NCBI GenBank assembly: GCA_963831715.1
Contig: CAWHRB010000001.1
Location: 640,306-704,305, forward strand
Direction: 5' to 3'
DNA length: 64,000 nt
Source of the DNA: an uncultured Chloroflexia bacterium
GTDB lineage: Bacteria; Chloroflexota; Limnocylindria; Limnocylindrales; CSP1-4
Made by a program: the position numbers and the translations under genes. The notes below the pieces were generated by a model. The model searched no databases, was not told the DNA's origin, and saw nothing but the letters and a program-made list of their open reading frames with translations. Positions 1 through 64,000 of this stretch are shown here, one piece after another. Positions within the stretch are counted from its first letter, which is position 1; every line of letters begins with the position of its first letter.

Positions 1-78
1 GACCAGCTCGGGTTCTGGGAGCGCTACGGCTACAACAACGACGCCGATCCCTGGAAGGAAGAACGCTTCAGCGATTAG
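1..78 (+). CDS. C-terminal fragment of unknown protein (…FWERYGYNNDADPWKEERFSD*), 5' end outside window
   Basis: Open frame from window edge to TAG at 76-78; no homology recognised. Confidence 0.3.
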   Translation, partial: DQLGFWERYGYNNDADPWKEERFSD

Positions 79-99
79 GCGACACGTCGTCGGGGCTTG

Positions 100-879
100 T
101 CAGCTCCGGCGGGCGCCACCGATCGTCGCCGGATCCGGCGTGAAGTAGCGCATTCGGCGTCCGAGCAGGAGCACCTCGCGCTCGAGCAGTGCGACCAGCC
201 CCTCGAGGCGCTCGACGGTCGTGCGCGCCTCGAGCAACGCCTGGCGGCGCGGCAGCTCGACCTGGACGATGCCGGACAGCAGGTACGACAGGACCGTCGG
301 ATCGTCGGGGATGTCCAGGTCGTGGCGGCTGGGCTTGTCGGTCTCGGTCATCAGCTGGGGCTCGGCCGTCGCGAGCGGGTCGGCGTCGGGGTCTGGCTCG
401 CCGACCGTGGCTTCGATCTCGACTCGGATGTCGAGGAGCTCCGATGACTCGCCGTCCCGTGCGCGCATCAGGTCGAGGTAGCGGACGAAGCGACGGATGG
501 CACGTGCAGCCAACCGCTCGGCGCGCAGCTCGTCGCCGACCTCGTCGTCGAGTGGCGTGACGTCGGCCACCAGGTAGGGCTCGCGCTGAGCGTCGACGGA
601 CTCGATCGCGAACCGGCCCGTTGCCGCGGCCAGCAGGTCGAACCGCCCGTCCGGGTAGCGGCCGGCTTCGCGGATCTCGGCGAAGGCGCCGACCCCGGCG
701 AGCGTCGCGACGCCCTTGGTGCCGACCTCACGACCGTCACGGATCAGGACGACGCCGAACGGCTGGCCCGTATCGAGGCAGTGCTGGGTCATCGCCTGGT
801 AGCGGTCCTCGAAGATATGGAGCGGCAGGACGATGCCGGGGCAGAGGACCTGGTGCAGCGGGAAGAGCGGGATCTCCAT
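100..879 (-). CDS. LON N-terminal (substrate-binding) domain protein
   Basis: PLFPLHQVLCPGIVLPLHIFEDRY motif typical of Lon protease N-domain; 259 aa ORF. Confidence 0.6.
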   Translation of the reverse strand: MEIPLFPLHQVLCPGIVLPLHIFEDRYQAMTQHCLDTGQPFGVVLIRDGREVGTKGVATLAGVGAFAEIREAGRYPDGRFDLLAAATGRFAIESVDAQREPYLVADVTPLDDEVGDELRAERLAARAIRRFVRYLDLMRARDGESSELLDIRVEIEATVGEPDPDADPLATAEPQLMTETDKPSRHDLDIPDDPTVLSYLLSGIVQVELPRRQALLEARTTVERLEGLVALLEREVLLLGRRMRYFTPDPATIGGARRS

Positions 880-891
880 CGCCGCCCGAGT

Positions 892-2493
892 CTATCCGGG
901 TTCCGGCCCGAGGGCCGTTCGGCCCACGGCGGGCTTGCGGAACGACAGTCGACGGCGCGCCGCGCCCTCGGCGAGGCGTCCGGTGGCGGCCTCGTTGTCG
1001 ATGACGTCGTCGGGGCTGAACAGGTGGTAGCGGCCCTTGCCCTGTGCCTTGGCGCGGTACATCGCGATGTCGGCCTGCCCCATCAGGGCGTCCGCCCCGG
1101 TCGTGCCGTGCGTGTCCATCGCGACACCGATGCTCGCGCCGGCGGCGACGACTTCACCGGCGATCTCGATCGGCCGCTCCAGCGACGCGATCAGCCGCGA
1201 CGCCGTATCGACGGCCTGGGTCACGTCCCCGACCTCGGTGAGCAACACGCCGAACTCATCACCGCCCAGGCGTGCGGCGACATCGGTCGGCCGGACGCCG
1301 CTCCTGATCCGGTCGGCGACGGCCGCCAGGAGATCGTCACCGGCCGCATGGCCGAGGCCGTCGTTGACGGTCTTGAAGTCGTCGAGGTCGAGGAACAGCA
1401 CCGCGAGTGAGCCGGGCGCCTTGCGCGACGCGAGTGCCGCGGTGGTCGCCTCGACGAACCGGCGACGGTTGGCGAGCTCGGTCAAGGGGTCGTGGTAGGC
1501 CTGGTACGTCAGCCGGGCCTCGAGCACGCGGCGCGCTGCAACGTCGCGCTCGAGCAGACCCACGAGACCGGCCAGTCGCATCAGCACGAGCAACGAGAGC
1601 AGCGCCGTGCCGGCCGCCACGATAACGAGCGTGCCGTCGCCCTGGGGACCAAGGGTGACGAGGAACGGTCCGGTGATCATGGCCACCGCGAGGCAGACCA
1701 GGCGCACGGGTCCCAGCCACGTGACGACGACCGGGTGCGGATCGGTGAGGCGGCGCATCGATGGATGCAGCGCAGCGGCGCCGAACAGCAGGTAGGCCAC
1801 GAGATAGAGGGAGTCGATCCAGCCGCCGCTGACGTACGACCCCTCGAGAGTCTGGAGCGCGTAGATCTGGTCGGCGACCAGCAAGAGCACGAGGCTGGCG
1901 CCGAGCAGTCGGAACGAGACGGTCCGGGCACCCGGCGTGGTCAGCAGGCCCATCGCCACACCGATGAGGAGCAGGTCCGCGAGCGGATAGGCGAGGCTGA
2001 TAGCGAGGCTGAGCGGGTCGAGATCGGTCGCCACGACCTGCGGCTGGATCAGGAAGGTCCACGACAGGATCGCTGCGGCGGTCGTGAGGATCGCGGCGTC
2101 GACGAGTCCACCGCGGTCGCCACCGGCCAGCCGTCGCCGGATCAGCAGCAACAGGCCAAGCGCGATGAAGGGGTAGCCGGCGAGGTACAGGACGTCGGCG
2201 ATCGATGGGAACGGATCCTCGCCGATGATCTCGAACCAGTTCCACACGAGATCGCCGGCCACGAACAGGGCCTGTCCGAAGGCCATGAGGAGCCACGGGG
2301 ACATCCGCTCCGGCCGGTGGCGGCGGACGCCAAGGAGGGCCATGCCGATCGCGGAGGCGCCGATCGCGTCGTACAGGAAGCTCTGGGGGAGCGACCCGGT
2401 CTCGAGCAGCGCGTGCACGACCAGCGCGAACACGCCGGCAGCGAGGTACGCCACCCATGTCGGGATGCGCGGGGAGGAACGCCGGTCGGTCAT
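892..2493 (-). CDS. Membrane-anchored diguanylate cyclase (multi-TM N-terminus + GGDEF domain)
   Basis: C-terminal HDPLTELANRR…LFLDLDDFKTVND…RLGGDEFGVLL (GGDEF); hydrophobic N-terminal half; start set at internal ATG (MTDRRSSPRIP) ~2493. Confidence 0.8.
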   Translation of the reverse strand: MTDRRSSPRIPTWVAYLAAGVFALVVHALLETGSLPQSFLYDAIGASAIGMALLGVRRHRPERMSPWLLMAFGQALFVAGDLVWNWFEIIGEDPFPSIADVLYLAGYPFIALGLLLLIRRRLAGGDRGGLVDAAILTTAAAILSWTFLIQPQVVATDLDPLSLAISLAYPLADLLLIGVAMGLLTTPGARTVSFRLLGASLVLLLVADQIYALQTLEGSYVSGGWIDSLYLVAYLLFGAAALHPSMRRLTDPHPVVVTWLGPVRLVCLAVAMITGPFLVTLGPQGDGTLVIVAAGTALLSLLVLMRLAGLVGLLERDVAARRVLEARLTYQAYHDPLTELANRRRFVEATTAALASRKAPGSLAVLFLDLDDFKTVNDGLGHAAGDDLLAAVADRIRSGVRPTDVAARLGGDEFGVLLTEVGDVTQAVDTASRLIASLERPIEIAGEVVAAGASIGVAMDTHGTTGADALMGQADIAMYRAKAQGKGRYHLFSPDDVIDNEAATGRLAEGAARRRLSFRKPAVGRTALGPEPG

Positions 2494-2650
2494 CGGTTCG
2501 GTGGACAGTGTCGGTACCGTCGTCCGTTGTGCCCATGACCCGACCGTACCTCCCACGATGGGACGCCCGGCCGAACTCGCCCCCCAGGAACGACGAAGCC
2601 GCCGGTCGCCCGGCGGCGTTCGTTCAGCTGGTCAACGCCTCAAACGATGG

Positions 2651-3058
2651 TCAGTGCGCGCACCCGCGCGGTGCACCCTCATCGTCGGCGGTCCGGAAGC
2701 TGGAGCCGCAGCCGCACGCTGCGACCGCGTTGGGATTGTTCACGGTGAAGCCCGCGCCCATCAGGGTGTCGACGTAGTCGATCTGCGAGCCCTGCAGCAA
2801 CGAGATGCTCTGCCCGTCGACATAGACCTTGATCCCGCTCACGTCGAGGACGTTGTCCTCGGGTGTGGGCGCGTCCTCCAGCATCATCCCGTAGCGGAAA
2901 CCGGAACAGCCGCCGGAGTACACGTACACGCGCAACCCGATGTCGGGATTGGTCTCTTCCTTCGTCAGCTCGCTGAGCTTGGCGACCGCGGCGTCGGAGA
3001 GGGACACGACCGTGCCCGGAAGGGTCGGCTCGATGACCGTGGGCTGCTGGTCGATCAT
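2651..3058 (-). CDS. HesB/IscA-family iron-sulfur cluster insertion protein
   Basis: …GGCSGFRYGMML…C-terminal CGCGSSF motif of A-type carriers; start at MIDQQP inside longer ORF. Confidence 0.8.
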   Translation of the reverse strand: MIDQQPTVIEPTLPGTVVSLSDAAVAKLSELTKEETNPDIGLRVYVYSGGCSGFRYGMMLEDAPTPEDNVLDVSGIKVYVDGQSISLLQGSQIDYVDTLMGAGFTVNNPNAVAACGCGSSFRTADDEGAPRGCAH

Positions 3059-3198
3059 GTGTCGGTTCGTCCTCCTTGGACGGGGATGATTGCGTGATCT
3101 GCTCGTCGTTCCCGATGAGTGGGTCCATCGTACGCAGCGCAACGGGTTTCGACAAGTGCGGCGCCGAAATCCGATGGTCCTGCCGGGCGAGCGTGGCG

Positions 3199-4437
3199 TT
3201 ACGGGTCGATCCGTTCGACCACGGTGGCGATGCCCTGCCCTACCCCGATGCACATGGTCGCCAAGCCGTACCGGCCACTGGTCCGGCGCAGTTCGTGGGT
3301 GAGCATCGTGATCAGCCGCCCGCCGCTCATCCCGAGCGGATGGCCGAGCGCGATCGCGCCACCGTTGACGTTCACCTTCGCAGGATCGAGGCCGAGCTCG
3401 TCGATGCAGACGAGCGATTGCGAGGCGAACGCCTCGTTGAGCTCGATCAGGTCGAGGTCGTCGACGCCGATCCCGGCGCGCTCGAGGGCCTTGCGCGTGG
3501 CCGGGACCGGGCCGACGCCCATCACCGCCGGGTCGACGCCGGCGACCGCCGTCGACACGACGCGCGCCAGTGGCGGCAAGCCGAGTGCGCGGGCCCGCTC
3601 GGCCTCGACCAGCAACACGGCCGAGGCACCATCGTTGATCCCTGAGCTGTTGCCGGCGGTGACCGAGCCATCGACCGCGGACCCGCGGAACGCCGGGCGG
3701 AGCCGAGCGAGCGCCTCGAGCGAGCTGTCGGCGCGGGGATGCTCGTCCCGCTCGACGACGGTCACCTCGCCCTTCCGGCCGGCGACCTCCACCGGCACGA
3801 TCTGTTCATCGAATCGTCCGGCCTCGGCGGCCGCGACCGAGCGCCGATGGCTCTCGAGCGCGAACGCATCCTGGCGCTCGCGGCTGACGCCCCACCGCTC
3901 GGCGACGTTCTCGGCGGTCTCGCCCATCGAGTACGGGTAGTACATCTCGGCGAGCGTCGGGTTCACGAACCGCCACCCGAGCGTCGTGTCCTGGAGCTCG
4001 CGCGGCCCGCGGTCCCAGGCCGCGTCGGCCTTGGCCATCACATACGGCGCACGCGTCATCGATTCGACGCCGCCTCCGATGAACACGTTGCCATCACCGA
4101 CGGCGATCGCATGGGCCGCCGAGTTGATCGCCTGTAGGCCCGAGCCGCACAGCCGGTTGACGGTCTGTCCGGCGACCTCGATCGGCAGCCCGGCGAGCAG
4201 CGACGCCATCCGGGCGACGTTGCGGTTGTCCTCGCCCGCCTGGTTGGCACAACCGAGGATCACGTCCTCGATGAGCGTCGGGTCGATGCCGGAACGATCG
4301 ACGACGGCGCGCAGGGCGATGGCGGCAAGGTCGTCGGGTCGCACGCTCGCAAGCGCGCCGCCGTATCGCCCGATCGGCGTCCGGACGGCCTCGATGATCC
4401 ACGCCTCGCGGACGGGCCGCTGGGCATCACGCGTCAT
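3199..4437 (-). CDS. Acetyl-CoA C-acyltransferase (thiolase; PaaJ-like by context)
   Basis: Thiolase signatures ([12 protein letters not shown]-terminal [22 protein letters not shown]). Confidence 0.85.
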
Positions 4438-4470
4438 GCGACCGATCGTAGCGGCTCCACGGTCTGGTGG

Positions 4471-5536
4471 TCAGAACGTCGAGAGGAACCGCTCCGGGTA
4501 GGCGACGCCCAAGCGCAACGCGTTGATGATGTCGCCGCGGGGAGCGACCTCCTCGTCGAGCGCGAAGCGCACCTCGTCCAGGATGGCCGCCTCGATCCGC
4601 TGGCGGATCTCGTCGGAACCGAGCCCGCGAGCCGGGCCTTCGGCGAACTCCGCCTCGACCGGCCCGCGGCGGCCTTCGTCGTAGGCGTAGAACCCGCCGC
4701 CGGACTTGCGGCCCAGACGACCGGCGGCGACCAACCGCTCCTGGATCGGCGATGGCCGGAGCCGATCCGGACGGCCGAGACCCTCCCACACCCCCCGCGC
4801 CGCGGCGAGGTTGACGTCGAGACCCGCCAGATCCATGACTTCGAACGGCCCCATCGGGAACCCCGCGGCGCGCATCGCCTCGTCGATCGCGAGGACGCTT
4901 GCCGCGCCGTCTTCGAGGATCCGCAGCGCCTCGATCGTGAACGGCCGATTGACGCGGTTGACGATGAACCCCGGCCGGTCAGCGCTCCGGATCGGCGTCT
5001 TGCCCCACTCCCGGACCATCGCCTCGGCGGCAGACGCGGTCGCCGCCGACGTCTTTGCCCCGGGCACGACTTCCACGAGTGGCATCAACGGCACGGGATT
5101 GAAGAAGTGCAGCCCGACCACGCGTTCGGCGTGCACGGCCGGATCGGCGATGTCCGTGATCGACAACGCGCTCGTGTTGCTCGCCAGGATGACGTCGGGC
5201 GCGGCCTCGGCATCGAGCGCCCGGAAGATCGTCCGCTTGAGCTCGAGGTCTTCCAGCGCCGCCTCGACGATCAGCGCCGCTTCGGTCGCGAGCCCGTCGA
5301 GGAGGTGAGCATGGCGCAGCATGGCCATGCGCCCATCCGCCCACTCGTCGATCGAGTCCGCATCGAGGTCGAGCTTGGCGGCTCGCCGCGAGAGGCCATC
5401 CCGGATCCGCGCGGACGCCCGTTCGATCGCGTCCTCGTCGACGTCGTGGAGGAGGACCTCCCAGCCGGCTTCGAGGGCGACCTGGCCGATGCCGGCGCCC
5501 ATCACGCCGGCCCCGATGATCCCGACGATGGTCACA
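4471..5536 (-). CDS. 3-hydroxyacyl-CoA dehydrogenase (PaaH-like)
   Basis: VTIVGIIGAGVMGAGIG Rossmann N-terminus, HFFNPVPLMPLVEVV; GTG start overlaps paaD stop (GTGA). Confidence 0.8.
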
Positions 5537-5996
5537 CCGACTTCAGCGCCTCGAACGGCTGGCGGCAGCCGCGGCAGTAGAACAGCGACCGGCACTGCGT
5601 CGGGCCGAACGCGCTGTCCATCACGACCTCGGCGCTGTCGCAGAACGGGCAGCGCATCCGGCTGGGGTCGTCCGGCGGCGCGATCCCGGCCCCCCGGAGA
5701 GCGGCCCGGCCGGCGACCGAGATCCGCTCCGACGTCCACGGCACCTCGAACGTGGTCTCGACCCGGACTGAACGCCCGAAGCGCTCCGACAGGCGGTCGG
5801 CGATCGAGCTGCGGATCAGGTCCAGTGCCGGGCAACCGACGAACGTGGGCAGGATCGCGACGTCGATCGCGTCGGGACCCACGGCGACCCGATGCACGAT
5901 GCCGAGGTCGAGGACGGACAGCACCGGGATCTCCGGGTCGGGCACGGTGGCGAGCACCGCGCGGACATCCGCCTCGGTCGGTCCGGTGCCGATCAC
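5532..5996 (-). CDS. paaD: 1,2-phenylacetyl-CoA epoxidase subunit D
   Basis: DUF59-type domain PDPEIPVLSVLDLGIV plus C-terminal CPFC…CRGC zinc ribbon; GTG start overlapping paaC TGA. Confidence 0.75.
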   Translation of the reverse strand: MIGTGPTEADVRAVLATVPDPEIPVLSVLDLGIVHRVAVGPDAIDVAILPTFVGCPALDLIRSSIADRLSERFGRSVRVETTFEVPWTSERISVAGRAALRGAGIAPPDDPSRMRCPFCDSAEVVMDSAFGPTQCRSLFYCRGCRQPFEALKSV

Positions 5997-6757
5997 CACG
6001 TGGCCGCCGGATCGCTGCGGCGCACCGCGGTGAACTCGCCCCACAACCAGCGGAACGGTTCGCCGTGTTGGGTCCGGCCGAGCCACGGATCGACGGTCGC
6101 TGGGGCGAGTGGGAGTCCGAGTCGCACGAACACGGGCTCGACCCGCGCCCGCCACGTGCGCTCGAGCTCGTCCATCGGTCGGGCGAGCACGCCGGCCTCG
6201 ACGAGCGCGCCTTCCGCATGCAAGGGCGTGAACACAGTCCCGGCATGGGGTCCGAGCGTCTCGAGCGCGACCACAAGGCGCGCGCGCGGCTCGCCGTCCG
6301 CGGCAGCCAGGCGCTCCAGCCACGAACCGATGTGCATCTCGTGATAGCGCTCCTCGCGACGGAGCTTGGCGACCAGGTCGGCCAACGGCGCCCAGGAACC
6401 GTCTGCGAGCGCCTCGAGTCGAACGGCGTCGGCCGTCTCGTACAGGTAGCGGCGCGCGATGGCCGTCGCCCAATCGCCGCGGCCGTGGTCAAGCAGGCGG
6501 GCGTGCCGGTACTCCTCGGGCTGGCGGTCGTAGGCGATCGCGTCGGCGTCTGTCCCGGTCAGCTCAGCCAGCAGCCCATACAGGGCCGCCGCGTGACCCA
6601 GCTCGTCCTGGGACAGCGAGCTCATCGCCACGTCCTCTTCGAGCAACGGCGCGATCCCGGTCCACTCGGAGTCGCTGAAACCGATGACGAACTCGTCGTC
6701 GGCCATGGTCAGCAGGAGCTCGTCCAGACCGACGATGGCCGGCGTTGCCGTGCTCAT
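5993..6757 (-). CDS. paaC: 1,2-phenylacetyl-CoA epoxidase subunit C
   Basis: Ferritin-like PaaC sequence (MSTATPAIVGLDELLL…ELGHAAALYGLL…); true ATG ~6757 inside 420-aa ORF. Confidence 0.8.
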   Translation of the reverse strand: MSTATPAIVGLDELLLTMADDEFVIGFSDSEWTGIAPLLEEDVAMSSLSQDELGHAAALYGLLAELTGTDADAIAYDRQPEEYRHARLLDHGRGDWATAIARRYLYETADAVRLEALADGSWAPLADLVAKLRREERYHEMHIGSWLERLAAADGEPRARLVVALETLGPHAGTVFTPLHAEGALVEAGVLARPMDELERTWRARVEPVFVRLGLPLAPATVDPWLGRTQHGEPFRWLWGEFTAVRRSDPAATW

Positions 6758-7086
6758 CGGTCGCGCGCCTTCGGTTTGGCCTGGCCCGCGGCCTCGCGCG
6801 CGGCGGCCAGCTTGTCGCGCATCACATAGCCGCCGGGCTTCTTGAACGACCGGTCGAGCGGCGGCTGGAGCAGGTCCTGGTCCTCCAGATCGACGATATC
6901 GGCACGACGGACCACCCAGAGGCGGACGCTCTCTTGACGACGGCCGAACATCTCGCGGGCGTAATGGGTGGCGAGTTCCGCGTCGGGCGCCATGACGCTG
7001 CCACCGTGCTTCATCGGGTCGCCTTCCTTCTCCTGCCGGAAGACCTCCCAGGCTTCGATCTCGGGGCCGCCGGCCCTGTCCTTCAC
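6754..7086 (-). CDS. paaB: 1,2-phenylacetyl-CoA epoxidase subunit B
   Basis: WEVFRQEKEGDPMKHGGSV…LWVVRRADI matches PaaB family; GTG start overlaps paaA TGA. Confidence 0.75.
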   Translation of the reverse strand: MKDRAGGPEIEAWEVFRQEKEGDPMKHGGSVMAPDAELATHYAREMFGRRQESVRLWVVRRADIVDLEDQDLLQPPLDRSFKKPGGYVMRDKLAAAREAAGQAKPKARDR

Positions 7087-8081
7087 GCGACGGCGGCGGG
7101 CACGCCCAGGATCCCCTCGCGCACCCACCTCGTCTCCTCGCGGACTTGCCGGCGGAACTCGAGCCGCGCCTCGGACATGGGTCCGTGGTTGGTGACCACC
7201 GTTCGGAGCTCGTTCCAGTCCGGCTCGGTGTAGCGCCACTCCCCGGCCTCGTCATCGAACCGAAGCTCGGGATCCGGGATGACGAGCCCGAGCTCGCGGA
7301 TACGCGGCACGTAGATGGTCAAGAACTCCTGCCGCAGCTCTTCGGACGACTTGGCCTTGATGCGCCAGCGCAGGTCCATGTCCTTCTCGCGTGGTGACCG
7401 CGGGCCATGCATCTGCATCAGCGGTCCCCACCACCGGTCGAGTGCGTCCTGGATGGCGGCGCGCTGGCTTGGCGTGCCCGTGACCATCGTCACGACGACA
7501 TCCCGCCCGTGCATGATGTGGACCGACTCCTCCCAGCAGATCTTGCGCATCGTTCGTGCATACGGCGCGTAACTCGAGTCGCGCAGCGCCTGCTGGGCGA
7601 CGATCGCCGCCGCATCGACGAGCCAGGCGATCATCCCCACGTCGGCCCAGCCGACGGTCGGGTAGTGGAAGACGTTGTGGAACTTCGTCTTGCCGGCCAG
7701 GAGGTCGTCGAACATCGCCTCGCGCGGCTTGCCCAGGTCCTCCGCGATCCGGTAGAGCAGCTGGGCGTGGCCGACCTCGTCCTGGACCTTGGCCGTCAAC
7801 GCGAGCTTGCGCCGCAGGGTCGGCGCGCGCATGAGCCACTCGCGCTCGGGGAGGACGCCCATCAGCTCGGAGTTGGCATGCATCTCGACGAACCGGAGGA
7901 CGGCCGTGCGGTACTCATCGGGCATCGCGTCGACCGCCTCGACCTTGCCGCCCTTCATCACGTGCGCCTCGAACCGCTCGAACCACGCGTCGTAGGCCTC
8001 GTCGTGGGCACGGACCGGCGCGCCTCCGACCGACCGTTCGGACGGCGACAGGACCGGATCGAGCGCGAGCGGGTCGGTCAT
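7083..8081 (-). CDS. paaA: 1,2-phenylacetyl-CoA epoxidase catalytic subunit A
   Basis: 332 aa di-iron oxygenase PaaA sequence (…MHANSELMGVLPEREWL…QDEVGHAQLLYR…). Confidence 0.9.
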   Translation of the reverse strand: MTDPLALDPVLSPSERSVGGAPVRAHDEAYDAWFERFEAHVMKGGKVEAVDAMPDEYRTAVLRFVEMHANSELMGVLPEREWLMRAPTLRRKLALTAKVQDEVGHAQLLYRIAEDLGKPREAMFDDLLAGKTKFHNVFHYPTVGWADVGMIAWLVDAAAIVAQQALRDSSYAPYARTMRKICWEESVHIMHGRDVVVTMVTGTPSQRAAIQDALDRWWGPLMQMHGPRSPREKDMDLRWRIKAKSSEELRQEFLTIYVPRIRELGLVIPDPELRFDDEAGEWRYTEPDWNELRTVVTNHGPMSEARLEFRRQVREETRWVREGILGVPAAVA

Positions 8082-8168
8082 GGCATCAGCCTACGCCCAT
8101 GCGCCTGTGTCGTCAGACGACCGGAACGCGGTCTCGGCGTCACCGTCCGTTCTCGAGGAAATTGACGA

Positions 8169-8193
8169 ACCGCGTGTCGCATCGTCACGCGGT
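8169..8193 (-). terminator. Hairpin ACCGCGTG-N9-CACGCGGT immediately 3' of paaG stop, followed by U-rich tract on the minus strand (terminator/attenuator or operator between paaG and paaA)
   Basis: Perfect 8-bp inverted repeat seen in sequence; second IR GTCGTC-A-GACGAC at ~8109-8121. Confidence 0.3.
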
Positions 8194-8195
8194 CC

Positions 8196-8976
8196 TCACT
8201 CGCCGGTGAAGCGTGGCGGGCGCTTGGCCCGGAACGCTGCCAGTCCTTCGGCGTGGTCGGCCGAGGCGCCGGCGATGCCCTGGAGTTTGGCTTCGCCCTC
8301 GAGGGCCTCGTCGAGATCGATCGACAGCGAGCGCTGCATGGCACCCTTTGTGAGCGACTGTGCGAGCGGGGCAGCCGCCGCGAGGCGGTCCGCCAGCGCC
8401 CGCGCTTCCGTCAGCAGCTGGTCGGCCGGCACGACCCGCGAGACCAGCCCGAGACGGAGGGCCTCCGCGGCGTCGACGGGATCACCGACGAGTGCCAACT
8501 CGGTCGCCTTCGCCGGCCCCACCAGCCGCGGCAGGAACCAGGTCGCGCCGCTGTCGGGAACGAGCCCGATCCGCCCGAATGCGAGCACGAACCGCGCGTC
8601 CTCCGCGGCGATGCGCAGGTCGCAGGCGAAGGCGAGCGACGCACCGGCGCCGGCGGCCACCCCGTTGACCGCCGCGATCACCGGCTGGCCCATCGACCGC
8701 AGCGCCCGGATGATGGGGTTGTACCGCTCGCGGACCTCGACATCGAGGGGAGCGGCGTCGGGCTCACTCTCGCTCGGCAAGATCCTGGCCGGCACAGAAC
8801 GCCCGACCGGCACCGGTCAGGATCACGGCACGAACGGAGCGATCCGCTGCGAGTGACTCCAACGCCTCCCGAAGCGCGACCTTGACCGGCACGGTCAACG
8901 CATTCAGCGCTTCTGGCCGGTCCAGCGTGAGCGTCGCGACCGGCCCGTCGACCTCGTGGCGCAGGCCTTCGGTCAC
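8196..8976 (-). pseudogene. Enoyl-CoA hydratase (PaaG-like crotonase), single-nt frameshift near 8768
   Basis: N-terminal (…LTGAGRAFCAGQDLAERE*) and C-terminal (…YNPIIRALRSMGQPVIAAVNGVAAGAG…) halves in different frames; may be sequencing error. Confidence 0.6.
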
Positions 8977-8992
8977 CGGGTGACGCGGCCGA

Positions 8993-9781
8993 TCAGGTGA
9001 ACTCGACCAGCCGGCCGTCGACCAGCTCGAACAGCCGTCGATCGACAGGCTCGTCCGCGCCGCCCGACTGCTCGATCGCGAACTCGCTGAACATCGCGGC
9101 GAAGCCGGCGTCATCGGGTCGCAGGGACGCCGCGGCGAGGACATGACGCTCGGGGATGGCGACGAGGACGCGCCCGTCGCCGCCCAGCTCACGCGTCAGA
9201 TGATCGATCGTCTCGGGCAGCAGGATGCGGACGGCGTCGAGGCCCTCACCCGTGTCCGAGCTGATCAGCCGCCGATCGCCGTCTCGCTCGTCGGTCCACG
9301 GGGCGTTCGCCGCCCATGCCCCGAGGTTGGCCATCGCGGCATCCTGCAGCTCGCTCGGCTCGATGCCCCACGACAGCAGGTGGTCGCCGTTCACGACGAT
9401 ATCGAACCCGTCGGCCGGCAGTGTGTACACGACCGGGATCCCGGCCGGACCCATGTCGAGCAGCGGCTGGGAATGGCTCTGCATCGAATGCTGCGCGAGC
9501 GAGTCGCGATCGATGGACTCGATCGGGAGGCCGGCCGTCCCGACCGGGCGGAACGCCGGTCGAACGAGCGGGCCCGCCAGGCCCCAGTCGTGCTCCGGCG
9601 CGTCGATCGCCGAGCCCGCCGACTCGGGCGTCGGGACGTGACCGCTGACCGGCGACGTCTCGTCGATCGGCGAGAGGATGTCCGGCGGGGCATCCCGGAT
9701 CGCCGGTGGTGGCTCGTCGGAGAGGTCGCGGACGGAGTCGCGTCCCACGTCCGTTCCGCCCTCGTACGGGTCACGCTCCAT
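8993..9781 (-). CDS. Hypothetical protein (acidic disordered N-terminus, conserved C-terminal domain)
   Basis: 262-aa ORF with good coding character; no family recognised. Confidence 0.4.
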   Translation of the reverse strand: MERDPYEGGTDVGRDSVRDLSDEPPPAIRDAPPDILSPIDETSPVSGHVPTPESAGSAIDAPEHDWGLAGPLVRPAFRPVGTAGLPIESIDRDSLAQHSMQSHSQPLLDMGPAGIPVVYTLPADGFDIVVNGDHLLSWGIEPSELQDAAMANLGAWAANAPWTDERDGDRRLISSDTGEGLDAVRILLPETIDHLTRELGGDGRVLVAIPERHVLAAASLRPDDAGFAAMFSEFAIEQSGGADEPVDRRLFELVDGRLVEFT

Positions 9782-9814
9782 CGTCGTTGGTCCTCCCTCG
9801 ATGCCTGGGCTCGG

Positions 9815-10606
9815 TCATCTGCCGGTCCAGGTCGGTGGTCGTTTCTCCTGGAAGGCGAGCATCCCTTCGCGCTGGTCGTCGGTCGCAAAGAGGTCGAAGA
9901 ATGCCTCGCGTTCGGCACGAAGGCCAGCGCTCAGCGGCAATTCGGCCGCCGCAAGCACGGAACGCTTGGCGGCACGCACCGCGAGCGGCGGCATCGATGC
10001 GATGCGGTCGCCGAGCTCGAGCGCCGCTTCGACGACATCCCCCGCCGGCGCGACCGACGTCACGAGGCCGGCCGCATGGGCCTCCGCCGCGCCGATCGTC
10101 CGACCGGTCAGCACCAGCTCCATGGCGCGTGCCAGCCCGACGGCCCGGGTCAGTCGCTGGGTCCCGCCGGCGCCGGGCATGACCCCGATACGGATCTCCG
10201 GCTGACCGAACTGGGCGTCGTCGCCGGCGACGATGAGGTCGCATGTCATGGCCAGCTCGCAGCCACCACCGAGGGCGAATCCGCGGACGGCGGCGATGAG
10301 CGGGATGCCGATCGCCCCGAGCCTGTCCCACGCGTCGAAGTTGCCCTCGGATCGCAATCGCTCGGGCGTCTGGTCGGCCAGCTCGACGATGTCGGCCCCC
10401 GCCGCGAACGCCCGGTCGCCGGCTCCGGTGATGACCGCCACCCGCGTCCGCTCGTCCCGATCCAGTCGCTCGAGCTCGTCGGCCAGCTCGGCCAGCAGCG
10501 CGAAGCTCAATGCGTTGCGCGCCTCGGGTCGGTCGATCGTCGCGAGGGCCACGCCCGTGTGGCCCTCGACCGGAGCATCGACGCGGATGAAGCGGGTCGT
10601 CGGCAT
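9815..10606 (-). CDS. Enoyl-CoA hydratase/isomerase family protein
   Basis: Crotonase fold motifs (AVITGAGDRAFAAGADI, PLIAAVRGFALGGGCELAM). Confidence 0.85.
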   Translation of the reverse strand: MPTTRFIRVDAPVEGHTGVALATIDRPEARNALSFALLAELADELERLDRDERTRVAVITGAGDRAFAAGADIVELADQTPERLRSEGNFDAWDRLGAIGIPLIAAVRGFALGGGCELAMTCDLIVAGDDAQFGQPEIRIGVMPGAGGTQRLTRAVGLARAMELVLTGRTIGAAEAHAAGLVTSVAPAGDVVEAALELGDRIASMPPLAVRAAKRSVLAAAELPLSAGLRAEREAFFDLFATDDQREGMLAFQEKRPPTWTGR

Positions 10607-10719
10607 GGCGTCGGTCACGCGCACTCCTCGCGGCTCGTCGGGCAAGTATCCACGACGCGGGAAGTCGCCATCGGACGCCGCGACGGCCGTCGCCTCTGGA
10701 ACGGCCGCGGTCGTCTGTC

Positions 10720-11046
10720 TCAGCCGGTCAGGTCGTCGGCGTCCTCGAGGACCAGCAGCGTCGCGAGTCCCGGCGCGATCTCGCGCAGGCTGCGGCCGGC
10801 AGCACGCATCGCATCCGACGCCAGCCCGGCGTCGAGGGCCGGGCGGTCATCGAAGTGCATCGCCGCGACCATCACGAGTTCGGTCTCGCCCCCGAGGGCC
10901 TCGGAGACGCGGCGGACCTCCGTCGAGCGGAGCCCCGGCGTCCCTGCGACCAGCGGCAGGTGCTCCGCGGCGTATCGCCGCTCGAACTCGGCGAGGGCCG
11001 GTTCGCCACCCTCGGGGCGGCGGTACAAGGCGAGCAGCGTCGTCAT
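10720..11046 (-). CDS. Small EthD/Dabb-like protein
   Basis: 108 aa, resembles EthD family; weak. Confidence 0.35.
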   Translation of the reverse strand: MTTLLALYRRPEGGEPALAEFERRYAAEHLPLVAGTPGLRSTEVRRVSEALGGETELVMVAAMHFDDRPALDAGLASDAMRAAGRSLREIAPGLATLLVLEDADDLTG

Positions 11047-11848
11047 GTCGGGACCTCCGTGGTCGGTGACTCGTGGGCGCGAGCGCGCGCGATGGACTCG
11101 GTCGATCTGTAGAAGTCGGTGAGGGCGGCTTCGAGGACGGGCAGGTGGTCGACCAGCGGATCATGGCCGACGTCGGGCAGTACGAGGAGCCGGCCATCCT
11201 GGACCTGGCGCGCCAGAGCCGCGGCCTGCTGGATCGGCACGAACGGGTCGCGGTCACCGGCCACCGCCAGCGTCGGCGCATCGATCGCCCGCAGGTCACG
11301 TGACGTGAGCAGTGGTTGCGCGGCGATGTCCGCCACGATCGCGTCCAGCAGGCGCCGCCAGCTGCCCGGCCCGTGCGCGGGGTCGTGCCGGGCGGCCAGG
11401 CGGGCGGCCCAGCCGGGGTCGTCCCGCTCGATCGTTTCCGGATCCATGAGCGCGCGGCCGACGGAGAGGCGCGGCTCGCGCTCGGTGCCGATGCTGATCG
11501 CCACGAGCGTCCGGATCCGATCAGGGAAGCGCGCGGCGTAGTGGAGCGCGGTCATCCCGCCCATGGAGTACCCGAGCAGGTGGAACGTGGTGAGCCCGAC
11601 CGCATCGACGAACGCGTCGAGATCGGCCACGAGGTCGGCGGTCGACCAGCTCTCGCCCGGATCCCAGGCCGTCCCACCATGACCGCAAGCGTCCGGCATG
11701 TAGCACCAGAACGCCTGCGTCAGCACCGGCCGCAGTCCTTCGAAGTGGTCGCCGCCGCTGCCGGTCGCACCATGCAGCAGCACCAGCGGCGGTCCGGCGC
11801 CATCGACCTCGTACGCGGTCGCCCGTCCGTCGGCTTCGATCGTCGGCA
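11043..11848 (-). CDS. Alpha/beta-fold hydrolase
   Basis: HGATGSGGDHF, nucleophile elbow GYSMGG, catalytic His near C-terminus; start at MPTIEADG inside longer ORF. Confidence 0.75.
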
Positions 11849-11883
11849 TCGGGTCGGATGCTAGCCCAGCTATCCTCCGGCGG

Positions 11884-12798
11884 ATGCTCACCCATCGACC
11901 GGCGGCGGATGTCGAGGACCTCTCGACCGCGGCCGGCCTGATGTCCGCCGCGTGGCAAGCCGACGCCCCGCACGTCGCCGAGACGCCAGCGGCGATCGAG
12001 TGGTGGTACACGGTGACGTACCCGGATCCGCTCGGCGACCACCTCCGGCTGTGGTTCGACGACGGTCGACCGGTGGCCTGGACGTGGCACGAACCGCCGG
12101 AGCTCGAGTGCCACGTCTGGACGGGCGATGCACACACCGACGCGCTGCTCTTCGCGGCGATCATCCACGCGGTCGACGCCGACGCAGGCGAGGGCGAGCT
12201 GGCGGCGTTCGCGGCAGATGCCGATGCCGCGGCGATCGACGTCCTGCGCGAACGTGGCTTCGAGCCCGCCGGTCGCGTCCTGACGCAGTGGCAGCGTCGG
12301 GTCGATGACGGCGACCTCCGGCGCGTGGTGATGCCGGACGGCTATCGGATCCGCGGGCTCCGCGGGCCGGACGAATTCCCAGCCCGCGTCGACGTGCACC
12401 GCGCGGCGTTCCCGACGTCGCGCCTGACGGCCGAGAAGTACGAGCGACTCCTGACCATGCCGCACTATCGGTTCGACGACGACCTCGTCGTCGAGGCGCC
12501 GGACGGGTCGCTGGCCGCCTTCGCCCTGACCTGGTACGACGCGGTCGGGCGGGTCGGCGAACTCGAGCCGGTCGGGACGCATCCGGACCATCAGCGGCAG
12601 GGCTTGTCGCGGGCGATCGTCACGGCCGGGGTCAGCCGATTGTTCGAGCGCGGCGCACGGACGGTGCAGGTCTACTCCGATGCCACTGAAGCGCCGGCCG
12701 AGGCGCTCTACGCGGCGGTGGGCTTCCGCCGCCGGGCGATCCATCGCCGGTACACCATCCGATCGCCGCGTCCCGCGGACGCTACGATCGACGCATGA
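11884..12798 (+). CDS. GNAT family N-acetyltransferase
   Basis: Acetyl-CoA binding motif QRQGLSRAIV…; ATGA overlap with next gene. Confidence 0.7.
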   Translation: MLTHRPAADVEDLSTAAGLMSAAWQADAPHVAETPAAIEWWYTVTYPDPLGDHLRLWFDDGRPVAWTWHEPPELECHVWTGDAHTDALLFAAIIHAVDADAGEGELAAFAADADAAAIDVLRERGFEPAGRVLTQWQRRVDDGDLRRVVMPDGYRIRGLRGPDEFPARVDVHRAAFPTSRLTAEKYERLLTMPHYRFDDDLVVEAPDGSLAAFALTWYDAVGRVGELEPVGTHPDHQRQGLSRAIVTAGVSRLFERGARTVQVYSDATEAPAEALYAAVGFRRRAIHRRYTIRSPRPADATIDA

Positions 12799-14204
12799 CC
12801 GACGATCGCGAGGGGTCCCGCATCGAACGCGATTCGATGGGCGAGATGGCCGTCCCCGCCGACGCCCTGTACGGGGCGTCGACCCAACGGGCCGTCCTCA
12901 ACTTCCCGATCTCCGGCCAGCGCTTCCCGCGCCGGTTCATCCGGGCGCTTGCGCTGATCAAGCTGGCTGCGGCGGACACCAACGGCGAGCTCGGTCTCCT
13001 CGACGCCGGGGTCGCGCGGGCGATCGCCGCCGCCGCCGCGACCGTCGCGGACGGCGACCACGACGACCAGTTCCCGATCGATATCTACCAGACGGGATCG
13101 GGCACCTCGACCAACACGAACATGAACGAGGTCGTGGCCCACCTCGCGACTGCCCGGCTCGGCTCGGATCGGCGCGTCCATCCCAACGACGACGTCAATC
13201 GCTGTCAGAGCTCCAACGACGACATCCCGACCGCGCTCCAGCTCAGCGCCGCGCTGGCGATCGAGGAGGCGCTCATCCCGGCGTTGGTCCACCTCCAGCA
13301 GGCTCTCGCCGCGAAGGCCGAGGAGTTCTGGCCTGTCGTCAAGACCGGTCGGACCCATCTCCAGGACGCGACGCCGATCCGGCTCGGCCAGGAGTTCCAG
13401 GGCTATGCCGGCCAGATCGAGGAGGCGATCCGGCGGGTGCAGGGGGCACGAGACGAGCTGCTCACGGTGCCACTCGGCGGGACGGCGGTCGGAACCGGCA
13501 TCAACGCCCATCCCGAGTTCGCCGCCCGAACGTGTGCCCGGCTCACCGAACTGCTGACACTGCCCGTCCGTGAAGCCCCGAACCACTTCCACGCGCAGGC
13601 CACGCTCGACGTCCCGGTGGCGGCGCACGGTGCCATCCGGACGACCGCGCTCGGCCTGTGGAAGATCGCGTCGGACATCCGGCTGATGGGGATGGGTCCG
13701 CGCGCGGGGATCGGGGAGCTGGCACTGCCCGAGACACAGCCCGGCTCGTCGATCATGCCCGGCAAGGTGAACCCAGTGATCATCGAGAGCCTGACGATGG
13801 TCACGGCCCGCGTCGTCGGCAACGACACCACGATCGCGTTCGCCCAGACCGGCTCGCTCCTGGAGCTCAACGTGATGCTGCCGGTGACGGCCGTAGCGCT
13901 GCTCGAATCGATCGAGCTGCTCGCCGCCGCGGCGAGGAACTTCGCCGACCGGACGGTCAGCGGACTCTCGGCGACGGATCGCGGCCCCGCGCTGGTCGAG
14001 CAGGGGCTGATGCTGGCGACCGCGCTCGCGCCGGTGATCGGCTACGACGAGGCGGCGGCCCTGGCCAAGGAAGCGCTCAAGACGGGTCGGACGATCCGCG
14101 AGCTGGCGCTCGAGCGGGGCATGGCCGCCGACGATCTCGATCGTCTGCTAGACCCGGCCTCGATGACCGAGCCTGGTCTCGGGAGTGGCTCGGCCGGCGG
14201 CTGA
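12795..14204 (+). CDS. Class II fumarate hydratase / aspartate ammonia-lyase family enzyme
   Basis: GSSIMPGKVNP signature, QTGSGTSTNTNMNEV; features of both FumC and AspA, so exact activity unresolved. Confidence 0.8.
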   Translation: MTDDREGSRIERDSMGEMAVPADALYGASTQRAVLNFPISGQRFPRRFIRALALIKLAAADTNGELGLLDAGVARAIAAAAATVADGDHDDQFPIDIYQTGSGTSTNTNMNEVVAHLATARLGSDRRVHPNDDVNRCQSSNDDIPTALQLSAALAIEEALIPALVHLQQALAAKAEEFWPVVKTGRTHLQDATPIRLGQEFQGYAGQIEEAIRRVQGARDELLTVPLGGTAVGTGINAHPEFAARTCARLTELLTLPVREAPNHFHAQATLDVPVAAHGAIRTTALGLWKIASDIRLMGMGPRAGIGELALPETQPGSSIMPGKVNPVIIESLTMVTARVVGNDTTIAFAQTGSLLELNVMLPVTAVALLESIELLAAAARNFADRTVSGLSATDRGPALVEQGLMLATALAPVIGYDEAAALAKEALKTGRTIRELALERGMAADDLDRLLDPASMTEPGLGSGSAGG

Positions 14205-14207
14205 TCC

Positions 14208-15612
14208 TTACGGCGCTTGATCCAGCAGGCGTTCCGCGGCGTCGATCCCCGACAACCACGCTCCGTGGACCGTCGATGGGAAGCGCAGGCTGGTCGCCTC
14301 GCCGGCCAGCGTCAGCCGAGGGCCGAGCGGTTCGGCGAGTGCGGCCCGGTCCTCCGGCGACGACCCGACCGCCAGGAAGGAATAGGCGCCCCGGGCAAGC
14401 AGATCGAGCCCCCAGCGCGTGACCACCGTGGCCGACGGACGTTGGTTCGACTCGGCGACCACGGCGCGATAGGCGGTGAGTGCCTCGCTGACGACGGCGT
14501 CGTCATCGAGCCCCTCCAGACGCCGTGCCTCGGCCCCCGTCGCGAACCCGACGACGATCGGCTCTCCTGTGACCGGTTGGAGGTCGACCCACTCGCGGAA
14601 CGTCGGCTCACCGACTCGACCGAGCCAGTCGGCGCCACCCGGGAAATCACGCTCGGGAAAGCGCAACGCGACCTTCAGGAAGCTGCCCATGCCGAGCCTC
14701 CCGATCGCGTCGGCGACCGCCCCCGGCAGGGCGGGCCGGAACGTGACGTCGCCGGCCTTCAGGACGCCCAGCGGGAGCGTGACGATCGCCCGATCCGCGG
14801 ACATCCGCCCGCCGTCGGTCGTCACCTCGACTTTCGCATCCGTCGCCTCGATCGACATCACCCGCTGTCCGAGGCGGATGTCGAGCGTGGCGGCGATCGG
14901 GTCGAGGACGGAGCGATAGCCGCCGTCGAGCATGACCCAAAGGCCCTCGAGCGAATCGCCATCGAGCAGCGTTCGGACCGAAAGCTCGGTCAGGTCGGCG
15001 GCGTGGTCGGCGCCGATCTCGACGTCGGCCGCCCAGCGGAGGTATCGGTCGAGGAGCGCTGAAATCGACGTCGGTCGGGGCCGGGCCGGCAGCCTGGGTC
15101 GCGCGCGCCAGGGTGGCCGCCACGGGTTCGTCGGCAGGATCGGATCCGGCGTGCCGTGTGGCGTCGCCCAGGATGGCCTGGTACCTGGTCCACAGCGGCT
15201 CCTCGTCACGCCAGGGCATGCGTCGCCCATCCTCGTCGTACGTCGCGAACCGGTCGAACGAGGTCCGCGTGAACCGGGTACCGGCCGCTCGAGCGAGCGG
15301 CACGAGCGGGTTGCCGGTGGTGCCGTGGATCCATGACGCGCCGAGATCGAGCGGAGGGCCCAGCACGTCCGACGTCCAGGCACGTCCGCCGATCCGGTCG
15401 CGCGCCTCGAGAACCGTGACGGTCTGCCCGGCCTCGGTCAGGCGGCGTGCCGCCCCAAGACCGGCCGCGCCGGCGCCGATCACGAGCGACGTGCCGGGGA
15501 CGGGATCCTGTCTCCGTGGCGCCGCGCATCCCGCGAGGGCGAGCGCGCCCGAGCCCAGGACCGCTGCGCACAGGAACGAACGTCGGTCCAGCGTGACGTG
15601 CGAGCGGGACGT
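14208..15612 (-). pseudogene. Tat-signal lipoprotein flavin-containing amine oxidase (MAO family), frameshift ~15060-15100
   Basis: TTG/ATG start with MTSRSHVTLDRRSFL…ALAGC (Tat + lipobox), VIGAGAAGLGAARRLTEAGQTVTVLEARDRIGGR, C-terminal half (…VTLPLGVLKAG…) in another frame; possibly sequencing error. Confidence 0.6.
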
Positions 15613-16304
15613 CAAGCCCGCCTCGGTGGCAGCGAGGGCACGACCGCGGAGATGGCGAGGGCGATCCAGGCGCCGCCGGCGACGGCCCATGCGAGCGGGG
15701 TCGGCAGGAGCATGACGGCCCCGGCGATGAGCACGATCTCCCCGATCGGGTGATCCCGGGCGCTCCAGCGGACGAGGCCCACCGCGACCGTGGCGATCGC
15801 CGCCAGGGACTGGCACGCGCCGGTGATGGCGCCATACGGGCCGCCGATGGCGGCGACCAGCAGCGCCGCGATCCACAGGCCATACGCGGCGAGGGCCATG
15901 AGCAGGGCGCCATCCGTGCCGCGAGGCGGCTCGAGCCCCGAGCGCCGAGCCACGGCGATCACGACCACGGCCATCGCGAACGCGCCCACGATGCCGATGG
16001 GGATGGTCTCGAGAAGGAAGCCCGGCCAGTCGGGCGCCGTGGGCTGGAGGGCACTCGCCAACCCGCAGACGATCAATGCGGCGCCACCTACGATCGCGGC
16101 GACCCATGGCACCCGCCTTGGTGTGCGGGGATGCAGCCGGGCGTCGAGTGCTCCACGGGCGAGATCCATCCGCATCCGGCGATCGAGCGGCCGCGCCTCG
16201 AGGAGGGCGCGCATCTCCGGCTCGTACCGGTCGCGCCAGTCTCGTGGATACAGCCGCAACCAGCCGGCGCCGTTGATGCCCTTCGCTCGATCCCTCAGAC
16301 GCAT
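15612..16304 (-). CDS. Polytopic membrane protein with N-terminal PadR-partner-like cytoplasmic motif (WLRLYPRDWRDRYEPEM)
   Basis: 4-5 predicted TM helices; N-terminal motif common in membrane proteins encoded downstream of PadR regulators. Confidence 0.5.
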   Translation of the reverse strand: MRLRDRAKGINGAGWLRLYPRDWRDRYEPEMRALLEARPLDRRMRMDLARGALDARLHPRTPRRVPWVAAIVGGAALIVCGLASALQPTAPDWPGFLLETIPIGIVGAFAMAVVVIAVARRSGLEPPRGTDGALLMALAAYGLWIAALLVAAIGGPYGAITGACQSLAAIATVAVGLVRWSARDHPIGEIVLIAGAVMLLPTPLAWAVAGGAWIALAISAVVPSLPPRRA

Positions 16305-16954
16305 CCGTTCTCGACCAGCGGCAGGATCACCCCCGGCTGGCCGAGCGCGACGGGCAACGGCCCGAGGGTGACGGTGCTTGTGTCGACGAACAGTACTCCG
16401 CGCTCATCGACGCGCACGGCGAACCGATCCATGCCTCGCTCCGCCGGGCCGTAGCGCAAGCCGTCGACCTTGATGCCGAGGCGGTCGTAGCGCGACTGGT
16501 GGCACGGGCAACGCATCCAGAAGTCCTCGAGGCACGGGTTCGGGCGGCACCCCAGGTGCGGGCAGATCTGCGACAGGGCACGCACGTTGAGCGCCCGTCC
16601 ATCACCCGTGGGGTCCTCGCCCGGCGACCAGCCACCGCGAGCCGGATCGACGATGACGATAAAACCCTTGGCAGCGGCCACGTACGCCGGAAAGCCTTCT
16701 CCAAACGGCAATGCCGCGTTCGCGGCGAGCAGCTCCGGGTACGTCCCGACCCGAACGACACCGGTGGCATTCCGGCCCGCCGACCAGGCAAAGCCGGCCG
16801 TGCCCGCGAGGGCCTCGATCGCCCACAGCCCGACCGCCGTCCCGAGGGCACGCCGCAGGAGCGTCCGCCGCGACAACCCGGCTGTGACCGCGTCTCGCCT
16901 GGCCCGGATGGCGGGGCCGGCGATGGTCGTGCTCGGCACCGGCTCGTGACTCAC
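16295..16954 (-). CDS. Tat-exported Rieske [2Fe-2S] protein
   Basis: SRRTLLRRALGTAVGL (Tat motif + TM), CPHLGC…CPCHQS Rieske boxes; GTG start overlaps PadR TGA. Confidence 0.75.
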   Translation of the reverse strand: MSHEPVPSTTIAGPAIRARRDAVTAGLSRRTLLRRALGTAVGLWAIEALAGTAGFAWSAGRNATGVVRVGTYPELLAANAALPFGEGFPAYVAAAKGFIVIVDPARGGWSPGEDPTGDGRALNVRALSQICPHLGCRPNPCLEDFWMRCPCHQSRYDRLGIKVDGLRYGPAERGMDRFAVRVDERGVLFVDTSTVTLGPLPVALGQPGVILPLVENGCV

Positions 16955-17274
16955 GGCTCCGTGCGACCCAGACGTCGCAGGGCGGTCCTGGTGAAGCCGC
17001 GCATGCTCTCGAGTTGCGCCCGGAGGGTCGTCGCCCCGAGCGTCGTGAGGCGATACGGCCGGCGCCGGTCCACCGGCTCGAGTGCTTCGATGAGGCCGCG
17101 CCCCTCGAGCCGCGCGAGCGCCGCATACAGCGTGCCCGGGCCGAGCGGCGACCCCGAGATGTCCTCGACATCGGTCATGATCGCGTAGCCGTGCTTGGGC
17201 CCCTCGCTGAGCGACAGCAGGATGTACAGCGACGGCTCGGCGAACCGCCCGAACTCCGGGATCCCACCCGTCAC
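16951..17274 (-). CDS. PadR family transcriptional regulator
   Basis: PadR winged-helix sequence (…SLYILLSLSEGPKHGYAIM…GTLYAALARLE…). Confidence 0.85.
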   Translation of the reverse strand: MTGGIPEFGRFAEPSLYILLSLSEGPKHGYAIMTDVEDISGSPLGPGTLYAALARLEGRGLIEALEPVDRRRPYRLTTLGATTLRAQLESMRGFTRTALRRLGRTEP

Positions 17275-17299
17275 ATCGCACCTCTGTATCGCGGACCGC

Positions 17300-17318
17300 T
17301 ATATCGCCACACGATATA
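17300..17318. promoter_or_regulatory. Palindrome TATATCG-CCACA-CGATATA upstream of padR (candidate PadR operator)
   Basis: Perfect 7-bp inverted repeat 26-44 nt upstream of padR start in the divergent intergenic region. Confidence 0.45.
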
Positions 17319-17400
17319 CTCCCCGGCTCGACGCGTGTCAAGCGCGGCAGTGGTGCCAAGGTTCGCGGGGCACGGGGCGCCACCGGTACAATCCGGCGCG

Positions 17401-18180
17401 ATGACCGATACCCGTCTTTGGGATCGCGCCGCCGTCGCCGTCGTCGCCGAGGGCAGACGGTTCCCGGCTGTCACGTCCCTACAGGCCGGCCTGCCGACCG
17501 TCGAGGAGCTCTTCGACTTCATGCGTGACGCCGAGCTGCGCTTCGCCACGTTGCGGATGCGGATCGTCGAGCGTGCGGTCACGGCGCGCGGAGAGGAAGC
17601 CACCCAACTCGACGTGATGCTCCGCCACCCTGGCCTCGCGAAGGTCACGACGAGCCGGCCCGGCGAGGAGGTCGGCGGACCCTACGAGATCTGGATCACC
17701 GACGGCGAGATCGTGCGCACCTATGTCGCGGCCCACAAGCTCGGGACGCAACGACCGATCCGCAACCGACCGCGCGGACTGGACGACCCTGACTTCCCGG
17801 GCATGTCCCGCATCTACGACCCGCTGACGCCGCTCCCGATGGAAACGCTGCCGGATACGTTCGTGCATCCGGCGGGCTTCTGCCAGAACGTGCTCTCGAC
17901 CGGCCGCAGCCGGATCACCGGGAGTGCCGCCATCGCCGGCCGAGCGACGATCCACCTCCGCTGCGACCACCCGCGGACCATCGAGCTTCCAGCCGACCGG
18001 CCCGACCACGCGATCGAGATCGACGTCGACCGCGACACGGGCGTGATCGTGCGACTGGTCCAGACCATCGGTGGCGCCGTCACCCGCGATGCCGTCGTCA
18101 GCGTGCTGGAGCCGGACGCCAAGCTCCCGCCGACAGCCTTCGAGTTCGTCTTCCCGACCGGGACGACGATGCTGTTCTAG
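17401..18180 (+). CDS. Hypothetical protein
   Basis: 259 aa from ATG 17401; no family recognised. Confidence 0.45.
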   Translation: MTDTRLWDRAAVAVVAEGRRFPAVTSLQAGLPTVEELFDFMRDAELRFATLRMRIVERAVTARGEEATQLDVMLRHPGLAKVTTSRPGEEVGGPYEIWITDGEIVRTYVAAHKLGTQRPIRNRPRGLDDPDFPGMSRIYDPLTPLPMETLPDTFVHPAGFCQNVLSTGRSRITGSAAIAGRATIHLRCDHPRTIELPADRPDHAIEIDVDRDTGVIVRLVQTIGGAVTRDAVVSVLEPDAKLPPTAFEFVFPTGTTMLF

Positions 18181-18427
18181 GACCTCGACCAGACCCCGGT
18201 CGCCACAGGCGGGACTCCCTTCCTCACGCTCGAACCGGCGCGTATAGTCGGCACAGCCGTTACCAACCCAGCGTCATCCAGGCATCCTCGCAATCCGCGC
18301 AAGGCGCACCGCAGCGACAGCCCAGCGGTAGCAGCCGACGCAGGATCGGGCCGTGGTAGGGACCCGATCAGCCGGGCGACCTCCGCCACCCCCGGACGGA
18401 GGCTCCGCTCAGGTGAGGGAGGTATCG

Positions 18428-20113
18428 ATGACCCAGGCGCGTTCGAACGACGATGTCATCCAGCAGGACATCGCCGACCTGCACAAGCTCGGCTACGCGC
18501 AGGAGCTGCTCCGCTCGATGGGCGGCTTCAGCAACTTCGCCATCAGCTTCAGCATCATCAGCATCCTGACCGGTGCGGTCATCCTGTACGACTACGGCCT
18601 GGCCTGGGCCGGCACGGCGGCCGTCCTTATCGGCTGGCCGCTGGTCACGATCTTCGTGGTCGCGATCGCCGCGTCCATGGCCGAGATCGCGTCGGCCTAT
18701 CCGACAGCCGGCGGCCTGTACTACTGGGCCAGCCGGATGAAGAACAAGGAATGGGGCTGGTGGACGGCCTGGCTGAACCTGATCGGCCAGTTCGCGATCG
18801 TCGCGGGCATCAACTACGCGGCCGCGGCATTCCTCAACGCCACACTCATCACGCCGCTCCTGAGCAACGTCGGGATCACGTACGGCAATACCACCGAGCT
18901 GATCCCCGGGTTGCTCAACGGTCAGCTGGTGACGATGGGCATCCTCATGCTCATCGAGCTCGCCCTGAATATCGCCGGCATCAACCTGGTCGCCCTGCTC
19001 AATCAGGTGAGCGTCTGGTGGCACATCGTCATCGTCGCAGCGATCGTCGTCCTGGTCTTCCTGGCTGGGAAGCCCGACGCATCGGGCCTGACGTTGTTCG
19101 CCGTCCAGCCGCAGGACGTCGCGGGGAGCTGGGCGAACAACCTCGGGTTCGTCAACTTCAACTACGGTGCCGCGATCACCTACATACCGTTGCTGGCGTT
19201 CTTCTTCTCGCTCCTCCAGGCCAACTGGACCTACACCGGATACGACGCATCGGCCCATGTGGCTGAGGAGACCGTCGGCGCCCGCGTCGCCAGTGCGTGG
19301 GGCATCTTTCTCTCCGTGGCCGTCTCCGCGGCCGTCGGCTACATCTTCCTCCTCGCCCTGACGACGCACCTGCCCGACCTATCGACGCTCTTCCCGGCAG
19401 ACCTCGCGACTGCCGACGCGGCGACGTACAGCCAGTACTACTTCGGTGGCGGTGCGGCCGTCATCGACATCCTCGTCTACAACCTCGGATCACTGGGCAA
19501 CCTGCTCTCCGCCGGCATCGCCATCGCGATGGCCTTCTGCGGGCTCTCGTCGGTCGCATCCGCCGGGCGGATGCTGTTCGCCTTCAGCCGCGACGACGGC
19601 CTGCCCGGCTCGGGTTGGCTGAAGAAGGTCTCGCGTCGGTATCGGACGCCGGCGAACTCGCTGACCGCCATCGTGATCGTCGCCTGGCTGTTCACGGTGG
19701 CCGCATTCTGGGTCGGCGCACAGGGTGGCCCCGGTGGCGGCGGCATCGCGATCGTGATCATCACCGCCATCAGCACGATCTTCCTGTACGCGGCCTACGG
19801 CGTCGTGATCTTCCTCGGGGCCACGACGCAAGGCTGGCTTTCGGAACGAGTCTGGAGCCTCGGCCGGTGGTCCAAGCCGATCGCCTGGGTCGCGGTCGCC
19901 TGGATCCTCGTGCTCCTGGTCCTGTTCTCCTTCCCGACCTCGGGCAACATCTCGTGGCCGTTCATGGTCGGGACCGTGGTGCTCCTCCTGATCTACTACT
20001 TCGGGTACGCGAAGTCTCGATTCAAGGGCCCACGATCCATGGGCGACAGCGCCGAGCTGACCGAGATCGAGCGCGAGTTCGAGCATGCGGCCGAGGAGGT
20101 CGCGACGACCTGA
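18428..20113 (+). CDS. APC-superfamily amino acid/amine permease
   Basis: 12-TM APC permease sequence; 247-nt leader upstream. Confidence 0.85.
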   Translation: MTQARSNDDVIQQDIADLHKLGYAQELLRSMGGFSNFAISFSIISILTGAVILYDYGLAWAGTAAVLIGWPLVTIFVVAIAASMAEIASAYPTAGGLYYWASRMKNKEWGWWTAWLNLIGQFAIVAGINYAAAAFLNATLITPLLSNVGITYGNTTELIPGLLNGQLVTMGILMLIELALNIAGINLVALLNQVSVWWHIVIVAAIVVLVFLAGKPDASGLTLFAVQPQDVAGSWANNLGFVNFNYGAAITYIPLLAFFFSLLQANWTYTGYDASAHVAEETVGARVASAWGIFLSVAVSAAVGYIFLLALTTHLPDLSTLFPADLATADAATYSQYYFGGGAAVIDILVYNLGSLGNLLSAGIAIAMAFCGLSSVASAGRMLFAFSRDDGLPGSGWLKKVSRRYRTPANSLTAIVIVAWLFTVAAFWVGAQGGPGGGGIAIVIITAISTIFLYAAYGVVIFLGATTQGWLSERVWSLGRWSKPIAWVAVAWILVLLVLFSFPTSGNISWPFMVGTVVLLLIYYFGYAKSRFKGPRSMGDSAELTEIEREFEHAAEEVATT

Positions 20114-20204
20114 TCCGACCCTTCACTCGACCCAGCCAGTCGGGGGCCGTCCGGTTCCGCCGGTCGGCCCCCGGATCGTCAGCGCGCAGGGACAGGGAGC
20201 GAGC

Positions 20205-21617
20205 ATGAGCGACCACCACGGTGAGGGCGGGCACGCGACCAAGCATCCTCGCCTTGCCGAGCTCGAGACGATGGTCCGCGACGGGCGGATCGACACGATC
20301 GTGGTCGCGTTCACCGACATGCAGGGCCGGCTCATGGGCAAGCGCGTCCATGGCCAGGCCTTCCTCGATGGGGTCATCTCGCACGGCGCCCACTTCTGCA
20401 CGTATCTCCTGGGCACCGACATGGAGATGAATACCCCCGAAGGCTTCCGGCTGATGAACTGGGAGACCGGTTATGGCGACTGGATCGCCGAGCCGATCTG
20501 GGACCAGCTCCGGCTGCCGCCATGGTTGCCGGGCACAGCGATGGTCCTGGCCGACACGATCGACGAGGAGACCGGCCAGGAGATCCCGGTTTCGCCGCGG
20601 ACGATCCTGAAGCGACAGGTCGCCCAGGCGACCGATGCCGGCTTCGACATCAGGGCGGGCTCGGAGTTCGAGTTCTACGTCCTGAAGGACTCCTGGGAGT
20701 CACTCGCCGAGCAGGGCTGGCCGACACCGAAGCCCTTCGGCTACTACAACGAGGATTACCACCTTCTGCAGGCCACCAAGGCCGAGCCGTTGCATCACCT
20801 GTTGCGCACCCAGATGAGCGCGGCCAACGTGCCGATCGAGTTCAGCAAGGGCGAGGCCGCCAACGGCCAGCACGAGGTCAACATCCGCTACGACCATGTC
20901 CTCGAGTCGGCCGACCGGAGCGTGGTGTTCAAGCACGGCGCCAAGGAGATCGCCTACCTCAACGGCTGGGGGATCACGTTCATGGCCAAGCCCGACCACC
21001 GCTGGACGGGCTCATCGGGGCACCTCCACATGAGCGTCTGGGACCTGGCCAAGGACGTACCGCTGATGCATGCGACGGGCCGCGAGAAGGGTGGAGCGTA
21101 CGGCCTCTCGAAGGTCGGCCAGCAGTTCATGGCCGGGATGATGACGCTGTCCCGGGAGCTGGCGGTGTTCGTCGCGCCGTTCATCAACTCGTACAAGCGC
21201 TACGCGTCGCTGTCGTGGGCACCGGTCAACGTCGTTTGGGGGCGCGACAACCGGACGACGGGCTTCCGATTGGTGGGCCACGGCCCGTCGCTACACGTCG
21301 AGAACCGATTCCCCGGCGGCGACATGAACGCGTACCTGACCTACGCCGCGATGGTCGGCGCCGGGTTGTACGGCATTCGCCACGGGCTCAAGCTGGAGGA
21401 CGAATTCAAGGGCAACGGCTACCTCGCGACCGGACACCCGCGCATGCCGCGCGCCCTGTACGAGGCGATCTGGGAGCTGGAGCGGTCGGATGCGGCGGTC
21501 GAGATCTTCGGCCAGGACGTCGTCGACCACTACCTCAACGCGGCCCGGGTAGAGCAGGACACATACGACTCGATCGTCCACCCGTGGGACCGCGAGCGCT
21601 ATCTCGAACGCGGCTGA
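20205..21617 (+). CDS. Glutamine synthetase family (type III, GlnA2/3/4- or PuuA-like gamma-glutamyl-amine ligase)
   Basis: GS catalytic domain motifs (…GSEFEFYV…, NGQHEVNIRYD, SSGHLHMSVW); RBS GGGAG before ATG 20205. Confidence 0.8.
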   Translation: MSDHHGEGGHATKHPRLAELETMVRDGRIDTIVVAFTDMQGRLMGKRVHGQAFLDGVISHGAHFCTYLLGTDMEMNTPEGFRLMNWETGYGDWIAEPIWDQLRLPPWLPGTAMVLADTIDEETGQEIPVSPRTILKRQVAQATDAGFDIRAGSEFEFYVLKDSWESLAEQGWPTPKPFGYYNEDYHLLQATKAEPLHHLLRTQMSAANVPIEFSKGEAANGQHEVNIRYDHVLESADRSVVFKHGAKEIAYLNGWGITFMAKPDHRWTGSSGHLHMSVWDLAKDVPLMHATGREKGGAYGLSKVGQQFMAGMMTLSRELAVFVAPFINSYKRYASLSWAPVNVVWGRDNRTTGFRLVGHGPSLHVENRFPGGDMNAYLTYAAMVGAGLYGIRHGLKLEDEFKGNGYLATGHPRMPRALYEAIWELERSDAAVEIFGQDVVDHYLNAARVEQDTYDSIVHPWDRERYLERG

Positions 21618-21698
21618 CCAAGGCGGGTCCGCCGGCTCCCCCTCTCGCTCTTCCCCCTGACACGCCTCATCTTCGAGGCCGCGAACGCTCACGGCGAG

Positions 21699-21714
21699 TA
21701 GGACGAACGTCCTA
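21699..21714. terminator. Hairpin TAGGACG-AA-CGTCCTA between convergent GS-like and ankyrin genes
   Basis: Perfect 7-bp inverted repeat at gene ends. Confidence 0.3.
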
Positions 21715-22407
21715 TCCGTCGCCCGCCGAAGGTCCTGGTCGCCGTTCGGCGGCGACCGCGCGCAGCCGCCTGGCCACGTCGGGGTGGCCGGCCCCCTCGG
21801 CCAGGTCGGCGGGCGTGGCACCGTCGGGGACGGTGACCGCCGGATCGGCGCCGGCCGAGAGGAACAGTTCGACCATCTCGACGTCGCCGTGCTGCGCCGC
21901 TTCATGGAGCGGCGTGTAACCGCCGTGCTGGGTGGCATCGACGTTCGCCCCCGCTGCGAGCAGGACTCGACATACCTCGAGGTGCCGGCCCGCGGCCGCC
22001 GAGTGGAGCGGCTGGTTCGCGAAGGCATTGGTCGTATACGTGTCGACCGAAGCGCCGGCGTCGATCAGCATCTTGGCCACTTCGGGCTTGCCGAAGAAGG
22101 CCGCCAGATGGAGCGCGGTGAAGCCATCCGGAGACAGCCGCGTGACGGCCCCCGGGTCGTCGAGGATGCTCGTGCGAACGCGGTCGATCCGACCGAGCGC
22201 GGCGGCCTCGAAGATGTCGAGATCGGGATCCGTGGCCAGGAGGGCATCCATGGTCGCCCGGTCGAAGCGATAGCGGGCCAGCAGCACAGCCGAGACACCG
22301 TCGTCCCCGCGGGCCATCGCCAGGGACGGGTCCTCGGCGAGCAGCGCGCGGACGCGCTCCGTGTCGCCCTCGGTCACGGCCGCGATCATGTCCGCCGGGG
22401 TGGCCAT
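21712..22407 (-). CDS. Ankyrin-repeat protein
   Basis: Multiple ANK repeats (…DGFTALHLAAFFGKPEVAKMLIDAGASVD…GYTPLHEAAQHGDVEMVELFLSAGAD…). Confidence 0.8.
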   Translation of the reverse strand: MATPADMIAAVTEGDTERVRALLAEDPSLAMARGDDGVSAVLLARYRFDRATMDALLATDPDLDIFEAAALGRIDRVRTSILDDPGAVTRLSPDGFTALHLAAFFGKPEVAKMLIDAGASVDTYTTNAFANQPLHSAAAGRHLEVCRVLLAAGANVDATQHGGYTPLHEAAQHGDVEMVELFLSAGADPAVTVPDGATPADLAEGAGHPDVARRLRAVAAERRPGPSAGDG

Positions 22408-22474
22408 GCACGGAGCCTACCGCAGCGGCCACGGGCCGCGGGTACGATGGCGAACGAGAGGGAGGGTCAGCCAG

Positions 22475-23242
22475 ATGCGACTCGCGGACAAGGTCACGAT
22501 CATCACCGGCGGGGGCGGCGGCATGGGTCGCGTCGCGGCGCGGATGTTCGCGGAGCAGGGGGCGCGGGTGGTCGTCGCGGAGTATGGCGAGGATGCCGGG
22601 CGCGAGACCGTCGATCAGATCACGAGCGCGGGTGGCCAGGCGACCTTCGTTCGAGCCGACGTGTCGAAGGAGTCCGACGCAAAGGCGATGATCGACCACG
22701 CGGTGTCTACCTACGGACGGCTCGATGTCCTCTACAACAACGCCGGCGTCATGCCCGAGGCGGACCACTCGGTGACCGATACGTCGGTCGACGTCTGGGA
22801 CCAGGTCATGGCCGTCAACGTGCGCGGCGTGTTCCTCGGCTGCAAGTACGCCGTCCCCGCCATGGAGGCGGTCGGTGGCGGATCGATCATCAACATCGCC
22901 AGCTTCGTCGCGCTGGTCGGCTGCTCGGTCCCGCAGGACGCGTACACCGCTTCGAAGGGCGCCGTCCTGAGCTTGACCCGCAGCCTGGCCGTCCAGTTCG
23001 GCCCGAAGGGCATCCGGACGAACGCGATCTGTCCGGGACCGGTCGAGACGCCGCTGCTGATGGACTGGCTGGTCAAGGACGAGGAGGCCAAGCGCATCCG
23101 CCTGGCCCGCAACCCGACGGGTCGCTTCGGCAAGCCCGAGGAGATCGTCAACATGGCCGTCTACCTCGCCTCGGATGAGTCGCGCTGGACCAATGGCGCG
23201 TCGCTCGTCGTGGACGGGGGGATCACGGTCAACTACTTCTGA
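22475..23242 (+). CDS. SDR family oxidoreductase
   Basis: TGGGGGMG cofactor motif, catalytic YTASK; RBS GAGGGAGGG. Confidence 0.85.
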   Translation: MRLADKVTIITGGGGGMGRVAARMFAEQGARVVVAEYGEDAGRETVDQITSAGGQATFVRADVSKESDAKAMIDHAVSTYGRLDVLYNNAGVMPEADHSVTDTSVDVWDQVMAVNVRGVFLGCKYAVPAMEAVGGGSIINIASFVALVGCSVPQDAYTASKGAVLSLTRSLAVQFGPKGIRTNAICPGPVETPLLMDWLVKDEEAKRIRLARNPTGRFGKPEEIVNMAVYLASDESRWTNGASLVVDGGITVNYF

Positions 23243-23251
23243 GGGACGGGC

Positions 23252-24104
23252 GATGACCGACGAAGCGACCCCATCACAGTCCGAGCCCGGCATGCTGGCG
23301 ATCGGCGTCGATGTCGGCGGGAGCGGCATCAAGGCCGCCGTGGTCGACACCGGGACGGGCGAGCTGCGCTCCGAGCGACTGCGGGTCCCGACCCCGATCC
23401 CGTCGACACCTGACAAGGTCGCCGCATCGATCGGCCGACTTGTCCGTCGTCTGGCCAAGAGCGCCGATCTGCCGGAGGATGCGCCGGTCGGCGTCGGGCT
23501 GCCGGGAGTCGCCATCCATGGTCGCCTCAAGACCGCCGCCAACATCGACCCCGCGTGGGTCGACTACCCGATCGCCGAGAAGCTGTCGAGATCGCTCAAG
23601 CGGCGGGTCGAGATCATCAACGATGCCGACGCCGCAGGCATCGCCGAGATGCGTCACGGCGTGGGCGCGGGCAAGCCCGGCACGGTCATCTTCCTGACCC
23701 TGGGAACAGGCGTCGGGTCGGGCGTCTTCGTCGACGGGACTCTCGTACCCAACACCGAGTTCGGCCAGATGGAGATCCGCGGCCGGCCGGCTGAGCGTCG
23801 CTCGGCCTCCGCCGCGCGCCAACGGCGCGGCCTGTCGTGGAAAGCGTGGACCCAGGACCTCGACGAGCACCTGCAGCGGATCGAGGACCTGATGTGGCCC
23901 AACCTGTTCATCCTCGGTGGCGGCGTCAGCAAGAACGCCGACAAGTTCGTGCCCAAACTCACGCTTCGCACCCCGGTCGTGCCGGCGCAGCTCCGCAACG
24001 ATGCCGGGATCGTCGGGTCGGCGATCGTGGCGGTCGAGGGGCTGTCGGATGCGAAGTCGACCTGGGATGACCTGGCGGCGGACACGGGCCCGACTTCGGC
24101 GTAG
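23252..24104 (+). CDS. ROK family sugar kinase (polyphosphate glucokinase-like)
   Basis: IGVDVGGSGIKAAVVD N-terminus, ROK signature region. Confidence 0.7.
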
Positions 24105-24169
24105 CGAGGTCTGGGCGTATCATCGGGACCCATCCCCGCCCTTCCGGCAGCGCATCCTGAGGTCCACCG

Positions 24170-25660
24170 ATGACGACCGAATCCACGGCTCCGGCCGCAC
24201 GTACCGAGGCGCCCAGCGCGACGCGGATGATGATCGGCGGCGAGTCGGTCGAGGCGGCCGACGGCCAGACGTTCGACCTCGTCGACCCCGCTACGGGCAG
24301 GACGATCGCCACTGCCCCGCTCGGCGGGCGCGCCGACGTCGATCGCGCGGTGGAGGCCGCGCAGGCCGCCTTCGATGAGCGCAAGGGCTGGGCGAACTGG
24401 GCCGCGGGCAAGCGCGGCCGGTCCCTCGGCAAACTCGCCGACCTGCTCAAGAAGAACAGCGACGAGTTGGCCTGGCTCGAGACCCGCAATGGTGGCAAGC
24501 CGATCACCTCCGCGCGGGGCGAGATCATCGGTGCGAGCCTGGTGTTCGACTACTACGCGGGCGCGGCCAACAAGGTCTACGGCCAGACGATCCCGGTCTC
24601 GAAGCCGGGCATCGACTTGACCCTGCGCGAGCCGATCGGGGTCGTCGGCCTGATCGTGCCGTGGAACTTCCCGCTGTTGATGGCCGCCTGGAAGGTCGCA
24701 CCGGCGCTGGCGGCCGGGAACACCGCGATCCTCAAGCCCGCGTCGTACACCCCACTGACGGCGATCCGCCTCGGCGAACTGGCACTCGAGGCCGGCATCC
24801 CGGCCGGCGTCCTCAATGTGGTGACGGGGCCCGGCGGCACGGTGGGCGCGTCGATCGCCGCCCATCCGGGCATCGGCAAGGTGGCGTTCACCGGCGAGAC
24901 GACGACGGGCCAGGAGATCATGCGGCTCGCGTCGGGCAACGTGAAGAAGATCTCACTCGAGCTTGGCGGCAAGAGCCCCAACATCGTCTTCGCCGACGCG
25001 GACCTGGAGCGGTTCGCCAAGGAATCGCCTTACAGCGTCTTCGACAACTGCGGGCAGGATTGCTGCGCCCGCAGCCGGATCCTGGTCGAGCGGTCGGTCC
25101 ATGAGCAGATCGTCGAACTGTTCGCCGACGCCACCCGCAACGTGAAGGTCGGCGACCCGGCCGACGAGGCGACCGAGGTCGGACCGCTCGTCAGCGCCAA
25201 GCAGCGCGACCGCGTGAAGGACTACATCGAGATCGGGTTGGGCGAGGGTGCGACGCTCGTCGTCGGCGGCGCGGCGCCCGACGATCCGACCCTGGCCGAT
25301 GGGGCGTATCTCCTACCGACGGTGTTCGACGGCGTGAGCAACGACATGCGCATCGCCCGCGAGGAGATCTTCGGCCCGGTCGTGTCGGTCATCCCGTTCG
25401 ACACCGAGGCTGAGGCGCTCAGCCTGGCCAACGCGACGCCGTACGGCCTGTCCGGATCCATCTGGAGCCGCGACATCGGCAAGGCGATGCGAGCGGCGAA
25501 GGCACTCCAGTCGGGGGTCATCAGCATCAACTCGAACAGCTCGGTCCACACGGAGGCCCCGTTCGGCGGCTACAAGATGTCGGGCATCGGCCGCGAACTG
25601 GGGATGGCCGCGATGGACCTTTACACGGAGACGAAGAACGTCTTCATCGACATCAGCTGA
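24170..25660 (+). CDS. NAD(P)-dependent aldehyde dehydrogenase
   Basis: ALDH motifs (ELGGKSP, FDNCGQDCCARSR, catalytic Cys, EEIFGPV). Confidence 0.9.
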   Translation: MTTESTAPAARTEAPSATRMMIGGESVEAADGQTFDLVDPATGRTIATAPLGGRADVDRAVEAAQAAFDERKGWANWAAGKRGRSLGKLADLLKKNSDELAWLETRNGGKPITSARGEIIGASLVFDYYAGAANKVYGQTIPVSKPGIDLTLREPIGVVGLIVPWNFPLLMAAWKVAPALAAGNTAILKPASYTPLTAIRLGELALEAGIPAGVLNVVTGPGGTVGASIAAHPGIGKVAFTGETTTGQEIMRLASGNVKKISLELGGKSPNIVFADADLERFAKESPYSVFDNCGQDCCARSRILVERSVHEQIVELFADATRNVKVGDPADEATEVGPLVSAKQRDRVKDYIEIGLGEGATLVVGGAAPDDPTLADGAYLLPTVFDGVSNDMRIAREEIFGPVVSVIPFDTEAEALSLANATPYGLSGSIWSRDIGKAMRAAKALQSGVISINSNSSVHTEAPFGGYKMSGIGRELGMAAMDLYTETKNVFIDIS

Positions 25661-25740
25661 GACGTCGCTTCCATGGGCGGCTCGACCCGTCGGGGAGGGG
25701 TCGGCGCGGGCGCGGCGCGATCGCCCTGGTCGGGTGGGTC

Positions 25741-26271
25741 GTGGGTCTTGGTGCGGTGATCGCGCTCGCCACGCAGGGCGCTGCCGCTCCTGAGCGGGCT
25801 GGTCCGTCCGATGCCGCGGTCGTCACGTCGCCGTCGAGCGCTCCGGCCAGGCCGCGTCAGGTCGCGCTCGATCAGCCGGCGAGGCGTGGCGATGTCGTGA
25901 CGACCCGCGACCTGATCGTGCGTGGCCGGGTCGCCAGAACTGCCGGCGAGGTCCGGATCATGCTCGAATCGAGGGGTGGCAAGCCGGTCGCGACCGCCGC
26001 CATCGATCCCACCGGCGGCGGACACGGCGGCTGGATCCCGTTCGAGAGCCGGTTCCGGCTGGAGATGCCCCGACCAGCCGGTGACATGACCCTGTTCGTC
26101 ATCGCTGTCGATCGCGACGGCATCCCGATCGACGCGCTCCGCCGGCGGTTCACGATCGGGGAGTTCATCGACATCACCGCCGTGCCTGACGGCAGGCGCT
26201 CACGCTCCAGCGGCGAGGACGGGCTGATGGGCGGGATCCCGTTCGGGACGAACGTGCCGCCGCCGACCTGA
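25741..26271 (+). CDS. Hypothetical secreted protein
   Basis: Hydrophobic N-terminus then Ala/Pro-rich region; no family recognised. Confidence 0.35.
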   Translation: MGLGAVIALATQGAAAPERAGPSDAAVVTSPSSAPARPRQVALDQPARRGDVVTTRDLIVRGRVARTAGEVRIMLESRGGKPVATAAIDPTGGGHGGWIPFESRFRLEMPRPAGDMTLFVIAVDRDGIPIDALRRRFTIGEFIDITAVPDGRRSRSSGEDGLMGGIPFGTNVPPPT

Positions 26272-26274
26272 CCG

Positions 26275-26878
26275 TCAGGACCCGAGGTCGCCCTCGGGCC
26301 AGGTGAGATCGGGCCGCCGTCGCTCGATCCAGTCGCGCAGCATCCACATGGTCGTCCGGAACGCCAGCCCGGACCAGGGGATGTCCTCGGGCGCGAACGT
26401 GGCGATCTCGAGCGCCTCGGGCGTCGGCATCGCGGTCCCGCCGACCACCCTCGACTCGAACGCGATCGTCACCACGGCCGCCTCGAGGCGCGTGTAGAGG
26501 CCGATGATCTCGCCCGGTTCGATGATCAGCCCGGTCTCCTCGAGCGTCTCGCGGATGGCGGCCTGGTGGACGGTCTCGTCGACCTCGAGGAAGCCGCCTG
26601 GCTGGGCCCATGCCCCGCGACCCGGTTCGATGCCACGCCGGAGGAGGACCAGCTCGCCGTCCGCGGTGACCGGCAACGTGGTCACCACCAGCCGCGGGTT
26701 CACGTAGGCGATGTGGCCGCACGACGGGCACGACAGGCGGTCGCGATCCTCGCCATCGATCGAGCCGAAACGAAGGGCGGAGCCGCAGCTCGAGCAGAAG
26801 TTCAGCGTCCGCGCTATCCAGTCCGGGACGCCCCGACCCGGAGCGAGATCGGTCGAGCGCCCGTCGGGCCCGAGATCG
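26275..26878 (-). CDS. NUDIX hydrolase with N-terminal zinc ribbon
   Basis: CSSCG…CPSCG ribbon and Nudix box GGFLEVDETVHQAAIRETLEETGL; start estimated (GTG ~26878). Confidence 0.7.
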
Positions 26879-26891
26879 AACGCGTCCACGT

Positions 26892-27317
26892 CTAGGCGAG
26901 CAGCACGACGACCGCGGCGCCGATCAGGACCATCAGCCCGATCAGGCTGACCGCGACCCACGCCAGCCGGAACCAGCCCTTGCCCCGGTCCACCGGCATC
27001 CATGCCCAGGCGGAGCGCCAGATGCGGACGATCGCGTCGGCCGTGGTGATCACGAGGAGCGGGGCGGCGATGAGGACGCACAGCTTGACCAACGGGTCGC
27101 CGAGACTCGCGCCGAGATTCAGCGCCGTGATCGCGATGGCGCCGCAGATGAGGACCGGCACGGACAGGTTGATGTAGTGCTTTTGCAGCGGCGTCGGGGC
27201 GACTTCCGGGACCGACCGGGGAGGCAGACCCTGGAGGCTCGGAGGCAGGGTCGGCGGCTGGACCGGCTGGCGATCGAGCACCGGCATGCCCGGCTCCCAG
27301 CGATCGTCGTCCATCAC
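26892..27317 (-). CDS. Small membrane protein with Pro-rich N-terminus
   Basis: Three hydrophobic helices; no family. Confidence 0.4.
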   Translation of the reverse strand: MMDDDRWEPGMPVLDRQPVQPPTLPPSLQGLPPRSVPEVAPTPLQKHYINLSVPVLICGAIAITALNLGASLGDPLVKLCVLIAAPLLVITTADAIVRIWRSAWAWMPVDRGKGWFRLAWVAVSLIGLMVLIGAAVVVLLA

Positions 27318-27347
27318 AGCCCGAGTGTAGTCGGGGTCGCGCGTCGC

Positions 27348-27785
27348 CTAGAGGATCCGCTCGTCGTGGGCATCCGATGCGTCGACGATGGTCGTGCAGG
27401 TCGGACAGAAGTAGCGGGCCTCGAGTGGCGTGCCGCACACGCCATGCCGCAGCGGCTCGACGTCATTCGAGCGGCGGGCGCCCCAGTCCGCGAGCAGGCG
27501 CAGCGCCGATGCCAGCGCCCGACCGTCGGCGGTGAGCTCGTAGGCGTACCGCGTCGGGCGCTCCTGGTACGGGCTGGATCGCAGGATGCCGGCCCGCTCG
27601 AGCCGGCGCAGGCGGTCGGTGAGGATGTTCGGGGCGATACCCGGCAAGGCCTCGCCGAGATCGCCGAAGCGGCGCGACCCATCCAGCAGCGCTTCGACAA
27701 GCAGCAGGCTCCATCGGTCGCCGACCCGGTCGAGGGCCGCCTCGAGCGGGAGTGGGCGCCGATCGGTGGACGTGACGTCGGTCAT
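27348..27785 (-). CDS. HxlR family transcriptional regulator
   Basis: HxlR-type wHTH (…RRFGDLGEALPGIAPNILTDRLRRLERAGIL…). Confidence 0.8.
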   Translation of the reverse strand: MTDVTSTDRRPLPLEAALDRVGDRWSLLLVEALLDGSRRFGDLGEALPGIAPNILTDRLRRLERAGILRSSPYQERPTRYAYELTADGRALASALRLLADWGARRSNDVEPLRHGVCGTPLEARYFCPTCTTIVDASDAHDERIL

Positions 27786-27834
27786 GGTCGGTCGATGGTA
27801 GCCGGTGCGAGGACTTGTCAGGCTCGCGTGTCGG

Positions 27835-27860
27835 TAGTAACTTGCAAGTCACTAGTAACT
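27835..27860. promoter_or_regulatory. Candidate operator: TAGTAACT direct repeats flanking palindrome ACTTGCAAGT in divergent HxlR/HtrA promoter
   Basis: Locally AT-richer motif seen in sequence between 27785 and 27902. Confidence 0.4.
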
Positions 27861-27901
27861 CGCCCATGCCGCATATCCCGCCCGCCGAAGGAGCACAACA
27901 C

Positions 27902-28807
27902 ATGAGCAGCATCGAAGAGCTCGGTTCGTCCATCGCAGCCGTCGCTGAGCGCGTCGGCACGTCGATCGTCGGCGTCGGTCGAGACGGCCGCGGATCCGGC
28001 GTTGTCGTCGCCGACGGCCAGGTCCTGACCAATGCCCACAACCTCCGGGGCCGCGAAGTCACCGTCACGTTCGGCGATGGGCGCTCGACCCGCGGTGAAG
28101 TTCGCGGCGTCGACCCGGATGGCGATCTTGCTGTCGTCTCCGTCGATACGGCGGGATCCACACCCATCGCCTGGGGCTCCGGCGAGGGCGCGTCGATCGG
28201 CGATCCCGTGTTCGGCGCGGCCGCGACGTACGGAGGCGGCACACGCGTCACGGTCGGCTTCGTGTCGTCGGTCGCGCGATCGTTCCGCGGACCAGGTGGC
28301 CGGCGCATCTCCGGCAGCATCGAGCACACCGCTCCGCTGGCACCGGGCTCGTCCGGCGGGGCGCTGGTCGATGCCGAGGGTCGGCTGGTCGGTCTCAACA
28401 CGAACCGGATCGGCGAGGGCTTCTACCTGGCGTTGCCGGCCGAAGCGGGTCTGAAGGCCCGGATCGACGCCCTGGGCAAGGGTGAGTCCGTCGAACGGCC
28501 GCGACTCGGGGTCGCGATCGCGCCGAACCACGTCGCGCGCCGACTTCGCCGCTCGGTCGGGCTGCCGGAGCGTGACGGGATCCTGGTCCGGGGCGTCGAG
28601 GATGGCAGCGCCGCGGGCGCGGCCGGCGTCGAGGTCGGCGACCTGATCGTGACCGCTGGCGGCCGGCCGATCGCCGACGCTGACGATCTGCAGGACGCGC
28701 TGGCCAGCCTCGACCTCCCATACGACCTGGTCGTGGTGCGGGGCGCGGACGAGATGACCCTGAAGGTCACGGGTGCCAAGCAGGAGCGCACGCCGGGCGA
28801 CGCCTGA
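27902..28807 (+). CDS. Trypsin-like serine protease with PDZ domain (HtrA/DegP family)
   Basis: Catalytic triad context (TNAHN…, D…, APGSSGGALVD) plus C-terminal PDZ; RBS GAAGGAG. Confidence 0.8.
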   Translation: MSSIEELGSSIAAVAERVGTSIVGVGRDGRGSGVVVADGQVLTNAHNLRGREVTVTFGDGRSTRGEVRGVDPDGDLAVVSVDTAGSTPIAWGSGEGASIGDPVFGAAATYGGGTRVTVGFVSSVARSFRGPGGRRISGSIEHTAPLAPGSSGGALVDAEGRLVGLNTNRIGEGFYLALPAEAGLKARIDALGKGESVERPRLGVAIAPNHVARRLRRSVGLPERDGILVRGVEDGSAAGAAGVEVGDLIVTAGGRPIADADDLQDALASLDLPYDLVVVRGADEMTLKVTGAKQERTPGDA

Positions 28808-28927
28808 ACCGCCCCTCGAACCCCGCGCCCGCGCCGGGCGGCCATCACCGATAAGCCCCTGGCGCTTCGCGCATGTCGCGGACCCTCGCCGTTGGTTGCA
28901 CGGGATGCACGAACGGTCGACTGAGGG

Positions 28928-28948
28928 GGTGGGTTCCGGCCACCCACC
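28928..28948 (+). other. Stem-loop GGTGGGT-tccggcc-ACCCACC inside 320-nt non-coding intergenic region (possible terminator or sRNA element)
   Basis: Perfect 7-bp inverted repeat; region 28808-29129 lacks convincing ORF. Confidence 0.25.
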
Positions 28949-29129
28949 GACGGACGTTGCGCCGGACGCCACGAACGTCGAACGTGAGGAGCAGATCGGG
29001 CCGTCGTCGCACGATCGATCGATGTTTCGAGCGTCTGATGCAAAGGACCGCCGACCCCCGGGGCGCCCTCGCACCGCGACCCCGATCCGCGGCACTGAGC
29101 GCTCGCCCCTGAACCGCTAGCATCCGCGC

Positions 29130-29813
29130 GTGGACCGCATCCTCGCCTGGTACCGCCTGGGATCGTCGCTCGGAGCGGTCATCGCGCTCGTCGCCGCGAA
29201 CGTCATCCCGCTGCTCGGCGTGCTGTTCCTCGACTGGAGTGTCTGGAACATCCTGGTGATCTACTGGCTGGAGAACGGCATCGTCGGCTTCTTCAACGTC
29301 CTGAAGATGATGGCCGCGACCGGCGAGGACGCCGGGCCAGGGCCGGCGATCACCGTCAACGGTCAGCCGGCGACCTCGATGTCGAAGCCGGCGCTCGTCC
29401 CGTTCTTCGTCGTCCATTACGGGATCTTCTGGTTCGTGCACGGCATCTTCGTGCTCACGCTGCCGGTGTTCCTGATGTTCGGTTCGGGCACGACGAGCAT
29501 GGATCTCGACCCGGGGGCCGTCCTCGTCGCGGCGATCGCGCTCGCGATCAGTCACGGGCTCTCGTTCTTCTGGAACTTCCTGCATGGCGGCGAGTACCGG
29601 CGCGTCACGGCGGCCGGCCTGATGTTCTCCCCATATCGGCGCCTCATCGCCCTGCACCTGGCGATCATCTTCGGCGCCACGGCGGTGATGCTCACCGGGG
29701 CACCCACGGCCGTCGTCGCGATCCTGGTCGCGGTCAAGACGTTGCTCGACCTCGGCATGCACCTCGCCGAGCACCGCGGCGTCCGTCAGCCGAGCATCGC
29801 CCTCACGAACTGA
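29130..29813 (+). CDS. Polytopic membrane protein (DUF6498-like)
   Basis: 227 aa, 6 hydrophobic helices. Confidence 0.5.
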
Positions 29814-30315
29814 ACGCGTCTGCCGCGTTCGACGGGTCGGCCATCACCGACTCGGTCTGGCGGGAGCGCCATTCGGCGAGGCGTGCCGCGAGTCCCTCGT
29901 CGGCGAGGGCCAGGATCGACGCGGCCAGCAGCCCTGCGTTGACCGCGTTCCCGATCCCCACGGTCGCCACCGGGATCCCCCGCGGCATCTGGACGATCGA
30001 CAGCAACGAGTCCAGGCCACCCAGGTGCTGGGTGGGGATCGGCACACCGATGACCGGCAGGGTCGCCTTGGCCGCGAGCATGCCCGGCAGGTGGGCCGCC
30101 CCACCGGCCCCCGCGATGATCACCCGGATCCCGCGACCAGCCGCCTCCTCGGCATAGCGGAAGAGGTGGTCCGGTGTCCGGTGCGCGGAGACGACCCGCA
30201 GCTCCGCCGGCACGCCCAGCTCGCGAAGCATCTCGACCGCCTCCTCGAGCACTGGAAAGTCCGATCGGCTGCCACCGACGACCCCGACCACGGGCCTCGG
30301 CGTATCGGCGCTCAT
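29803..30315 (-). CDS. purE: N5-carboxyaminoimidazole ribonucleotide mutase
   Basis: PurE sequence ([11 protein letters not shown]…AHRTPD…[11 protein letters not shown]…); ATGA overlap with upstream purK. Confidence 0.9.
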
Positions 30316-32054
30316 GGCGACCCGTCTCGGTGCTCGTCGGTGTCGCTGTCCTCCCAGCGCAGCAGCTCGAGGGCGGCGCGGGCGCGCGCCAGCGCCTCCT
30401 CGGTCGATGGTCCGATGACGGTCACATGACCCATCTTGCGGCGCTCGAAGACCTGCCGCTTGTCGTATAGGTGCAGGTGCACGGCCGGGTCGGCCATGGC
30501 GCGTGCCAGCCCCAGCGGCTCGAGGTGAGCGGGGCGTGCCGGACCCGTGCCGAGGAGGTTGACCATCGCGGTCGGGGCGAGCGCCTCGGTCGAGCCGAGG
30601 TCGAGGCCGCAGACCGCCCGGACGTGCTGTTCGAACTGCGACGTCACGGCACCTTCGATCGTCCAGTGCCCGCTGTTGTGGACCCGCGGCGCGAGCTCGT
30701 TGGCGACGAGCCGCTGGTCGGGCATCAGGAAGAGCTCGACGGTGAGCAGTCCGGTCACGCCCATCATCACGGCCAGCCGCTCCCCGATCGAGACGGCACG
30801 GTCGGCAACGTCCGGGTCGACCGCGGCGGGCGCCACGCTCTCGAGCAGGATCCCGGCGTCATGCCGGTTGCAGGCGAGTGGGTAGGTCGCGATGCTCCCG
30901 ACCGAGCTACGCGCGACCACGACCGACAGCTCGGCCTGGAACGCAAGCTCGGCTTCTGCGAGCACCACCTCGCCGGCGGGACGCCCCAGCCGTTCGAGGG
31001 CATCGTCGAGCTCCCGCCGGTCCCCGACCCGCACCTGGCCCCGACCGTCGTAGCCGCCGGTCGCCACCTTGATCCGCATCGGCAGCCCGATCGCATCGGC
31101 GGCCGCGCGCAGGTCCTCGGTCGAGCGAACCTCGCGCCATGGAGCCACGCCGACGCCGGCCGTCTCGAGGAACCGACGCTCGGCGATCCGGTCCTGGGTC
31201 ACGTGCAGCGGCAAGCGACCGGGGCGGACGGATCGCACCGAGTCGACCGCATCGACGACCTCGGTCGCGACGTGCTCGAGCTCATAGGTGACCACGTCGC
31301 TCCATCCGGCCAGGCGGAGCGCCGCACCGACATCGTCATAGCCGGACACCACGACCCGATCCGCGATACCGGCCGCCGGACAGTCCGGATCCGGATCGAG
31401 GACGGCGATCCGATAGCCCATCGCCCTGGCGGCCATGCCGATCATCCGTCCGAGCTGGCCGCCGCCGAGGATGCCGATCGTGGCCGGCGGGACGACCGGC
31501 CGACGCTCGACGCCGATGCGGCGATGGACCTCGGAGATCCATGCCTGTTTGCGGTACGTGTACTGGTGCGGCTCGATCGGGCCGTCGGACACGATGCCGG
31601 TCTTGAGCTCGGCATAGCCCTCGACGAGCGTCGGGTCGGCAAGCAGCGCGTCGCGGAACGCCACGTCCCGTTGGAGCTCCTCGGTGTCGGGCAGGACGTG
31701 GCAATGGATGCGGAACGTCGTGCCGCCACGGACCAGGGAGCCCACCAGCATGGGCCGGCTCGGCGGCCACGGATCGGGACCGGGCTGCGGCCCGAACCCG
31801 AGCTCCCGGAGCATCGCCGCAACGGCCGGGACATCCTCCGGCGTGGTCGCTATGGCGAGATCGACGATGCCCTTGCCGGGCAATCCGGGGACGGCCGTGC
31901 TGCCGATGTGCTCGACCGCCAGGTCCGGCCGGCGCTCGCCGATGAGCTCGGTGACGGCCTTCGCGACCTCGATCGCCCGAGGATCCCACGGCTCGACCGT
32001 CGCGGGCAGTCGGACGTACGGCCCGATCGGCGGGTTCACCGAGGGAGTGTAGAC
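30312..32054 (-). CDS. purK: GrpB-domain / N5-carboxyaminoimidazole ribonucleotide synthase (PurK) fusion protein
   Basis: N-terminal GrpB/UPF0157 domain (…[24 protein letters not shown]…) continues in-frame without stop into ATP-grasp PurK ([14 protein letters not shown]…); start estimated. Confidence 0.65.
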
Positions 32055-32142
32055 TGCGGCCCCATGCGACACGTCATCGGCCGACGACGCCCTCGAGGTG
32101 GACGTCGGATAAGTCACCGACCTGATCGCCCGGGCCGACCGG

Positions 32143-32700
32143 GTGATCGTGGATCTCGGCACCGGCGACGGCCGTGCCGTGATCGCCCGCGCGGCAGCCG
32201 AGCCCTGCGCGCTGGTCATCGGCATCGACGCTGCGGCGGCATCGATGGCCGAGTTCGTCGCGTCGTGCCGATCGGCGCGGACCCCACAACGCCCTGTTCC
32301 TGGCGGCCGGCGCGGCGGCGCTTGGTGGGTCACCGCTCGCGGGCCAGGCCGACGTCATGACCGTCACGTTCCCCTGGGGTTCGCTGCTACGAGGCGTGCT
32401 CGGCCGTGACGAGGCGTCGCTCCGTGGCATCGCGTCGATCGTCCGGCCCGGCGGTCGCGGTCGAGGTCATGGCGTCGGTCGTGCCGGCTGACCGGCTCGA
32501 CGGCATCGACTGCCTCGATGCATCGATCCGTCCGGCCATCGCCGACGCCTGGCTGGCCGCAGGGCTGCGCCTCACGGAGATGCGGCCGGCCACGGCCTGC
32601 CGAGGTCGCGGCGAGCGGCTCCACCTGGGCGCGGCGCCTCGGCGCCGAGCGACCGGTGTGGCGGCTGACGGGTGTCCGCTCGGCTAGCATCGAGCCATGA
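32143..32700 (+). pseudogene. Class I SAM-dependent methyltransferase, three or more frameshifts
   Basis: Motif I VIVDLGTGDG, then NALFLAAGAAALGG…FPWGSLLRG…RPGG and C-terminus in two other frames; terminal ATGA overlap with nucleoside hydrolase. Confidence 0.5.
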
Positions 32701-33776
32701 CCGGACCCGCCGCGGCGACCACCTCGCTGATCCTCGACGTCGACACGGGCATCGACGACAGCCTCGCACTGCTCTACGCGGTCGCGTCCCCGGAGGCGGA
32801 CCTCGTCGCGGTCACGTGCGTGTCCGGCAATGTCGAGGCGCGGCAGGTCGCGGCGAACACCCTCGCCGTCCTCGAGCTGGCCGGTCGAACCGACATCGAC
32901 GTGGCCGTCGGCCGCGAGATCCCCCTAAAACGGCCGCTCGAGACGACGCCCGAGACGCATGGCCCGGCCGGCATCGGCTACGCCGAGCTGCCACCACCAC
33001 GGCGCCCGGTCAGCGATCGATACGGCGTCGACGTGATCGTCGAGGCGGCTCGGGCTCGACCCGGTGAGGTCACCCTGGTGACCCTCGGTCCGCTGACCAA
33101 CCTCGCGGTCGCGCTGGAGCGCGAACCCGCGCTGCCGCGCCTGCTGCGACGGCACGTGCTGATGGGCGGCGCGTTCGGCGCTCCCGGCAACACGACCCCG
33201 ACCACGGAGTGGAACATCCATTGCGACCCGGACGCGGCACGGATCGCCTTCCGGGCCTGGGGCGATGCCATCGCATCGGACCCGTCGGTGCCGCGACCGG
33301 TCGCCCTCGGCCTCGACGTCACCGAGAAGGCACGGATCGGGCCGGAGCATGTCGTCGCCCTCGCCCGCCGCGCAGGCAGCACGCCCGACGATTCGCTCGG
33401 TGCACCCGGCGACGACCCGCTCGCTCCCGGCCGATCCGTCGCGTCGAACCCGGTCATCCGGTTCGTCGCCGACGCCCTGCGCTTCTACTTCGAGTTCCAT
33501 CAACGCTACGACGGCTTCTACGGCGCGTACATCCACGACCCGCTGGCGGTCGCGGCGGCCCTCGACCCGCGGCTCATCACCACCGAGGCGCTCTACGTCG
33601 ACGTGGAGACGAGCGGCGAGCTGACGACCGGCATGACCGTCGCTGACCGGCGGCGGCTTACCGAGAAGCCGCCGAACCTCGACGTGGCGGCGACGGCCGA
33701 TGTCGAGACCTTCCTCGACCGATTGATCGAGCGGGTGGGCGGCCTCGCTGCCGAACGGGCGGGCGTCCCGACGTAG
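32697..33776 (+). CDS. Nucleoside hydrolase (IU-NH family)
   Basis: N-terminal DVDTGIDDSLAL signature. Confidence 0.85.
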   Translation: MTGPAAATTSLILDVDTGIDDSLALLYAVASPEADLVAVTCVSGNVEARQVAANTLAVLELAGRTDIDVAVGREIPLKRPLETTPETHGPAGIGYAELPPPRRPVSDRYGVDVIVEAARARPGEVTLVTLGPLTNLAVALEREPALPRLLRRHVLMGGAFGAPGNTTPTTEWNIHCDPDAARIAFRAWGDAIASDPSVPRPVALGLDVTEKARIGPEHVVALARRAGSTPDDSLGAPGDDPLAPGRSVASNPVIRFVADALRFYFEFHQRYDGFYGAYIHDPLAVAAALDPRLITTEALYVDVETSGELTTGMTVADRRRLTEKPPNLDVAATADVETFLDRLIERVGGLAAERAGVPT

Positions 33777-33808
33777 CCCTCGCTCAGGACGCCGGGTTGC
33801 ACTCCGAC

Positions 33809-34206
33809 CTAGCGGTCGCGGCCGACGACCAGCAGCAGGAACGACGTCTCGATCACGTCGATGCCGGCGATGACTGCGGCGATGATCAGCGGCAGCGGGT
33901 TGGCCAAGGCCCAGCCGGCCGCGGCAGCGAACGCGGCCACGGCGAGGAACGCCAACCTGACGGCGCGGATGAGCCCGGGGACATCGGTCTGGCCGGAGGC
34001 CTCCATACGTGACACCGCGCGCACCAGCAGCATCACCCCGAGGGCCACGGCGAGCCCGACCAGGAACGCGCGCACCAACGGCGGTGGGCTGACGATCGCA
34101 TCGAGCCACCCGGCGTTCCAGCCGGCCACGGTCGCGAGGACGACCGCGAGCAGCCCGAGCGCGATGGCGATCGACGCCCCGAGCCGCGGCCGAGACGCCT
34201 GCCTCA
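33809..34206 (-). CDS. Small membrane protein
   Basis: 3-4 hydrophobic helices; start at MRQASRP. Confidence 0.4.
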
Positions 34207-34671
34207 TCCCTCGACGACGTCGAGGGCCACCTCGTGGACCGACCCGTCGACGATCCGCCACGCCCTGATGCTGGGCGCGCCGGAGGCCGGGTGGGCTTCG
34301 TCATCCGACAACGAAACCAGGACGTACAGCGCATCCGGGTAGAACGCCAGCCCGACGTCCGTCGGTGAGGGCACGGCCGGCGTGTGGGTGTGCGAATGGA
34401 CGATTCCCCAAAACACCTCGTCGGCGTCGTCGGTGGCGATGGTCAGCCGGTACAGGTCGTCCGGGTGGATCTCGTAGCGGTACGGGGAGCCGGCCGCGTT
34501 GCGGGTCGGCTCGAACCGCAGGGCCCGGCCGCCGTCGGCGGCTGGACCGTTCCCCACGATGAGCCCGCATGCCTCGTTCGGGGCGCCGGTGCGCGCATGG
34601 TCGATGAGCGACTGGACAATCGTCGCCGGGATCGCGGCTGCCGCCGGGCCGGGATGGACGGGCCTCACCAC
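34204..34671 (-). CDS. mec: Mov34/MPN/JAMM metalloprotease (Mec+ type, CysO-cysteine peptidase)
   Basis: JAMM motif HSHTHTPAVPSPTD and upstream Glu; operon with cysO/cysM. Confidence 0.75.
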   Translation of the reverse strand: MVRPVHPGPAAAAIPATIVQSLIDHARTGAPNEACGLIVGNGPAADGGRALRFEPTRNAAGSPYRYEIHPDDLYRLTIATDDADEVFWGIVHSHTHTPAVPSPTDVGLAFYPDALYVLVSLSDDEAHPASGAPSIRAWRIVDGSVHEVALDVVEG

Positions 34672-35678
34672 CAGTTGACGCCGCCCTCGAGTGCCTCCTG
34701 CATCTCATCGAAGGAGGTCGTGAACGTGCCCGCCGACAGGTATTTCCACCCGCCATCGGGGAGGAGGGCGACGATCGTCCCGTCGCGCATGCTGGCCGCC
34801 TCCCGCGCAGCTGCCACCAGCACCGCCCCGCACGACGGACCGCCGAAGATGCCCTCGCGGAAGACCAGCTCGCGGAGCGCCGTCAGGGCGTCGAGGTTCG
34901 AGACGAGGTACTTCGCATCGAGCGCCTCGGGTTCGAGGATCTCCGGGATGAAGCCCTCGTCGAGGGAGCGCAGACCCTGCACCTGCTCACCGGGCAGCGG
35001 CTCGGCGGCGACGATGCGGACACCCGGCTTGTGCTCGCGCAGGAAGCGCGACACGCCCATCAACGTGCCGGCCGTGCCCAGCCCGGCGACGAAGACGTCG
35101 ATCTCCGGGCAGTCGGCCAGGATCTCCGGACCGGTCGTCTCGTAGTGCGCCTGCGGGTTCGCCGGGTTGCCGTACTGGTACGGCATGACGAAGCGGTCGT
35201 CCTTCTCGACGAGGTGCTTGGCAAGCGCGATGGCGCCGTTCGATCCGAGCGCGCCCGGCGAGTCGATGACCTCGGCGCCGAACAGCGCCGCCATCTGGCG
35301 ACGTTCGTTCGTCACGTTGTCGGGCATGACGAGGGCGACTCGATAGCCCTTGCGCCGACCGATCATCGCGAGCGCGATGCCCGTGTTGCCCGACGTCGGC
35401 TCGAGGATGATCGAGTCCTCGCGCAAAAGCCCGCGCACCTCGAGGTCCTCGATGAGGTACTTCGCGACCCGGTCCTTGACCGACCCGGTCGGGTTGAGCA
35501 TCTCGAGCTTGGCGAAGATGCGCACCGACGGGTTCGGGCTCATCCGCGGGATCTCGACCAGCGGCGTATGGCCGATGGCGTCCAGGATGTCCGCGTAGCG
35601 GCCGCCGTGGGGTGCAAGGTCTTCGTGGGCGTGGTGATGGTCGTGGGCGGCCTCGTCGATCCGCCACGGGACGGCCAC
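34665..35678 (-). CDS. cysM: Cysteine synthase (CysM-type, CysO-thiocarboxylate-dependent O-phosphoserine sulfhydrylase likely)
   Basis: PLP-dependent CysK/CysM fold (…NPTGSVKDR…, SGNTG…); His-rich N-terminal tail; start approximate. Confidence 0.8.
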   Translation of the reverse strand: MAVPWRIDEAAHDHHHAHEDLAPHGGRYADILDAIGHTPLVEIPRMSPNPSVRIFAKLEMLNPTGSVKDRVAKYLIEDLEVRGLLREDSIILEPTSGNTGIALAMIGRRKGYRVALVMPDNVTNERRQMAALFGAEVIDSPGALGSNGAIALAKHLVEKDDRFVMPYQYGNPANPQAHYETTGPEILADCPEIDVFVAGLGTAGTLMGVSRFLREHKPGVRIVAAEPLPGEQVQGLRSLDEGFIPEILEPEALDAKYLVSNLDALTALRELVFREGIFGGPSCGAVLVAAAREAASMRDGTIVALLPDGGWKYLSAGTFTTSFDEMQEALEGGVNWW

Positions 35679-35679
35679 G

Positions 35680-35952
35680 TCAGCCGCCGGCCATCGCCGG
35701 CAGGAGCCGGACCTCATCGCTCCCGGCCACCGGGGTGTCGAGACCGGCGAGGTAGCGGACGTCCTGCCCGTTCACGTATACGTTGACGAAGCGGTTCAGG
35801 TCGCCCTGGTCCGTCAACAACTGACCGCCGAGCGACGGATGTCGCTCGATCAGGCCGTTCACGACCGAGCGGATGGAGTCGCCCTCGACCTCCACCGACT
35901 TCGCGCCACCGACCGTCGAACGGAGGACCGACGGGATGTAGACGGTGCTCAC
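35680..35952 (-). CDS. cysO: Sulfur carrier protein CysO (ThiS/MoaD fold, C-terminal GG)
   Basis: 90 aa ending …LLPAMAGG*. Confidence 0.8.
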   Translation of the reverse strand: MSTVYIPSVLRSTVGGAKSVEVEGDSIRSVVNGLIERHPSLGGQLLTDQGDLNRFVNVYVNGQDVRYLAGLDTPVAGSDEVRLLPAMAGG

Positions 35953-37175
35953 GCGCGCGCCTCAGGCGAGACGGAGCCAGCCAACCCGGTGGTCGTCATG
36001 ACGAACGGCGCGTCGCCACCGACGTTCGCGACCGACAACGGGCGCCCGGCTTTGCGCGCTTCGACCGCCGCGTCCGAGCAGACGGGGCACTGCGGATCGC
36101 GCCGGAGCTGCAACTCGGTGAACTCGGTTTCCAGCGCGTCGAACAGGACAAGGCGGCCGGCGAGCGTGGTCCCGATCCCGAGCAGCACCTTGAGCGCCTC
36201 GTTCGTCTGGAGCAGACCGAGGATGCCGGGGACGACGCCGAGCACACCAGCGACCGAGCAGCCCGGGGCGAGCTCGGGCGGTGGCGGGGTCGGGTACAGG
36301 CAGCGATAGCACGGCCCTTCGTAGGGGATGAACGTCGTGAGCTGGCCCTCGAAGCGGAAGACGCTCGCGTGCATGACCGGGATGCCGGCAGCGACCGCGG
36401 CATCGTTGAGGACATAGCGCGTCTCGAACGTGTCGGTGCCGTCGAGGATGACGTCGTACCCCTCGATGAGCCGCTGCACGTTGTCGGCCGTCAGCATCTC
36501 CTCATGCTCGACGACTTTCACGTCCGGGTTGAGGGCGTTGATCGCGATCCGTGCCGACTCGACCTTGCGCTCACCGATCCGGTCGGTGGTATGGATGATC
36601 TGGCGCTGGAGATTGCTGAGATCGACGACGTCGAAGTCGACCAGGCCGATCGTGCCGACGCCGGCCGCGGCCAGATACAACGCGGCCGGGCTGCCCAGGC
36701 CGCCGGCGCCGATGAGCAGCGCCTTCGACTCGAGCAGCTTCTGCTGCCCGGCCGATCCGACCTCGGGGATCAGAAGATGGCGGCTATAGCGCTGCTTCTG
36801 CTCAGCGCCCAGGACGACGGGCGTCTCGAAGTCGAAGCCCGCCCCCTTCCAGCCCTGGAAGCCACCGGACATGCTCGCGACGTCGGTGTAGCCCATGTCG
36901 GCCATGGTCTGGGCAGCGAAGAGCGAGCGGATGCCACCCGCGCAGTACAGGATGACCGGGGCGTCATGGTCGGGCGCCGCGGCCTCGATCTGCTGCTCGA
37001 TGTAGCTCTTCGAGACGTGATGGGCGCCAGGGATGTAGCCCTGCTCCCACTCGGACGCCTCGCGCACGTCGACGATCGTCGCGGCGCCCGCGGGCAGGGA
37101 TTCGACTTCCTGCGGCGTGACTTCGCGGATCTGGCTGCGGGCCTCCCGGAGGAGGTCGGCGTAGGACTTCGGCAT
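35949..37175 (-). CDS. E1-like adenylyltransferase/sulfurtransferase (MoeZ/MoeB-ThiF family) with the rhodanese domain at the N-terminus
   Basis: N-terminal rhodanese (…ILYCAGGIRS…) followed by ThiF domain (LLIGAGGLGSPAALYLAAAGVG, CYRC). Confidence 0.75.
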   Translation of the reverse strand: MPKSYADLLREARSQIREVTPQEVESLPAGAATIVDVREASEWEQGYIPGAHHVSKSYIEQQIEAAAPDHDAPVILYCAGGIRSLFAAQTMADMGYTDVASMSGGFQGWKGAGFDFETPVVLGAEQKQRYSRHLLIPEVGSAGQQKLLESKALLIGAGGLGSPAALYLAAAGVGTIGLVDFDVVDLSNLQRQIIHTTDRIGERKVESARIAINALNPDVKVVEHEEMLTADNVQRLIEGYDVILDGTDTFETRYVLNDAAVAAGIPVMHASVFRFEGQLTTFIPYEGPCYRCLYPTPPPPELAPGCSVAGVLGVVPGILGLLQTNEALKVLLGIGTTLAGRLVLFDALETEFTELQLRRDPQCPVCSDAAVEARKAGRPLSVANVGGDAPFVMTTTGLAGSVSPEARA

Positions 37176-37303
37176 GGGGCTGATGGTGACTCCGGTGTTC
37201 GACGGGCTGGCTCGCCAAGGCGGCCAGGGCGGTGGTTGGCTGGGGTCGCGACGCGCGCCGGCTCAGGCCGGCCGGCGACACCTGCAGCGGCGCTCGATCC
37301 CGT

Positions 37304-37741
37304 TCACGCCTGGCTCCCCTGGGCCGTCGCGCCCTCGCGAGCGACACCGAGATCGCCGAGGACATGCTGGAGGCTGTCGTGGCTGAGCATCGCGCACTTG
37401 AGGCGCGCGGGGCTGATATCGATGCCGAGCAGCTCGAGCAGGTCGTCTGCGCCGATCGCCGCCACGTCGTTGAGCGGCTTGCCCTTGATCTCGTCGGTCA
37501 GGAGGCTCGCGCTCGCCTGGCTGATCGCGCAGCCACGGCCGGTGAACCCGACCCGATCGACGACGCCGTCCTTGACCCCGACCATGAGCGTGATCCGATC
37601 GCCGCACAGCGGGTTCGAACCTTCATAGCTGGCATCGGCATCCTCGACCACCCCGAAGTTGTGGGGCTGGCGGTAGTGCTCGAGGATGTAATCGCGGTAC
37701 AGGTCGTCCATCGGAACATCGAGTGTAGCGCGGAACGCCAA
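37304..37741 (-). CDS. sufU: SufU/IscU-type Fe-S cluster assembly scaffold (NifU family)
   Basis: …LYRDYILEHYRQPHNFG…SNPLCGD…GRGCAISQASASL…; true start may be internal (MDDLYRDY). Confidence 0.8.
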   Translation of the reverse strand: MAFRATLDVPMDDLYRDYILEHYRQPHNFGVVEDADASYEGSNPLCGDRITLMVGVKDGVVDRVGFTGRGCAISQASASLLTDEIKGKPLNDVAAIGADDLLELLGIDISPARLKCAMLSHDSLQHVLGDLGVAREGATAQGSQA

Positions 37742-37764
37742 TCCCGACCACTGGGGTCGGGATT
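37740..37764. promoter_or_regulatory. Perfect palindrome AATCCCGACC-ACTGG-GGTCGGGATT in divergent sufU / unknown-gene promoter
   Basis: 10-bp inverted repeat with 5-nt spacer seen directly. Confidence 0.45.
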
Positions 37765-37906
37765 AGGTCGTGTCTCGGGCGATGCGCCGCCAGCGGCGAC
37801 GCGTTCGCACACGGTTCCGCCATAAGCTCTCACCTCGGTGCCTGCCTGCAACGGACCGTTGTGCCGCCTCGCTGGTACGAGCGGACAGGCGTGCAGGAGT
37901 GCCGCT

Positions 37907-39208
37907 ATGGCTATCGTCCTGACGGTGGCCACGAACGTCGCAGACGCCCTAGGCGTCGCCCTCGGCGGAGTCGCGCAGAAGCGCGGGCTGATCCCGCGCG
38001 TCCCGGACGGCGATCGGCTGCTGGCCGATGCCGGCGTCTGGCTGAACGGTGAGTATGCCGACGCCGTCCGCTCCACCCACCAGCGGACGTTGCCCGGTGG
38101 CGAGATCGCCCTGGCCGTCGACCTCCATCCGGCCGCGTCCCCGCTCCTGCTGACCGCGGATGATGAGGGGCGTGTCACGCTCGTGGCGGAGACCGGCGCC
38201 GCTGGTCCCGGCTATCACCGCTTCGTCGGTCGCGTCCTCGAGCGACTCAGCGGGGAGCTCGCCATCCAATGGACCGATGGCGACGGTGCGACGGCGTTCG
38301 TCGACCGCCAGGGAGCCGAGCAGCTCTACCTCGGCTGGCTGGGGCCGCAGCTGGCCGCGGCGCTCACGCGAGCGCGACGTGGCGAGCGGGGCATCCCGCT
38401 CGGGCTGCCTGTCGGGACGCGGGTGACCACGGAGGCGGCGATGGCGACCGTCATGGGTCCGCGCGACGAGGCCTGGCTCGAGGCGGCCATCGCCGATCCA
38501 CGGGTCGCCCTAAGCATCACGCCGTGGTGGGCCGACGCGACCGACGGCCAGTACCTGCTGAACCGGGCGCTCGTCCTGATGTGGCTACAGGTTCGCTGGC
38601 GGACGCCGGCGATGGAGGGTGAGGCTGACCTGTTCGACGAGGTCCATCGACTGCTCTCCCGCGCCTATCCGTTCGATCCGGGGCTCGAGTACCCGTGGCA
38701 CGCCTGGACCGAGTTGACGGGGCTGCGCGGCATCGACGACCCGATGGCCCGCCAGGCCGCGCAGCGAGCGAGCGCGGTCTCGGCCGAGGACCCGCCCGTC
38801 GGCTATCGGCGCGACTCGGTGGTCATCAGCCACGAGGGCTGGGCGCTCGAAGTCCCCGGGGCCTTCGCCGAGCGCCGATCCGCCGAGGAATGGTGGGGTG
38901 GCGGCACGGGCCGGAACATCACACTGGCCGCGACGACGACGGGCGACGCCGACGGGACACCGATGGGCGCCCACGATTTCATCGACCAGTTCGCGGTCGA
39001 CCTCGGACCGGACGCGATCACGCACCGCTCGGGCGCAGTGCTGGGCCGAGCGAGGCTCATGACCGACGCCTCATCCGGCGTCGAGGTCGGGATCCTCGAG
39101 GGCTATTCGGCGGTGAGCGGCTCGGGCGCCGCGATCAAGATCGAATTCGACGACCCGGGCGATTGGCAGTGGGCGCTCGACATGTGGCGGTCGCTCGCCC
39201 CGGGCTGA
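37907..39208 (+). CDS. Hypothetical soluble protein (433 aa) inserted between sufU and sufS on the opposite strand
   Basis: Long ORF with coding-like composition, ATG 37907; no motif recognised. Confidence 0.5.
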   Translation: MAIVLTVATNVADALGVALGGVAQKRGLIPRVPDGDRLLADAGVWLNGEYADAVRSTHQRTLPGGEIALAVDLHPAASPLLLTADDEGRVTLVAETGAAGPGYHRFVGRVLERLSGELAIQWTDGDGATAFVDRQGAEQLYLGWLGPQLAAALTRARRGERGIPLGLPVGTRVTTEAAMATVMGPRDEAWLEAAIADPRVALSITPWWADATDGQYLLNRALVLMWLQVRWRTPAMEGEADLFDEVHRLLSRAYPFDPGLEYPWHAWTELTGLRGIDDPMARQAAQRASAVSAEDPPVGYRRDSVVISHEGWALEVPGAFAERRSAEEWWGGGTGRNITLAATTTGDADGTPMGAHDFIDQFAVDLGPDAITHRSGAVLGRARLMTDASSGVEVGILEGYSAVSGSGAAIKIEFDDPGDWQWALDMWRSLAPG

Positions 39209-39406
39209 ACGGGGGGGCGCCCCGGCCCCCTCCCCGCCGAACTGCCAGTTCCGGTGCAGCCCACGAACGTGCAGGGCTGGGTAGCCCAGACGACGATGGA
39301 TGTCGCATCCGCGCTTCGGCCATGCTTGTTCGTGCGGGCGACCGGAACTCTCAGTTCCGCCAAGCTGGCGTGGGTCGGTGAGCCGACACGTACCGCCGCT
39401 CCGCCC
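39209..39406. other. Structured convergent intergenic region (G/C palindrome GGGGGGCGCCCC, hairpins CCGAACTG-c-CAGTTCGG-like and CCGGAACT-ctc-AGTTCCGG); bidirectional terminator or sRNA
   Basis: Inverted repeats seen in sequence; no ORF. Confidence 0.3.
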
Positions 39407-40665
39407 CTATCGGTCGAAGAGGCGCCAGACCTCCTGCAGCCCGGCCGCGAGGCGGTCGATGTCCTCGGTCGTCGTGTAGACGCTGAAGCTCGCGCGGGCG
39501 GTCGCCGCGAGATCGAGCCGCTCGTGGAGAGGCATCGTGCAGTGGTGCCCGGCGCGGACGGCGATCCCGTACCGATCGAGCACCTGCGCCACATCGTGGG
39601 GATGGATGCCCGGCAGGTTGAACGGCACGACACCGCCCCGCTGGTCGGGGTCCAGCGGTCCATACAGCTCGATCTGCGGGACCTGCCGCGGAAGCAGCTC
39701 GAGGGCGTACGTCACGAGCGACCGTTCGTGCTCCCGCACGGCGTCCATCCCCAGGCCCATCAGGTAGTCCGCCGCGACCCCGAGCCCGATCGAATCGGCG
39801 ACAGCCGGCGTCCCGGCCTCGAACTTCCAGGGGACCTCGTTGAACTCGCTGCGCCGGAGGTGGACCTCGCGGATCATCTCGCCGCCGGCCAGGAACGGGG
39901 GCATCGACTCGAGCAGCTCTCGGCGTGCCCACAGCGCGCCCGAGCCCATCGGCGCGAGCATCTTGTGGCCGCTGAACGCGTAGAAGTCGCAGCCGATCTC
40001 CTGCACGTCGACGGGCACGTGCGGCACGGCCTGCGCACCGTCGACGAGGACCAGCGCTCCCGCCGCGTGCGCCATCTCGGTCATCTCGCGGACGGGGTTG
40101 ATGGTGCCGAGCGTGTTCGACACGTGGGTGAACGCGACGAGCTTCGGCTTCAGGCGGAGCAGCACCTCGAAGACGTCGAGGCGCAGCTCGCCCTCATCGG
40201 TGATGGGGATGAACTCGAGGTCGCCGTCCTGCTCCTGCACGAGGAGCTGCCACGGGACGAGGTTGGCGTGATGCTCCATCTCGGTCAGGACGATCGCGTC
40301 GCCGCGCGAGATGTTGCGCCGGCCCCACGAATACGAGACGAGGTTGATCGCCTCGGTCGCGTTGCGGGTGAAGACGATCTCGTGGCTGTCGGGGGCGTTG
40401 ATGAACCGCCCGACCGTGGCCCGGGCCCGCTCGTAGGCGGCTGTCGCGCGCTCGCCGATCGTGTAGATGCCGCGGTGGACGTTGGCGTTGTACTCGCGGT
40501 AGTAGTCGGCGACGGCGTCGATCACGACCGCCGGCTTCTGGCTGCTCGACGCTGAGTCGAGGTAGGTCAGCGGATGGCCGTTGATCTCTGCGACAGGATC
40601 GGGAAGTCGCGCCGCAGCGCGACCGGGTCGAGGGTGGGCCTGGGAGTGGACGCCTCGATCGCCAT
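39407..40665 (-). pseudogene. sufS: Cysteine desulfurase SufS, one-base deletion near 40575
   Basis: N-terminus MAIEASTPRPTLDPVALRRDFPILSQ in one frame, (E)INGHPLTYLDSASSSQKPAVVIDAVADYY… onward in SufS frame; rest intact (…HK…). May be sequencing error. Confidence 0.7.
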
Positions 40666-40674
40666 CGGGTCCCG

Positions 40675-41592
40675 CTAGCGGGCGGCCTCCACGGGCTCTC
40701 GGTCGAGGTCGAGGTCGAGGTCCGGACCCTTCGGCACGAGGAGCGCCTCGTCCGGCAGCTCAGGCTCGAGACCGGCGGCCCGCAGGATCGGGCCATAGCC
40801 TTCGTCCTCGAGCCGGAGCGCCAGCTCGCGGCCACCGCTCTTGACGATGCGGCCCTGGGCGAGCACGTGGACGACGTCCGGCTTGATGTGGTTCAGCAAG
40901 CGCTGGTAGTGGGTGATGAGCAGCACGCCAAGGTTCGGGTTGAGCATCGCGTTGACGCCTTCCGCGACGATCCGCAACGCGTCGATGTCGAGACCGGAGT
41001 CGGTCTCGTCGAGGATCGCCATCTCGGGCTCGATGACGGCCATCTGGAGCATCTCGAGGCGCTTCTTCTCGCCGCCGGAGAAGCCCTCGTTGACGTAGCG
41101 GCTGGCGAAGCCCTCGTCCATCCGCAGGAGGGCCATCTTCTCGCGCATCTTCGTTCGGAAGTCGCGCATCGAGACGCCGCCCTTGACCGGATCGGTCGGG
41201 TCGATGTCGGCGTCCTTGTCGATGCCCTGCAGCTTGGCGTTCAGCGCGCTCCGGATGAAGGAGGCGACGCTGAGGCCGGGGACCGCGGTCGGGTACTGGA
41301 ACGCAAGGAACATGCCGAGCCGGGCGCGCTTGTCCGGGGACAGCTTGAGGATGTCGCGGCCCTTCCAGAGGACCTCGCCTGCGGTGACGACGTAGGCCGG
41401 GTGGCCCATCAGCGCATAGGCGAGCGTCGTCTTGCCCGAGCCGTTGGGGCCCATGATCGCGTGGACTTCGCCCTTGCCGACGGTCAGGTCGATCCCCTGG
41501 AGGATCTCCTGGTCGGGATGGCCGAGCGGCGCGACCCGCAGGCCGCGGATCACGAGTTGCTGGTCGGAGGCGGCGGTCGACTGGTCGGTCAC
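40675..41592 (-). CDS. sufC: Fe-S cluster assembly ATPase SufC (with about 45-aa acidic C-terminal extension)
   Basis: HAIMGPNGSGKTTL, FSGGEKKR, ILDETDSGLDIDAL, LLITHYQRLL; GTG start after AGGAGC, GTGA overlap with rrf2 stop. Confidence 0.85.
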   Translation of the reverse strand: MTDQSTAASDQQLVIRGLRVAPLGHPDQEILQGIDLTVGKGEVHAIMGPNGSGKTTLAYALMGHPAYVVTAGEVLWKGRDILKLSPDKRARLGMFLAFQYPTAVPGLSVASFIRSALNAKLQGIDKDADIDPTDPVKGGVSMRDFRTKMREKMALLRMDEGFASRYVNEGFSGGEKKRLEMLQMAVIEPEMAILDETDSGLDIDALRIVAEGVNAMLNPNLGVLLITHYQRLLNHIKPDVVHVLAQGRIVKSGGRELALRLEDEGYGPILRAAGLEPELPDEALLVPKGPDLDLDLDREPVEAAR

Positions 41593-42047
41593 GGGGTGAT
41601 CAGGGCTCCTTGGGGGTCGTCGAGAGGGGCGACTCGCGGCGGGGCGAGGTCGGCCAGGGTCATCGAATCGAGCGTCGAGGTGATCGCATCGCGGACACGC
41701 ACCCACAGGATGTTGACCGTGCAGCGCGACGAGCGGTCGCAGGTCGTGGCGTGCTCCGGGTCATCGGTCGCGCAGAACATCGGCGCGATCGGACCCTCCA
41801 GGGCGCGCAGGACCTCGCTCATCGGGATGAGGCCCGGCGCCCGCGTCAGCTCGTAGCCGCCATGGGCGCCGCTGGTGCTGACGACGAGCCCCGCTTCGCG
41901 CAGGTTGACGACGAGCTGCTCGAGGTAGGCGCGCGGCAGGTCTTCCTCTGCCGCGATCCCGGCCAGGCTGGCCGGCCCGGTGCCGTAGTGTCGGGCGAGC
42001 TGGACCATCAGCCGCACGCCGTATTCGCCCTTCGTCGAGAAGGACAC
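41589..42047 (-). CDS. Rrf2 family transcriptional regulator (IscR/SufR-like, Cys ligands present)
   Basis: Rrf2 HTH (…YGVRLMVQLAR…) and C…C…C cluster-binding motif. Confidence 0.8.
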   Translation of the reverse strand: MSFSTKGEYGVRLMVQLARHYGTGPASLAGIAAEEDLPRAYLEQLVVNLREAGLVVSTSGAHGGYELTRAPGLIPMSEVLRALEGPIAPMFCATDDPEHATTCDRSSRCTVNILWVRVRDAITSTLDSMTLADLAPPRVAPLDDPQGALITP

Positions 42048-42125
42048 AGCGCCGGAGCCGTGATAGGCCGGGCGCTGGGCGGGCTGAGGCTGGGAGCCGG
42101 CGGTGGCGGTCAGGGTGGAAGGACC

Positions 42126-42156
42126 TCGATATCCGAGTGATTTCGTCGGATATCGA
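42126..42156. promoter_or_regulatory. 11-bp inverted repeat TCGATATCCGA-N9-TCGGATATCGA upstream of rrf2 (candidate Rrf2 operator)
   Basis: Perfect palindrome seen; lies between yitJ-like 3' end and rrf2 start; no U-tract. Confidence 0.45.
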
Positions 42157-42158
42157 GT

Positions 42159-44144
42159 CTAGGGCGCCCGGGTCGGGGCGTCAACGCGGGTCGCGGCGGG
42201 CATGGCACGAATCCGCCGGACGAGCTCGGCGGCCTGCTCGTAGCGCCCGAACGACGGCATGACGTAAGTGCCGGCGACGCGGTCGCCGACGACCGCCAGC
42301 AGCTCCTCGGTGATGCGCAGCCCGACCTCCGCGCCGCGCTCACCGGCCTCTCGCAGCGCGTCGCGTGTCGCGTCCGGGATCGTGATGCCGGGCACCTCGT
42401 GGTGGAGGAACGCGGCGTGGCGGGACGACTGGAGCGGTAGGACGCCCAGCAGTACCGGGATGGGGAAGCCGGTCGGACCGAAGCGGCGACACGCCTCGCG
42501 GAACATGGCCTCGACTTGGGCCTCCGAGTAGAGCGGCTGGGTCATGATCAGGTGCGCACCCGCGGCGATCTTGCGTTCCAGGCGATCCCATTCCGTAGCC
42601 GCGTCAGCGGCCGTCGGGTCGAGAGCGCAAGCGATCGTGAACGTGGCCGAGTGACCGATCGGCGAGCCAGCCGCATCCTCACCACGGTTGAGGCGGGCCA
42701 GGATCTCGACCAGCCCGATCGAGTCGACGTCCCAGACGCCGGTCGCGCCGGGCAGATCGCCGATCCGCGGCGGGTCGCCGGTCAGTGCCAGGATGTCGCG
42801 GACGCCGAGCGCGTGGGCACCAAGCAGCTCCGACTCGAGCGCCATCAGGTTCCTGTCGCGGGTCGTGACGTGGACCACGCATTCGACGTCGAGGTCGTGC
42901 TGGATCCCGAACGCGACCGCCAGCGCCCCCATCCGCACCCGCGCCATCGCAGAGTCGCTGACGTTGACGATGTCGATGCCGGCGTCCTGCAGCATGCGCG
43001 CCGCCTCGATGGTTCGCTCGATGCGCACAGAGCGCGGCGGATCGATCTCGACCGAGATCACGTAACGGCCGTCGGCGAGGGCCCGGGCGAGCCGCGACGG
43101 CGGTGCGGTCGTGTCCATCGCCGCGGTGACCTCGGCGCGGAGGGTCGTGGTGGCGGCCGTTGCGGACGCTGGAGCGGGCGCCGGGCTGACCTCGTACGGG
43201 ACGGTTCCGACCCGGGCGTCGATCGCCACGCGCATCGCCGCGATGTGCTCCGGCGTCGTCCCGCAGCAACCGCCGACGATCGCCGCACCCGCGTCGAGCA
43301 TGTCGCGGACCATCCGACCGAGATACTCTGGACCGGCGGCGTAGATGAACTGTCCCTCGATCCGTTGCGGCAGGCCTGCGTTCGGGAGGATCCCGGTGGG
43401 GATCGCGCCGTCGTCATCGGCAATGGCCGCGAGCGCCTCGAGGCAGCCGACCGGCCCCGCGCCGCAGTTGACACCGATGACGTCGACATCGATCCGACGG
43501 GCCAGCGCCTTTGCCGCCGCGCCGGGACTCATCCCATCGGGCAGCGCCGCATCCTCGCCGAAGGTCAGCAGCGCCACGACCGGCAGGTCGGCGGCAGCCG
43601 CACGCGCTTCCTCGACCGCGATCGCGAGATGGTCGATATGACCGAACGTCTCGAACCAGAAGACATCGACGCCGCCCTCGAGCAGCCCCTCGATCGTCTC
43701 GCGGAACGCGGCGCGGACGACGTCCTCGGAGAGGTGCACGATCTCGCGCGTCGGTGGTCCGAGTGGCCCGATCGAGCCGGCCACGAGCACGTCGCGGCCG
43801 GCCACGTCACGGGCCTCTCGAGCGACCTGGGCACCACGCCTGGCCAGCTTGCCGGCACGCTCGGCGAGGCCATGGGGCGCGAGCCGTATCCGGTTCGCCC
43901 CGAACGTCGCCGTCTCGATGATGTCCGCGCCGACGTCGAGGTACTCGCGATGGATCGAGCCGATCAGATCGGGGCGGGTGGCGACCAGGTCGTCAAGCAC
44001 CGCCCGCTGCGGGATGCCTCGGCTGAACAGCAGCGTGCCCATGGCGCCGTCGGCCAGGAGAGGTCCGCTCGTCAGGCGCTCGCGGAAGCGGGCGCGGGCG
44101 TCGCCGACCGTCATGCCGACTCCCGCAGGTTCGGCGCGAGCCAT
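42159..44144 (-). CDS. Bifunctional homocysteine S-methyltransferase / 5,10-methylenetetrahydrofolate reductase (YitJ-like)
   Basis: N-terminal Hcy-binding domain (…[11 protein letters not shown]…) fused to MetF-like domain (…[11 protein letters not shown]…[20 protein letters not shown]…). Confidence 0.8.
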
Positions 44145-47100
44145 CGTTCAGCCTCGGCGACGGGGATCCCCTTCCGCGCCGCGTAGTCCTCCAGCTGGTC
44201 GCGATCGATGCGGCCGACGCCGAAGTAGTGGCTGGCCGGGTTCCACAGGTAGTAGCCGGACACCGACGCTCCGGGCAGCATCGCGCACGACTCGGTCAGC
44301 TTCATCCCGGCGCGTGCGCTCCGCCTCGAGGAGCTCGAACAGCGTCCGCTTCTCGGTGTGGTCGGGGCAGGCCGGGTAACCCGGCGCGGGACGGATGCCC
44401 TGGTAGCGCTCGGCGATGAGCTCGGGATTGGACAGCTCCTCGTCCGGCGCGTAGCCCCACAGCTCGCGGCGGACGCGCTCGTGGAGCCGCTCGGCGACGC
44501 CTCGGCGAGGCGGTCGGCCAGTGCCTTCGCGAGGATCGCCGAGTAGTCGTCATGCGCGCGGTGAACTCGGCGACCAGTCCGTTCGAGCCGTCGAGACCGT
44601 GGCCCGCCGTGACCGCGAACGCGCCGATGTGGTCGGCCAGTCCGCTGTCGATCGGAGCGACGAAATCGGCCAGCGCGAGGTTCGGTCGAGCGTCGGTCTT
44701 GGCCATCTGCTGACGCAGCGTCCGGAACGTGGCCAGCCGCTCGTGGCGCTCGGTCGTCGCGCCACACGGCGATGTCGTCGACATCGGCGTTGGCCGGCCA
44801 GAACCCGACGACGCCGCTGCGCGCGCAGCCGCGTCTCCGAGACGATCCGGTCCAGCAGACGGCGCGCATCGTCGTACAGGTCGCGCGCCGCCGCGCCGAC
44901 CTTGGGATCGTCGAGGATCGCGGGGTACGCGCCGCGCAGCTCCCAGGTCGCGAAGAACGGCGTCCAGTCGATCCGCTCGACAAGCTCGGAAAGCGGATAG
45001 TCGTCGAACGACCGGACACCGAGGAACTCGGCGGCGGCGGCGTGACCGTCGACCAGTCCAGTCGGGACTCGGTTCGCCCGAGCCTCGGCGATCGTCAGGT
45101 ATCGCTCCTTCGCCTGGCGGCCGGCCCGATCGATGCGGATGGCCTCGTACTCGTCATGGACGCCGGAGGCGTAGGCCGACCGCCGGGTGCTGTCGACGAG
45201 CGAGCCCGCGACGCCGACCGCCCGTGACGCATCGAGCACGTGGACGACCGGCCCCGAGTACGCCGGCGCGATCTTCACGGCCGTGTGGGTGCGCGATGTG
45301 GTCGCCCCGCCGATCAGCAGCGGCGTCGTCATGCCGAGCCGCTCCATCTCGTGACGCGACGTGGACCATCTCGTCGAGCGACGGCGTGATCAGCCCGGAC
45401 AGTCCGATCAGGTCAGCGTCGTGCTCGGCGGCGGTCTCCAGGATCCGCGCAGCCGGCACCATCACGCCGAGGTCGATGACCTCGTAGTCGTTGCAGCCGA
45501 GCACGACCCCGACGATGTTCTTGCCGATGTCATGGACGTCGCCCTTGACCGTGGCGGTGACGATCGTGCCGGCCTTGCGGACGCCGGTCCCCTCACGCTC
45601 CGCCTCGAGGTAGGGCACGAGGTGCGCAACGGCCTTCTTCATGACCCGGGCACTCTTGACGACCTGGGGAAGGAACATCCGCCCGGAGCCGAACAGGTCG
45701 CCGACGACGTTCATCCCATCCATGAGCGGGCCTTCGATGACCTCCAGCGGACGGCTTGCCGCTTGGCGAGCCTCCTCAGTGTCCTCGACGACCCACGTGT
45801 CGATGCCCTCGACCAGGGCGTGGGTCAGCCGCTCACCGACTGGGCGTTCGCGCCAGGCGAGGTCCTCGGCCGGTCGGTCCATGCCGGCACTGCCTTCGTA
45901 CTGCCTCGCGATCTCAAGCAGGCGCTCCGTGGCGTCGGCGCGGCGGTTCAGCACGACGTCCTCGACGCGCTCGCGGAGGTCCGGCTCGATGTCGTCATAC
46001 ACCGGCAGCACACCGGCGTTGACGATGCGCCATGTCCAGCCCGGCCCGCTTGGCGTGGTACAGGAAGACCGAGTGGATCGCCTCGCGCACGCGGTCGTTC
46101 CCGCGGAACGCGAACGACACGTTCGACACGCCGCCCGAGGTGCGCGTCCCGGGCAGCTCGGCCTTCAGCCGCCGCACGGCCTCCATGAACGACACCGCGT
46201 AGGCGTTGTGCTCCTCGATGCCGGTCGCGATGGCGAAGATGTTGGCGTCGAGGATGATGTCCTCCGGCGCGAAGCCGACGACCTCGGTCAGCAGCTTGTA
46301 GGCACGCTGGAGGACGCTGACCCGGCGCTCGACCGAGTCCGCCTGGCCCTGCTCGTCGAACGCCATGACGACGACCGCTGCGCCGTAGCGCTTGCACAGG
46401 CGCGCCTGACGCAGGAACTCGGCTTCGCCTTCCTTGAGCGAGATCGAGTTGACGACGCCCTTGCCCTGGAGCTGCTGCAGCCCGGCCTCGATGACCGACC
46501 ACTTCGAGCTGTCGACCATGACCGGCACCGTCGCGATGTCGGGCTCGGCGGCCACGCGGCGCAGGAACCGGGTCATCGCCGCGACCCCGTCGAGCATCGC
46601 CTCGTCCATGTTCACGTCGATGAGCTGGGCGCCATTGGCGACCTGCTCGCGCGCGATCTCGATCGCCTCGTCCTCGCCGCCTTCGGTCATGAGCCTCGCG
46701 AACTTGCGCGAGCCGGTCACGTTCGTCCGCTCGCCGACGTTGACGAACGTGTCGCCGGGCGGCGGGATGACGACCGGCTCGAGGCCAGAGAGGCGGGTCT
46801 TCGCCGGTGGCCGAACGATGGGGCGCGGCGTGGCGCCGGCCACGGCGGCCGCGATCGCCTCGATATGCTCCGGGGTGGTCCCGCAGCACCCCCCGGCGAT
46901 GTTCGAGCAGCCCGTGGCTGGCCCACTCGCCCAGCGCGTCGGCCATCGCCTCCGGCGTCTCGTCGTAGCCACCGAGCTCGTTCGGCAGGCCGGCGTTCGG
47001 ATAGGCCGACACCGGGCGGTCGGCGACGCGTGCCAGCACGTCGAGGTGCTCGCGCAGCTGCTTGGGCCCGAGCGCGCAGTTGAGCCCGACGACCAGCGGG

Positions 47101-47894
47101 TCGGCATGGCGGATGCTGTGCCAGAAGGCCTCGACCGTCTGTCCGGACAGTGTCCGTCCGGAGGCGTCGACGATCGTCCCGGACACGATGACCGGCAGCC
47201 GCTCGCCGAGCTCGTCGAACAGGGTCTCGACGCCGAAGATCGCGGCCTTCGCGTTGAGCGTGTCGAAGATCGTCTCGATGAGCAAGATGTCGGCGCCGCC
47301 CTCGACCAGACCGGCGGCCGCGTCGTGGTACGCGTCCTGCAGCTCGACCCAGCCGACCGCCCGGGCCGCCGGGTCGCCCACGTCCGGGCTGATCGACGCG
47401 GTCCGATTGGTGGGGCCGAGGGCACCCGCGACGAACCGCGGCCGGCCAGGGTCGCGTGCTTCGGCGGCGTCGGCTGCAGCGCGCGCCAGTCGGGCGGCCG
47501 TGACGTTGAGGTCGCGGACGACCGCATCGTCGAGCCCATAGTCGGCCTGGGAGATCCGCGTGGAGGTGAAGGTGTTGGTCGAGATGATGTCCGCGCCGGC
47601 GTCCAGATAGGCCGAGTGCACGGCCCGGACCGCGTCGGGATGCGTCAGCGTCAGGAGATCGTTGTCACCGCGCAAGTCACGGGGATGCTCGCGGAAGCGG
47701 TTGCCCCGGTAGCCCGCCTCATCGAACCCGCACGCCTGGAGCATGGTGCCCATCGCTCCATCGAGGACGAGGATGCGCTCCGCGAGCAGACCGGCGAGCC
47801 GGGCGCGGCGGCTCGCCCGCGTGAATGCCGCGGCGGCGTTGGGCTCGGGCGTGCGCCGGTCGCTCAGCGGCGGCGACAAGGTGCGTTTCGACAC
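44111..47894 (-). pseudogene. metH: Cobalamin-dependent methionine synthase MetH, at least 6-8 frameshifts
   Basis: Hcy-, pterin-, B12-([10 protein letters not shown]) and AdoMet-domain segments, C-terminus …[12 protein letters not shown], spread over four or more frames. Confidence 0.75.
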
Positions 47895-47979
47895 GGGCAG
47901 CTCCGGCTTGCGCGGCGCAGCGGCGGGACACGGCCCGAGGACCCGGACGACCTGGTCGCTTCGTGGGAGCTCCGAAGGG

Positions 47980-48095
47980 AGTGTCCCTTATCTCGCAGGA
48001 GGACCTGCCCGGATTTGGCACCTTGCCGACCTCGCGTCGGTAGGTTGTCGTGGCATCGACGGGCCGGTCCCTCCGCCACTCTGGATAAGCACTTC
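47980..48095 (-). ncRNA. SAM-I (S-box) riboswitch in metH leader
   Basis: Minus-strand sequence CUUAUCCAGAGUGGCGGAGGGACCGGCCCGUCGAUGCC…CAACC…GGUGCCAAAUCCGGGCAGG…GAGAUAAG matches S-box conserved core. Confidence 0.8.
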
Positions 48096-48365
48096 TTCGG
48101 TTGTGGAGCGGATGATGCCCGTCCCGCGTGCGCTCCGCAAGGGGGAGAGGGTCAGCCCGCGGGGCGAGCCTTTCCTTTCGGCCCGGCTACGGATCGGACG
48201 TCGCGTGCGACAAGCGTCCTGCCGTCGGCGGCACGGACCTTGTCCGTGCCTTGGCGGCGTTGATCGCACTTGCGTCCAAGCCGGACGCCGACCGACCAGC
48301 AGCGGCCTTTCCGCCGCGGGTCGCCTTGATGGCCGTTCAGCTGATCGCGATACATGTCGTCGGCC

Positions 48366-49125
48366 TAGTTGAGGACGAACCAGGCGACGAAGGTCGCCGA
48401 GGTCACCGCTCGCGTTGAGGTAGATCGTGAACGAACCGGTCGTCGGGACGACCGCGCGGACATAGCGTCCGGACCGGTTCGAATGGAGGACCGCGAAGAC
48501 GCGGCTGTTGACTCGCACGCCGGCGAGGTTGACCTTCAGGCTCGACTTGCCGGTGCCGATCGTGCTCTTGCGCCGGACCGGCTGAAGATGGACCTTGCCG
48601 TCCACGTCGGAGGGCGATCGTCGGTCGTAGTGAGTCGCCGACCGCATACGACGCCGATGCCGCCGGACCGCCGACACCGGTACACGCCCGAGTGCCCCAA
48701 CGCCGCAGGACGCCGCCGAGGCCGCCGCTCCCTACCACGCCGATATCCGGGCTGATCACCCCAAACACCGGACCGAGGACAATCCGCCGGGGTCGATCTC
48801 CGACCAGCCGTAGACACCCGTGAACGATCGTGTCCTCGACGCTATCGGTCTCGTCGCCGGTCGTGCCGACCAGCGCGGCACGCATCGGCATTGACGGTGT
48901 GCCCGCGGAACGCGACCTGCGGATCATTGACAGGGTCGACCGACGTGATGGTGATGCTCGTCTCGGGTCGCTCCGGTGTATCTCGTGGCCGACCGTCACG
49001 GTATCGCCGTCGTCGGCGGCTGCGGTCAGGGGCAGGGCGGCGGAGGCGGCCATCGCTGCAGCGCCACCGGCGGCGGCGGCGAGCAGGGCACGGCGGGAGC
49101 GGGGCGCGTTCGAGTCGGACGCCAT
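48366..49125 (-). pseudogene. Tat-signal secreted protein of unknown function, fragmented over three or more frames
   Basis: MASDSNAPRSRRALLAAAAGGAAAMAASA signal; downstream beta-rich segments (…VRVNSRVFAVLHSNRSGRYVRAVVPTTGSFTIYLNASG…) in other frames. Confidence 0.3.
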
Positions 49126-49206
49126 CAGGGTCCCCTCCTTGATGATGGCGAGGATCGGGCCCCCGCCTGCGCGGCATTCTGCCATGCGGGAATGCGCCCG
49201 AACGTT

Positions 49207-49669
49207 ACAGATCGCGCCGACGGCGGGATCGGATAGTCCTAGCGCAGGCCCGCCAGATGCTCCTCGTCGTGTTCGACCGCGAGGCGGAGCAGCCCCTCAC
49301 CGTCGACCGTGCCGAACGTCGCGTGCCGGCCGGTCCGTGCCCAGCCCGCCTCGTCCAGAGCCTGATACCCGGCGACCGTCTCGCTGCGGAGCGACCGCGA
49401 ACCGTCGCAGCACGCCATCCAGGTCCAGGCCGGCTCGCCCGACCACGGGCCGGGTTCCTGCCACGTCCAGCTGCGGGGAATCCTGGGTCGTGAGATCGTG
49501 CAGCCGTGCCTGATGGACGTCGATCTCGACCGCGATCAGGTGGCGGGCGACCTGCTCGGGTGTCCATTCGCCGGCCGGGGTCGGGCGCTCGGCGGCGTCA
49601 CGCACGGCCGCACCGATACGCTCCGGGAAGGTCGCGAGTCGCTCCACGAGCGCGTCCCGGTCGGCCATC
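49207..49669 (-). pseudogene. DinB/DinB_2 superfamily protein, one frameshift near 49480
   Basis: MADRDALVERLATF…EWTPEQVARHLIAVEIDVHQ then …LAVEHDEEHLAGLR* in second frame; TGATG overlap with metF. Confidence 0.5.
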
Positions 49670-50549
49670 AGCTCGCACCCGCGAGCGACTCGAGCGTCGA
49701 CCGGCGCCAGGACTCGGTCGCCTCGACGGCGTTGAACGTATAGAGGTGGAAACCGGTGACGCGCGCGGTGGGATCGGCGAGCAGTGGGGCGACGCCCTCG
49801 ACGAAGGTGGTCGGCTTGTAGAAGCCGCCGCTCTTCGCGAGTCCAGTCACGAAGCGCAGGTTCTTGACGAGGAAGCGCTTGGCGTCCTTGACCCCGATCC
49901 GGGCCGCGATCGAGAGCAGCTTCTGCGGGTCGGCCACACCCGGCACGCCGACGACGATGTCCGGCACGAGGCCGTCCGCACGCTGCCGCTGGACCCATGT
50001 GGCGATCGCCTTGACGTCGAAGTCCATCTGGGTCGTGACGTGGTCGACATAGCGAGCCTTGTCGCGGAGCGCACGCTCCAGCGCCTCGTCCGGGATGTCG
50101 GGTGACCCTGCGGGTAGCCCGGGCAGCCGAGGGTCGTGAATGGATGGCCGAGCGTCTCGGCGAGTCGCCGGAGCAGCGACAGCCCGTCGAGGTATTCGCC
50201 GGGTTCGTTCTCGTCCCCACCGACCACGAACGCATGGGTCAGGCCGCCGTCCCGAGCCCGGTCGAGGAGGCCGGCCAGCGTCGCGCGGTCGCGGATCATC
50301 CGCGCCGACAGGTGCGGGATCGACGCGGAACCCGTCAGCCCTGGAGGCGCACGGCCCAGTCCAGCGTCGCGTCGATGCCCTTGGCGGGCGACGCGGTCAC
50401 CGACACACGCGCGCCGGCCGGCAGGTGCGCGATCTGGTCGGGCGATTCTTGAGCGGCAACAGCTCGAAGATCGGGTCCGCGAGCCGCGATGCCGAGCGCA
50501 TCGCGAGCCTCGGCGTCGAGGCCGCGCCGGCGACCGAGCAGCGTGGCCA
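49668..50549 (-). pseudogene. metF: 5,10-methylenetetrahydrofolate reductase MetF, two frameshifts
   Basis: Three in-order MetF segments in three frames; TGATG overlap with upstream MttB-family gene. Confidence 0.6.
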
Positions 50550-52091
50550 TCAGACCTCGGAGTCGGGCATCGACGCCTTGCGCCGGATCATGAACTCGAG
50601 CAGCTCCTCGTCGAGCGCCTGGTCGAGTGGCGGGGCCTCGTACTCGGCGAGCATCCGCTTCCAGATCGCGTTGGCGCGCTGCGCCGCGTCGAGCCCGCCA
50701 TCCTCGCTCCACTGCTCGAACGAGTTGTTGTCGGCCACCTCGGAGCGGTAGAACGCGGTCTCGAAGTTGGCGAGCGTGTGCGCCGTGCCGAGGAAATGCT
50801 GACCCGGCGGGTTCGCCCGGATGGCGTCGAGGGCCTGGCCGTTCTCGGACAGGTCGACGCCCTTCACGAAGACGGCCATCATCCCGCACTGGTCGGCGTC
50901 GAGGATGAACTTCTCGTACCCGACGGTCAGCCCGCCCTCGAGCCAGCCGGCCGCGTGGAGCACGAAGTTCACGCCGCCGAGCACCGTCGGCTGGAGGGTC
51001 GCGGCACTCTCGTAGGCGGCCTGCGCGTCGGGGATCTTGGAGGCGCACAACGAGCCGCCCGAGCGGAACGGCACGCCGAGCCGCCGGGCGAGCGACGCCA
51101 TCGTGTACAGCACCAGTGCCGGTTCCGGCGTCCCGAACGTCGGCGCTCCCGATTGCATCGACATCGAGCTCGCGAAGCTGCCGAGGACGACCGGCGCGCC
51201 CGGCCGGACGAGTTGCACGAAGGTCATCCCGGCGAGCGCCTCGGCGAGGGTCTGGGCGGCGACGCCCGCGGCGGTCACGGGTGCCATCGCCCCGGCCAGG
51301 ATGAACGGCGTCAGCAGCGTCGCCTGGTTGGCTTCGGCGTAGGCCCGCGCCGCCCCGAGCATCGTCGCGTCCCAGACCAGCGGCGAGTTCGCGTTGATCA
51401 GCGACAGGACGACCGCATGGTCGTCGAGGTAGTCGGCGCCGAACAGGATCCGCGCCATCTCGACGGTGTCGCGCGCCCGCTCGGGCGCCGTGACGGAGCC
51501 CATGAACGGCTTGTCCGAGAAGCGCATGTGCGAATAGACCATGTCGAGGTGGCGCTTGTTGACCGGGACGTCGACCGGCTCGCAGACCGTCCCGCCGCTG
51601 TGGTGGAGGTGCGGCGAGAGGTAGGTCAGCTTCACGAGGTTGCGGAAGTCCTCGATCGTGCCGTAGCGGCGGCCGCGGTCGAGGTCGCGCACGAACGGCG
51701 AGCCGTAGTTCGGCGCGAAGACCGTGTGCGGTCCGCCGATCTCGACGTTGTTCGCCTCGTTGCGGGCGTACTGGGTGAACTGGCGTGGGGCGGTCGCCTG
51801 GACGATCGTGCGGCACATGCCGCGCGGGAAGCGGACGAGCTCGCCGTCCACATCGGCACCCGCCTCGTGGAGCGATCGGACGGCCTCCGGATCGCCGCGG
51901 AACACGACGCCGACCTCCTCAAGGATGGTGTCCGCGTTGTGCTCGATGAGCGACAGGCCCTCCTCGTCGAGCACCTCGAACGGCGCCAGCGTCCGCGTCA
52001 GGAACGGCGTCCGTTCGAGCTGCGCGTGGAGACGCGCCGCCCGCCGTGCGTCGCGGCCACCACTGCGCCGCGTCGGCACCGGATCGCTCAT
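50550..52091 (-). CDS. MttB-superfamily (non-pyrrolysine) quaternary-amine:corrinoid methyltransferase (MtgB-like, glycine betaine type likely)
   Basis: 513-aa TIM-barrel MttB family sequence with no internal stop (no Pyl codon needed). Confidence 0.8.
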   Translation of the reverse strand: MSDPVPTRRSGGRDARRAARLHAQLERTPFLTRTLAPFEVLDEEGLSLIEHNADTILEEVGVVFRGDPEAVRSLHEAGADVDGELVRFPRGMCRTIVQATAPRQFTQYARNEANNVEIGGPHTVFAPNYGSPFVRDLDRGRRYGTIEDFRNLVKLTYLSPHLHHSGGTVCEPVDVPVNKRHLDMVYSHMRFSDKPFMGSVTAPERARDTVEMARILFGADYLDDHAVVLSLINANSPLVWDATMLGAARAYAEANQATLLTPFILAGAMAPVTAAGVAAQTLAEALAGMTFVQLVRPGAPVVLGSFASSMSMQSGAPTFGTPEPALVLYTMASLARRLGVPFRSGGSLCASKIPDAQAAYESAATLQPTVLGGVNFVLHAAGWLEGGLTVGYEKFILDADQCGMMAVFVKGVDLSENGQALDAIRANPPGQHFLGTAHTLANFETAFYRSEVADNNSFEQWSEDGGLDAAQRANAIWKRMLAEYEAPPLDQALDEELLEFMIRRKASMPDSEV

Positions 52092-54141
52092 CGTTCGTCA
52101 CCGGGCACGGCCCGGAGGGCGGGTCGGCGTCGGCGCCGATCGCGCGGTCCGTCCATGGTGCGCTCCGTCACCGGCTGGCGAGCGGGCAGGTCGACGACCC
52201 GCTCGAGGTTCGGGTTCGGCGCCGTCCGGTGCGGGATCGCCATGGCTTCGACGAAGTGCTCCTGGAACCGTGGCTCGACCGCCGTCTCGATCTTCTCGAC
52301 CCGCCGAACGACCGATTCGATCTCGCGCCTGGCCTCGCCCGACAGGAGGGCGATCAGCGCCCCGGTGCCGGCCGCGTTGCCGGCTGCTCGCACTCGACCA
52401 AGGTCACAATCGGGCACGAGGCCGAGCACCATCGCGTGGAGGGGATCGATCTGGCTGCCGAATGCGCCGGCCAGCCGCACCTCATCGACCGTGTCGCGTC
52501 CGAGCTGATCCATGAGCAGGCGGGCACCGGCGTAGAGGGCGGCCTTGGCGAGCTGGATCGCCCGCACGTCGTTCTGGGTGATGACGATGCGCGGACCGCC
52601 ATCAGCGGGCTCGTGCAGGACATAGCTGAAGGTCCGTCCGTCGGCGATCACCCGCGGTGTCCGGGCGGCGACCGTGCCGTCGATCACGCCGTCGGCCGTG
52701 ATCACGCCCGCCAGGAACAGCTCGGCGATCACTTCGATGATGCCGGACCCGCAGATCCCGGTGATGCCGGCCCCGGCGGCCTCGAGCGCCTCGACGAAGG
52801 TGGGCTCGTCCGACCAGGCCTCGACGCCGATCACCCGGAAGCGCGGCTCGAGCGTCGTCCGGTCGACGCGCACGCGCTCGATCGCGCCGGCCGCCGCCCG
52901 CTGACCCGAGCTGATCTGGGCACCCTCGAACGCCGGGCCGGTCGGGCTGCTGGCGGCGAGCAGCCGGTCCCGGTTGCCGAGCACGATCTCGGCGTTCGTG
53001 CCGACGTCGACGATCAGCGTGATGGCCTCGGCCTCGTGCGGCTCTTCCGCGAGGATCACACCGGCCGTATCTGCGCCGACGTGACCGGCGATGCACGGCA
53101 GGATGTAGACGCGGGCCCCGGGGTGGGCGTAGACGCCGAGCTCGGCGGCGGTCGTGGCGACCGCGGTATCGGTCGCGAGCGCGAAGGGCGCGGAACCGAG
53201 GGGCGTCGGATCGATGCCCAACAGCAAGTGGTGCATGATCGGGTTCCCGACGATCGCCAGCTCGAGGATCTCGAGCCGCTTGGTGTCGCTCTTGTTGGCC
53301 AGTGCGGCAAGCAACCCATCGAGCGCCTTGCGCACGGCCGTGGTCAGCTCGACGTCGCCGCCTTCGTGCATCATCACGTACGAGACGCGGCTCATCAGGT
53401 CCTCACCGAACCGGATCTGCGGGTTCATGACGCCGGCGCTGGCGAGGATCTCGCCGCTCAGGAGGTTCACGAGGTGGCCGGCGATCGTCGTCGACCCCAC
53501 ATCGATCGCGACCCCGAACGCGCGGTCATGGAACCCCGGCCAGACGGCGATCACATCGTGGCCACCGTGGACGGCCACCGTCACGCGGTAGAAGGCGGCC
53601 GTCAGCGTCGACTGCAGCACGCGGATGACCGACAGGTCGGCCCGAAGGTCGTCGAGACCCCACTCACGGCCAAGCGCCTCGAAGAGGCGCCCGAGGTCGC
53701 CGGTCGGCGTCGCGAGGTCGGGCTCGCTGACGTCGACGGTGTAGAGCCGCACGACGGGGTCCATCTCGAAGGCCCGTGCGGCGAGGTCCTTGCGGATGAT
53801 CTGCCGATGGACCTGGCTCTCCGGTGGGACGTCGATCAGGGCGTCGCCCAGCACCGTGGCCGTGCACGACAACCGCCGGTCCTCCGCCAGGCCCTGCTCC
53901 TCGCGGTACGCCGTCTCGAGCTGGCCCGGCTCCGCGATGTGGTCCGGCGCGGAGGTGATCCCGTGCTTCGCGAATGTCCCGAAGGCCGGCGTGACGGTGC
54001 ATCGACCGCAGACCCCGCGGCTGCCACAGACGGCATCGACGTCGACACCGAGCGAGCGCGCAGCGTCGAGGATGGTGGTGCCGGCCGGCACGCGACCGCG
54101 TCGTCCGGAGGGCGTGAAGATGACCTGTGGGTCGGTCACGG
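52088..54141 (-). CDS. Corrinoid reductive activase (RamA-like: N-terminal 2Fe-2S ferredoxin + ASKHA ATPase domain)
   Basis: CGSRGVCGRCTV ferredoxin motif, large ASKHA domain (DxGTN-type motifs); start estimated. Confidence 0.75.
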
Positions 54142-54167
54142 TCTCGGTCGGGGCCACGGGCCCGCGG

Positions 54168-55145
54168 TCAGCTGGCGGCCGGGACGTCGAGCCCCGGGAC
54201 GTCCACACCCGGCACGTCGGCAGAGCGTTCCGGCGGCGTGCCGTTCGACGCGGGACCACGGCGTCGATTCACACGGCGGCGGCCGACCTCGCCCTCGGCC
54301 GGCTCGACGCGGAACCGGCGGATCCAGCGGGCAGCGTCACGATCGTTGCCCATCAGGACATCGCTGGCCATGACGGCCGTGCGGACACCCTCCGAGATCG
54401 GGTTGGTGATGGCCGAGGTCAGCCCCGAGGCGATCGCCATGTTGAGGAACGCGCCATTGATGCCCTCACGGTTCGGCAGGCCGAAGCTGACGTTCGATGC
54501 CCCGCACGTCGAGTTGACCTTCAGCTCGTCGCGCAGTCGACCGAGGATCCGGAACACCTGGCGGCCGGCACCTGCGAGCGCGCCGATCGGCATGAGCAGC
54601 GGGTCCACGACGATGTCCTCGCGCGGGATGCCATGGTCCGCGGCCCGCTCGACGATGCGCTTGGCCACGGCGAAGCGGACGTCGGGATCCATGCTGATGC
54701 CGGTCTCGTCGTTGCTGATGGCGACGACCGCGCAGCCGTACTTCTTGACGAGCGGCAGCACCCGCTCGAGCCGCTCCTCCTCACCGGTCACGCTATTGAG
54801 GAGCGGCTTGCCCTGGTACACGGCGAGGCCCGCCTCGAGCGCCTCGACGATCGAAGAGTCGATCGAGAGCGGGAGGTCGGTCAGCGATTGGACGAGCTGG
54901 ATGGTCCTGGCGAGGATCGCCGGCTCGTCGGCCAGGGGGATGCCCGCATTGACGTCGAGCATCTGCGCGCCGGCCTCGACCTGGGCGATCGTGTCGCGCT
55001 CGACGCGCGAGAAGTCGCCTGCCGCCATCTCCTCCGCGAGCAGCTTGCGACCGGTCGGGTTGATGCGCTCGCCGATGACCACGAACGGCCGGTCGTCACC
55101 GATGACGACCTCGCGGGTCGCGGAGCTGACGATGGTCCTCGTCAT
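54168..55145 (-). CDS. Methyltetrahydrofolate:corrinoid methyltransferase (pterin-binding, MtgA/MtrH-like)
   Basis: Pterin-binding DHPS-like barrel (…IGERINPTG…, …NSV…, CGASNVSFGLP…). Confidence 0.75.
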   Translation of the reverse strand: MTRTIVSSATREVVIGDDRPFVVIGERINPTGRKLLAEEMAAGDFSRVERDTIAQVEAGAQMLDVNAGIPLADEPAILARTIQLVQSLTDLPLSIDSSIVEALEAGLAVYQGKPLLNSVTGEEERLERVLPLVKKYGCAVVAISNDETGISMDPDVRFAVAKRIVERAADHGIPREDIVVDPLLMPIGALAGAGRQVFRILGRLRDELKVNSTCGASNVSFGLPNREGINGAFLNMAIASGLTSAITNPISEGVRTAVMASDVLMGNDRDAARWIRRFRVEPAEGEVGRRRVNRRRGPASNGTPPERSADVPGVDVPGLDVPAAS

Positions 55146-55489
55146 ACGCCGGCCTTGCCCTGGGTCTCATCGTGCGCCGGCGGCAAGGCCTCGGCGCCGT
55201 CGACGCCACCGGACTGGATGAGCATCGCGAGGCGGTGCTTGTCGTAGTCGGCCTCGAGACGCTCGGCTTCGGCCGCGACCTCCTCGTCGATGTCCTCGCC
55301 ACAGCGGCGTTGGGTCCGTCGCCACTCCTCGATGTAGTCGTTGTAGGCTCGCTTGCCGGCTCGGCTGGCGGCCTTGTCGATGGCGACCTGGAAGCGCGGA
55401 TGCAAGACGATCTTGCTCTGCTTGCGGCCCTCGCGAGCGGTGACCTGCGCCGGGATGTCGCGCCACCAGATGACGGTCATCGTGCCCAT
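55142..55489 (-). CDS. Small conserved hypothetical protein in corrinoid operon
   Basis: 115 aa (MGTMTVIWWRDIPAQV…); translationally coupled position; function unknown. Confidence 0.4.
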   Translation of the reverse strand: MGTMTVIWWRDIPAQVTAREGRKQSKIVLHPRFQVAIDKAASRAGKRAYNDYIEEWRRTQRRCGEDIDEEVAAEAERLEADYDKHRLAMLIQSGGVDGAEALPPAHDETQGKAGV

Positions 55490-55492
55490 CGA

Positions 55493-56152
55493 TCAGCGTC
55501 CCGCGACGTCGATGAGCGGCACGACCGTCGGCGCCGGATGCCCGGCCGCCACCGCGGCGATCGTCGTCGCCAGCTGGCCGTAGCCCGTCGAGCGCTGCTC
55601 GTAGCGAAGACCGAGGCGCCGAGCGGCACGTCTGGCGGCCGCTGCCAGCGCGGGGTCGTCGGTCTGGGCGAGGTAGACGAGCCGGTGGTAGTTGCCGAAA
55701 TACTGGTCGCGCAGCTCTGGATGGCGGTCGAGACCGAGGCCCTTGATGACCAGCCGATCGAAGTTGCGGGCCAGGAAATCGGTCAGGAAGAAGGTCCCCG
55801 GCTCGTCGTCGACCATCCGCGCAAACTCGGGGCTCGTCGCATAGAACTCGTAGCAATGCGCGCCCGCGAGGCGCTCGACGCCCTCCTCGGCGATGACAGG
55901 GTCGAGCAGGCCGCCGGTGCCGCAATCGGCATAGGCGACGAAGACGCGGTCGTAGCCGGCCCGTCGCCGGCGGATCCGTTCGCGGACGGCGGCAGGGATC
56001 CCGCCCGGCCGGTTGTGGAGGGTCGCCGGCAGGCAGGTGATGTCGACGTTCGGCAGGTCCTTCGTCAGCGCGACGAGCTCACGAGCGAGGGCGCCGCAGC
56101 CGACGACCAGGACCTTGGGCTCGCTGCCCTCACGCCGGGACGCTGGCACGCG
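55493..56152 (-). CDS. DUF1638-like protein (corrinoid-methyltransferase-associated)
   Basis: KVLVVGCGALAREL…ADCGTGG pattern characteristic of DUF1638; start estimated. Confidence 0.5.
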   Translation of the reverse strand, partial: RVPASRREGSEPKVLVVGCGALARELVALTKDLPNVDITCLPATLHNRPGGIPAAVRERIRRRRAGYDRVFVAYADCGTGGLLDPVIAEEGVERLAGAHCYEFYATSPEFARMVDDEPGTFFLTDFLARNFDRLVIKGLGLDRHPELRDQYFGNYHRLVYLAQTDDPALAAAARRAARRLGLRYEQRSTGYGQLATTIAAVAAGHPAPTVVPLIDVAGR

Positions 56153-56837
56153 CTCGTCGCTCGTCGATGAGCCGGCGGGCCGTCTCAGCGGCGACGCCGG
56201 CGTCCCGGCAGTAGGCGTCGGCACCGACCGCCATCCCGAACTCCTCGTTCAGCGGCGCTCCGCCGACGAGCACGATGTAGTCGTCCCGGATCTCGCGATC
56301 CTTGAGTGTCTGGATGACGACCTTCATGTACGGCATCGTCGTCGTGAGGAGGGCCGACATCCCGAGGATGTCCGGCTTGTGCTCGGTGAGGGCGTTGATG
56401 AACTTGTCGGCATCGGTGTTGATGCCCAGGTCGACCACCTCGAAGCCGGCACCCTCGAGCATCATCCCGACGAGGTTCTTGCCGATGTCGTGGATGTCGC
56501 CCTTGACCGTCCCGATGACGACCTTGCCGACCGGCTCCGCGCCGGTCTCGGCGAGCAACGGGCGCAGGATCGCCATGCCGGCTTTCATCGCGTTGGCCGC
56601 GAGCAGGACCTCGGGGACGAACAGGATCCCGTCACGGAAGTCGATGCCGACGATCTTCATGCCGGCCACCAGCGCGTCGTCGAGCACCTTCGTCGCGGAG
56701 AACCCGCGCGCGAGCAGGATGTTGGTCCCCTCGACGATCTCGTCCTTCATGCCGTCGTAGAGGTCGTTGTGCATCTGCTCGACGAGCTCGTCGTCGGACA
56801 GGCTCTTGAGGTCGATGTCCTGATAGTCGTCGGTCAT
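56130..56837 (-). CDS. Corrinoid (B12-binding) protein, MtgC/MttC-like
   Basis: B12-binding cap + DIHDIGKNLVG…MSALLTT…VLVGGAP motifs. Confidence 0.85.
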   Translation of the reverse strand: MTDDYQDIDLKSLSDDELVEQMHNDLYDGMKDEIVEGTNILLARGFSATKVLDDALVAGMKIVGIDFRDGILFVPEVLLAANAMKAGMAILRPLLAETGAEPVGKVVIGTVKGDIHDIGKNLVGMMLEGAGFEVVDLGINTDADKFINALTEHKPDILGMSALLTTTMPYMKVVIQTLKDREIRDDYIVLVGGAPLNEEFGMAVGADAYCRDAGVAAETARRLIDERRARASVPA

Positions 56838-56943
56838 CTGCGATCGCTCCGGTCCCGAAAGTGGCGATGGGATCGAGTTGGGGGGTTCCACATCGTGGAA
56901 CCGTACCGTATGATGGAACCCGCGACCCCGAATCTAGCCGGAA

Positions 56944-57705
56944 GTGAAGCCAGTGTCCAGCGTCCAATCCATCAGACGGGCCTTCGCCGTGCTCGACGCG
57001 CTCGACGAGGGGCCGCTCGGCGTGACCGATGTGGCCGACCGGGCTGCCCTACCGAAGTCGACAGCCGCCCGCCTGCTGGCCACGCTCGTCGGCGAGGGCG
57101 CGGTCGAGCAGGTCCCAGGTGAGACGTCGTACCGCCTCGGACCGCGCCTGGTGACGCTGGCCGGTGGGTTCAGCCTCGTTCGCTCGCTCGCGGCGGTGGG
57201 CCGTCCGGTGCTCGTGGATCTCGCGGCCGCATCCGGCGAGGCGGCCGGGCTCGGCGTCCCGGATGGCGACCTCATCCATTACATCGACCAGGTCGATACG
57301 CCCAACCCCGTCGTCGTCCGCGACTGGACCGGTGCGCGCGCGCCACTGCACGCCGTCTCCTCCGGCCAGGTCCTGCTCGCGTTCCGAACACCGGCCGCCA
57401 TCGAGCGCTATCTCGCCCAGCCGTCGCTGGAGCGGTTCACCCCACGGACGCTGTCAGACCCGGAGACCGTCCGCGAACGCCTCCGGGACGTGCGTCGGCG
57501 CGGCTTTGCGTGGGCGATCGAGGAGTTCGACGCCGGGATCGCGTCGGTCGCGGCGCCGATCGCGGACGCGTCGGGTGAGGTCATCGCCGCAGTCCACATC
57601 CACGGACCGTCGTACCAATTCCCACCGCCAGAGCGCGAGGCGGAGCTCTCGCAGTCGGTCGTCACCGGGGCCGCGCGGATCGCGGCTGGGTTGCGCGAGC
57701 GCTAG
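56944..57705 (+). CDS. IclR family transcriptional regulator
   Basis: N-terminal HTH (…SVQSIRRAFAVLDAL…GVTDVADRAALPKSTAARLL…) and IclR effector domain. Confidence 0.85.
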   Translation: MKPVSSVQSIRRAFAVLDALDEGPLGVTDVADRAALPKSTAARLLATLVGEGAVEQVPGETSYRLGPRLVTLAGGFSLVRSLAAVGRPVLVDLAAASGEAAGLGVPDGDLIHYIDQVDTPNPVVVRDWTGARAPLHAVSSGQVLLAFRTPAAIERYLAQPSLERFTPRTLSDPETVRERLRDVRRRGFAWAIEEFDAGIASVAAPIADASGEVIAAVHIHGPSYQFPPPEREAELSQSVVTGAARIAAGLRER

Positions 57706-57715
57706 CGGCGGCGCC

Positions 57716-58041
57716 TTAGTCGGCCGTGGCCGGGCCCACCGGTTCGAGGTCGATGGTCCGAACCTGGCGCGTCTTGCCGGCCTCGGTCCGGACGACCGCC
57801 GACGGGATCACCCCGTTCGACATGCGCTCGATGACGGCGACCTCGCCGGCATACAGTCCGTTGCCGGCGATGCGCACCTTCCCGCCGACGGAAAGGCCCG
57901 TGCGGCCCTTGCCCGCGCTCGTGTCGATGATGGCGACTGTGGGGCGAACGTACGGCACGTCATCCGGCAGCCCGGTGGGCGGCGGGGGTCGATTGGCGGT
58001 CTTGGCCGGCGGGTAATTGACTTTCCGTTTGGGCACTGGTC
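57716..58041 (-). CDS. Small hypothetical protein (Pro-rich N-terminus, KOW-like C-terminal segment)
   Basis: GTG start 4 nt after AGGAGG; 108 aa. Confidence 0.4.
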
Positions 58042-58061
58042 CTCCTGTTAGTCCGTTCTTC

Positions 58062-58433
58062 CTACTCCGGTTCGTCCGATTTGATGGCGCGCTTGGCCTT
58101 CGATGCCTTGGCTTCGACGTCCGCGGCCAGCTCCGCCGCTTCGGCCTGGACGTCGTCGAGGGATCCTGCGACGGCATCGGTCCCGTTGCCGCCGGTGATG
58201 TTGGACCGGACCTCGTCGACCTGGGCCGTCACATTCGTCCTGACGTCTTCGACCTGGGATGCCACCTTGGTGCGGACGTCGCGGGTGCGCACGTCGATCT
58301 CGTCGCCGAGCTCTCCGAGCTTGCTGTCGACCCGGTACTTGTCCCGGAATTCGGAGCCGGCTCGGGACATGTACCAGGCAGCGGCCCCAGCCGCCACCAC
58401 GATGCCGGCGATCATGCCACTGATGAAGCCCAT
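58062..58433 (-). CDS. Membrane-anchored coiled-coil protein (YtxH/DUF948-like)
   Basis: N-terminal TM (MGFISGMIAGIVVAAGAAAWY) then repetitive charged helix; RBS GGGAGG. Confidence 0.45.
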   Translation of the reverse strand: MGFISGMIAGIVVAAGAAAWYMSRAGSEFRDKYRVDSKLGELGDEIDVRTRDVRTKVASQVEDVRTNVTAQVDEVRSNITGGNGTDAVAGSLDDVQAEAAELAADVEAKASKAKRAIKSDEPE

Positions 58434-58533
58434 CGGGTACCTCCCACTCACCACGGGTCGGCCAGTTCTGTCGGACGGATACGACCGCGTCGGGCCGAGT
58501 GTACCGCCGTCGGGTCGTGCGTCCGTCAGGTGG

Positions 58534-59535
58534 TCAACCGGTGTCTTTCAGGCGGCGCACCTCCGCGGTGATCGCCGGTACCACGGCGTGCACGTCACCG
58601 ATGACGGCGTACGCAGCGCGCTTGAAGATCGGTGCCTCGGGATCGGTGTTGATGACGAGGATCCGCTTGGCGGCCTTCGCCCCGACGATGTGCTGGATCG
58701 CCCCGCTGATCCCGCAGGCGATGTACAGGTCAGGCGCGATGCGGGTGCCGGTCTGGCCGATCTGTTGAGCATGGGGACGCCAGCCGAGACTGGTCGCCAC
58801 GCGCGACACGCCGACGGCGGCCCCGAGCAGGGACGCGAGTTCGTCGAGCATGGCGAACGCCTCGCCGCTGCCGAGCCCTCGACCCCCGCCGACGACGACC
58901 TTGGCATCCGCCAGCGACACCCGGTCGGCGGCGGTGGCGTCCCGACCGACGACCCGCGCCCGGAGATCCGCGTCCGTCAGGGACGGCGCCACTCGCGTGA
59001 CGGTCGCGTCAGGTAAGGCGGCGCTCGCGTCGAGGGCCGGAACGACGTGCGGGGCGACCGTCAAGAGGCGCGGCTGTCCGTCGAGCAGAGCGTCCTCGAG
59101 CAGGCTGCCCGCCCAGCGCTGGCGGGTGATCCGCCACGGATCGCCCGGCTCGGCGGTCACGACGTTGGCCGCCATCGGCTGGCCGGTCCGGGCCGCGACA
59201 TGGGCGAGGACCTCGGTGGCGCGATCGCTGCCAGGCGCCACGACGGCGTCGTACGAGCCCCCACCGACGATGCCCGCCACCGCAGCGGCCCACGCCGCAG
59301 GGGCGTACGCCGCCAGGCGGTCATCGCCGACCACGTGGACCGTGCTGACGCCATAGCCACCCAGACCAGCAGCTGCGGTCTCGGCCTCCGAAGCCGCCTC
59401 GCCGCCGGCGACCACCACCGCGTCGACGTCTCCCCCGACCTGCGCGCCCAGCGCGCCCGCGAACCCGAGCGCTTCAGCACTCAGTCGGTCCGGACCGCGA
59501 CCGGCGGTCTCGACCAGGACGAGGATCCCGCTCAC
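58534..59535 (-). CDS. etfA: Electron transfer flavoprotein alpha subunit
   Basis: EtfA sequence incl. C-terminal FAD-binding (…PDLYIACGISGAIQH…). Confidence 0.9.
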   Translation of the reverse strand: MSGILVLVETAGRGPDRLSAEALGFAGALGAQVGGDVDAVVVAGGEAASEAETAAAGLGGYGVSTVHVVGDDRLAAYAPAAWAAAVAGIVGGGSYDAVVAPGSDRATEVLAHVAARTGQPMAANVVTAEPGDPWRITRQRWAGSLLEDALLDGQPRLLTVAPHVVPALDASAALPDATVTRVAPSLTDADLRARVVGRDATAADRVSLADAKVVVGGGRGLGSGEAFAMLDELASLLGAAVGVSRVATSLGWRPHAQQIGQTGTRIAPDLYIACGISGAIQHIVGAKAAKRILVINTDPEAPIFKRAAYAVIGDVHAVVPAITAEVRRLKDTG

Positions 59536-60296
59536 AGGACGCCGATCTCGCGCAGCATCTCGACGACCCGCGGGGCCGCCTCCGGTCCGTGCCCGAGGAC
59601 CTCGACATGGGCCTCCTGTTCAACGGGCAGCTTGAGCCGGTCTAGGGTCGGACCGCCGAGGGCCCGCTCGGGTTCGATCCGCTCGATCTCCTTCTTCTTG
59701 GCGCGCAGCCGGCCGGGGACCGACGGATAGCGCGGCAGGTTGATGCCCTCTCGGACGCCGACGACCGCCGGCAGCGGCAACTCATAGACGTCGAACCCTT
59801 CGGGCACCTGTCGCCGGGCGGTCGCCACCCCGTCATGCACCTCGAGCGCCTTGATGCCCGTGACCATCGGCCGGTCGAGCGCGACGGCGAGGCGGATCCC
59901 GACCTGGAAACCACCCGAGTCAGCCGACTCGTTGCCCACGAGGATCAGGTCGAACGGGCCGCCTTCCGCCTCCAGCCGCCGGACCGCATCAGTCAGGGCT
60001 GTGGAGGTCGCCATGGGATCCCAATCGGCCCCGTCGGTCTCGAGCAGGACTGCACGGTCGATGCCGATCGCCAATGCATCGCGTAGCTGGTCGGCCGCCT
60101 CGGCCGGGCCGAGGGTCATCACGACCGACTCGCCGCCGTTCGCCTCGATCAGGCGCACGGACTCCTCGACGGCGCACTCCTCGTGGGGGCTCACGACGAA
60201 CCCGAGGAACCGGGTGTCGATCGAGCGCCCGTCGTCGGCGAGCACGATGCGTCCGCCGGTCGCCGGGACACGCTTCACGAGCGCCAGGATGCGCAT
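59532..60296 (-). CDS. etfB: Electron transfer flavoprotein beta subunit
   Basis: MRILALVKRVP… EtfB family; GTGA overlap with etfA. Confidence 0.9.
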   Translation of the reverse strand: MRILALVKRVPATGGRIVLADDGRSIDTRFLGFVVSPHEECAVEESVRLIEANGGESVVMTLGPAEAADQLRDALAIGIDRAVLLETDGADWDPMATSTALTDAVRRLEAEGGPFDLILVGNESADSGGFQVGIRLAVALDRPMVTGIKALEVHDGVATARRQVPEGFDVYELPLPAVVGVREGINLPRYPSVPGRLRAKKKEIERIEPERALGGPTLDRLKLPVEQEAHVEVLGHGPEAAPRVVEMLREIGVL

Positions 60297-60304
60297 CGAC
60301 CGGG

Positions 60305-62830
60305 TCAGCTCCGGATCCGCTCGTTCTCGGGGTCGAACAGCGGGGTGGCGCCGGCGACCGCGACCGTGACCGGGTAGCGCTCGCCGAAGTACTCGACCTG
60401 CAGCTTGGTCCCTTCGACGGCCTGCTCGGGCGGCAGGTACGACATGAGCAGGTGCGTGCCGACCGATGGCCCGGACCCGGCGCTCGTCACATATGAGCGG
60501 CGGCCCTTGGCGTCGACGAGCGGGCTGCCGTCCTCGGCGAGGATGGGCTCGCGGCCGAGCATGTACCGCTTCACGCCGCTCTTCGAGGTGTTGTCGTCGA
60601 CCGTGAGCGTGCTCAGGATCGCGACCGGGGGTGCGTCACGCATGCGGAGGTAGGCATCGCGGCCGACGAATTCGGCGTCCTTGACCGTGGGCCGCGCCAT
60701 GCCCGCCTCAACCAGGTCGAAATCGAGCTCGAGCTCGGCGCCGTGGGCGCGGTAGCCCTTCTCCAGGCGAGACGTGACCGCGTATGTGCCGATCCCGACC
60801 GGTACGAGGCCGTGTGGCTGCCCCGCTCGCCAGAGCGCGTCCCAGACGCGCAGGCCCTGCTCGATCGGGACGTAGATCTCCCAGCCGAGCTCGCCGACGT
60901 AGCTGATGCGCGAGGCGAGGGTCCGCACCCCGTCGACCTCCACGGTCTTCGATGACAGGAACGGGAAGCCCGTGTGGCTGATGTCGGCGCTGCCGTCCGA
61001 CGCCGCGCCGAGGATGTCTCGCGCGCGCGGCCCCCACAGACCGAAGGTCGTGAAGGCGTTCGTCACGTCGTGCACCTGGGCCGAGCCGTCGGCGGGCATG
61101 GCGTCCCGGAAGATCTTCTTGTCGCGCATACCCATGCCGCCGCCGGTGACGACGCGGAAGTGGTCTTGGGCCAGCCGCATGATCGTGAGGTCGGCCAGGA
61201 TGCCACCGGCGCCGTTGAGGAGCGGCGTGTAGACGGTCCGACCGGGCGCGACGTCGACCTTGTTGACCGCCAGGCGCTCCAGGGCGGCCAGCGCCCCGGG
61301 TCCGGTCACGTCGAAGATCGCGAATGCCGACAGGTCGACGAGGCCCGCTCGGTCGCGCATCGCGAGATGCTCGGCGTTGACGATCGGCGACCACCAGCGC
61401 GATTCCCATTCAGCCTGGCGCGGCATGACGCGGTCCCCGTACTCGCCGAGGAGCGACTCGTTCGTGCCGTACCAATAGGGTCGCTCCCAACCGGCTGCCT
61501 CGAAGAACTCGGCGCCGAGCTCGACGTGACGCTCGTAGGCCGGCGACAGCCGGATCGGCCGGTTCGAGGCCCACTGCTCCATCGGGTGGACGATGCCGTA
61601 GGTCTTGTTGAAGCCCTCGCTGGCTCGCGCCTCGATGTGCTGGGCGGCCTTGTGGTGGTCGTAGAAGCGGGCGATATCCGACCCGTGCGGGTCGATCTCG
61701 GGCTCGCCGCTGGTCATCCACTCGGCGATCGCCTTGGCGATGCCCGGCGCCTCCTTGATCCAGATCGCCGCCGCGGACCACAGCCCCTTGACCTCGGGGG
61801 TCTCGCCGATGATGGGGTTGCCGTCCGGGGTGAGCGACAGGAGTCCGTTGATCGCCAGCTTCACGCCGACCGACTCGTCACCGACGATCTCGGGGAAGAG
61901 CTCGAGGGCGTCCTCGAGCTGCGGGTCGAAGTCCTCCTGGGTGAACGGCAGCATCGTCGGCGACAGGGCCGACGCCTCGATCGACGGGATGTCGTCGGCG
62001 TCCATCAGGATCGCCCGGTGCGCGTACGAGCCCACCTCGAAGCCGGTCCCGTGCTGGCGCTCGTACATGTTGGTGTCCATGTCGCGGACGATCGGGAAGC
62101 CGACTTCCTTGGTCGTGTGCTCGAACTGCGGCACCGGACCGATGTCGATCATCTGGTGCACCGCCGGCGTCAGCGGGATCGACGCCCCGGCCATCCGGGC
62201 GATGCGCGGGCTCCACACCCCACATGCGACGACGACCGTGTCGGCGGCGATATCACCCTGATCCGTGCGCACGCCACGCACGTGACCGTCGACGACGTCG
62301 ATGCCGGTGACCTCGACCCCGGCCGCGACCGTCAATGCGCCCATGTCCTGCGCCTTTTGACGCATGAGCGTGCCGGCCTGGAGCGAGTCGACGATCCCGA
62401 CGCCCGGCGTGTAGAAGCCGCCGAGGATCACCGAGTCCTCGATGAAGGGGACCATCTCCTTGACTTCGGTCGGCGTGAGCAACCGGGAACCCTCGATCCC
62501 CCACGAGGTCGATGCCGCCATCCGGCGCTTGAGCTCCTCCATCCGTTCCGGCGTGCGCGCGACCTCGATCCCGCCCGTCTCGTCATACACGCCGAGCTCG
62601 CGGTACTGGTTGGCACTGTCGACCGTGAAGGCGGTCATCTCCTTGGAGTGGTCGACGAGGAAGATGAAGTTCGAGGCGTGGCCGGTCGATCCACCGGGGC
62701 TCGGGAGCGGCCCCTTGTCCAGCAGCACGATGTTCCGCCAGCCCTGCTCGGCAAGGTGGTACGCCATGCTGTTGCCGACGATGCCGGCGCCGATGACGAC
62801 GACGTCCGCTCGCGCCGGAAGCGCGCCCAT
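60305..62830 (-). CDS. Dimethylglycine/sarcosine dehydrogenase family enzyme (FAD oxidoreductase + GcvT-like folate-binding domain)
   Basis: VVVIGAGIVGNSMAYHL FAD motif, DAO domain, C-terminal aminomethyltransferase fold; ATG ~62830. Confidence 0.85.
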   Translation of the reverse strand: MGALPARADVVVIGAGIVGNSMAYHLAEQGWRNIVLLDKGPLPSPGGSTGHASNFIFLVDHSKEMTAFTVDSANQYRELGVYDETGGIEVARTPERMEELKRRMAASTSWGIEGSRLLTPTEVKEMVPFIEDSVILGGFYTPGVGIVDSLQAGTLMRQKAQDMGALTVAAGVEVTGIDVVDGHVRGVRTDQGDIAADTVVVACGVWSPRIARMAGASIPLTPAVHQMIDIGPVPQFEHTTKEVGFPIVRDMDTNMYERQHGTGFEVGSYAHRAILMDADDIPSIEASALSPTMLPFTQEDFDPQLEDALELFPEIVGDESVGVKLAINGLLSLTPDGNPIIGETPEVKGLWSAAAIWIKEAPGIAKAIAEWMTSGEPEIDPHGSDIARFYDHHKAAQHIEARASEGFNKTYGIVHPMEQWASNRPIRLSPAYERHVELGAEFFEAAGWERPYWYGTNESLLGEYGDRVMPRQAEWESRWWSPIVNAEHLAMRDRAGLVDLSAFAIFDVTGPGALAALERLAVNKVDVAPGRTVYTPLLNGAGGILADLTIMRLAQDHFRVVTGGGMGMRDKKIFRDAMPADGSAQVHDVTNAFTTFGLWGPRARDILGAASDGSADISHTGFPFLSSKTVEVDGVRTLASRISYVGELGWEIYVPIEQGLRVWDALWRAGQPHGLVPVGIGTYAVTSRLEKGYRAHGAELELDFDLVEAGMARPTVKDAEFVGRDAYLRMRDAPPVAILSTLTVDDNTSKSGVKRYMLGREPILAEDGSPLVDAKGRRSYVTSAGSGPSVGTHLLMSYLPPEQAVEGTKLQVEYFGERYPVTVAVAGATPLFDPENERIRS

Positions 62831-62977
62831 GCAGACCCTCCTCCTGCGCCGCGTCGATGGGGCGGCGTGCGGGAGAGGATACCCGGACACCGGACCCGGA
62901 GCGCGCTACCGCGCCTTGACCGCCGCTCGAGCCGGTCCCATCCTCCGCCGTCCGAGCCAGAGTCGAGCGAGGGGACC

Positions 62978-64000
62978 GTGGCGAGCCTGTTCATCGATGG
63001 CGTGTGGGTCGCTTCAGGCGACGGGACGTGCAGTCCTGTCATCAACCCGAGCGACGGCTCGATCGTCACCGAAGTCGATGTCGCCACGGATGACCAGGTC
63101 CAGGCGGCGATCGCGGCCGCACGTCGCGCGTTCGACGCGACCGACTGGCCCCGGACGCCGACCGGTGAGCGTGCTGCGCTCCTGGACCGCATCGCGGGTC
63201 TGCTCGACCGTGACTTCGAGGACGTCGCGCGCGAGGAGACCCTCAACACGGGCAAGGCCATGCGCGAGAGCCGCGCCGACATCGCCGATGTCGTCCGCGT
63301 CTTCCGCTACTACGCGGATCTCGCCGACGAGGAGCCGGGCCGTCTTGTCGACACGAGCGTGCCCACCGCCGTCAGCCGCATCGTCTACGAGCCGGTCGGG
63401 GTGTGCGGGTTGATCGGGCCGTGGAACTACCCGCTGCTCCAGTTGTCCTGGAAGATCGCGCCGGCCCTCGCCGCCGGCTGCACGGCAGTGATGAAGCCGG
63501 CCCATCTGACGCCGCTGACCACGATCCACCTGACCCGGCTGCTCGAGGAAGCCGGCGTACCACGGGGCGTGGTCAATCTCGTCCTGGGACCGGGCGAGCG
63601 GGTCGGCCAGGCCCTCGCCGACTCGCCCGACATCGACCTCATCTCCCTCACCGGCGGCATCGAGGCCGGTCGGTCGCTGATGCGTGGCGCGGCCGTCAAC
63701 GTGAAACGGATCGCGCTCGAGCTCGGCGGGAAGAGCCCGAACATCGTCTTCGCCGACGCCGACTTCGAGACAGCCGTCGACAACGCCCTCACCGCGGCGT
63801 TCGTCCACTCGGGCCAGGTGTGCTCGGCCGGCTGCCGGGCGATGGTCGAGGCGTCCATCCACGACCGGTTCGTGGCGGCCGTCGCCGAGCGGGCCGACCG
63901 GATCCGGCTCGGGCATGGCCTCGATGAGCGGACCGAGACGGGAGCGCTCATCTCGGCCGAGCACCGGGCCAAGGTCGAGGCGTACGTCACGGGCGCGGTC
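62978..64000 (+). CDS. Aldehyde dehydrogenase (betaine-aldehyde dehydrogenase-like), 3' end beyond window
   Basis: GTG start after GAGGGG; ALDH motifs (LELGGKSPNIVF, catalytic GQVCSAG). Confidence 0.8.
   Translation, partial: MASLFIDGVWVASGDGTCSPVINPSDGSIVTEVDVATDDQVQAAIAAARRAFDATDWPRTPTGERAALLDRIAGLLDRDFEDVAREETLNTGKAMRESRADIADVVRVFRYYADLADEEPGRLVDTSVPTAVSRIVYEPVGVCGLIGPWNYPLLQLSWKIAPALAAGCTAVMKPAHLTPLTTIHLTRLLEEAGVPRGVVNLVLGPGERVGQALADSPDIDLISLTGGIEAGRSLMRGAAVNVKRIALELGGKSPNIVFADADFETAVDNALTAAFVHSGQVCSAGCRAMVEASIHDRFVAAVAERADRIRLGHGLDERTETGALISAEHRAKVEAYVTGAV

Follow-up and report, generated by a model that had tools for sequence, protein, structure and literature searches.

A PadR-headed Rieske/membrane-protein module of Candidatus Limnocylindria, with a flavin amine oxidase as its probable passenger

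A four-gene operon from Chloroflexota of the class Candidatus Limnocylindria is probably best read as a Rieske/membrane-protein module that PadR autoregulates and whose exported redox cargo varies, with a flavin amine oxidase as a passenger. The operon lies in a 64-kb stretch of DNA, here called the window, for which the original prediction had implied an actinobacterial origin; that assignment was wrong. Its central proposal, a Rieske protein dedicated to accepting electrons from the oxidase, was not borne out by comparison with about 70 related soil Chloroflexota. In the reading we favor, the padR, Rieske, and six-transmembrane-helix (6-TM) membrane-protein genes would form the functional unit, expressed from one promoter whose -10 region lies under a palindromic operator, and PadR would repress its own operon. 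The three-helix N-terminal domain of the membrane protein would be the PadR-partner end of a signaling pair, as in HAAS-PadR dyads. The Rieske protein would be exported by the Tat pathway, keep its uncleaved signal helix as membrane anchor, and most likely either stand in as an alternative Rieske subunit whose expression is conditional or work with the 6-TM protein as a redox partner bound to the membrane. The slot between two flanking genes collects, in different species, a Cu/Zn superoxide dismutase (SodC), a cupredoxin lipoprotein, and, in a minority of cases, the flavin amine oxidase; since these exported redox enzymes appear swappable, the oxidase would be cargo and not the reason for the Rieske protein. 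The features on which this reading draws are, in window positions:

12795-14204, plus strand: aspartate ammonia-lyase/class II fumarase-like gene (profile match)
14208-15062, minus strand: flavin amine oxidase, C-terminal part, with substrate and FAD domains and the Lys in GSFLKV (PF01593)
15060-15063, minus strand: +1 frameshift in the oxidase gene (tblastn and DNA alignment)
15064-15615, minus strand: flavin amine oxidase, N-terminal part, with DRRSFL, LAGC, and the GxGxxG FAD-binding site (PF01593)
15612-16304, minus strand: membrane-protein gene, 230 aa, predicted six TM helices (AF2 model; lineage-specific)
16295-16954, minus strand: Rieske [2Fe-2S] gene, predicted Tat-signal-anchored, bc-type, CPCHQSRY type, 219 aa (PF00355, NF050121)
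16951-17274, minus strand: padR, standalone winged-helix PadR-family regulator, 107 aa (PF03551)
17285-17303, no strand: second, degenerate palindrome copy (pattern search of the window)
17300-17318, no strand: perfect palindrome, candidate PadR operator, overlapping the -10 element (pattern search of the window)
17336-17341, minus strand: -35-like hexamer TTGACA of the operon promoter (read from the sequence)
17395-18180, plus strand: divergent conserved protein gene, ~260 aa (synteny)
18353-20113, plus strand: APC-superfamily amino acid/amine permease gene (TIGR00907-like; profile match)

The four minus-strand genes, in the order padR, Rieske gene, 6-TM membrane-protein gene, and PF01593 flavin amine oxidase, are co-transcribed, and the view of them as one PadR-headed, translationally coupled operon is upheld by stop/start overlaps and by the operator-like palindrome. 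The padR stop overlaps the GTG start of the Rieske gene (GTGA) and the membrane-protein ATG is placed 10 nt inside the Rieske gene, overlaps that link all three core genes. In the window's clade, the oxidase is also translationally coupled to the membrane-protein gene, whose stop forms a TTGA overlap with the oxidase start (TTG at 15615), and because of this overlap the oxidase is co-expressed with the Rieske gene. The profile searches (Pfam/NCBIfam) of the four proteins called for earlier confirmed the PadR, Rieske, and amine oxidase families: PadR matched PF03551 at 51.6 bits (E 9.6e-14, cut-off 27), the Rieske protein PF00355 at 29.7 bits (above cut-off), and the two oxidase halves PF01593 at 74 and 174 bits (E 1.3e-50 for the C-terminal half). 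No Pfam or NCBIfam family matched the membrane protein. PadR is 98% identical to its counterpart in the related locus L001, with a dN/dS of 0.02.

Upstream of padR, 17 nt separate TTGACA from TATATC, and in most of the related loci the cTTGACA-N17-TATAT layout likewise precedes whichever gene opens the operon; a consensus promoter scanner did not flag the operon promoter because its -10 element ends in C. Over this element lies a perfect palindrome, TATATCG-N5-CGATATA, which we regard as a candidate PadR operator. The exact pattern occurs once in the window, against 0.01 matches expected by chance, and the degenerate copy (two mismatches) shares 4 nt with it. Fifty-five related loci also carry the exact pattern (one per locus, two in two loci), always just 5' of the first operon gene, and wherever SodC is present it is this first gene downstream of the operator. 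The palindrome was not found in the loci of the cytochrome-b-linked Rieske paralogue. The promoter-like element that contains the palindrome is an addition to the original prediction and reaches beyond its coordinates.

Among the related genomes, the species-level set comprised 63 loci with a Q-type Rieske gene, and cargo was scored in 66 such loci. PadR, Rieske protein, and membrane protein are a constant core in about 60 of the 63, and the commonest architecture (24 loci) is the bare trio without cargo. In place of the oxidase, a Cu/Zn superoxide dismutase accompanies the core in ~23 of the 66 scored loci and a cupredoxin in 10; some loci have a second membrane protein inserted between padR and the Rieske gene. 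The oxidase was found at only three of the 63 species-level genome-scan loci, so that the Rieske/membrane-protein pair stands without it at 60 (about 95%). Its position varies, either 3' of the membrane-protein gene or 5' of the operator, and in half of the six oxidase-bearing loci scored (L013, L095, and L096) it lies upstream of the palindrome. In L097, it occupies the same genomic slot together with an AhpD-like gene, with PadR, Rieske protein, and membrane protein all absent, and the genome of L014 has an oxidase orthologue elsewhere, without a Rieske gene. None of 80 more distant oxidase homologues (31-42% identity) had a Rieske gene nearby. Two outcomes had been named in advance as fatal to the pairing: stand-alone homologues without a Rieske partner, which exist, and a complete lack of co-occurrence in relatives, which does not apply, as the oxidase recurs at the PadR-Rieske locus in about 10 genomes. 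Counting against the passenger view, the oxidase is not placed at random: among orthologues with 54% identity or more, every one with its gene neighborhood inspected sits in this one slot, directly flanking the PadR-Rieske-membrane block or replacing it, and oxidase divergence tracks that of the flanking genes. Some functional tie of the oxidase to the locus therefore exists.

One flank of the variable slot is the divergent gene at 17395-18180, retained in nearly all syntenic loci including L097, whose product matched no family in profile searches. The other is the aspartate ammonia-lyase-like gene, which is convergent with the operon and adjoins it in about 60 loci. Just beyond the permease gene, and in synteny with it, lies a gene for a glutamine-synthetase-family ligase, and the permease is a possible functional partner of the oxidase. 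By analogy, the oxidase would oxidize extracellular amines with O2, and it may feed the permease and the ligase in nitrogen scavenging. A cargo of superoxide dismutase, cupredoxin, and oxidase would also fit an extracytoplasmic electron-transfer chain, an observation that runs counter to the passenger view.

As for the oxidase itself, an enzyme related to polyamine oxidases, exported by Tat and held by a lipid anchor, is the most likely reading. Its VIGAGAAG FAD site and the Lys of GSFLKV, a residue invariant across orthologues, place it in the PF01593 superfamily. The nearest solved structures are those of LSD1/2 and polyamine oxidases (E 1e-45 to 1e-34, nearly full length), and the kinship with MAO and NicA2 suggested at first gives way to this polyamine oxidase (PAO)/LSD clade. 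As in polyamine oxidases and LSD1-LSD2, a GxGxxG FAD-binding motif and a conserved Lys are present; unlike those enzymes, this would be a bacterial, Tat-exported, lipid-anchored version. The leader consists of DRRSFL, a hydrophobic stretch, and the lipobox LAGC with Cys30, which fits the pattern [LVI][ASTVI][GAS]C; it is conserved in orthologues, the Cys in at least 90% of them, and both Tat motif and lipobox persist even in stand-alone orthologues. As far as the motifs tell, the Tat-lipoprotein leader is a family trait of the oxidase, independent of any Rieske neighbor. The twin-arginine signals reported on both redox proteins, like the oxidase lipobox, are present and conserved, and export of the two proteins is predicted from these leaders.

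The single frameshift described in the oxidase gene is real in this sequence and could be narrowed to 15060-15063. Compared with L001, whose 468-aa orthologue is intact, the window carries a single additional base (GATTTCAGCG in the window versus GATCCTGCG in L001, aligned as GATCCT-GCG), and in tblastn the reading frame switches between 15064 and 15059. Two origins are considered for the +1 indel, an error in long-read assembly and an inactivation that happened very recently. That it is genuine, with the oxidase a fresh pseudogene in a lineage losing an accessory gene that most relatives have already lost, seems to us the less probable case, although it would be compatible with the passenger reading: a single indel does split the open reading frame, and most often in this clade the oxidase has been lost, and lost cleanly. 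Against it, the gene shows no further lesion, dN/dS relative to L001 is 0.10 in the N-terminal part (92% identical) and 0.17 in the C-terminal part (91% identical), the extra base falls at a short T run, and the neighboring genes are all intact over the roughly 12 kb compared. The source is apparently a long-read MAG collection, and sister long-read contigs carry many indel-split genes.

The membrane protein starts with a cytoplasmic three-helix domain (WLRLYPRDWRDRYEPEM...) followed by six TM helices. In its AF2 model (pLDDT 84.7), helices at 13-18, 21-37, and 42-57 precede the six-helix membrane part, a likeness to HAAS that is formal only; a GxP kink motif is not evident. Fold searches returned generic helix bundles only and no match to HAAS-type structures, and the HAAS models DUF1700, DUF1129, and DUF1048 had no match at E up to 5 in 43 family members. 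The earlier remark that the N-terminal helix domain is typical of PadR partners proved sound: the domain opens many small multi-TM proteins, at least 733 cluster representatives among them, and it is shared (hhalign probability 99%) by the second membrane protein that often directly follows padR in related loci. HAAS-PadR-like wHTH dyads have been listed in "6TM, 4TM and 2TM" versions, and the logic proposed for them is that PadR comes under the control of a membrane protein acting as the sensor (PMC11237479; Ravi, Aravind and co-workers, mSystems 2024). The locus resembles these dyads in its standalone PadR encoded beside a membrane protein with a helical cytoplasmic N-terminus and an uncharacterized multi-TM domain, an adjacency kept in about 60 loci. 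It differs from them in an N-domain that fits none of the three DUF models, in the Rieske gene wedged between the genes for regulator and membrane partner, and in having no Psp, Lia, or Toastrack components.

By its sequence, the Rieske protein goes back to a duplication of the complex III iron-sulfur subunit. Its best NCBIfam match is actinobacterial QcrA, and its best NCBIfam and PDB matches together are QcrA, PetC, and, weakly, AioB. In 28 orthologues, CPHLGC and CPCHQS are invariant and provide the CxHxGC/CxCH cluster boxes with their disulfide cysteines; also invariant are SRRTLLRR, the full CPCHQSRY, and the extra cysteines C141 and C218. The SRRTLLRR leader motif precedes a hydrophobic helix, and every feature of a working electron carrier is retained. 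Identity to the complex III Rieske subunit is 56-60% (mean between types 56%); strictly type-specific differences are confined to three positions (R137K, D144N, and Q153G). Genomic context separates the two types completely, with PadR and the membrane protein beside the CPCHQSRY type in 62 of 62 loci, none of which has a cytochrome b gene, and cytochrome b beside the CPCHGSRY type in 16 of 16. One locus of the latter type, L070, unites genes for a cytochrome b6-like protein, a subunit IV-like protein, the Rieske protein (CPCHGSRY), and a cytochrome c-cupredoxin, and in sister genomes lies ~120 kb from the orthologous PadR-Rieske locus on the same contig.

Whether such a copy could still serve a cytochrome b complex bears on its role. 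The Gln of CPCHQS is compatible with a cytochrome b partner, because actinobacterial QcrA also has CPCHQS, and the TM anchor is as well conserved between the paralogues (0.57) as within the Q-type (0.60). The cytoplasmic N-tail and the neck, in contrast, show no conservation between this protein and its complex III paralogue, which weakens the idea of an alternative subunit. Alternative Rieske subunits of cytochrome bc/b6f complexes exist, such as PetC2/PetC3 of Synechocystis. Like these, the protein is a second, diverged complex III/b6f Rieske copy encoded away from cytochrome b and separately regulated, with cluster motifs, disulfide cysteines, and predicted Tat-signal anchor retained; unlike these, it comes from a PadR-headed unit in which a dedicated 6-TM protein is invariably co-translated with it, often has SodC or a cupredoxin beside it, and differs in N-tail and neck from the respiratory copy. 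In the arsenite oxidase AioAB, an extracytoplasmic catalytic subunit passes electrons to a Tat-signal-bearing bc-type Rieske subunit and on to a cupredoxin or cytochrome c. The present protein is likewise a bc-type Rieske with a Tat signal, with AioB among its weak matches; the catalytic partner in AioAB, however, is a molybdopterin protein obligately co-inherited with the Rieske subunit, whereas the Rieske protein here has no catalytic partner in most genomes.

An alternative to the alternative-subunit or redox-partner role is that the whole trio acts as a sensor of redox or oxidative stress: the exposed extracytoplasmic [2Fe-2S] cluster would signal via the 6-TM protein, whose N-domain in the cytoplasm would then release PadR, and superoxide dismutase, cupredoxin, and oxidase would be the regulated cargo. 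This we hold to be unlikely. In its favor are the position of the Rieske gene, overlapping both neighbors, between padR and the membrane-partner gene; the invariant trio with its variable cargo; the placement of SodC behind the operator; the broad occurrence of the N-domain at the head of small multi-TM proteins; and the similar working proposed for HAAS-PadR dyads (PMC11237479). The invariant outward-facing motifs PDWPG and GGPYG of the membrane protein could, in addition, contact the Rieske head. Set against this are the 24 loci without any cargo, the electron-carrier features of a Rieske protein that has just three fixed differences from its respiratory copy, and the fact that in some loci another membrane-protein gene separates padR from the Rieske gene. 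We know of no extracytoplasmic Fe-S sensor that would serve as a precedent. A three-component PadR/Rieske/6-TM redox switch would be an undescribed kind of system, with a flavin-to-Rieske-to-cupredoxin amine-dehydrogenase chain as its narrower variant, though we doubt that the module is one.

Least probable is that the oxidase acts as a lipid-anchored amine dehydrogenase that passes electrons to the Rieske centre and from there to a cupredoxin or the respiratory chain, as proposed by analogy with NicA2/Pnao-CycN. Both proteins have Tat-type leaders and would share one membrane face, the TTGA overlap and the recurrence beside the module in about 10 genomes connect them, and L013 holds oxidase, Rieske, and cupredoxin genes in one cluster. 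Of the published predictors of dehydrogenase function in the superfamily, operonic linkage to an acceptor gene is the best, and one or more of the Tat-bearing members that lack a cytochrome c react slowly with O2, with an oxidant not known (PMC12224317). Like NicA2 and Pnao, the enzyme is a flavoenzyme of PF01593 that has a Tat-type leader motif and shares its operon with a small redox protein predicted to be exported (PMC9396064, PMC12224317); unlike them, it has as neighbor a Rieske protein and not a Sec-exported cytochrome c, it belongs to the PAO/LSD and not to NicA2-related clades, and its linkage to the Rieske gene is breakable and confined to a small minority of relatives. No cytochrome c gene was found in the operon or its flanks, the only one detected being the complex III subunit in the paralogue locus. 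To our knowledge, the PAO/LSD clade contains no dehydrogenase. Further against a dedicated pairing are the roughly 95% of species with the Rieske/membrane-protein pair and no oxidase, the Rieske-free oxidases of L097 and L014, the position outside the operator-controlled unit in L013, L095, and L096, the Rieske protein's paralogy with complex III, and a leader kept regardless of Rieske neighbor; the peroxidase-related gene paired with the L097 oxidase hints at H2O2 production. Where no cytochrome c is encoded next door, flavin amine oxidoreductases with a Tat signal mostly reacted fast with O2 (PMC12224317), and by analogy O2 is probably the oxidant here. If the oxidase did feed the Rieske centre, this would be a new acceptor class for flavin amine oxidoreductases and would bear on the recently revised "oxidase versus dehydrogenase" picture; given the comparative data, a dedicated oxidase-Rieske system is unlikely.

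The locus is a conserved, unannotated module in Ca. Limnocylindria, a very abundant but uncultured soil lineage. In this module a spare copy of the complex III Rieske subunit is tied to PadR and to a 6-TM protein of no recognized family, and the exported redox cargo can be exchanged. Whether its Rieske protein is an alternative respiratory subunit or a sensor bears on the stress remodeling of Rieske/cytochrome b complexes, and on what PadR-membrane protein pairs sense.

The four minus-strand genes with overlapping stops and starts that had been read from the sequence were borne out by gene calls and Pfam, in a region of about 70–74% G+C. The elements of the operon, its promoter and its one lesion are as follows:

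17336-17341: TTGACA upstream of padR, followed by a 17-nt spacer and TATATC
17300-17318: perfect palindrome TATATCG-N5-CGATATA, overlapping the -10 element
16951-17274, minus strand: padR, regulator gene (PadR, PF03551)
16295-16954, minus strand: Rieske gene, GTG start with GTGA overlap (PF00355)
15612-16304, minus strand: membrane-protein gene (230 aa), its ATG lying 10 nt inside the Rieske gene
TTG 15615 to 14208, minus strand: flavin amine oxidase gene, TTGA overlap, PF01593 in both halves
15060-15063, minus strand: one base more than in the closest relative, whose orthologue (468 aa) is intact; splits the oxidase gene

Twin-arginine-type motifs on both redox proteins and a lipobox on the oxidase are likewise present and conserved in orthologues. 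In the Rieske leader, SRRTLLRR precedes a hydrophobic helix, an arrangement kept in orthologues; in the oxidase leader, DRRSFL precedes the lipobox LAGC, and both are kept in all orthologues, including those that stand alone. Pfam returned no match for the membrane protein of the window, and the NCBIfam models nearest to the Rieske protein were actinobacterial QcrA, PetC and AioB, all scoring under their cut-offs. Two assignments in the original prediction were wrong: the host is not an actinobacterium but belongs to the Chloroflexota (class Ca. Limnocylindria), and the oxidase is not MAO/NicA2-like, its nearest relatives being LSD1/2 and polyamine oxidases. Opposite the padR promoter region, a divergent protein of ~260 aa is encoded (17395-18180, plus strand) that gave no Pfam or NCBIfam match at permissive thresholds and is kept in nearly all syntenic loci, including one lacking the PadR-Rieske module.

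The single frameshift suspected in the oxidase gene was confirmed against the orthologue in L001, the locus of the closest relative. Both halves retain 91–92% identity to that orthologue with dN/dS of 0.10 and 0.17, no second lesion was found in the gene, neighbouring genes are intact, and numerous genes are split by indels in sister contigs, which come from the same collection of long-read MAGs. On these grounds, the extra base is more probably an assembly error than a true inactivation of very recent date. In six related loci (L002, L003, L044, L051, L095, L096), many genes are broken into two to four same-strand fragments, and such splitting in long-read-derived contigs suggests that indel errors are frequent in the apparent source collection of the window. 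A home-made GC3/open-frame scan of frameshift density in the window was dropped, as it could not tell gene junctions from frameshifts and missed the known one.

The exact palindrome has its sole match within the 64 kb at the padR promoter (0.01 expected by chance), where a degenerate second copy abuts it. It recurs in 55 related loci, once per locus except for two loci with two copies, and in each case immediately upstream of the first operon gene. As a candidate operator, it suggests that PadR would control the operon. Elsewhere in the window, we detected a SAM riboswitch (47985-48091, minus strand; RF00162, 69 bits) and a hit to the Rfam family PYLIS_3 (mttB pyrrolysine insertion element) that barely clears its gathering threshold (50951-51050, minus strand; 38.4 bits against 38); the latter probably marks an MttB-family methyltransferase gene.

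Rieske-homologue neighbourhoods on long contigs and a one-genome-per-species scan mapped by tblastn together revealed a single syntenic locus shared across Limnocylindria. One strand encodes a glutamine-synthetase-family ligase, an APC permease and the 260-aa protein; next come a variable slot and then a convergent aspartase/fumarase-like lyase. PadR-Rieske-membrane protein forms the constant core of the slot, and this bare trio is the commonest architecture (24 loci). Optional additions were scored among 66 loci with the CPCHQSRY (Q-type) Rieske: ~23 have an upstream Cu/Zn superoxide dismutase (PF00080 confirmed), 10 a downstream cupredoxin lipoprotein and 6 the amine oxidase, and a further addition is another membrane protein that shares the N-terminal domain of the core one. 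The oxidase occurs in only 3 of 63 species-level loci of the genome scan and, across all sources, in about ten genomes. In the SodC loci (e.g. L029:8330-11735, L030, L038, L042, L045, L049 and L059), the dismutase has a signal peptide and is the first operon gene, downstream of the palindrome, and the cupredoxin lipoprotein is the last operon gene in its 10 loci; the slot is thus a collecting point for exported copper and redox enzymes. Four short contigs with a Limnocylindria-type locus (L027, L056, L058 and L077; Rieske identity 62–73%) come from MAGs labelled Patescibacteria, Saccharimonadales, Methylomirabilota and Verrucomicrobiia, and so are probably mis-binned. One cluster representative of 355 aa (P0415) joins the 6-TM protein to the cupredoxin in a single ORF through the lipoprotein signal of the latter, and could reflect a genuine fusion or an indel error. 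Another (P0493, 446 aa), considered as a Rieske-6TM Rosetta-stone fusion, contains out-of-frame stretches and was rejected as an artefact.

Sister genomes hold a second Rieske copy ~120 kb off on the same contig. Its locus also encodes cytochrome b6-like and subunit IV-like proteins and a fusion of cytochrome c with a cupredoxin, and is a genuine complex III:

L070:6524-13191: complex III operon of a relative, on the contig shared with L015, ~120 kb from the orthologous locus

In L070, a 655-aa GltD-like FAD/NAD(P) and multi-4Fe-4S protein precedes the complex III genes with a 4-nt overlap, an unusual translational coupling of an Fe-S flavoprotein to cytochrome b, and a Kelch-repeat membrane protein follows the operon. 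All 16 Rieske copies in cytochrome b context carry CPCHGSRY and all 62 in PadR/membrane-protein context carry CPCHQSRY. Mean identity between the two types is 56%, and only three differences are fixed (R137K, D144N and Q153G), all in the cluster loops. Conservation of the Tat/TM anchor is 0.57 between types versus 0.60 within the Q-type, and the cytoplasmic tail and neck show no conservation between types. We had taken Gln153, beside a His ligand, as a sign of lost cytochrome b partnership; this was withdrawn, since the Gln (CPCHQS) is also present in actinobacterial QcrA and so is no argument against a cytochrome b partner. Judged by this comparison with the complex III copies, the Rieske protein of the window is a duplicated respiratory subunit.

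The membrane protein is lineage-restricted, its 483 matches all being annotated as hypothetical, with invariant outward-facing motifs PDWPG and GGPYG. In its AF2 model (pLDDT 84.7), six TM helices follow an N-terminal set of three cytoplasmic ones, and fold searches retrieved nothing beyond generic bundles. The resemblance of the PDWPG loop to the PEWY motif raised the possibility of a degenerate form of cytochrome b or subunit IV, which was rejected (hhalign probability <1%). Pfam and NCBIfam at permissive thresholds gave no match for this protein, 43 relatives or the second PadR-adjacent membrane protein. The N-domain is common to both membrane proteins and is N-terminal in at least 733 cluster representatives, mostly of 220–260 aa. 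HAAS-PadR dyads have been proposed as alternatives to two-component systems (PMC11237479), and the PadR/membrane-protein pair of the window is alike in form and context; however, HAAS-linked Pfam models match none of its membrane-protein family. By analogy, the pair may work like a HAAS-PadR dyad, yet we do not class it as a member.

The oxidase is optional and movable relative to the Rieske module. In L013, L095 and L096, orthologues at 56–58% identity lie upstream of padR with the operator palindrome in between, so that the oxidase is outside the controlled unit. In L097 (L097:6323-8377), the oxidase (54–57% identity) occupies the same slot with no PadR, Rieske or membrane protein; directly upstream is an AhpD/CMD-type "peroxidase-related enzyme" gene (TIGR01926, 82.8 bits). 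The L014 orthologue (53% identity) is at another genomic site. A metagenome scan with the oxidase alignment gave only distant homologues (≤42% identity), because the conserved patterns are generic, and served as a background set only; among 80 of these (31–42% identity), none had a Rieske gene, PadR or cupredoxin nearby, and about half had an RR motif. That the Rieske centre is a dedicated acceptor of the oxidase, as originally proposed, is thus unsupported: homologues stand alone in L097, L014 and the distant set, although the two genes do co-occur in some ten genomes. Divergence of the oxidase tracks that of flanking genes, which fits an old locus resident lost many times; oxidase-free relatives have only ~20–60 bp between the membrane-protein and lyase genes, consistent with clean losses.

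The oxidase adds one more ordinary member to an established family. Because it falls in the PAO/LSD clade and neighbours a permease and a glutamine-synthetase-like ligase, we favour an O2-using surface amine/polyamine oxidase that would serve nitrogen scavenging. In a superfamily survey, a Tat leader by itself was no predictor of dehydrogenase function, and Tat-bearing members without an adjacent acceptor gene were mostly fast with O2, with one exception (PMC12224317). Taken jointly, the readings as a sensor built on an extracytoplasmic Fe-S cluster and as a flavin-to-Rieske chain are unlikely; electron transfer from flavin to Rieske is itself improbable, and although the L013 cluster of oxidase, Rieske and cupredoxin genes makes it attractive there, the phyletic pattern does not require such a chain.

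The data establish the gene order with its overlaps, the conserved operator-like palindrome, the paralogy with the complex III subunit and the optional, movable position of the oxidase. In the proposed mechanism, PadR would autoregulate the operon, and the membrane-protein N-domain would relay to PadR a signal from the membrane or from outside the cytoplasm. The Rieske protein, presumably exported by Tat and anchored by its own signal helix, could either be an alternative subunit expressed under certain conditions or serve together with the 6-TM protein as a redox partner or sensor, and SOD, cupredoxin and the oxidase would be exported cargo. No description of such a system emerged from literature searches that paired Rieske with PadR or with Limnocylindria. 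With its exchangeable set of exported redox proteins, the PadR/Rieske/6-TM module is a variation on two known themes, PadR-membrane protein dyads and alternative Rieske subunits.

Follow-up and report, generated by a model that had tools for sequence, protein, structure and literature searches.

The MttB-family methyltransferases of Eubacterium limosum differ in their substrates, which are proline betaine for MtpB, carnitine for MtcB, gamma-butyrobetaine for MtyB and phosphocholine for MthB. For the glycine betaine enzyme of Desulfitobacterium hafniense (DhMtgB), the exchange F356L raises the Km about 800-fold (Picking et al., JBC 2026, PMC13080624). In Ruegeria pomeroyi, knockouts of mtgC and mtgD lose growth on glycine betaine, and the MtgB candidates, MetF2, RamA and a DUF1638 protein to which cobalamin reactivation is ascribed are induced on this compound; the MtgB candidates were identified from proteomic data and homology rather than by gene knockout (Mausz et al., PNAS 2025, PMC12478193). 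The same work covers marine Proteobacteria, with Actinomycetota amounting to 5% of the reads, and names a Sinorhizobium meliloti cluster as a colocalised MtgBCDE system. In Phaeobacter inhibens, a DUF1638 mutant is a methionine auxotroph (Price 2018, PMC5764234).

Here we have used a window of 64,000 nucleotides from a Limnocylindria-like Chloroflexota lineage of soil; the 'actinobacterial background' named in the initial annotation was not borne out. The window contains a minus-strand operon which we read, with a probability of roughly 0.7, as an aerobic-type cobalamin-dependent glycine betaine demethylase of the MtgBCD kind. Judged by sequence, the system is known in kind and is orthologous to the aerobic MtgBCD/RamA/DUF1638/MetF2 glycine betaine demethylase of Ruegeria and Sinorhizobium (Mausz et al., PMC12478193). 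The kind of system is ordinary, and the novelty lies in a small uncharacterised PF13769 protein travelling with the B12-reactivation machinery, together with a conserved palindrome.

The first gene of the operon (56130..56837, minus strand) encodes an MtgC-like corrinoid protein of 235 amino acids with the Pfam domains B12-binding_2 and B12-binding, the start being set by sister gene calls of 235 amino acids. Its best NCBIfam models are the two for MtgC, both of which it fails with 206 and 172 bits against cutoffs of 370 and 310. The second gene (55493..56149, minus strand) encodes a DUF1638 protein of 218 amino acids (PF07796, 101 bits), identical to P0121 over the entire length. The fourth gene (54168..55145, minus strand) encodes an MtgD/MtgA-like methyl-THF:corrinoid methyltransferase of 325 amino acids with the Pterin_bind domain, which scores 346.8 bits for NF005719 (cutoff 259). 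The fifth (52088..54157, minus strand) encodes a RACo/RamA-like ATP-dependent reductive activase of 689 amino acids, where Fer2, RACo_linker, Raco_middle and RACo_C_ter were all found by Pfam; with 362 bits for AcsV and 97 bits for RamA it is below both NCBIfam cutoffs. Its GTG start lies 10 nt past the mtgD stop and agrees with the 689-aa call in the sister contig L092. The corrinoid protein, the MtgA-like methyltransferase and the RamA-type activase proposed earlier are therefore confirmed by their domains.

The third gene (55142..55489, minus strand) encodes a 115-aa protein of family PF13769 ('Virulence_fact', 73.9 bits) and overlaps the next gene by ATGA. Among 36 complete operons the PF13769 gene is kept in 34 and the DUF1638 gene in 30. 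In T. flagellatum, P0287 and P0325 the PF13769 domain is fused to Fer2 and RACo, at the RACo N-terminus. This fusion in some bacteria and the high retention point to a role in corrinoid reactivation, and we propose from these sequence data that the protein may be an accessory of the reactivation module. The gene is absent from the text of Mausz et al. 2025 (PMC12478193). An AF2 model of the PF13769 protein (pLDDT 88.6) had no fold match in PDB; the model of the DUF1638 protein was poor (pLDDT 62.8) and had no fold match either. DUF1638 had been called unassigned, which is true of its specific mechanism but not of its involvement, given the auxotrophy in P. inhibens and the induction in R. pomeroyi (PMC5764234, PMC12478193).

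The sixth gene (50550..52091, minus strand) encodes an MttB-family methyltransferase of 513 amino acids, the candidate MtgB. It matches PF06253 over profile positions 1-500 of 500 in a single stretch (763 bits) and has no in-frame stop; it is therefore pyrrolysine-free, as had been claimed. Searching PDB gave 716 bits for 4YYC, which is the S. meliloti cluster protein, and about 400 bits for DhMtgB (2QNE/9YCE). Three of the four residues contacting glycine betaine in DhMtgB are kept (Y97, R312, H348), while F356 aligns to a glycine both here and in 4YYC, so a cation-pi cage must be built otherwise, possibly with the tryptophan four residues after H348. No NCBIfam equivalog was passed by this protein or by the corrinoid protein.

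Gene order is conserved in Chloroflexota, Actinomycetota and Proteobacteria. Identities to the S. meliloti cluster are 71% for the corrinoid (cobalamin-binding) protein, 54% for DUF1638, 42% for PF13769, 64% for MtgD, 57% for RACo and 65% for MttB; taking in Azoarcus, the range is 64-75% for MtgD, and 42-47% for PF13769 when the Terrarubrum cluster is included as well. The start/stop overlaps reported at the gene junctions are real, being of the types ATGA, TGATG and GTGA.

Two further genes listed for the operon, metF and dinB, are found in the window and are not open reading frames. The metF2-type short MTHFR gene (49668..50552, minus strand) is spread over three reading frames; an alignment with five orthologues places about 5 single-base indels near 50480, 50449, 50341, 50325 and 50102. 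The DinB_2 gene (49239..49668, minus strand) reads in two frames with at least one indel, as seen by tblastn with the L011 and L024 orthologues. The existing ORFs across this region gave no Pfam matches, whereas frame-corrected conceptual translations pass with 36.9 bits against 24 for MTHFR and 30.6 against 24.8 for DinB_2. Intact copies are present in L089, L091 and L092, with 289-291 amino acids for metF and 145-153 for dinB, and the L092 MetF matches PDB 7XG9 with an E-value of 1e-30. Every gene in the earlier list was thus recovered, these two after frame correction. Only the first six genes, intact and translationally coupled, literally fit the description as one coupled operon. An intact metF2 is absent from the sequence as given, which counts against the glycine betaine operon reading.

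The island had been ended at 49207, yet it continues below with a garbled 246-aa ORF, a SAM riboswitch, metH and a fusion gene. The frame-broken block covers 6.4 kb, opening with metF and dinB and also holding the 246-aa ORF and metH. Homology confirms 4 or more breaks in the classical metH (44120..47894, minus strand), whose S-methyl_trans, B12-binding_2 and B12-binding domains are spread over separate ORFs; a tblastn search with the L004 MetH found pieces in frames -3, -1, -2 and -3 at 68-85% identity. Relative to L091 and L092, where the gene is intact with 1259 amino acids, there are 1-nt insertions at 46905 and 46028. The riboswitch in the metH leader (47985..48091, minus strand; Rfam RF00162, full length, 69 bits against a gathering threshold of 44.4) sets off what lies downstream of the island as a transcription unit of its own. 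Next to metH follows an intact YitJ-like bifunctional homocysteine S-methyltransferase/MTHFR (42159..44144, minus strand; NF006396, 641.8 bits against 453).

We consider that metF, dinB and metH are probably broken by consensus errors of a long-read metagenome assembly, because two sister contigs of about 90-96% identity carry all three genes in intact form. In L091, 1-nt G/C insertions of the same style as those in the window metH break ALDH, DMGDH and RACo, genes that are clearly needed, and in L088 both RACo and MttB are broken; split core genes occur in 9 of 134 cases in long-read MFD loci compared with 0 of 214 in other loci. An amine oxidase gene 29 kb away has a further isolated frame break. 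That the breaks are real, and that metF2, dinB, the 246-aa ORF and metH are decaying in the host strain as a snapshot of the metH loss inferred by Mausz et al., is an alternative that we regard as rather unlikely. It would draw on some 40 indels of lengths other than multiples of three between 50549 and 45493, with none in the coding sequence of 50550-64000, and on the absence of metH in about 70% of marine MtgBCD genomes (PMC12478193); the intact bifunctional gene immediately downstream, with MtgC and MtgD, would make both metF2 and metH redundant. The block runs exactly from the stop of MttB to that of metH, a pattern given more naturally by selection than by random error. Against decay, the metH pieces have no in-frame stops, keep a GC3 of 0.9-1.0 and are 90-95% identical to the sisters in amino acids, and the riboswitch is intact. 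The excess of window-specific amino acid changes in metH (20 against 9, p = 0.06) points towards decay but is slight.

Divergent from the operon, as had been noted, is a gene for an IclR-family regulator (56944..57705, plus strand; HTH_IclR and IclR_C), found at the same position in 24 of the 36 complete operons. A repeat search of the promoter region between iclR and mtgC gave a palindrome, GGTTCCAC-N3-GTGGAACC, with a degenerate second copy (56884..56920). Allowing up to 3 mismatches, GTTCCAC-N3-GTGGAAC is present in 30 of 32 loci with the divergent arrangement, and this conservation makes it a likely candidate for the IclR operator. Beyond iclR are two conserved small ORFs (57716..58433, minus strand), one of 106 amino acids without a family and one of about 123 which is YtxH-like, with weak YtxH/Apolipoprotein matches below cutoff; the pair is retained between etfA or soxG and iclR in L081, L086, L088, L089, L091 and L092.

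The adjoining dimethylglycine-dehydrogenase-family gene and etfBA are confirmed. The etfA gene (58534..59535, minus strand) and etfB (59532..60296, minus strand), which overlap by GTGA, give the Pfam domains ETF and ETF_alpha. The 841-aa dehydrogenase/oxidase (60305..62830, minus strand) carries DAO, FAO_M, GCV_T and GCV_T_C, and its best PDB match is the A. globiformis dimethylglycine oxidase 1PJ5 with 573 bits over the full length, as compared to about 315 bits for mammalian DMGDH. The proposed betaine-aldehyde-type dehydrogenase lies on the plus strand (62978..64000) and is cut by the window end, with about 341 of about 489 codons inside (the L092 copy has 489 amino acids) and Pfam Aldedh matched over profile positions 1-325 of 461. 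Its best NCBIfam model is indeed TIGR01804 (BADH), where 407 bits over 332 of 467 positions is below the cutoff because of the truncation. DMGDH-EtfBA or SoxBDAG is found directly upstream in close relatives, whose neighbourhoods also include a BADH-like ALDH and an ABC transporter, and a DMGDH-family gene is at most 10 kb away in 18 of the 36 complete operons. Within the 64-kb window neither a sarcosine-demethylating enzyme nor a transporter was found, which counts against the glycine betaine reading.

With these parts, the MttB-family enzyme would transfer a methyl group from glycine betaine to the Co(I) form of MtgC, releasing dimethylglycine, and MtgD would pass the methyl group on to tetrahydrofolate. 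The short MetF2-type MTHFR could then oxidise methyl-THF, making methylene-THF available to C1 oxidation or assimilation. The activase together with DUF1638 and, as proposed, PF13769 may return adventitiously oxidised Co(II) to Co(I). The DMGDH-family enzyme is predicted to convert dimethylglycine to sarcosine, passing electrons to EtfAB while THF takes up the C1 unit, the ALDH would feed in choline-derived betaine aldehyde, and IclR probably controls the operon through the palindrome. Orthologues and neighbours back the earlier functional reading, from glycine betaine over dimethylglycine to sarcosine with methyl transfer to THF; the direction of flux is inferred.

The caution that the substrate of an MttB-family protein cannot be read from its sequence stays correct, and glycine betaine is the best-supported, if unproven, substrate, from context and three of four binding residues. 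The same machinery might instead serve proline betaine, carnitine, gamma-butyrobetaine, choline/phosphocholine or TMA, with the DMGDH, ETF and ALDH neighbours belonging to a parallel or downstream branch, which we regard as unlikely. R312 and H348 recur in MtcB, MtpB, MthB and MtyB and so point to an acidic quaternary amine without singling out glycine betaine, F356 is lost, and multiple MttB paralogues are common in carriers, with as many as seven in marine bacteria and second copies in L021, L033, L054 and L067. However, the adjacent 1PJ5-like enzyme uses exactly the product of glycine betaine demethylation, and the neighbours alternate between DMGDH-Etf and SoxBDAG, always within the N-methylglycine pathway. 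Furthermore, genes annotated as glycine betaine transporter components occur in two other clusters: DMGDH-like-EtfBA-proV-proW and a gene for a glycine betaine binding protein border the operon of Azoarcus, and in S. meliloti the cluster includes bmt together with an ABC transporter gene for glycine betaine/proline. TMA is unlikely because pyrrolysine is absent and the TIGR02369 score is far under the cutoff (252 against 525). It is very improbable that the corrinoid protein, the pterin-binding methyltransferase and the N-terminal homocysteine module of the YitJ-like protein are mainly a split methionine synthase, with demethylation secondary. An intact homocysteine S-methyltransferase domain does lie 6 kb downstream, and Halioglobus loci have such a gene inserted within the operon. 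The lineage, however, has a classical MetH of five domains, which brings its own reactivation domain and SAM riboswitch, so a split enzyme is not needed, and the operon is tied to MttB and catabolic DMGDH/ETF genes under IclR, not to methionine regulation.

Compared to known systems, the operon shares with D. hafniense MtgB/MtgC/MtgA (Ticak 2014; Picking, PMC13080624) the three-component logic and the MttB-family TIM-barrel enzyme. It differs in an MttB of only about 44% identity, in a corrinoid protein outside the MtgC models, in an aerobe-type host with ETF-linked DMGDH, and in the addition of DUF1638, PF13769 and metF2. The E. limosum enzymes likewise belong to the non-pyrrolysine MttB superfamily and work with one corrinoid protein and an MtqA-type THF methyltransferase, but in anaerobic acetogens and in neighbourhoods without DMGDH/ETF; they were set apart by their descriptions. 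The activase has the four-domain layout (Fer2, linker, middle, ASKHA) of RACo from Carboxydothermus hydrogenoformans and RamA from methanogens, all above the Pfam cutoffs, and differs in its NCBIfam scores and in being accompanied by DUF1638 and PF13769. The three-part MetH of P. inhibens (Price 2018, PMC5764234) has the same corrinoid, pterin, RamA-like (DUF4445) and DUF1638 module, which in the window is joined to an MttB-family methyl donor enzyme and catabolic genes. The MtgBCD(E) system of R. pomeroyi and S. meliloti (PMC12478193) has the same MtgB (pfam06253), MtgC, MtgD, RamA-like and DUF1638 proteins, metF2 beside mtgD, and genes of later demethylation steps colocated, as reported for non-roseobacter taxa. 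S. meliloti and Azoarcus encode MTHFR together with an MTHFR_C protein, whereas the window metF2, of the short 7XG9-like type, has no MetV-like partner. With a classical metH and its SAM riboswitch also present, the system need not serve in methionine synthesis as well, in contrast to the split methionine synthase of Mausz et al., and all its parts are packed into a single compact operon of a soil Chloroflexota lineage.

Because the G+C content of the window is about 70%, lists of open reading frames are swamped by spurious frames. Genes were picked by third-position G+C together with a frame HMM, and were then checked against Pfam, NCBIfam and PDB. Six minus-strand genes running from 56837 to 50550 are all intact. 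These encode a corrinoid protein with B12-binding_2 and B12-binding domains (56130-56837), a DUF1638 protein (PF07796, 55493-56149), a 115-aa protein of the PF13769 'Virulence_fact' family (55142-55489, 73.9 bits), a pterin-binding methyltransferase (54168-55145; NF005719 346.8 bits, cutoff 259; Pfam Pterin_bind 93 bits, cutoff 25.5), a RACo-type activase (52088-54157) and a 513-aa MttB-family protein (50550-52091; PF06253 763 bits, cutoff 25, over profile positions 1-500 of 500). In operon order, the first two genes overlap by 20 nt, the next junctions are a gap of 3 nt, ATGA and a gap of 10 nt, and the last is again ATGA. The Pfam and NCBIfam matches and these overlapping or near-abutting junctions confirm the core of the coupled operon proposed in the initial annotation. 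The DUF1638 protein is 100% identical to a database representative (P0121). Four Pfam domains of the activase are above cutoff (2Fe-2S ferredoxin Fer2, RACo linker, middle and ASKHA C-terminal), and it falls below the cutoffs of the NCBIfam equivalog models AcsV and RamA; it is therefore a member of the broad family and not of those subfamilies.

The MttB-family gene is an uninterrupted frame of 513 codons with no internal stop, and thus no in-frame UAG. Its score to TIGR02369, the model of the pyrrolysine-dependent TMA methyltransferase MttB, is 252 against a cutoff of 525. That enzyme is ruled out by the unbroken frame and this score, and the earlier description of a pyrrolysine-free MttB homologue stands. 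None of the NCBIfam equivalogs was passed by the protein. A match to the Rfam family PYLIS_3 (38.4, threshold 38) lies inside the coding sequence at 50951-51050 (minus strand) and most likely represents coding-sequence homology rather than a working element.

For comparison we used MtgB of Desulfitobacterium hafniense (about 400 bits), the MttB-family structure 4YYC (716 bits) and MttB of M. barkeri (105 bits). Glycine betaine is bound in D. hafniense MtgB by Y97, F356, R312 and H348 (PMC13080624). Three of the four (Y97, R312 and H348) are conserved in the window protein, and the position of F356 is a glycine both there (HAAGWLEGGL) and in 4YYC. R312 and H348 are common to enzymes for other acidic quaternary amines (PMC13080624). 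The binding residues alone therefore signal an acidic quaternary amine, and it is the gene context that signals glycine betaine.

Several features of this context count for glycine betaine. The adjacent enzyme related to 1PJ5, which is accompanied by an ETF, would act on dimethylglycine, the product of the demethylation. In close relatives the heterotetrameric sarcosine oxidase SoxBDAG takes the position of the dimethylglycine dehydrogenase (DMGDH) and Etf genes, and in two sister contigs (L091 and L092) an ABC transporter lies directly past the aldehyde dehydrogenase. On a plasmid of Azoarcus KH32C the neighbours of the operon on either side are DMGDH-like-EtfBA-proV-proW and a gene for a glycine betaine binding protein, with a 70%-identical MttB 24 kb off, and in S. 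meliloti bmt and a glycine betaine/proline transporter ATPase are found within 10 kb of the corresponding cluster. Judged from residues and neighbourhood, glycine betaine is the probable substrate of the MttB-family protein, with a probability of roughly 0.7. The functional reading of the initial annotation, betaine-type quaternary-amine demethylation, is sound on orthology to the S. meliloti cluster and on gene context.

Upstream of and around the operon we find a divergent iclR (56944-57705, plus strand), two small conserved ORFs, etfA, etfB, a DMGDH-family gene and an aldehyde dehydrogenase gene. The 841-aa DMGDH-family protein has a DAO, FAO_M, GCV_T and GCV_T_C architecture (Pfam), and its top PDB relative is the dimethylglycine oxidase 1PJ5 from Arthrobacter (573 bits, full length). 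By architecture and nearest characterised relative, its predicted product is of the dimethylglycine dehydrogenase/oxidase class. Profile matches, and the match to 1PJ5, thus place the IclR regulator, etfBA and the DMGDH-family enzyme beside the operon, as had been noticed at first. The plus-strand aldehyde dehydrogenase is cut by the window end; its best model is TIGR01804 (BADH), with 407 bits against a cutoff of 669 and 332 of 467 profile positions within the window. The two small ORFs (57716-58433, minus strand) are a YtxH-like ORF of about 123 aa and a 106-aa ORF without a family, and the pair is kept between etfA (or soxG) and iclR in every close relative (L081, L086, L088, L089, L091 and L092).

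The intergenic region between iclR and the corrinoid protein gene is 108 nt long. Within it, positions 56884-56902 form a perfect palindrome, GGTTCCAC-N3-GTGGAACC, and a second, degenerate copy lies alongside. GTTCCAC-N3-GTGGAAC, allowing up to 3 mismatches, is present in 30 of 32 loci of the same divergent arrangement, where the chance expectation for such a match is estimated at about 0.006 per locus. The palindrome is a plausible candidate for the IclR operator.

Both DUF1638 and the 115-aa protein had been listed as unassigned in corrinoid methyl transfer, with co-occurrence analysis as a check. This still describes PF13769, for which there is no literature, and no longer DUF1638, which has genetic support and is also induced in Ruegeria pomeroyi on glycine betaine (PMC12478193). 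Our literature search found no paper naming PF13769 or 4YYC, PF13769 is absent from the text of Mausz et al. (PMC12478193), and NCBIfam has no model for either family. Structure gave little: the AF2 model of DUF1638 is poor (pLDDT 62.8), its matches being generic alpha/beta folds with TM of at most 0.30, and a profile search of PDB sequences with this family returned nothing. The confident AF2 model of PF13769 (pLDDT 88.6) is a strand-strand-strand-helix-helix-strand-helix-helix arrangement for which Foldseek found no significant match in PDB (best E = 0.29, TM 0.24).

Of 36 complete operons, 34 carry PF13769, among them actinobacterial versions without DUF1638. The gene overlaps mtgD by ATGA (translational coupling). 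The S. meliloti operon has the order PF13769-MTHFR_C-MTHFR-MtgD-hyp-ASKHA, and the Azoarcus operon also holds PF13769; the homologues are LZK74_26835 and AZKH_RS23660, respectively. Clustered at 50% identity, the family falls into about 945 groups, and almost all of these are standalone proteins of 100-150 aa. In three proteins PF13769 is located N-terminal to a RACo-type activase: the 760-aa WP_342364319.1 of Terrarubrum flagellatum (plasmid locus L095, 9001-11283) with Fer2 and three RACo domains, and the metagenomic P0325 (Fer2 and RACo linker) and P0287 (RACo domains, no Fer2 match). Fusions to DUF1638 (P0312, P0272 and P0348) and to Pterin_bind (P0248) were also found, and some of the metagenomic 'fusions' could be gene-call artefacts. 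Another representative, P0267, is a tandem PF13769.

Given the fusions to activases, a physical partnership between PF13769 and the activase is our best working hypothesis. PF13769 could, for example, be a docking or electron-entry adaptor at the ferredoxin end of the activase. With somewhat less than even confidence, we propose that it is a so far unrecognised third component of a corrinoid reductive-reactivation module, beside the RACo/RamA-like ATPase and DUF1638, and that this module would serve aerobic cobalamin methyltransferases, among them the MtgBCD glycine betaine demethylase and the split methionine synthase. In R. pomeroyi the uncharacterised SPO1861 adjoins metF2 and mtgD and is induced on glycine betaine; it may be a PF13769 or MetV-like homologue. 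PF13769, a family whose name ('virulence factor') misleads, emerges as a candidate component of B12 reactivation. Carriers available in culture are S. meliloti, Azoarcus KH32C and T. flagellatum.

Downstream of the MttB-family gene a block of 6.4 kb (44120-50552) contains metF, dinB, a remnant of a 246-aa ORF and metH, all disturbed. metF begins in one frame directly past the MttB stop (TGATG), runs on in others and ends in a third. When it is aligned with five orthologues of 77-80% nucleotide identity, indels of one base come to lie near 50480, 50449, 50341, 50325 and 50102. dinB is divided between two frames. The ORFs physically present at metF and dinB have no Pfam match, and the frame-corrected translations alone pass MTHFR (PF02219, 36.9 bits, cutoff 24) and DinB_2. 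Thus metF and dinB, counted as operon members at first, are present by homology, but not as open frames in the given sequence. By homology the classical metH (44120-47894) is broken at four points: one nucleotide is inserted at 46905 and another at 46028, a further break lies near 45351, and the frame changes once more between 45061 and 44820, where the last two pieces overlap; composition indicates more breaks in the final 700 nt. Directly upstream of metH lies an intact, full-length SAM (S-box) riboswitch (47985-48091, minus strand, 69 bits), and metH is therefore a separate SAM-controlled transcription unit downstream of the betaine operon. Between dinB and this riboswitch the sisters carry an ORF of 68 aa and one of 246 aa whose product falls in no Pfam family (L092, 17022-17978). 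In the window (48100-49200, minus strand) the copy has a start resembling a twin-arginine signal (SRRALL), the rest being unreadable with about 27 indels.

The breaks may represent genuine decay of the block, or a strain-heterogeneous region that was poorly polished. Such readings would fit the block edges, which match gene ends, and the window metF, which is of a different allele class from that of the sisters (68% nucleotide identity). They have to be weighed against the two sisters, ENA assembly contigs of about 2 Mb each with the same gene order as the window, which are 90-96% identical to it over 64000-50550 and over metH. Both sisters carry intact copies of metF (289 aa), dinB (145 aa), the 246-aa ORF and metH (1259 aa, with all five domains). 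When the three sequences are aligned, about 40 indels of a length other than a multiple of three fall at 50549-45493 of the window, and its coding sequence at 64000-50550 (13.4 kb) is free of them. L091 itself has seven private 1-nt G/C insertions (window-equivalent 63989, 63547, 62708, 62409, 61830, 53547 and 52120), at least some of which break ALDH, DMGDH and RACo. These are the error signature of these long-read metagenome assemblies, of the same character as the insertions in the window metH, and they also count against decay.

Long-read consensus error is to our judgement quite probably responsible, and the more likely cause of the frame breaks. RACo and MttB are broken in a related long-read contig (L088), and split core operon genes were found in 9 of 134 cases in long-read 'MFD' MAGs versus 0 of 214 in other public-genome loci. 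Furthermore, the metH pieces have 90-95% amino-acid identity to the sisters, no in-frame stops and very high GC3. A relative-rate test on metH gave a weak excess of window-specific changes (20 versus 9, p = 0.06), partly from frame-junction residues, and relaxed selection was not shown. A gene for a flavin amine oxidase (14211-15627, minus strand), well away from the main block, has an isolated frame break at about 15.2 kb: Pfam Amino_oxidase positions 2-85 and 197-443 are read in different frames. In contigs of long-read MAGs, frame breaks that occur in clusters can mimic pseudogenisation.

Adjoining metH is an intact YitJ-like bifunctional Hcy S-methyltransferase/MTHFR (42159-44144, minus strand; NF006396 641.8 bits against 453). 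The N-terminal half of this fusion resembles the MtgE/Bhmt-type Hcy-binding module, which in Halioglobus loci is found within the operon (L058, 13758-14636, and L074). Elsewhere in the window, phenylacetate catabolism genes occupy 3199-8081 (minus strand): paaA/C-like, paaB, paaC, paaD, 3-hydroxyacyl-CoA dehydrogenase and thiolase. Frameshifts at 4.4-7.1 kb were ruled out, these being the separate genes paaB, paaC, paaD and 3HCDH. A consecutive run at 18353-25660 (plus strand) of an amino-acid permease, a glutamine-synthetase-like protein (Gln-synt_C), an SDR, a ROK protein and an aldehyde dehydrogenase may be an amine catabolic cluster of the gamma-glutamylation type.

The window contains no ribosomal or other marker gene, so the lineage assignment rests on synteny. 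Among species-representative genomes the nearest MttB relatives are from 'Chloroflexia' and 'Candidatus Limnocylindrales' MAGs (86-88% amino-acid identity), versus at most 79% for Actinomycetota. Independently of the operon, the flanking genes downstream, for Rrf2, a SufC-like ATPase, cysteine desulfurase, NifU and ThiF-rhodanese have syntenic orthologues with 70-90% identity, most of them 81-90%. Loci with these housekeeping orthologues are mostly titled 'Chloroflexia' MAGs, together with one Polarisedimenticolia and one without a taxon label (L089), and none of the flanking genes was found in actinobacterial loci. The identities and the synteny contradict the actinobacterial background that had been suggested for the island.

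The cobalamin-dependent route of glycine betaine demethylation was described in 2025 in marine Proteobacteria. In the window it takes the form of one compact and probably self-regulated operon, a form widespread among MAGs of soil Chloroflexota (Limnocylindria-like) and Actinomycetota. Its commonness in soil MAGs implies a B12 demand and a betaine/choline sink in soils. As every component is in one transcription unit, the operon can be used as an annotation reference for the pathway. The chief gains are the link between PF13769 and the activase and the commonness of the pathway in soil Chloroflexota and Actinomycetota.

Mausz et al. (PNAS 2025, PMC12478193) report that growth of R. pomeroyi on glycine betaine needs the cobalamin-binding MtgC and the pterin-binding MtgD, and that pfam06253 proteins (MtgB) are induced together with MetF2, a RamA-like activase and DUF1638. 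In other taxa these genes are operonic and lie with those for later demethylation steps, and in S. meliloti the MtgBCDE genes are colocalised in a cluster (PMC12478193). MtgC and MtgD of this aerobic MtgBCD system are reported to have a dual function, being also needed for methionine synthesis (PMC12478193); classical metH is present in the window lineage (both sisters). In the window MtgB-, MtgC- and MtgD-like proteins, a RamA-like activase and DUF1638 are all encoded in one operon, with the adjacent metF2 frame-broken. The order divergent iclR, CoP-DUF1638-PF13769-MtgD-RACo-MttB-metF(-dinB), where CoP is the corrinoid protein, is found in dozens of Chloroflexota and Actinomycetota loci, and is rearranged in Gamma-, Beta- and Alphaproteobacteria. 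The MttB-family protein of the S. meliloti cluster is 4YYC (1190 bits), which is the nearest solved relative of the window protein (65% identity); the remaining identities to S. meliloti are 71% for the corrinoid protein, 54% for DUF1638, 42% for PF13769, 64% for MtgD and 57% for RACo. On this orthology and the conserved order, the window operon is therefore a member of an already described system, a type of betaine demethylation known since 2025.
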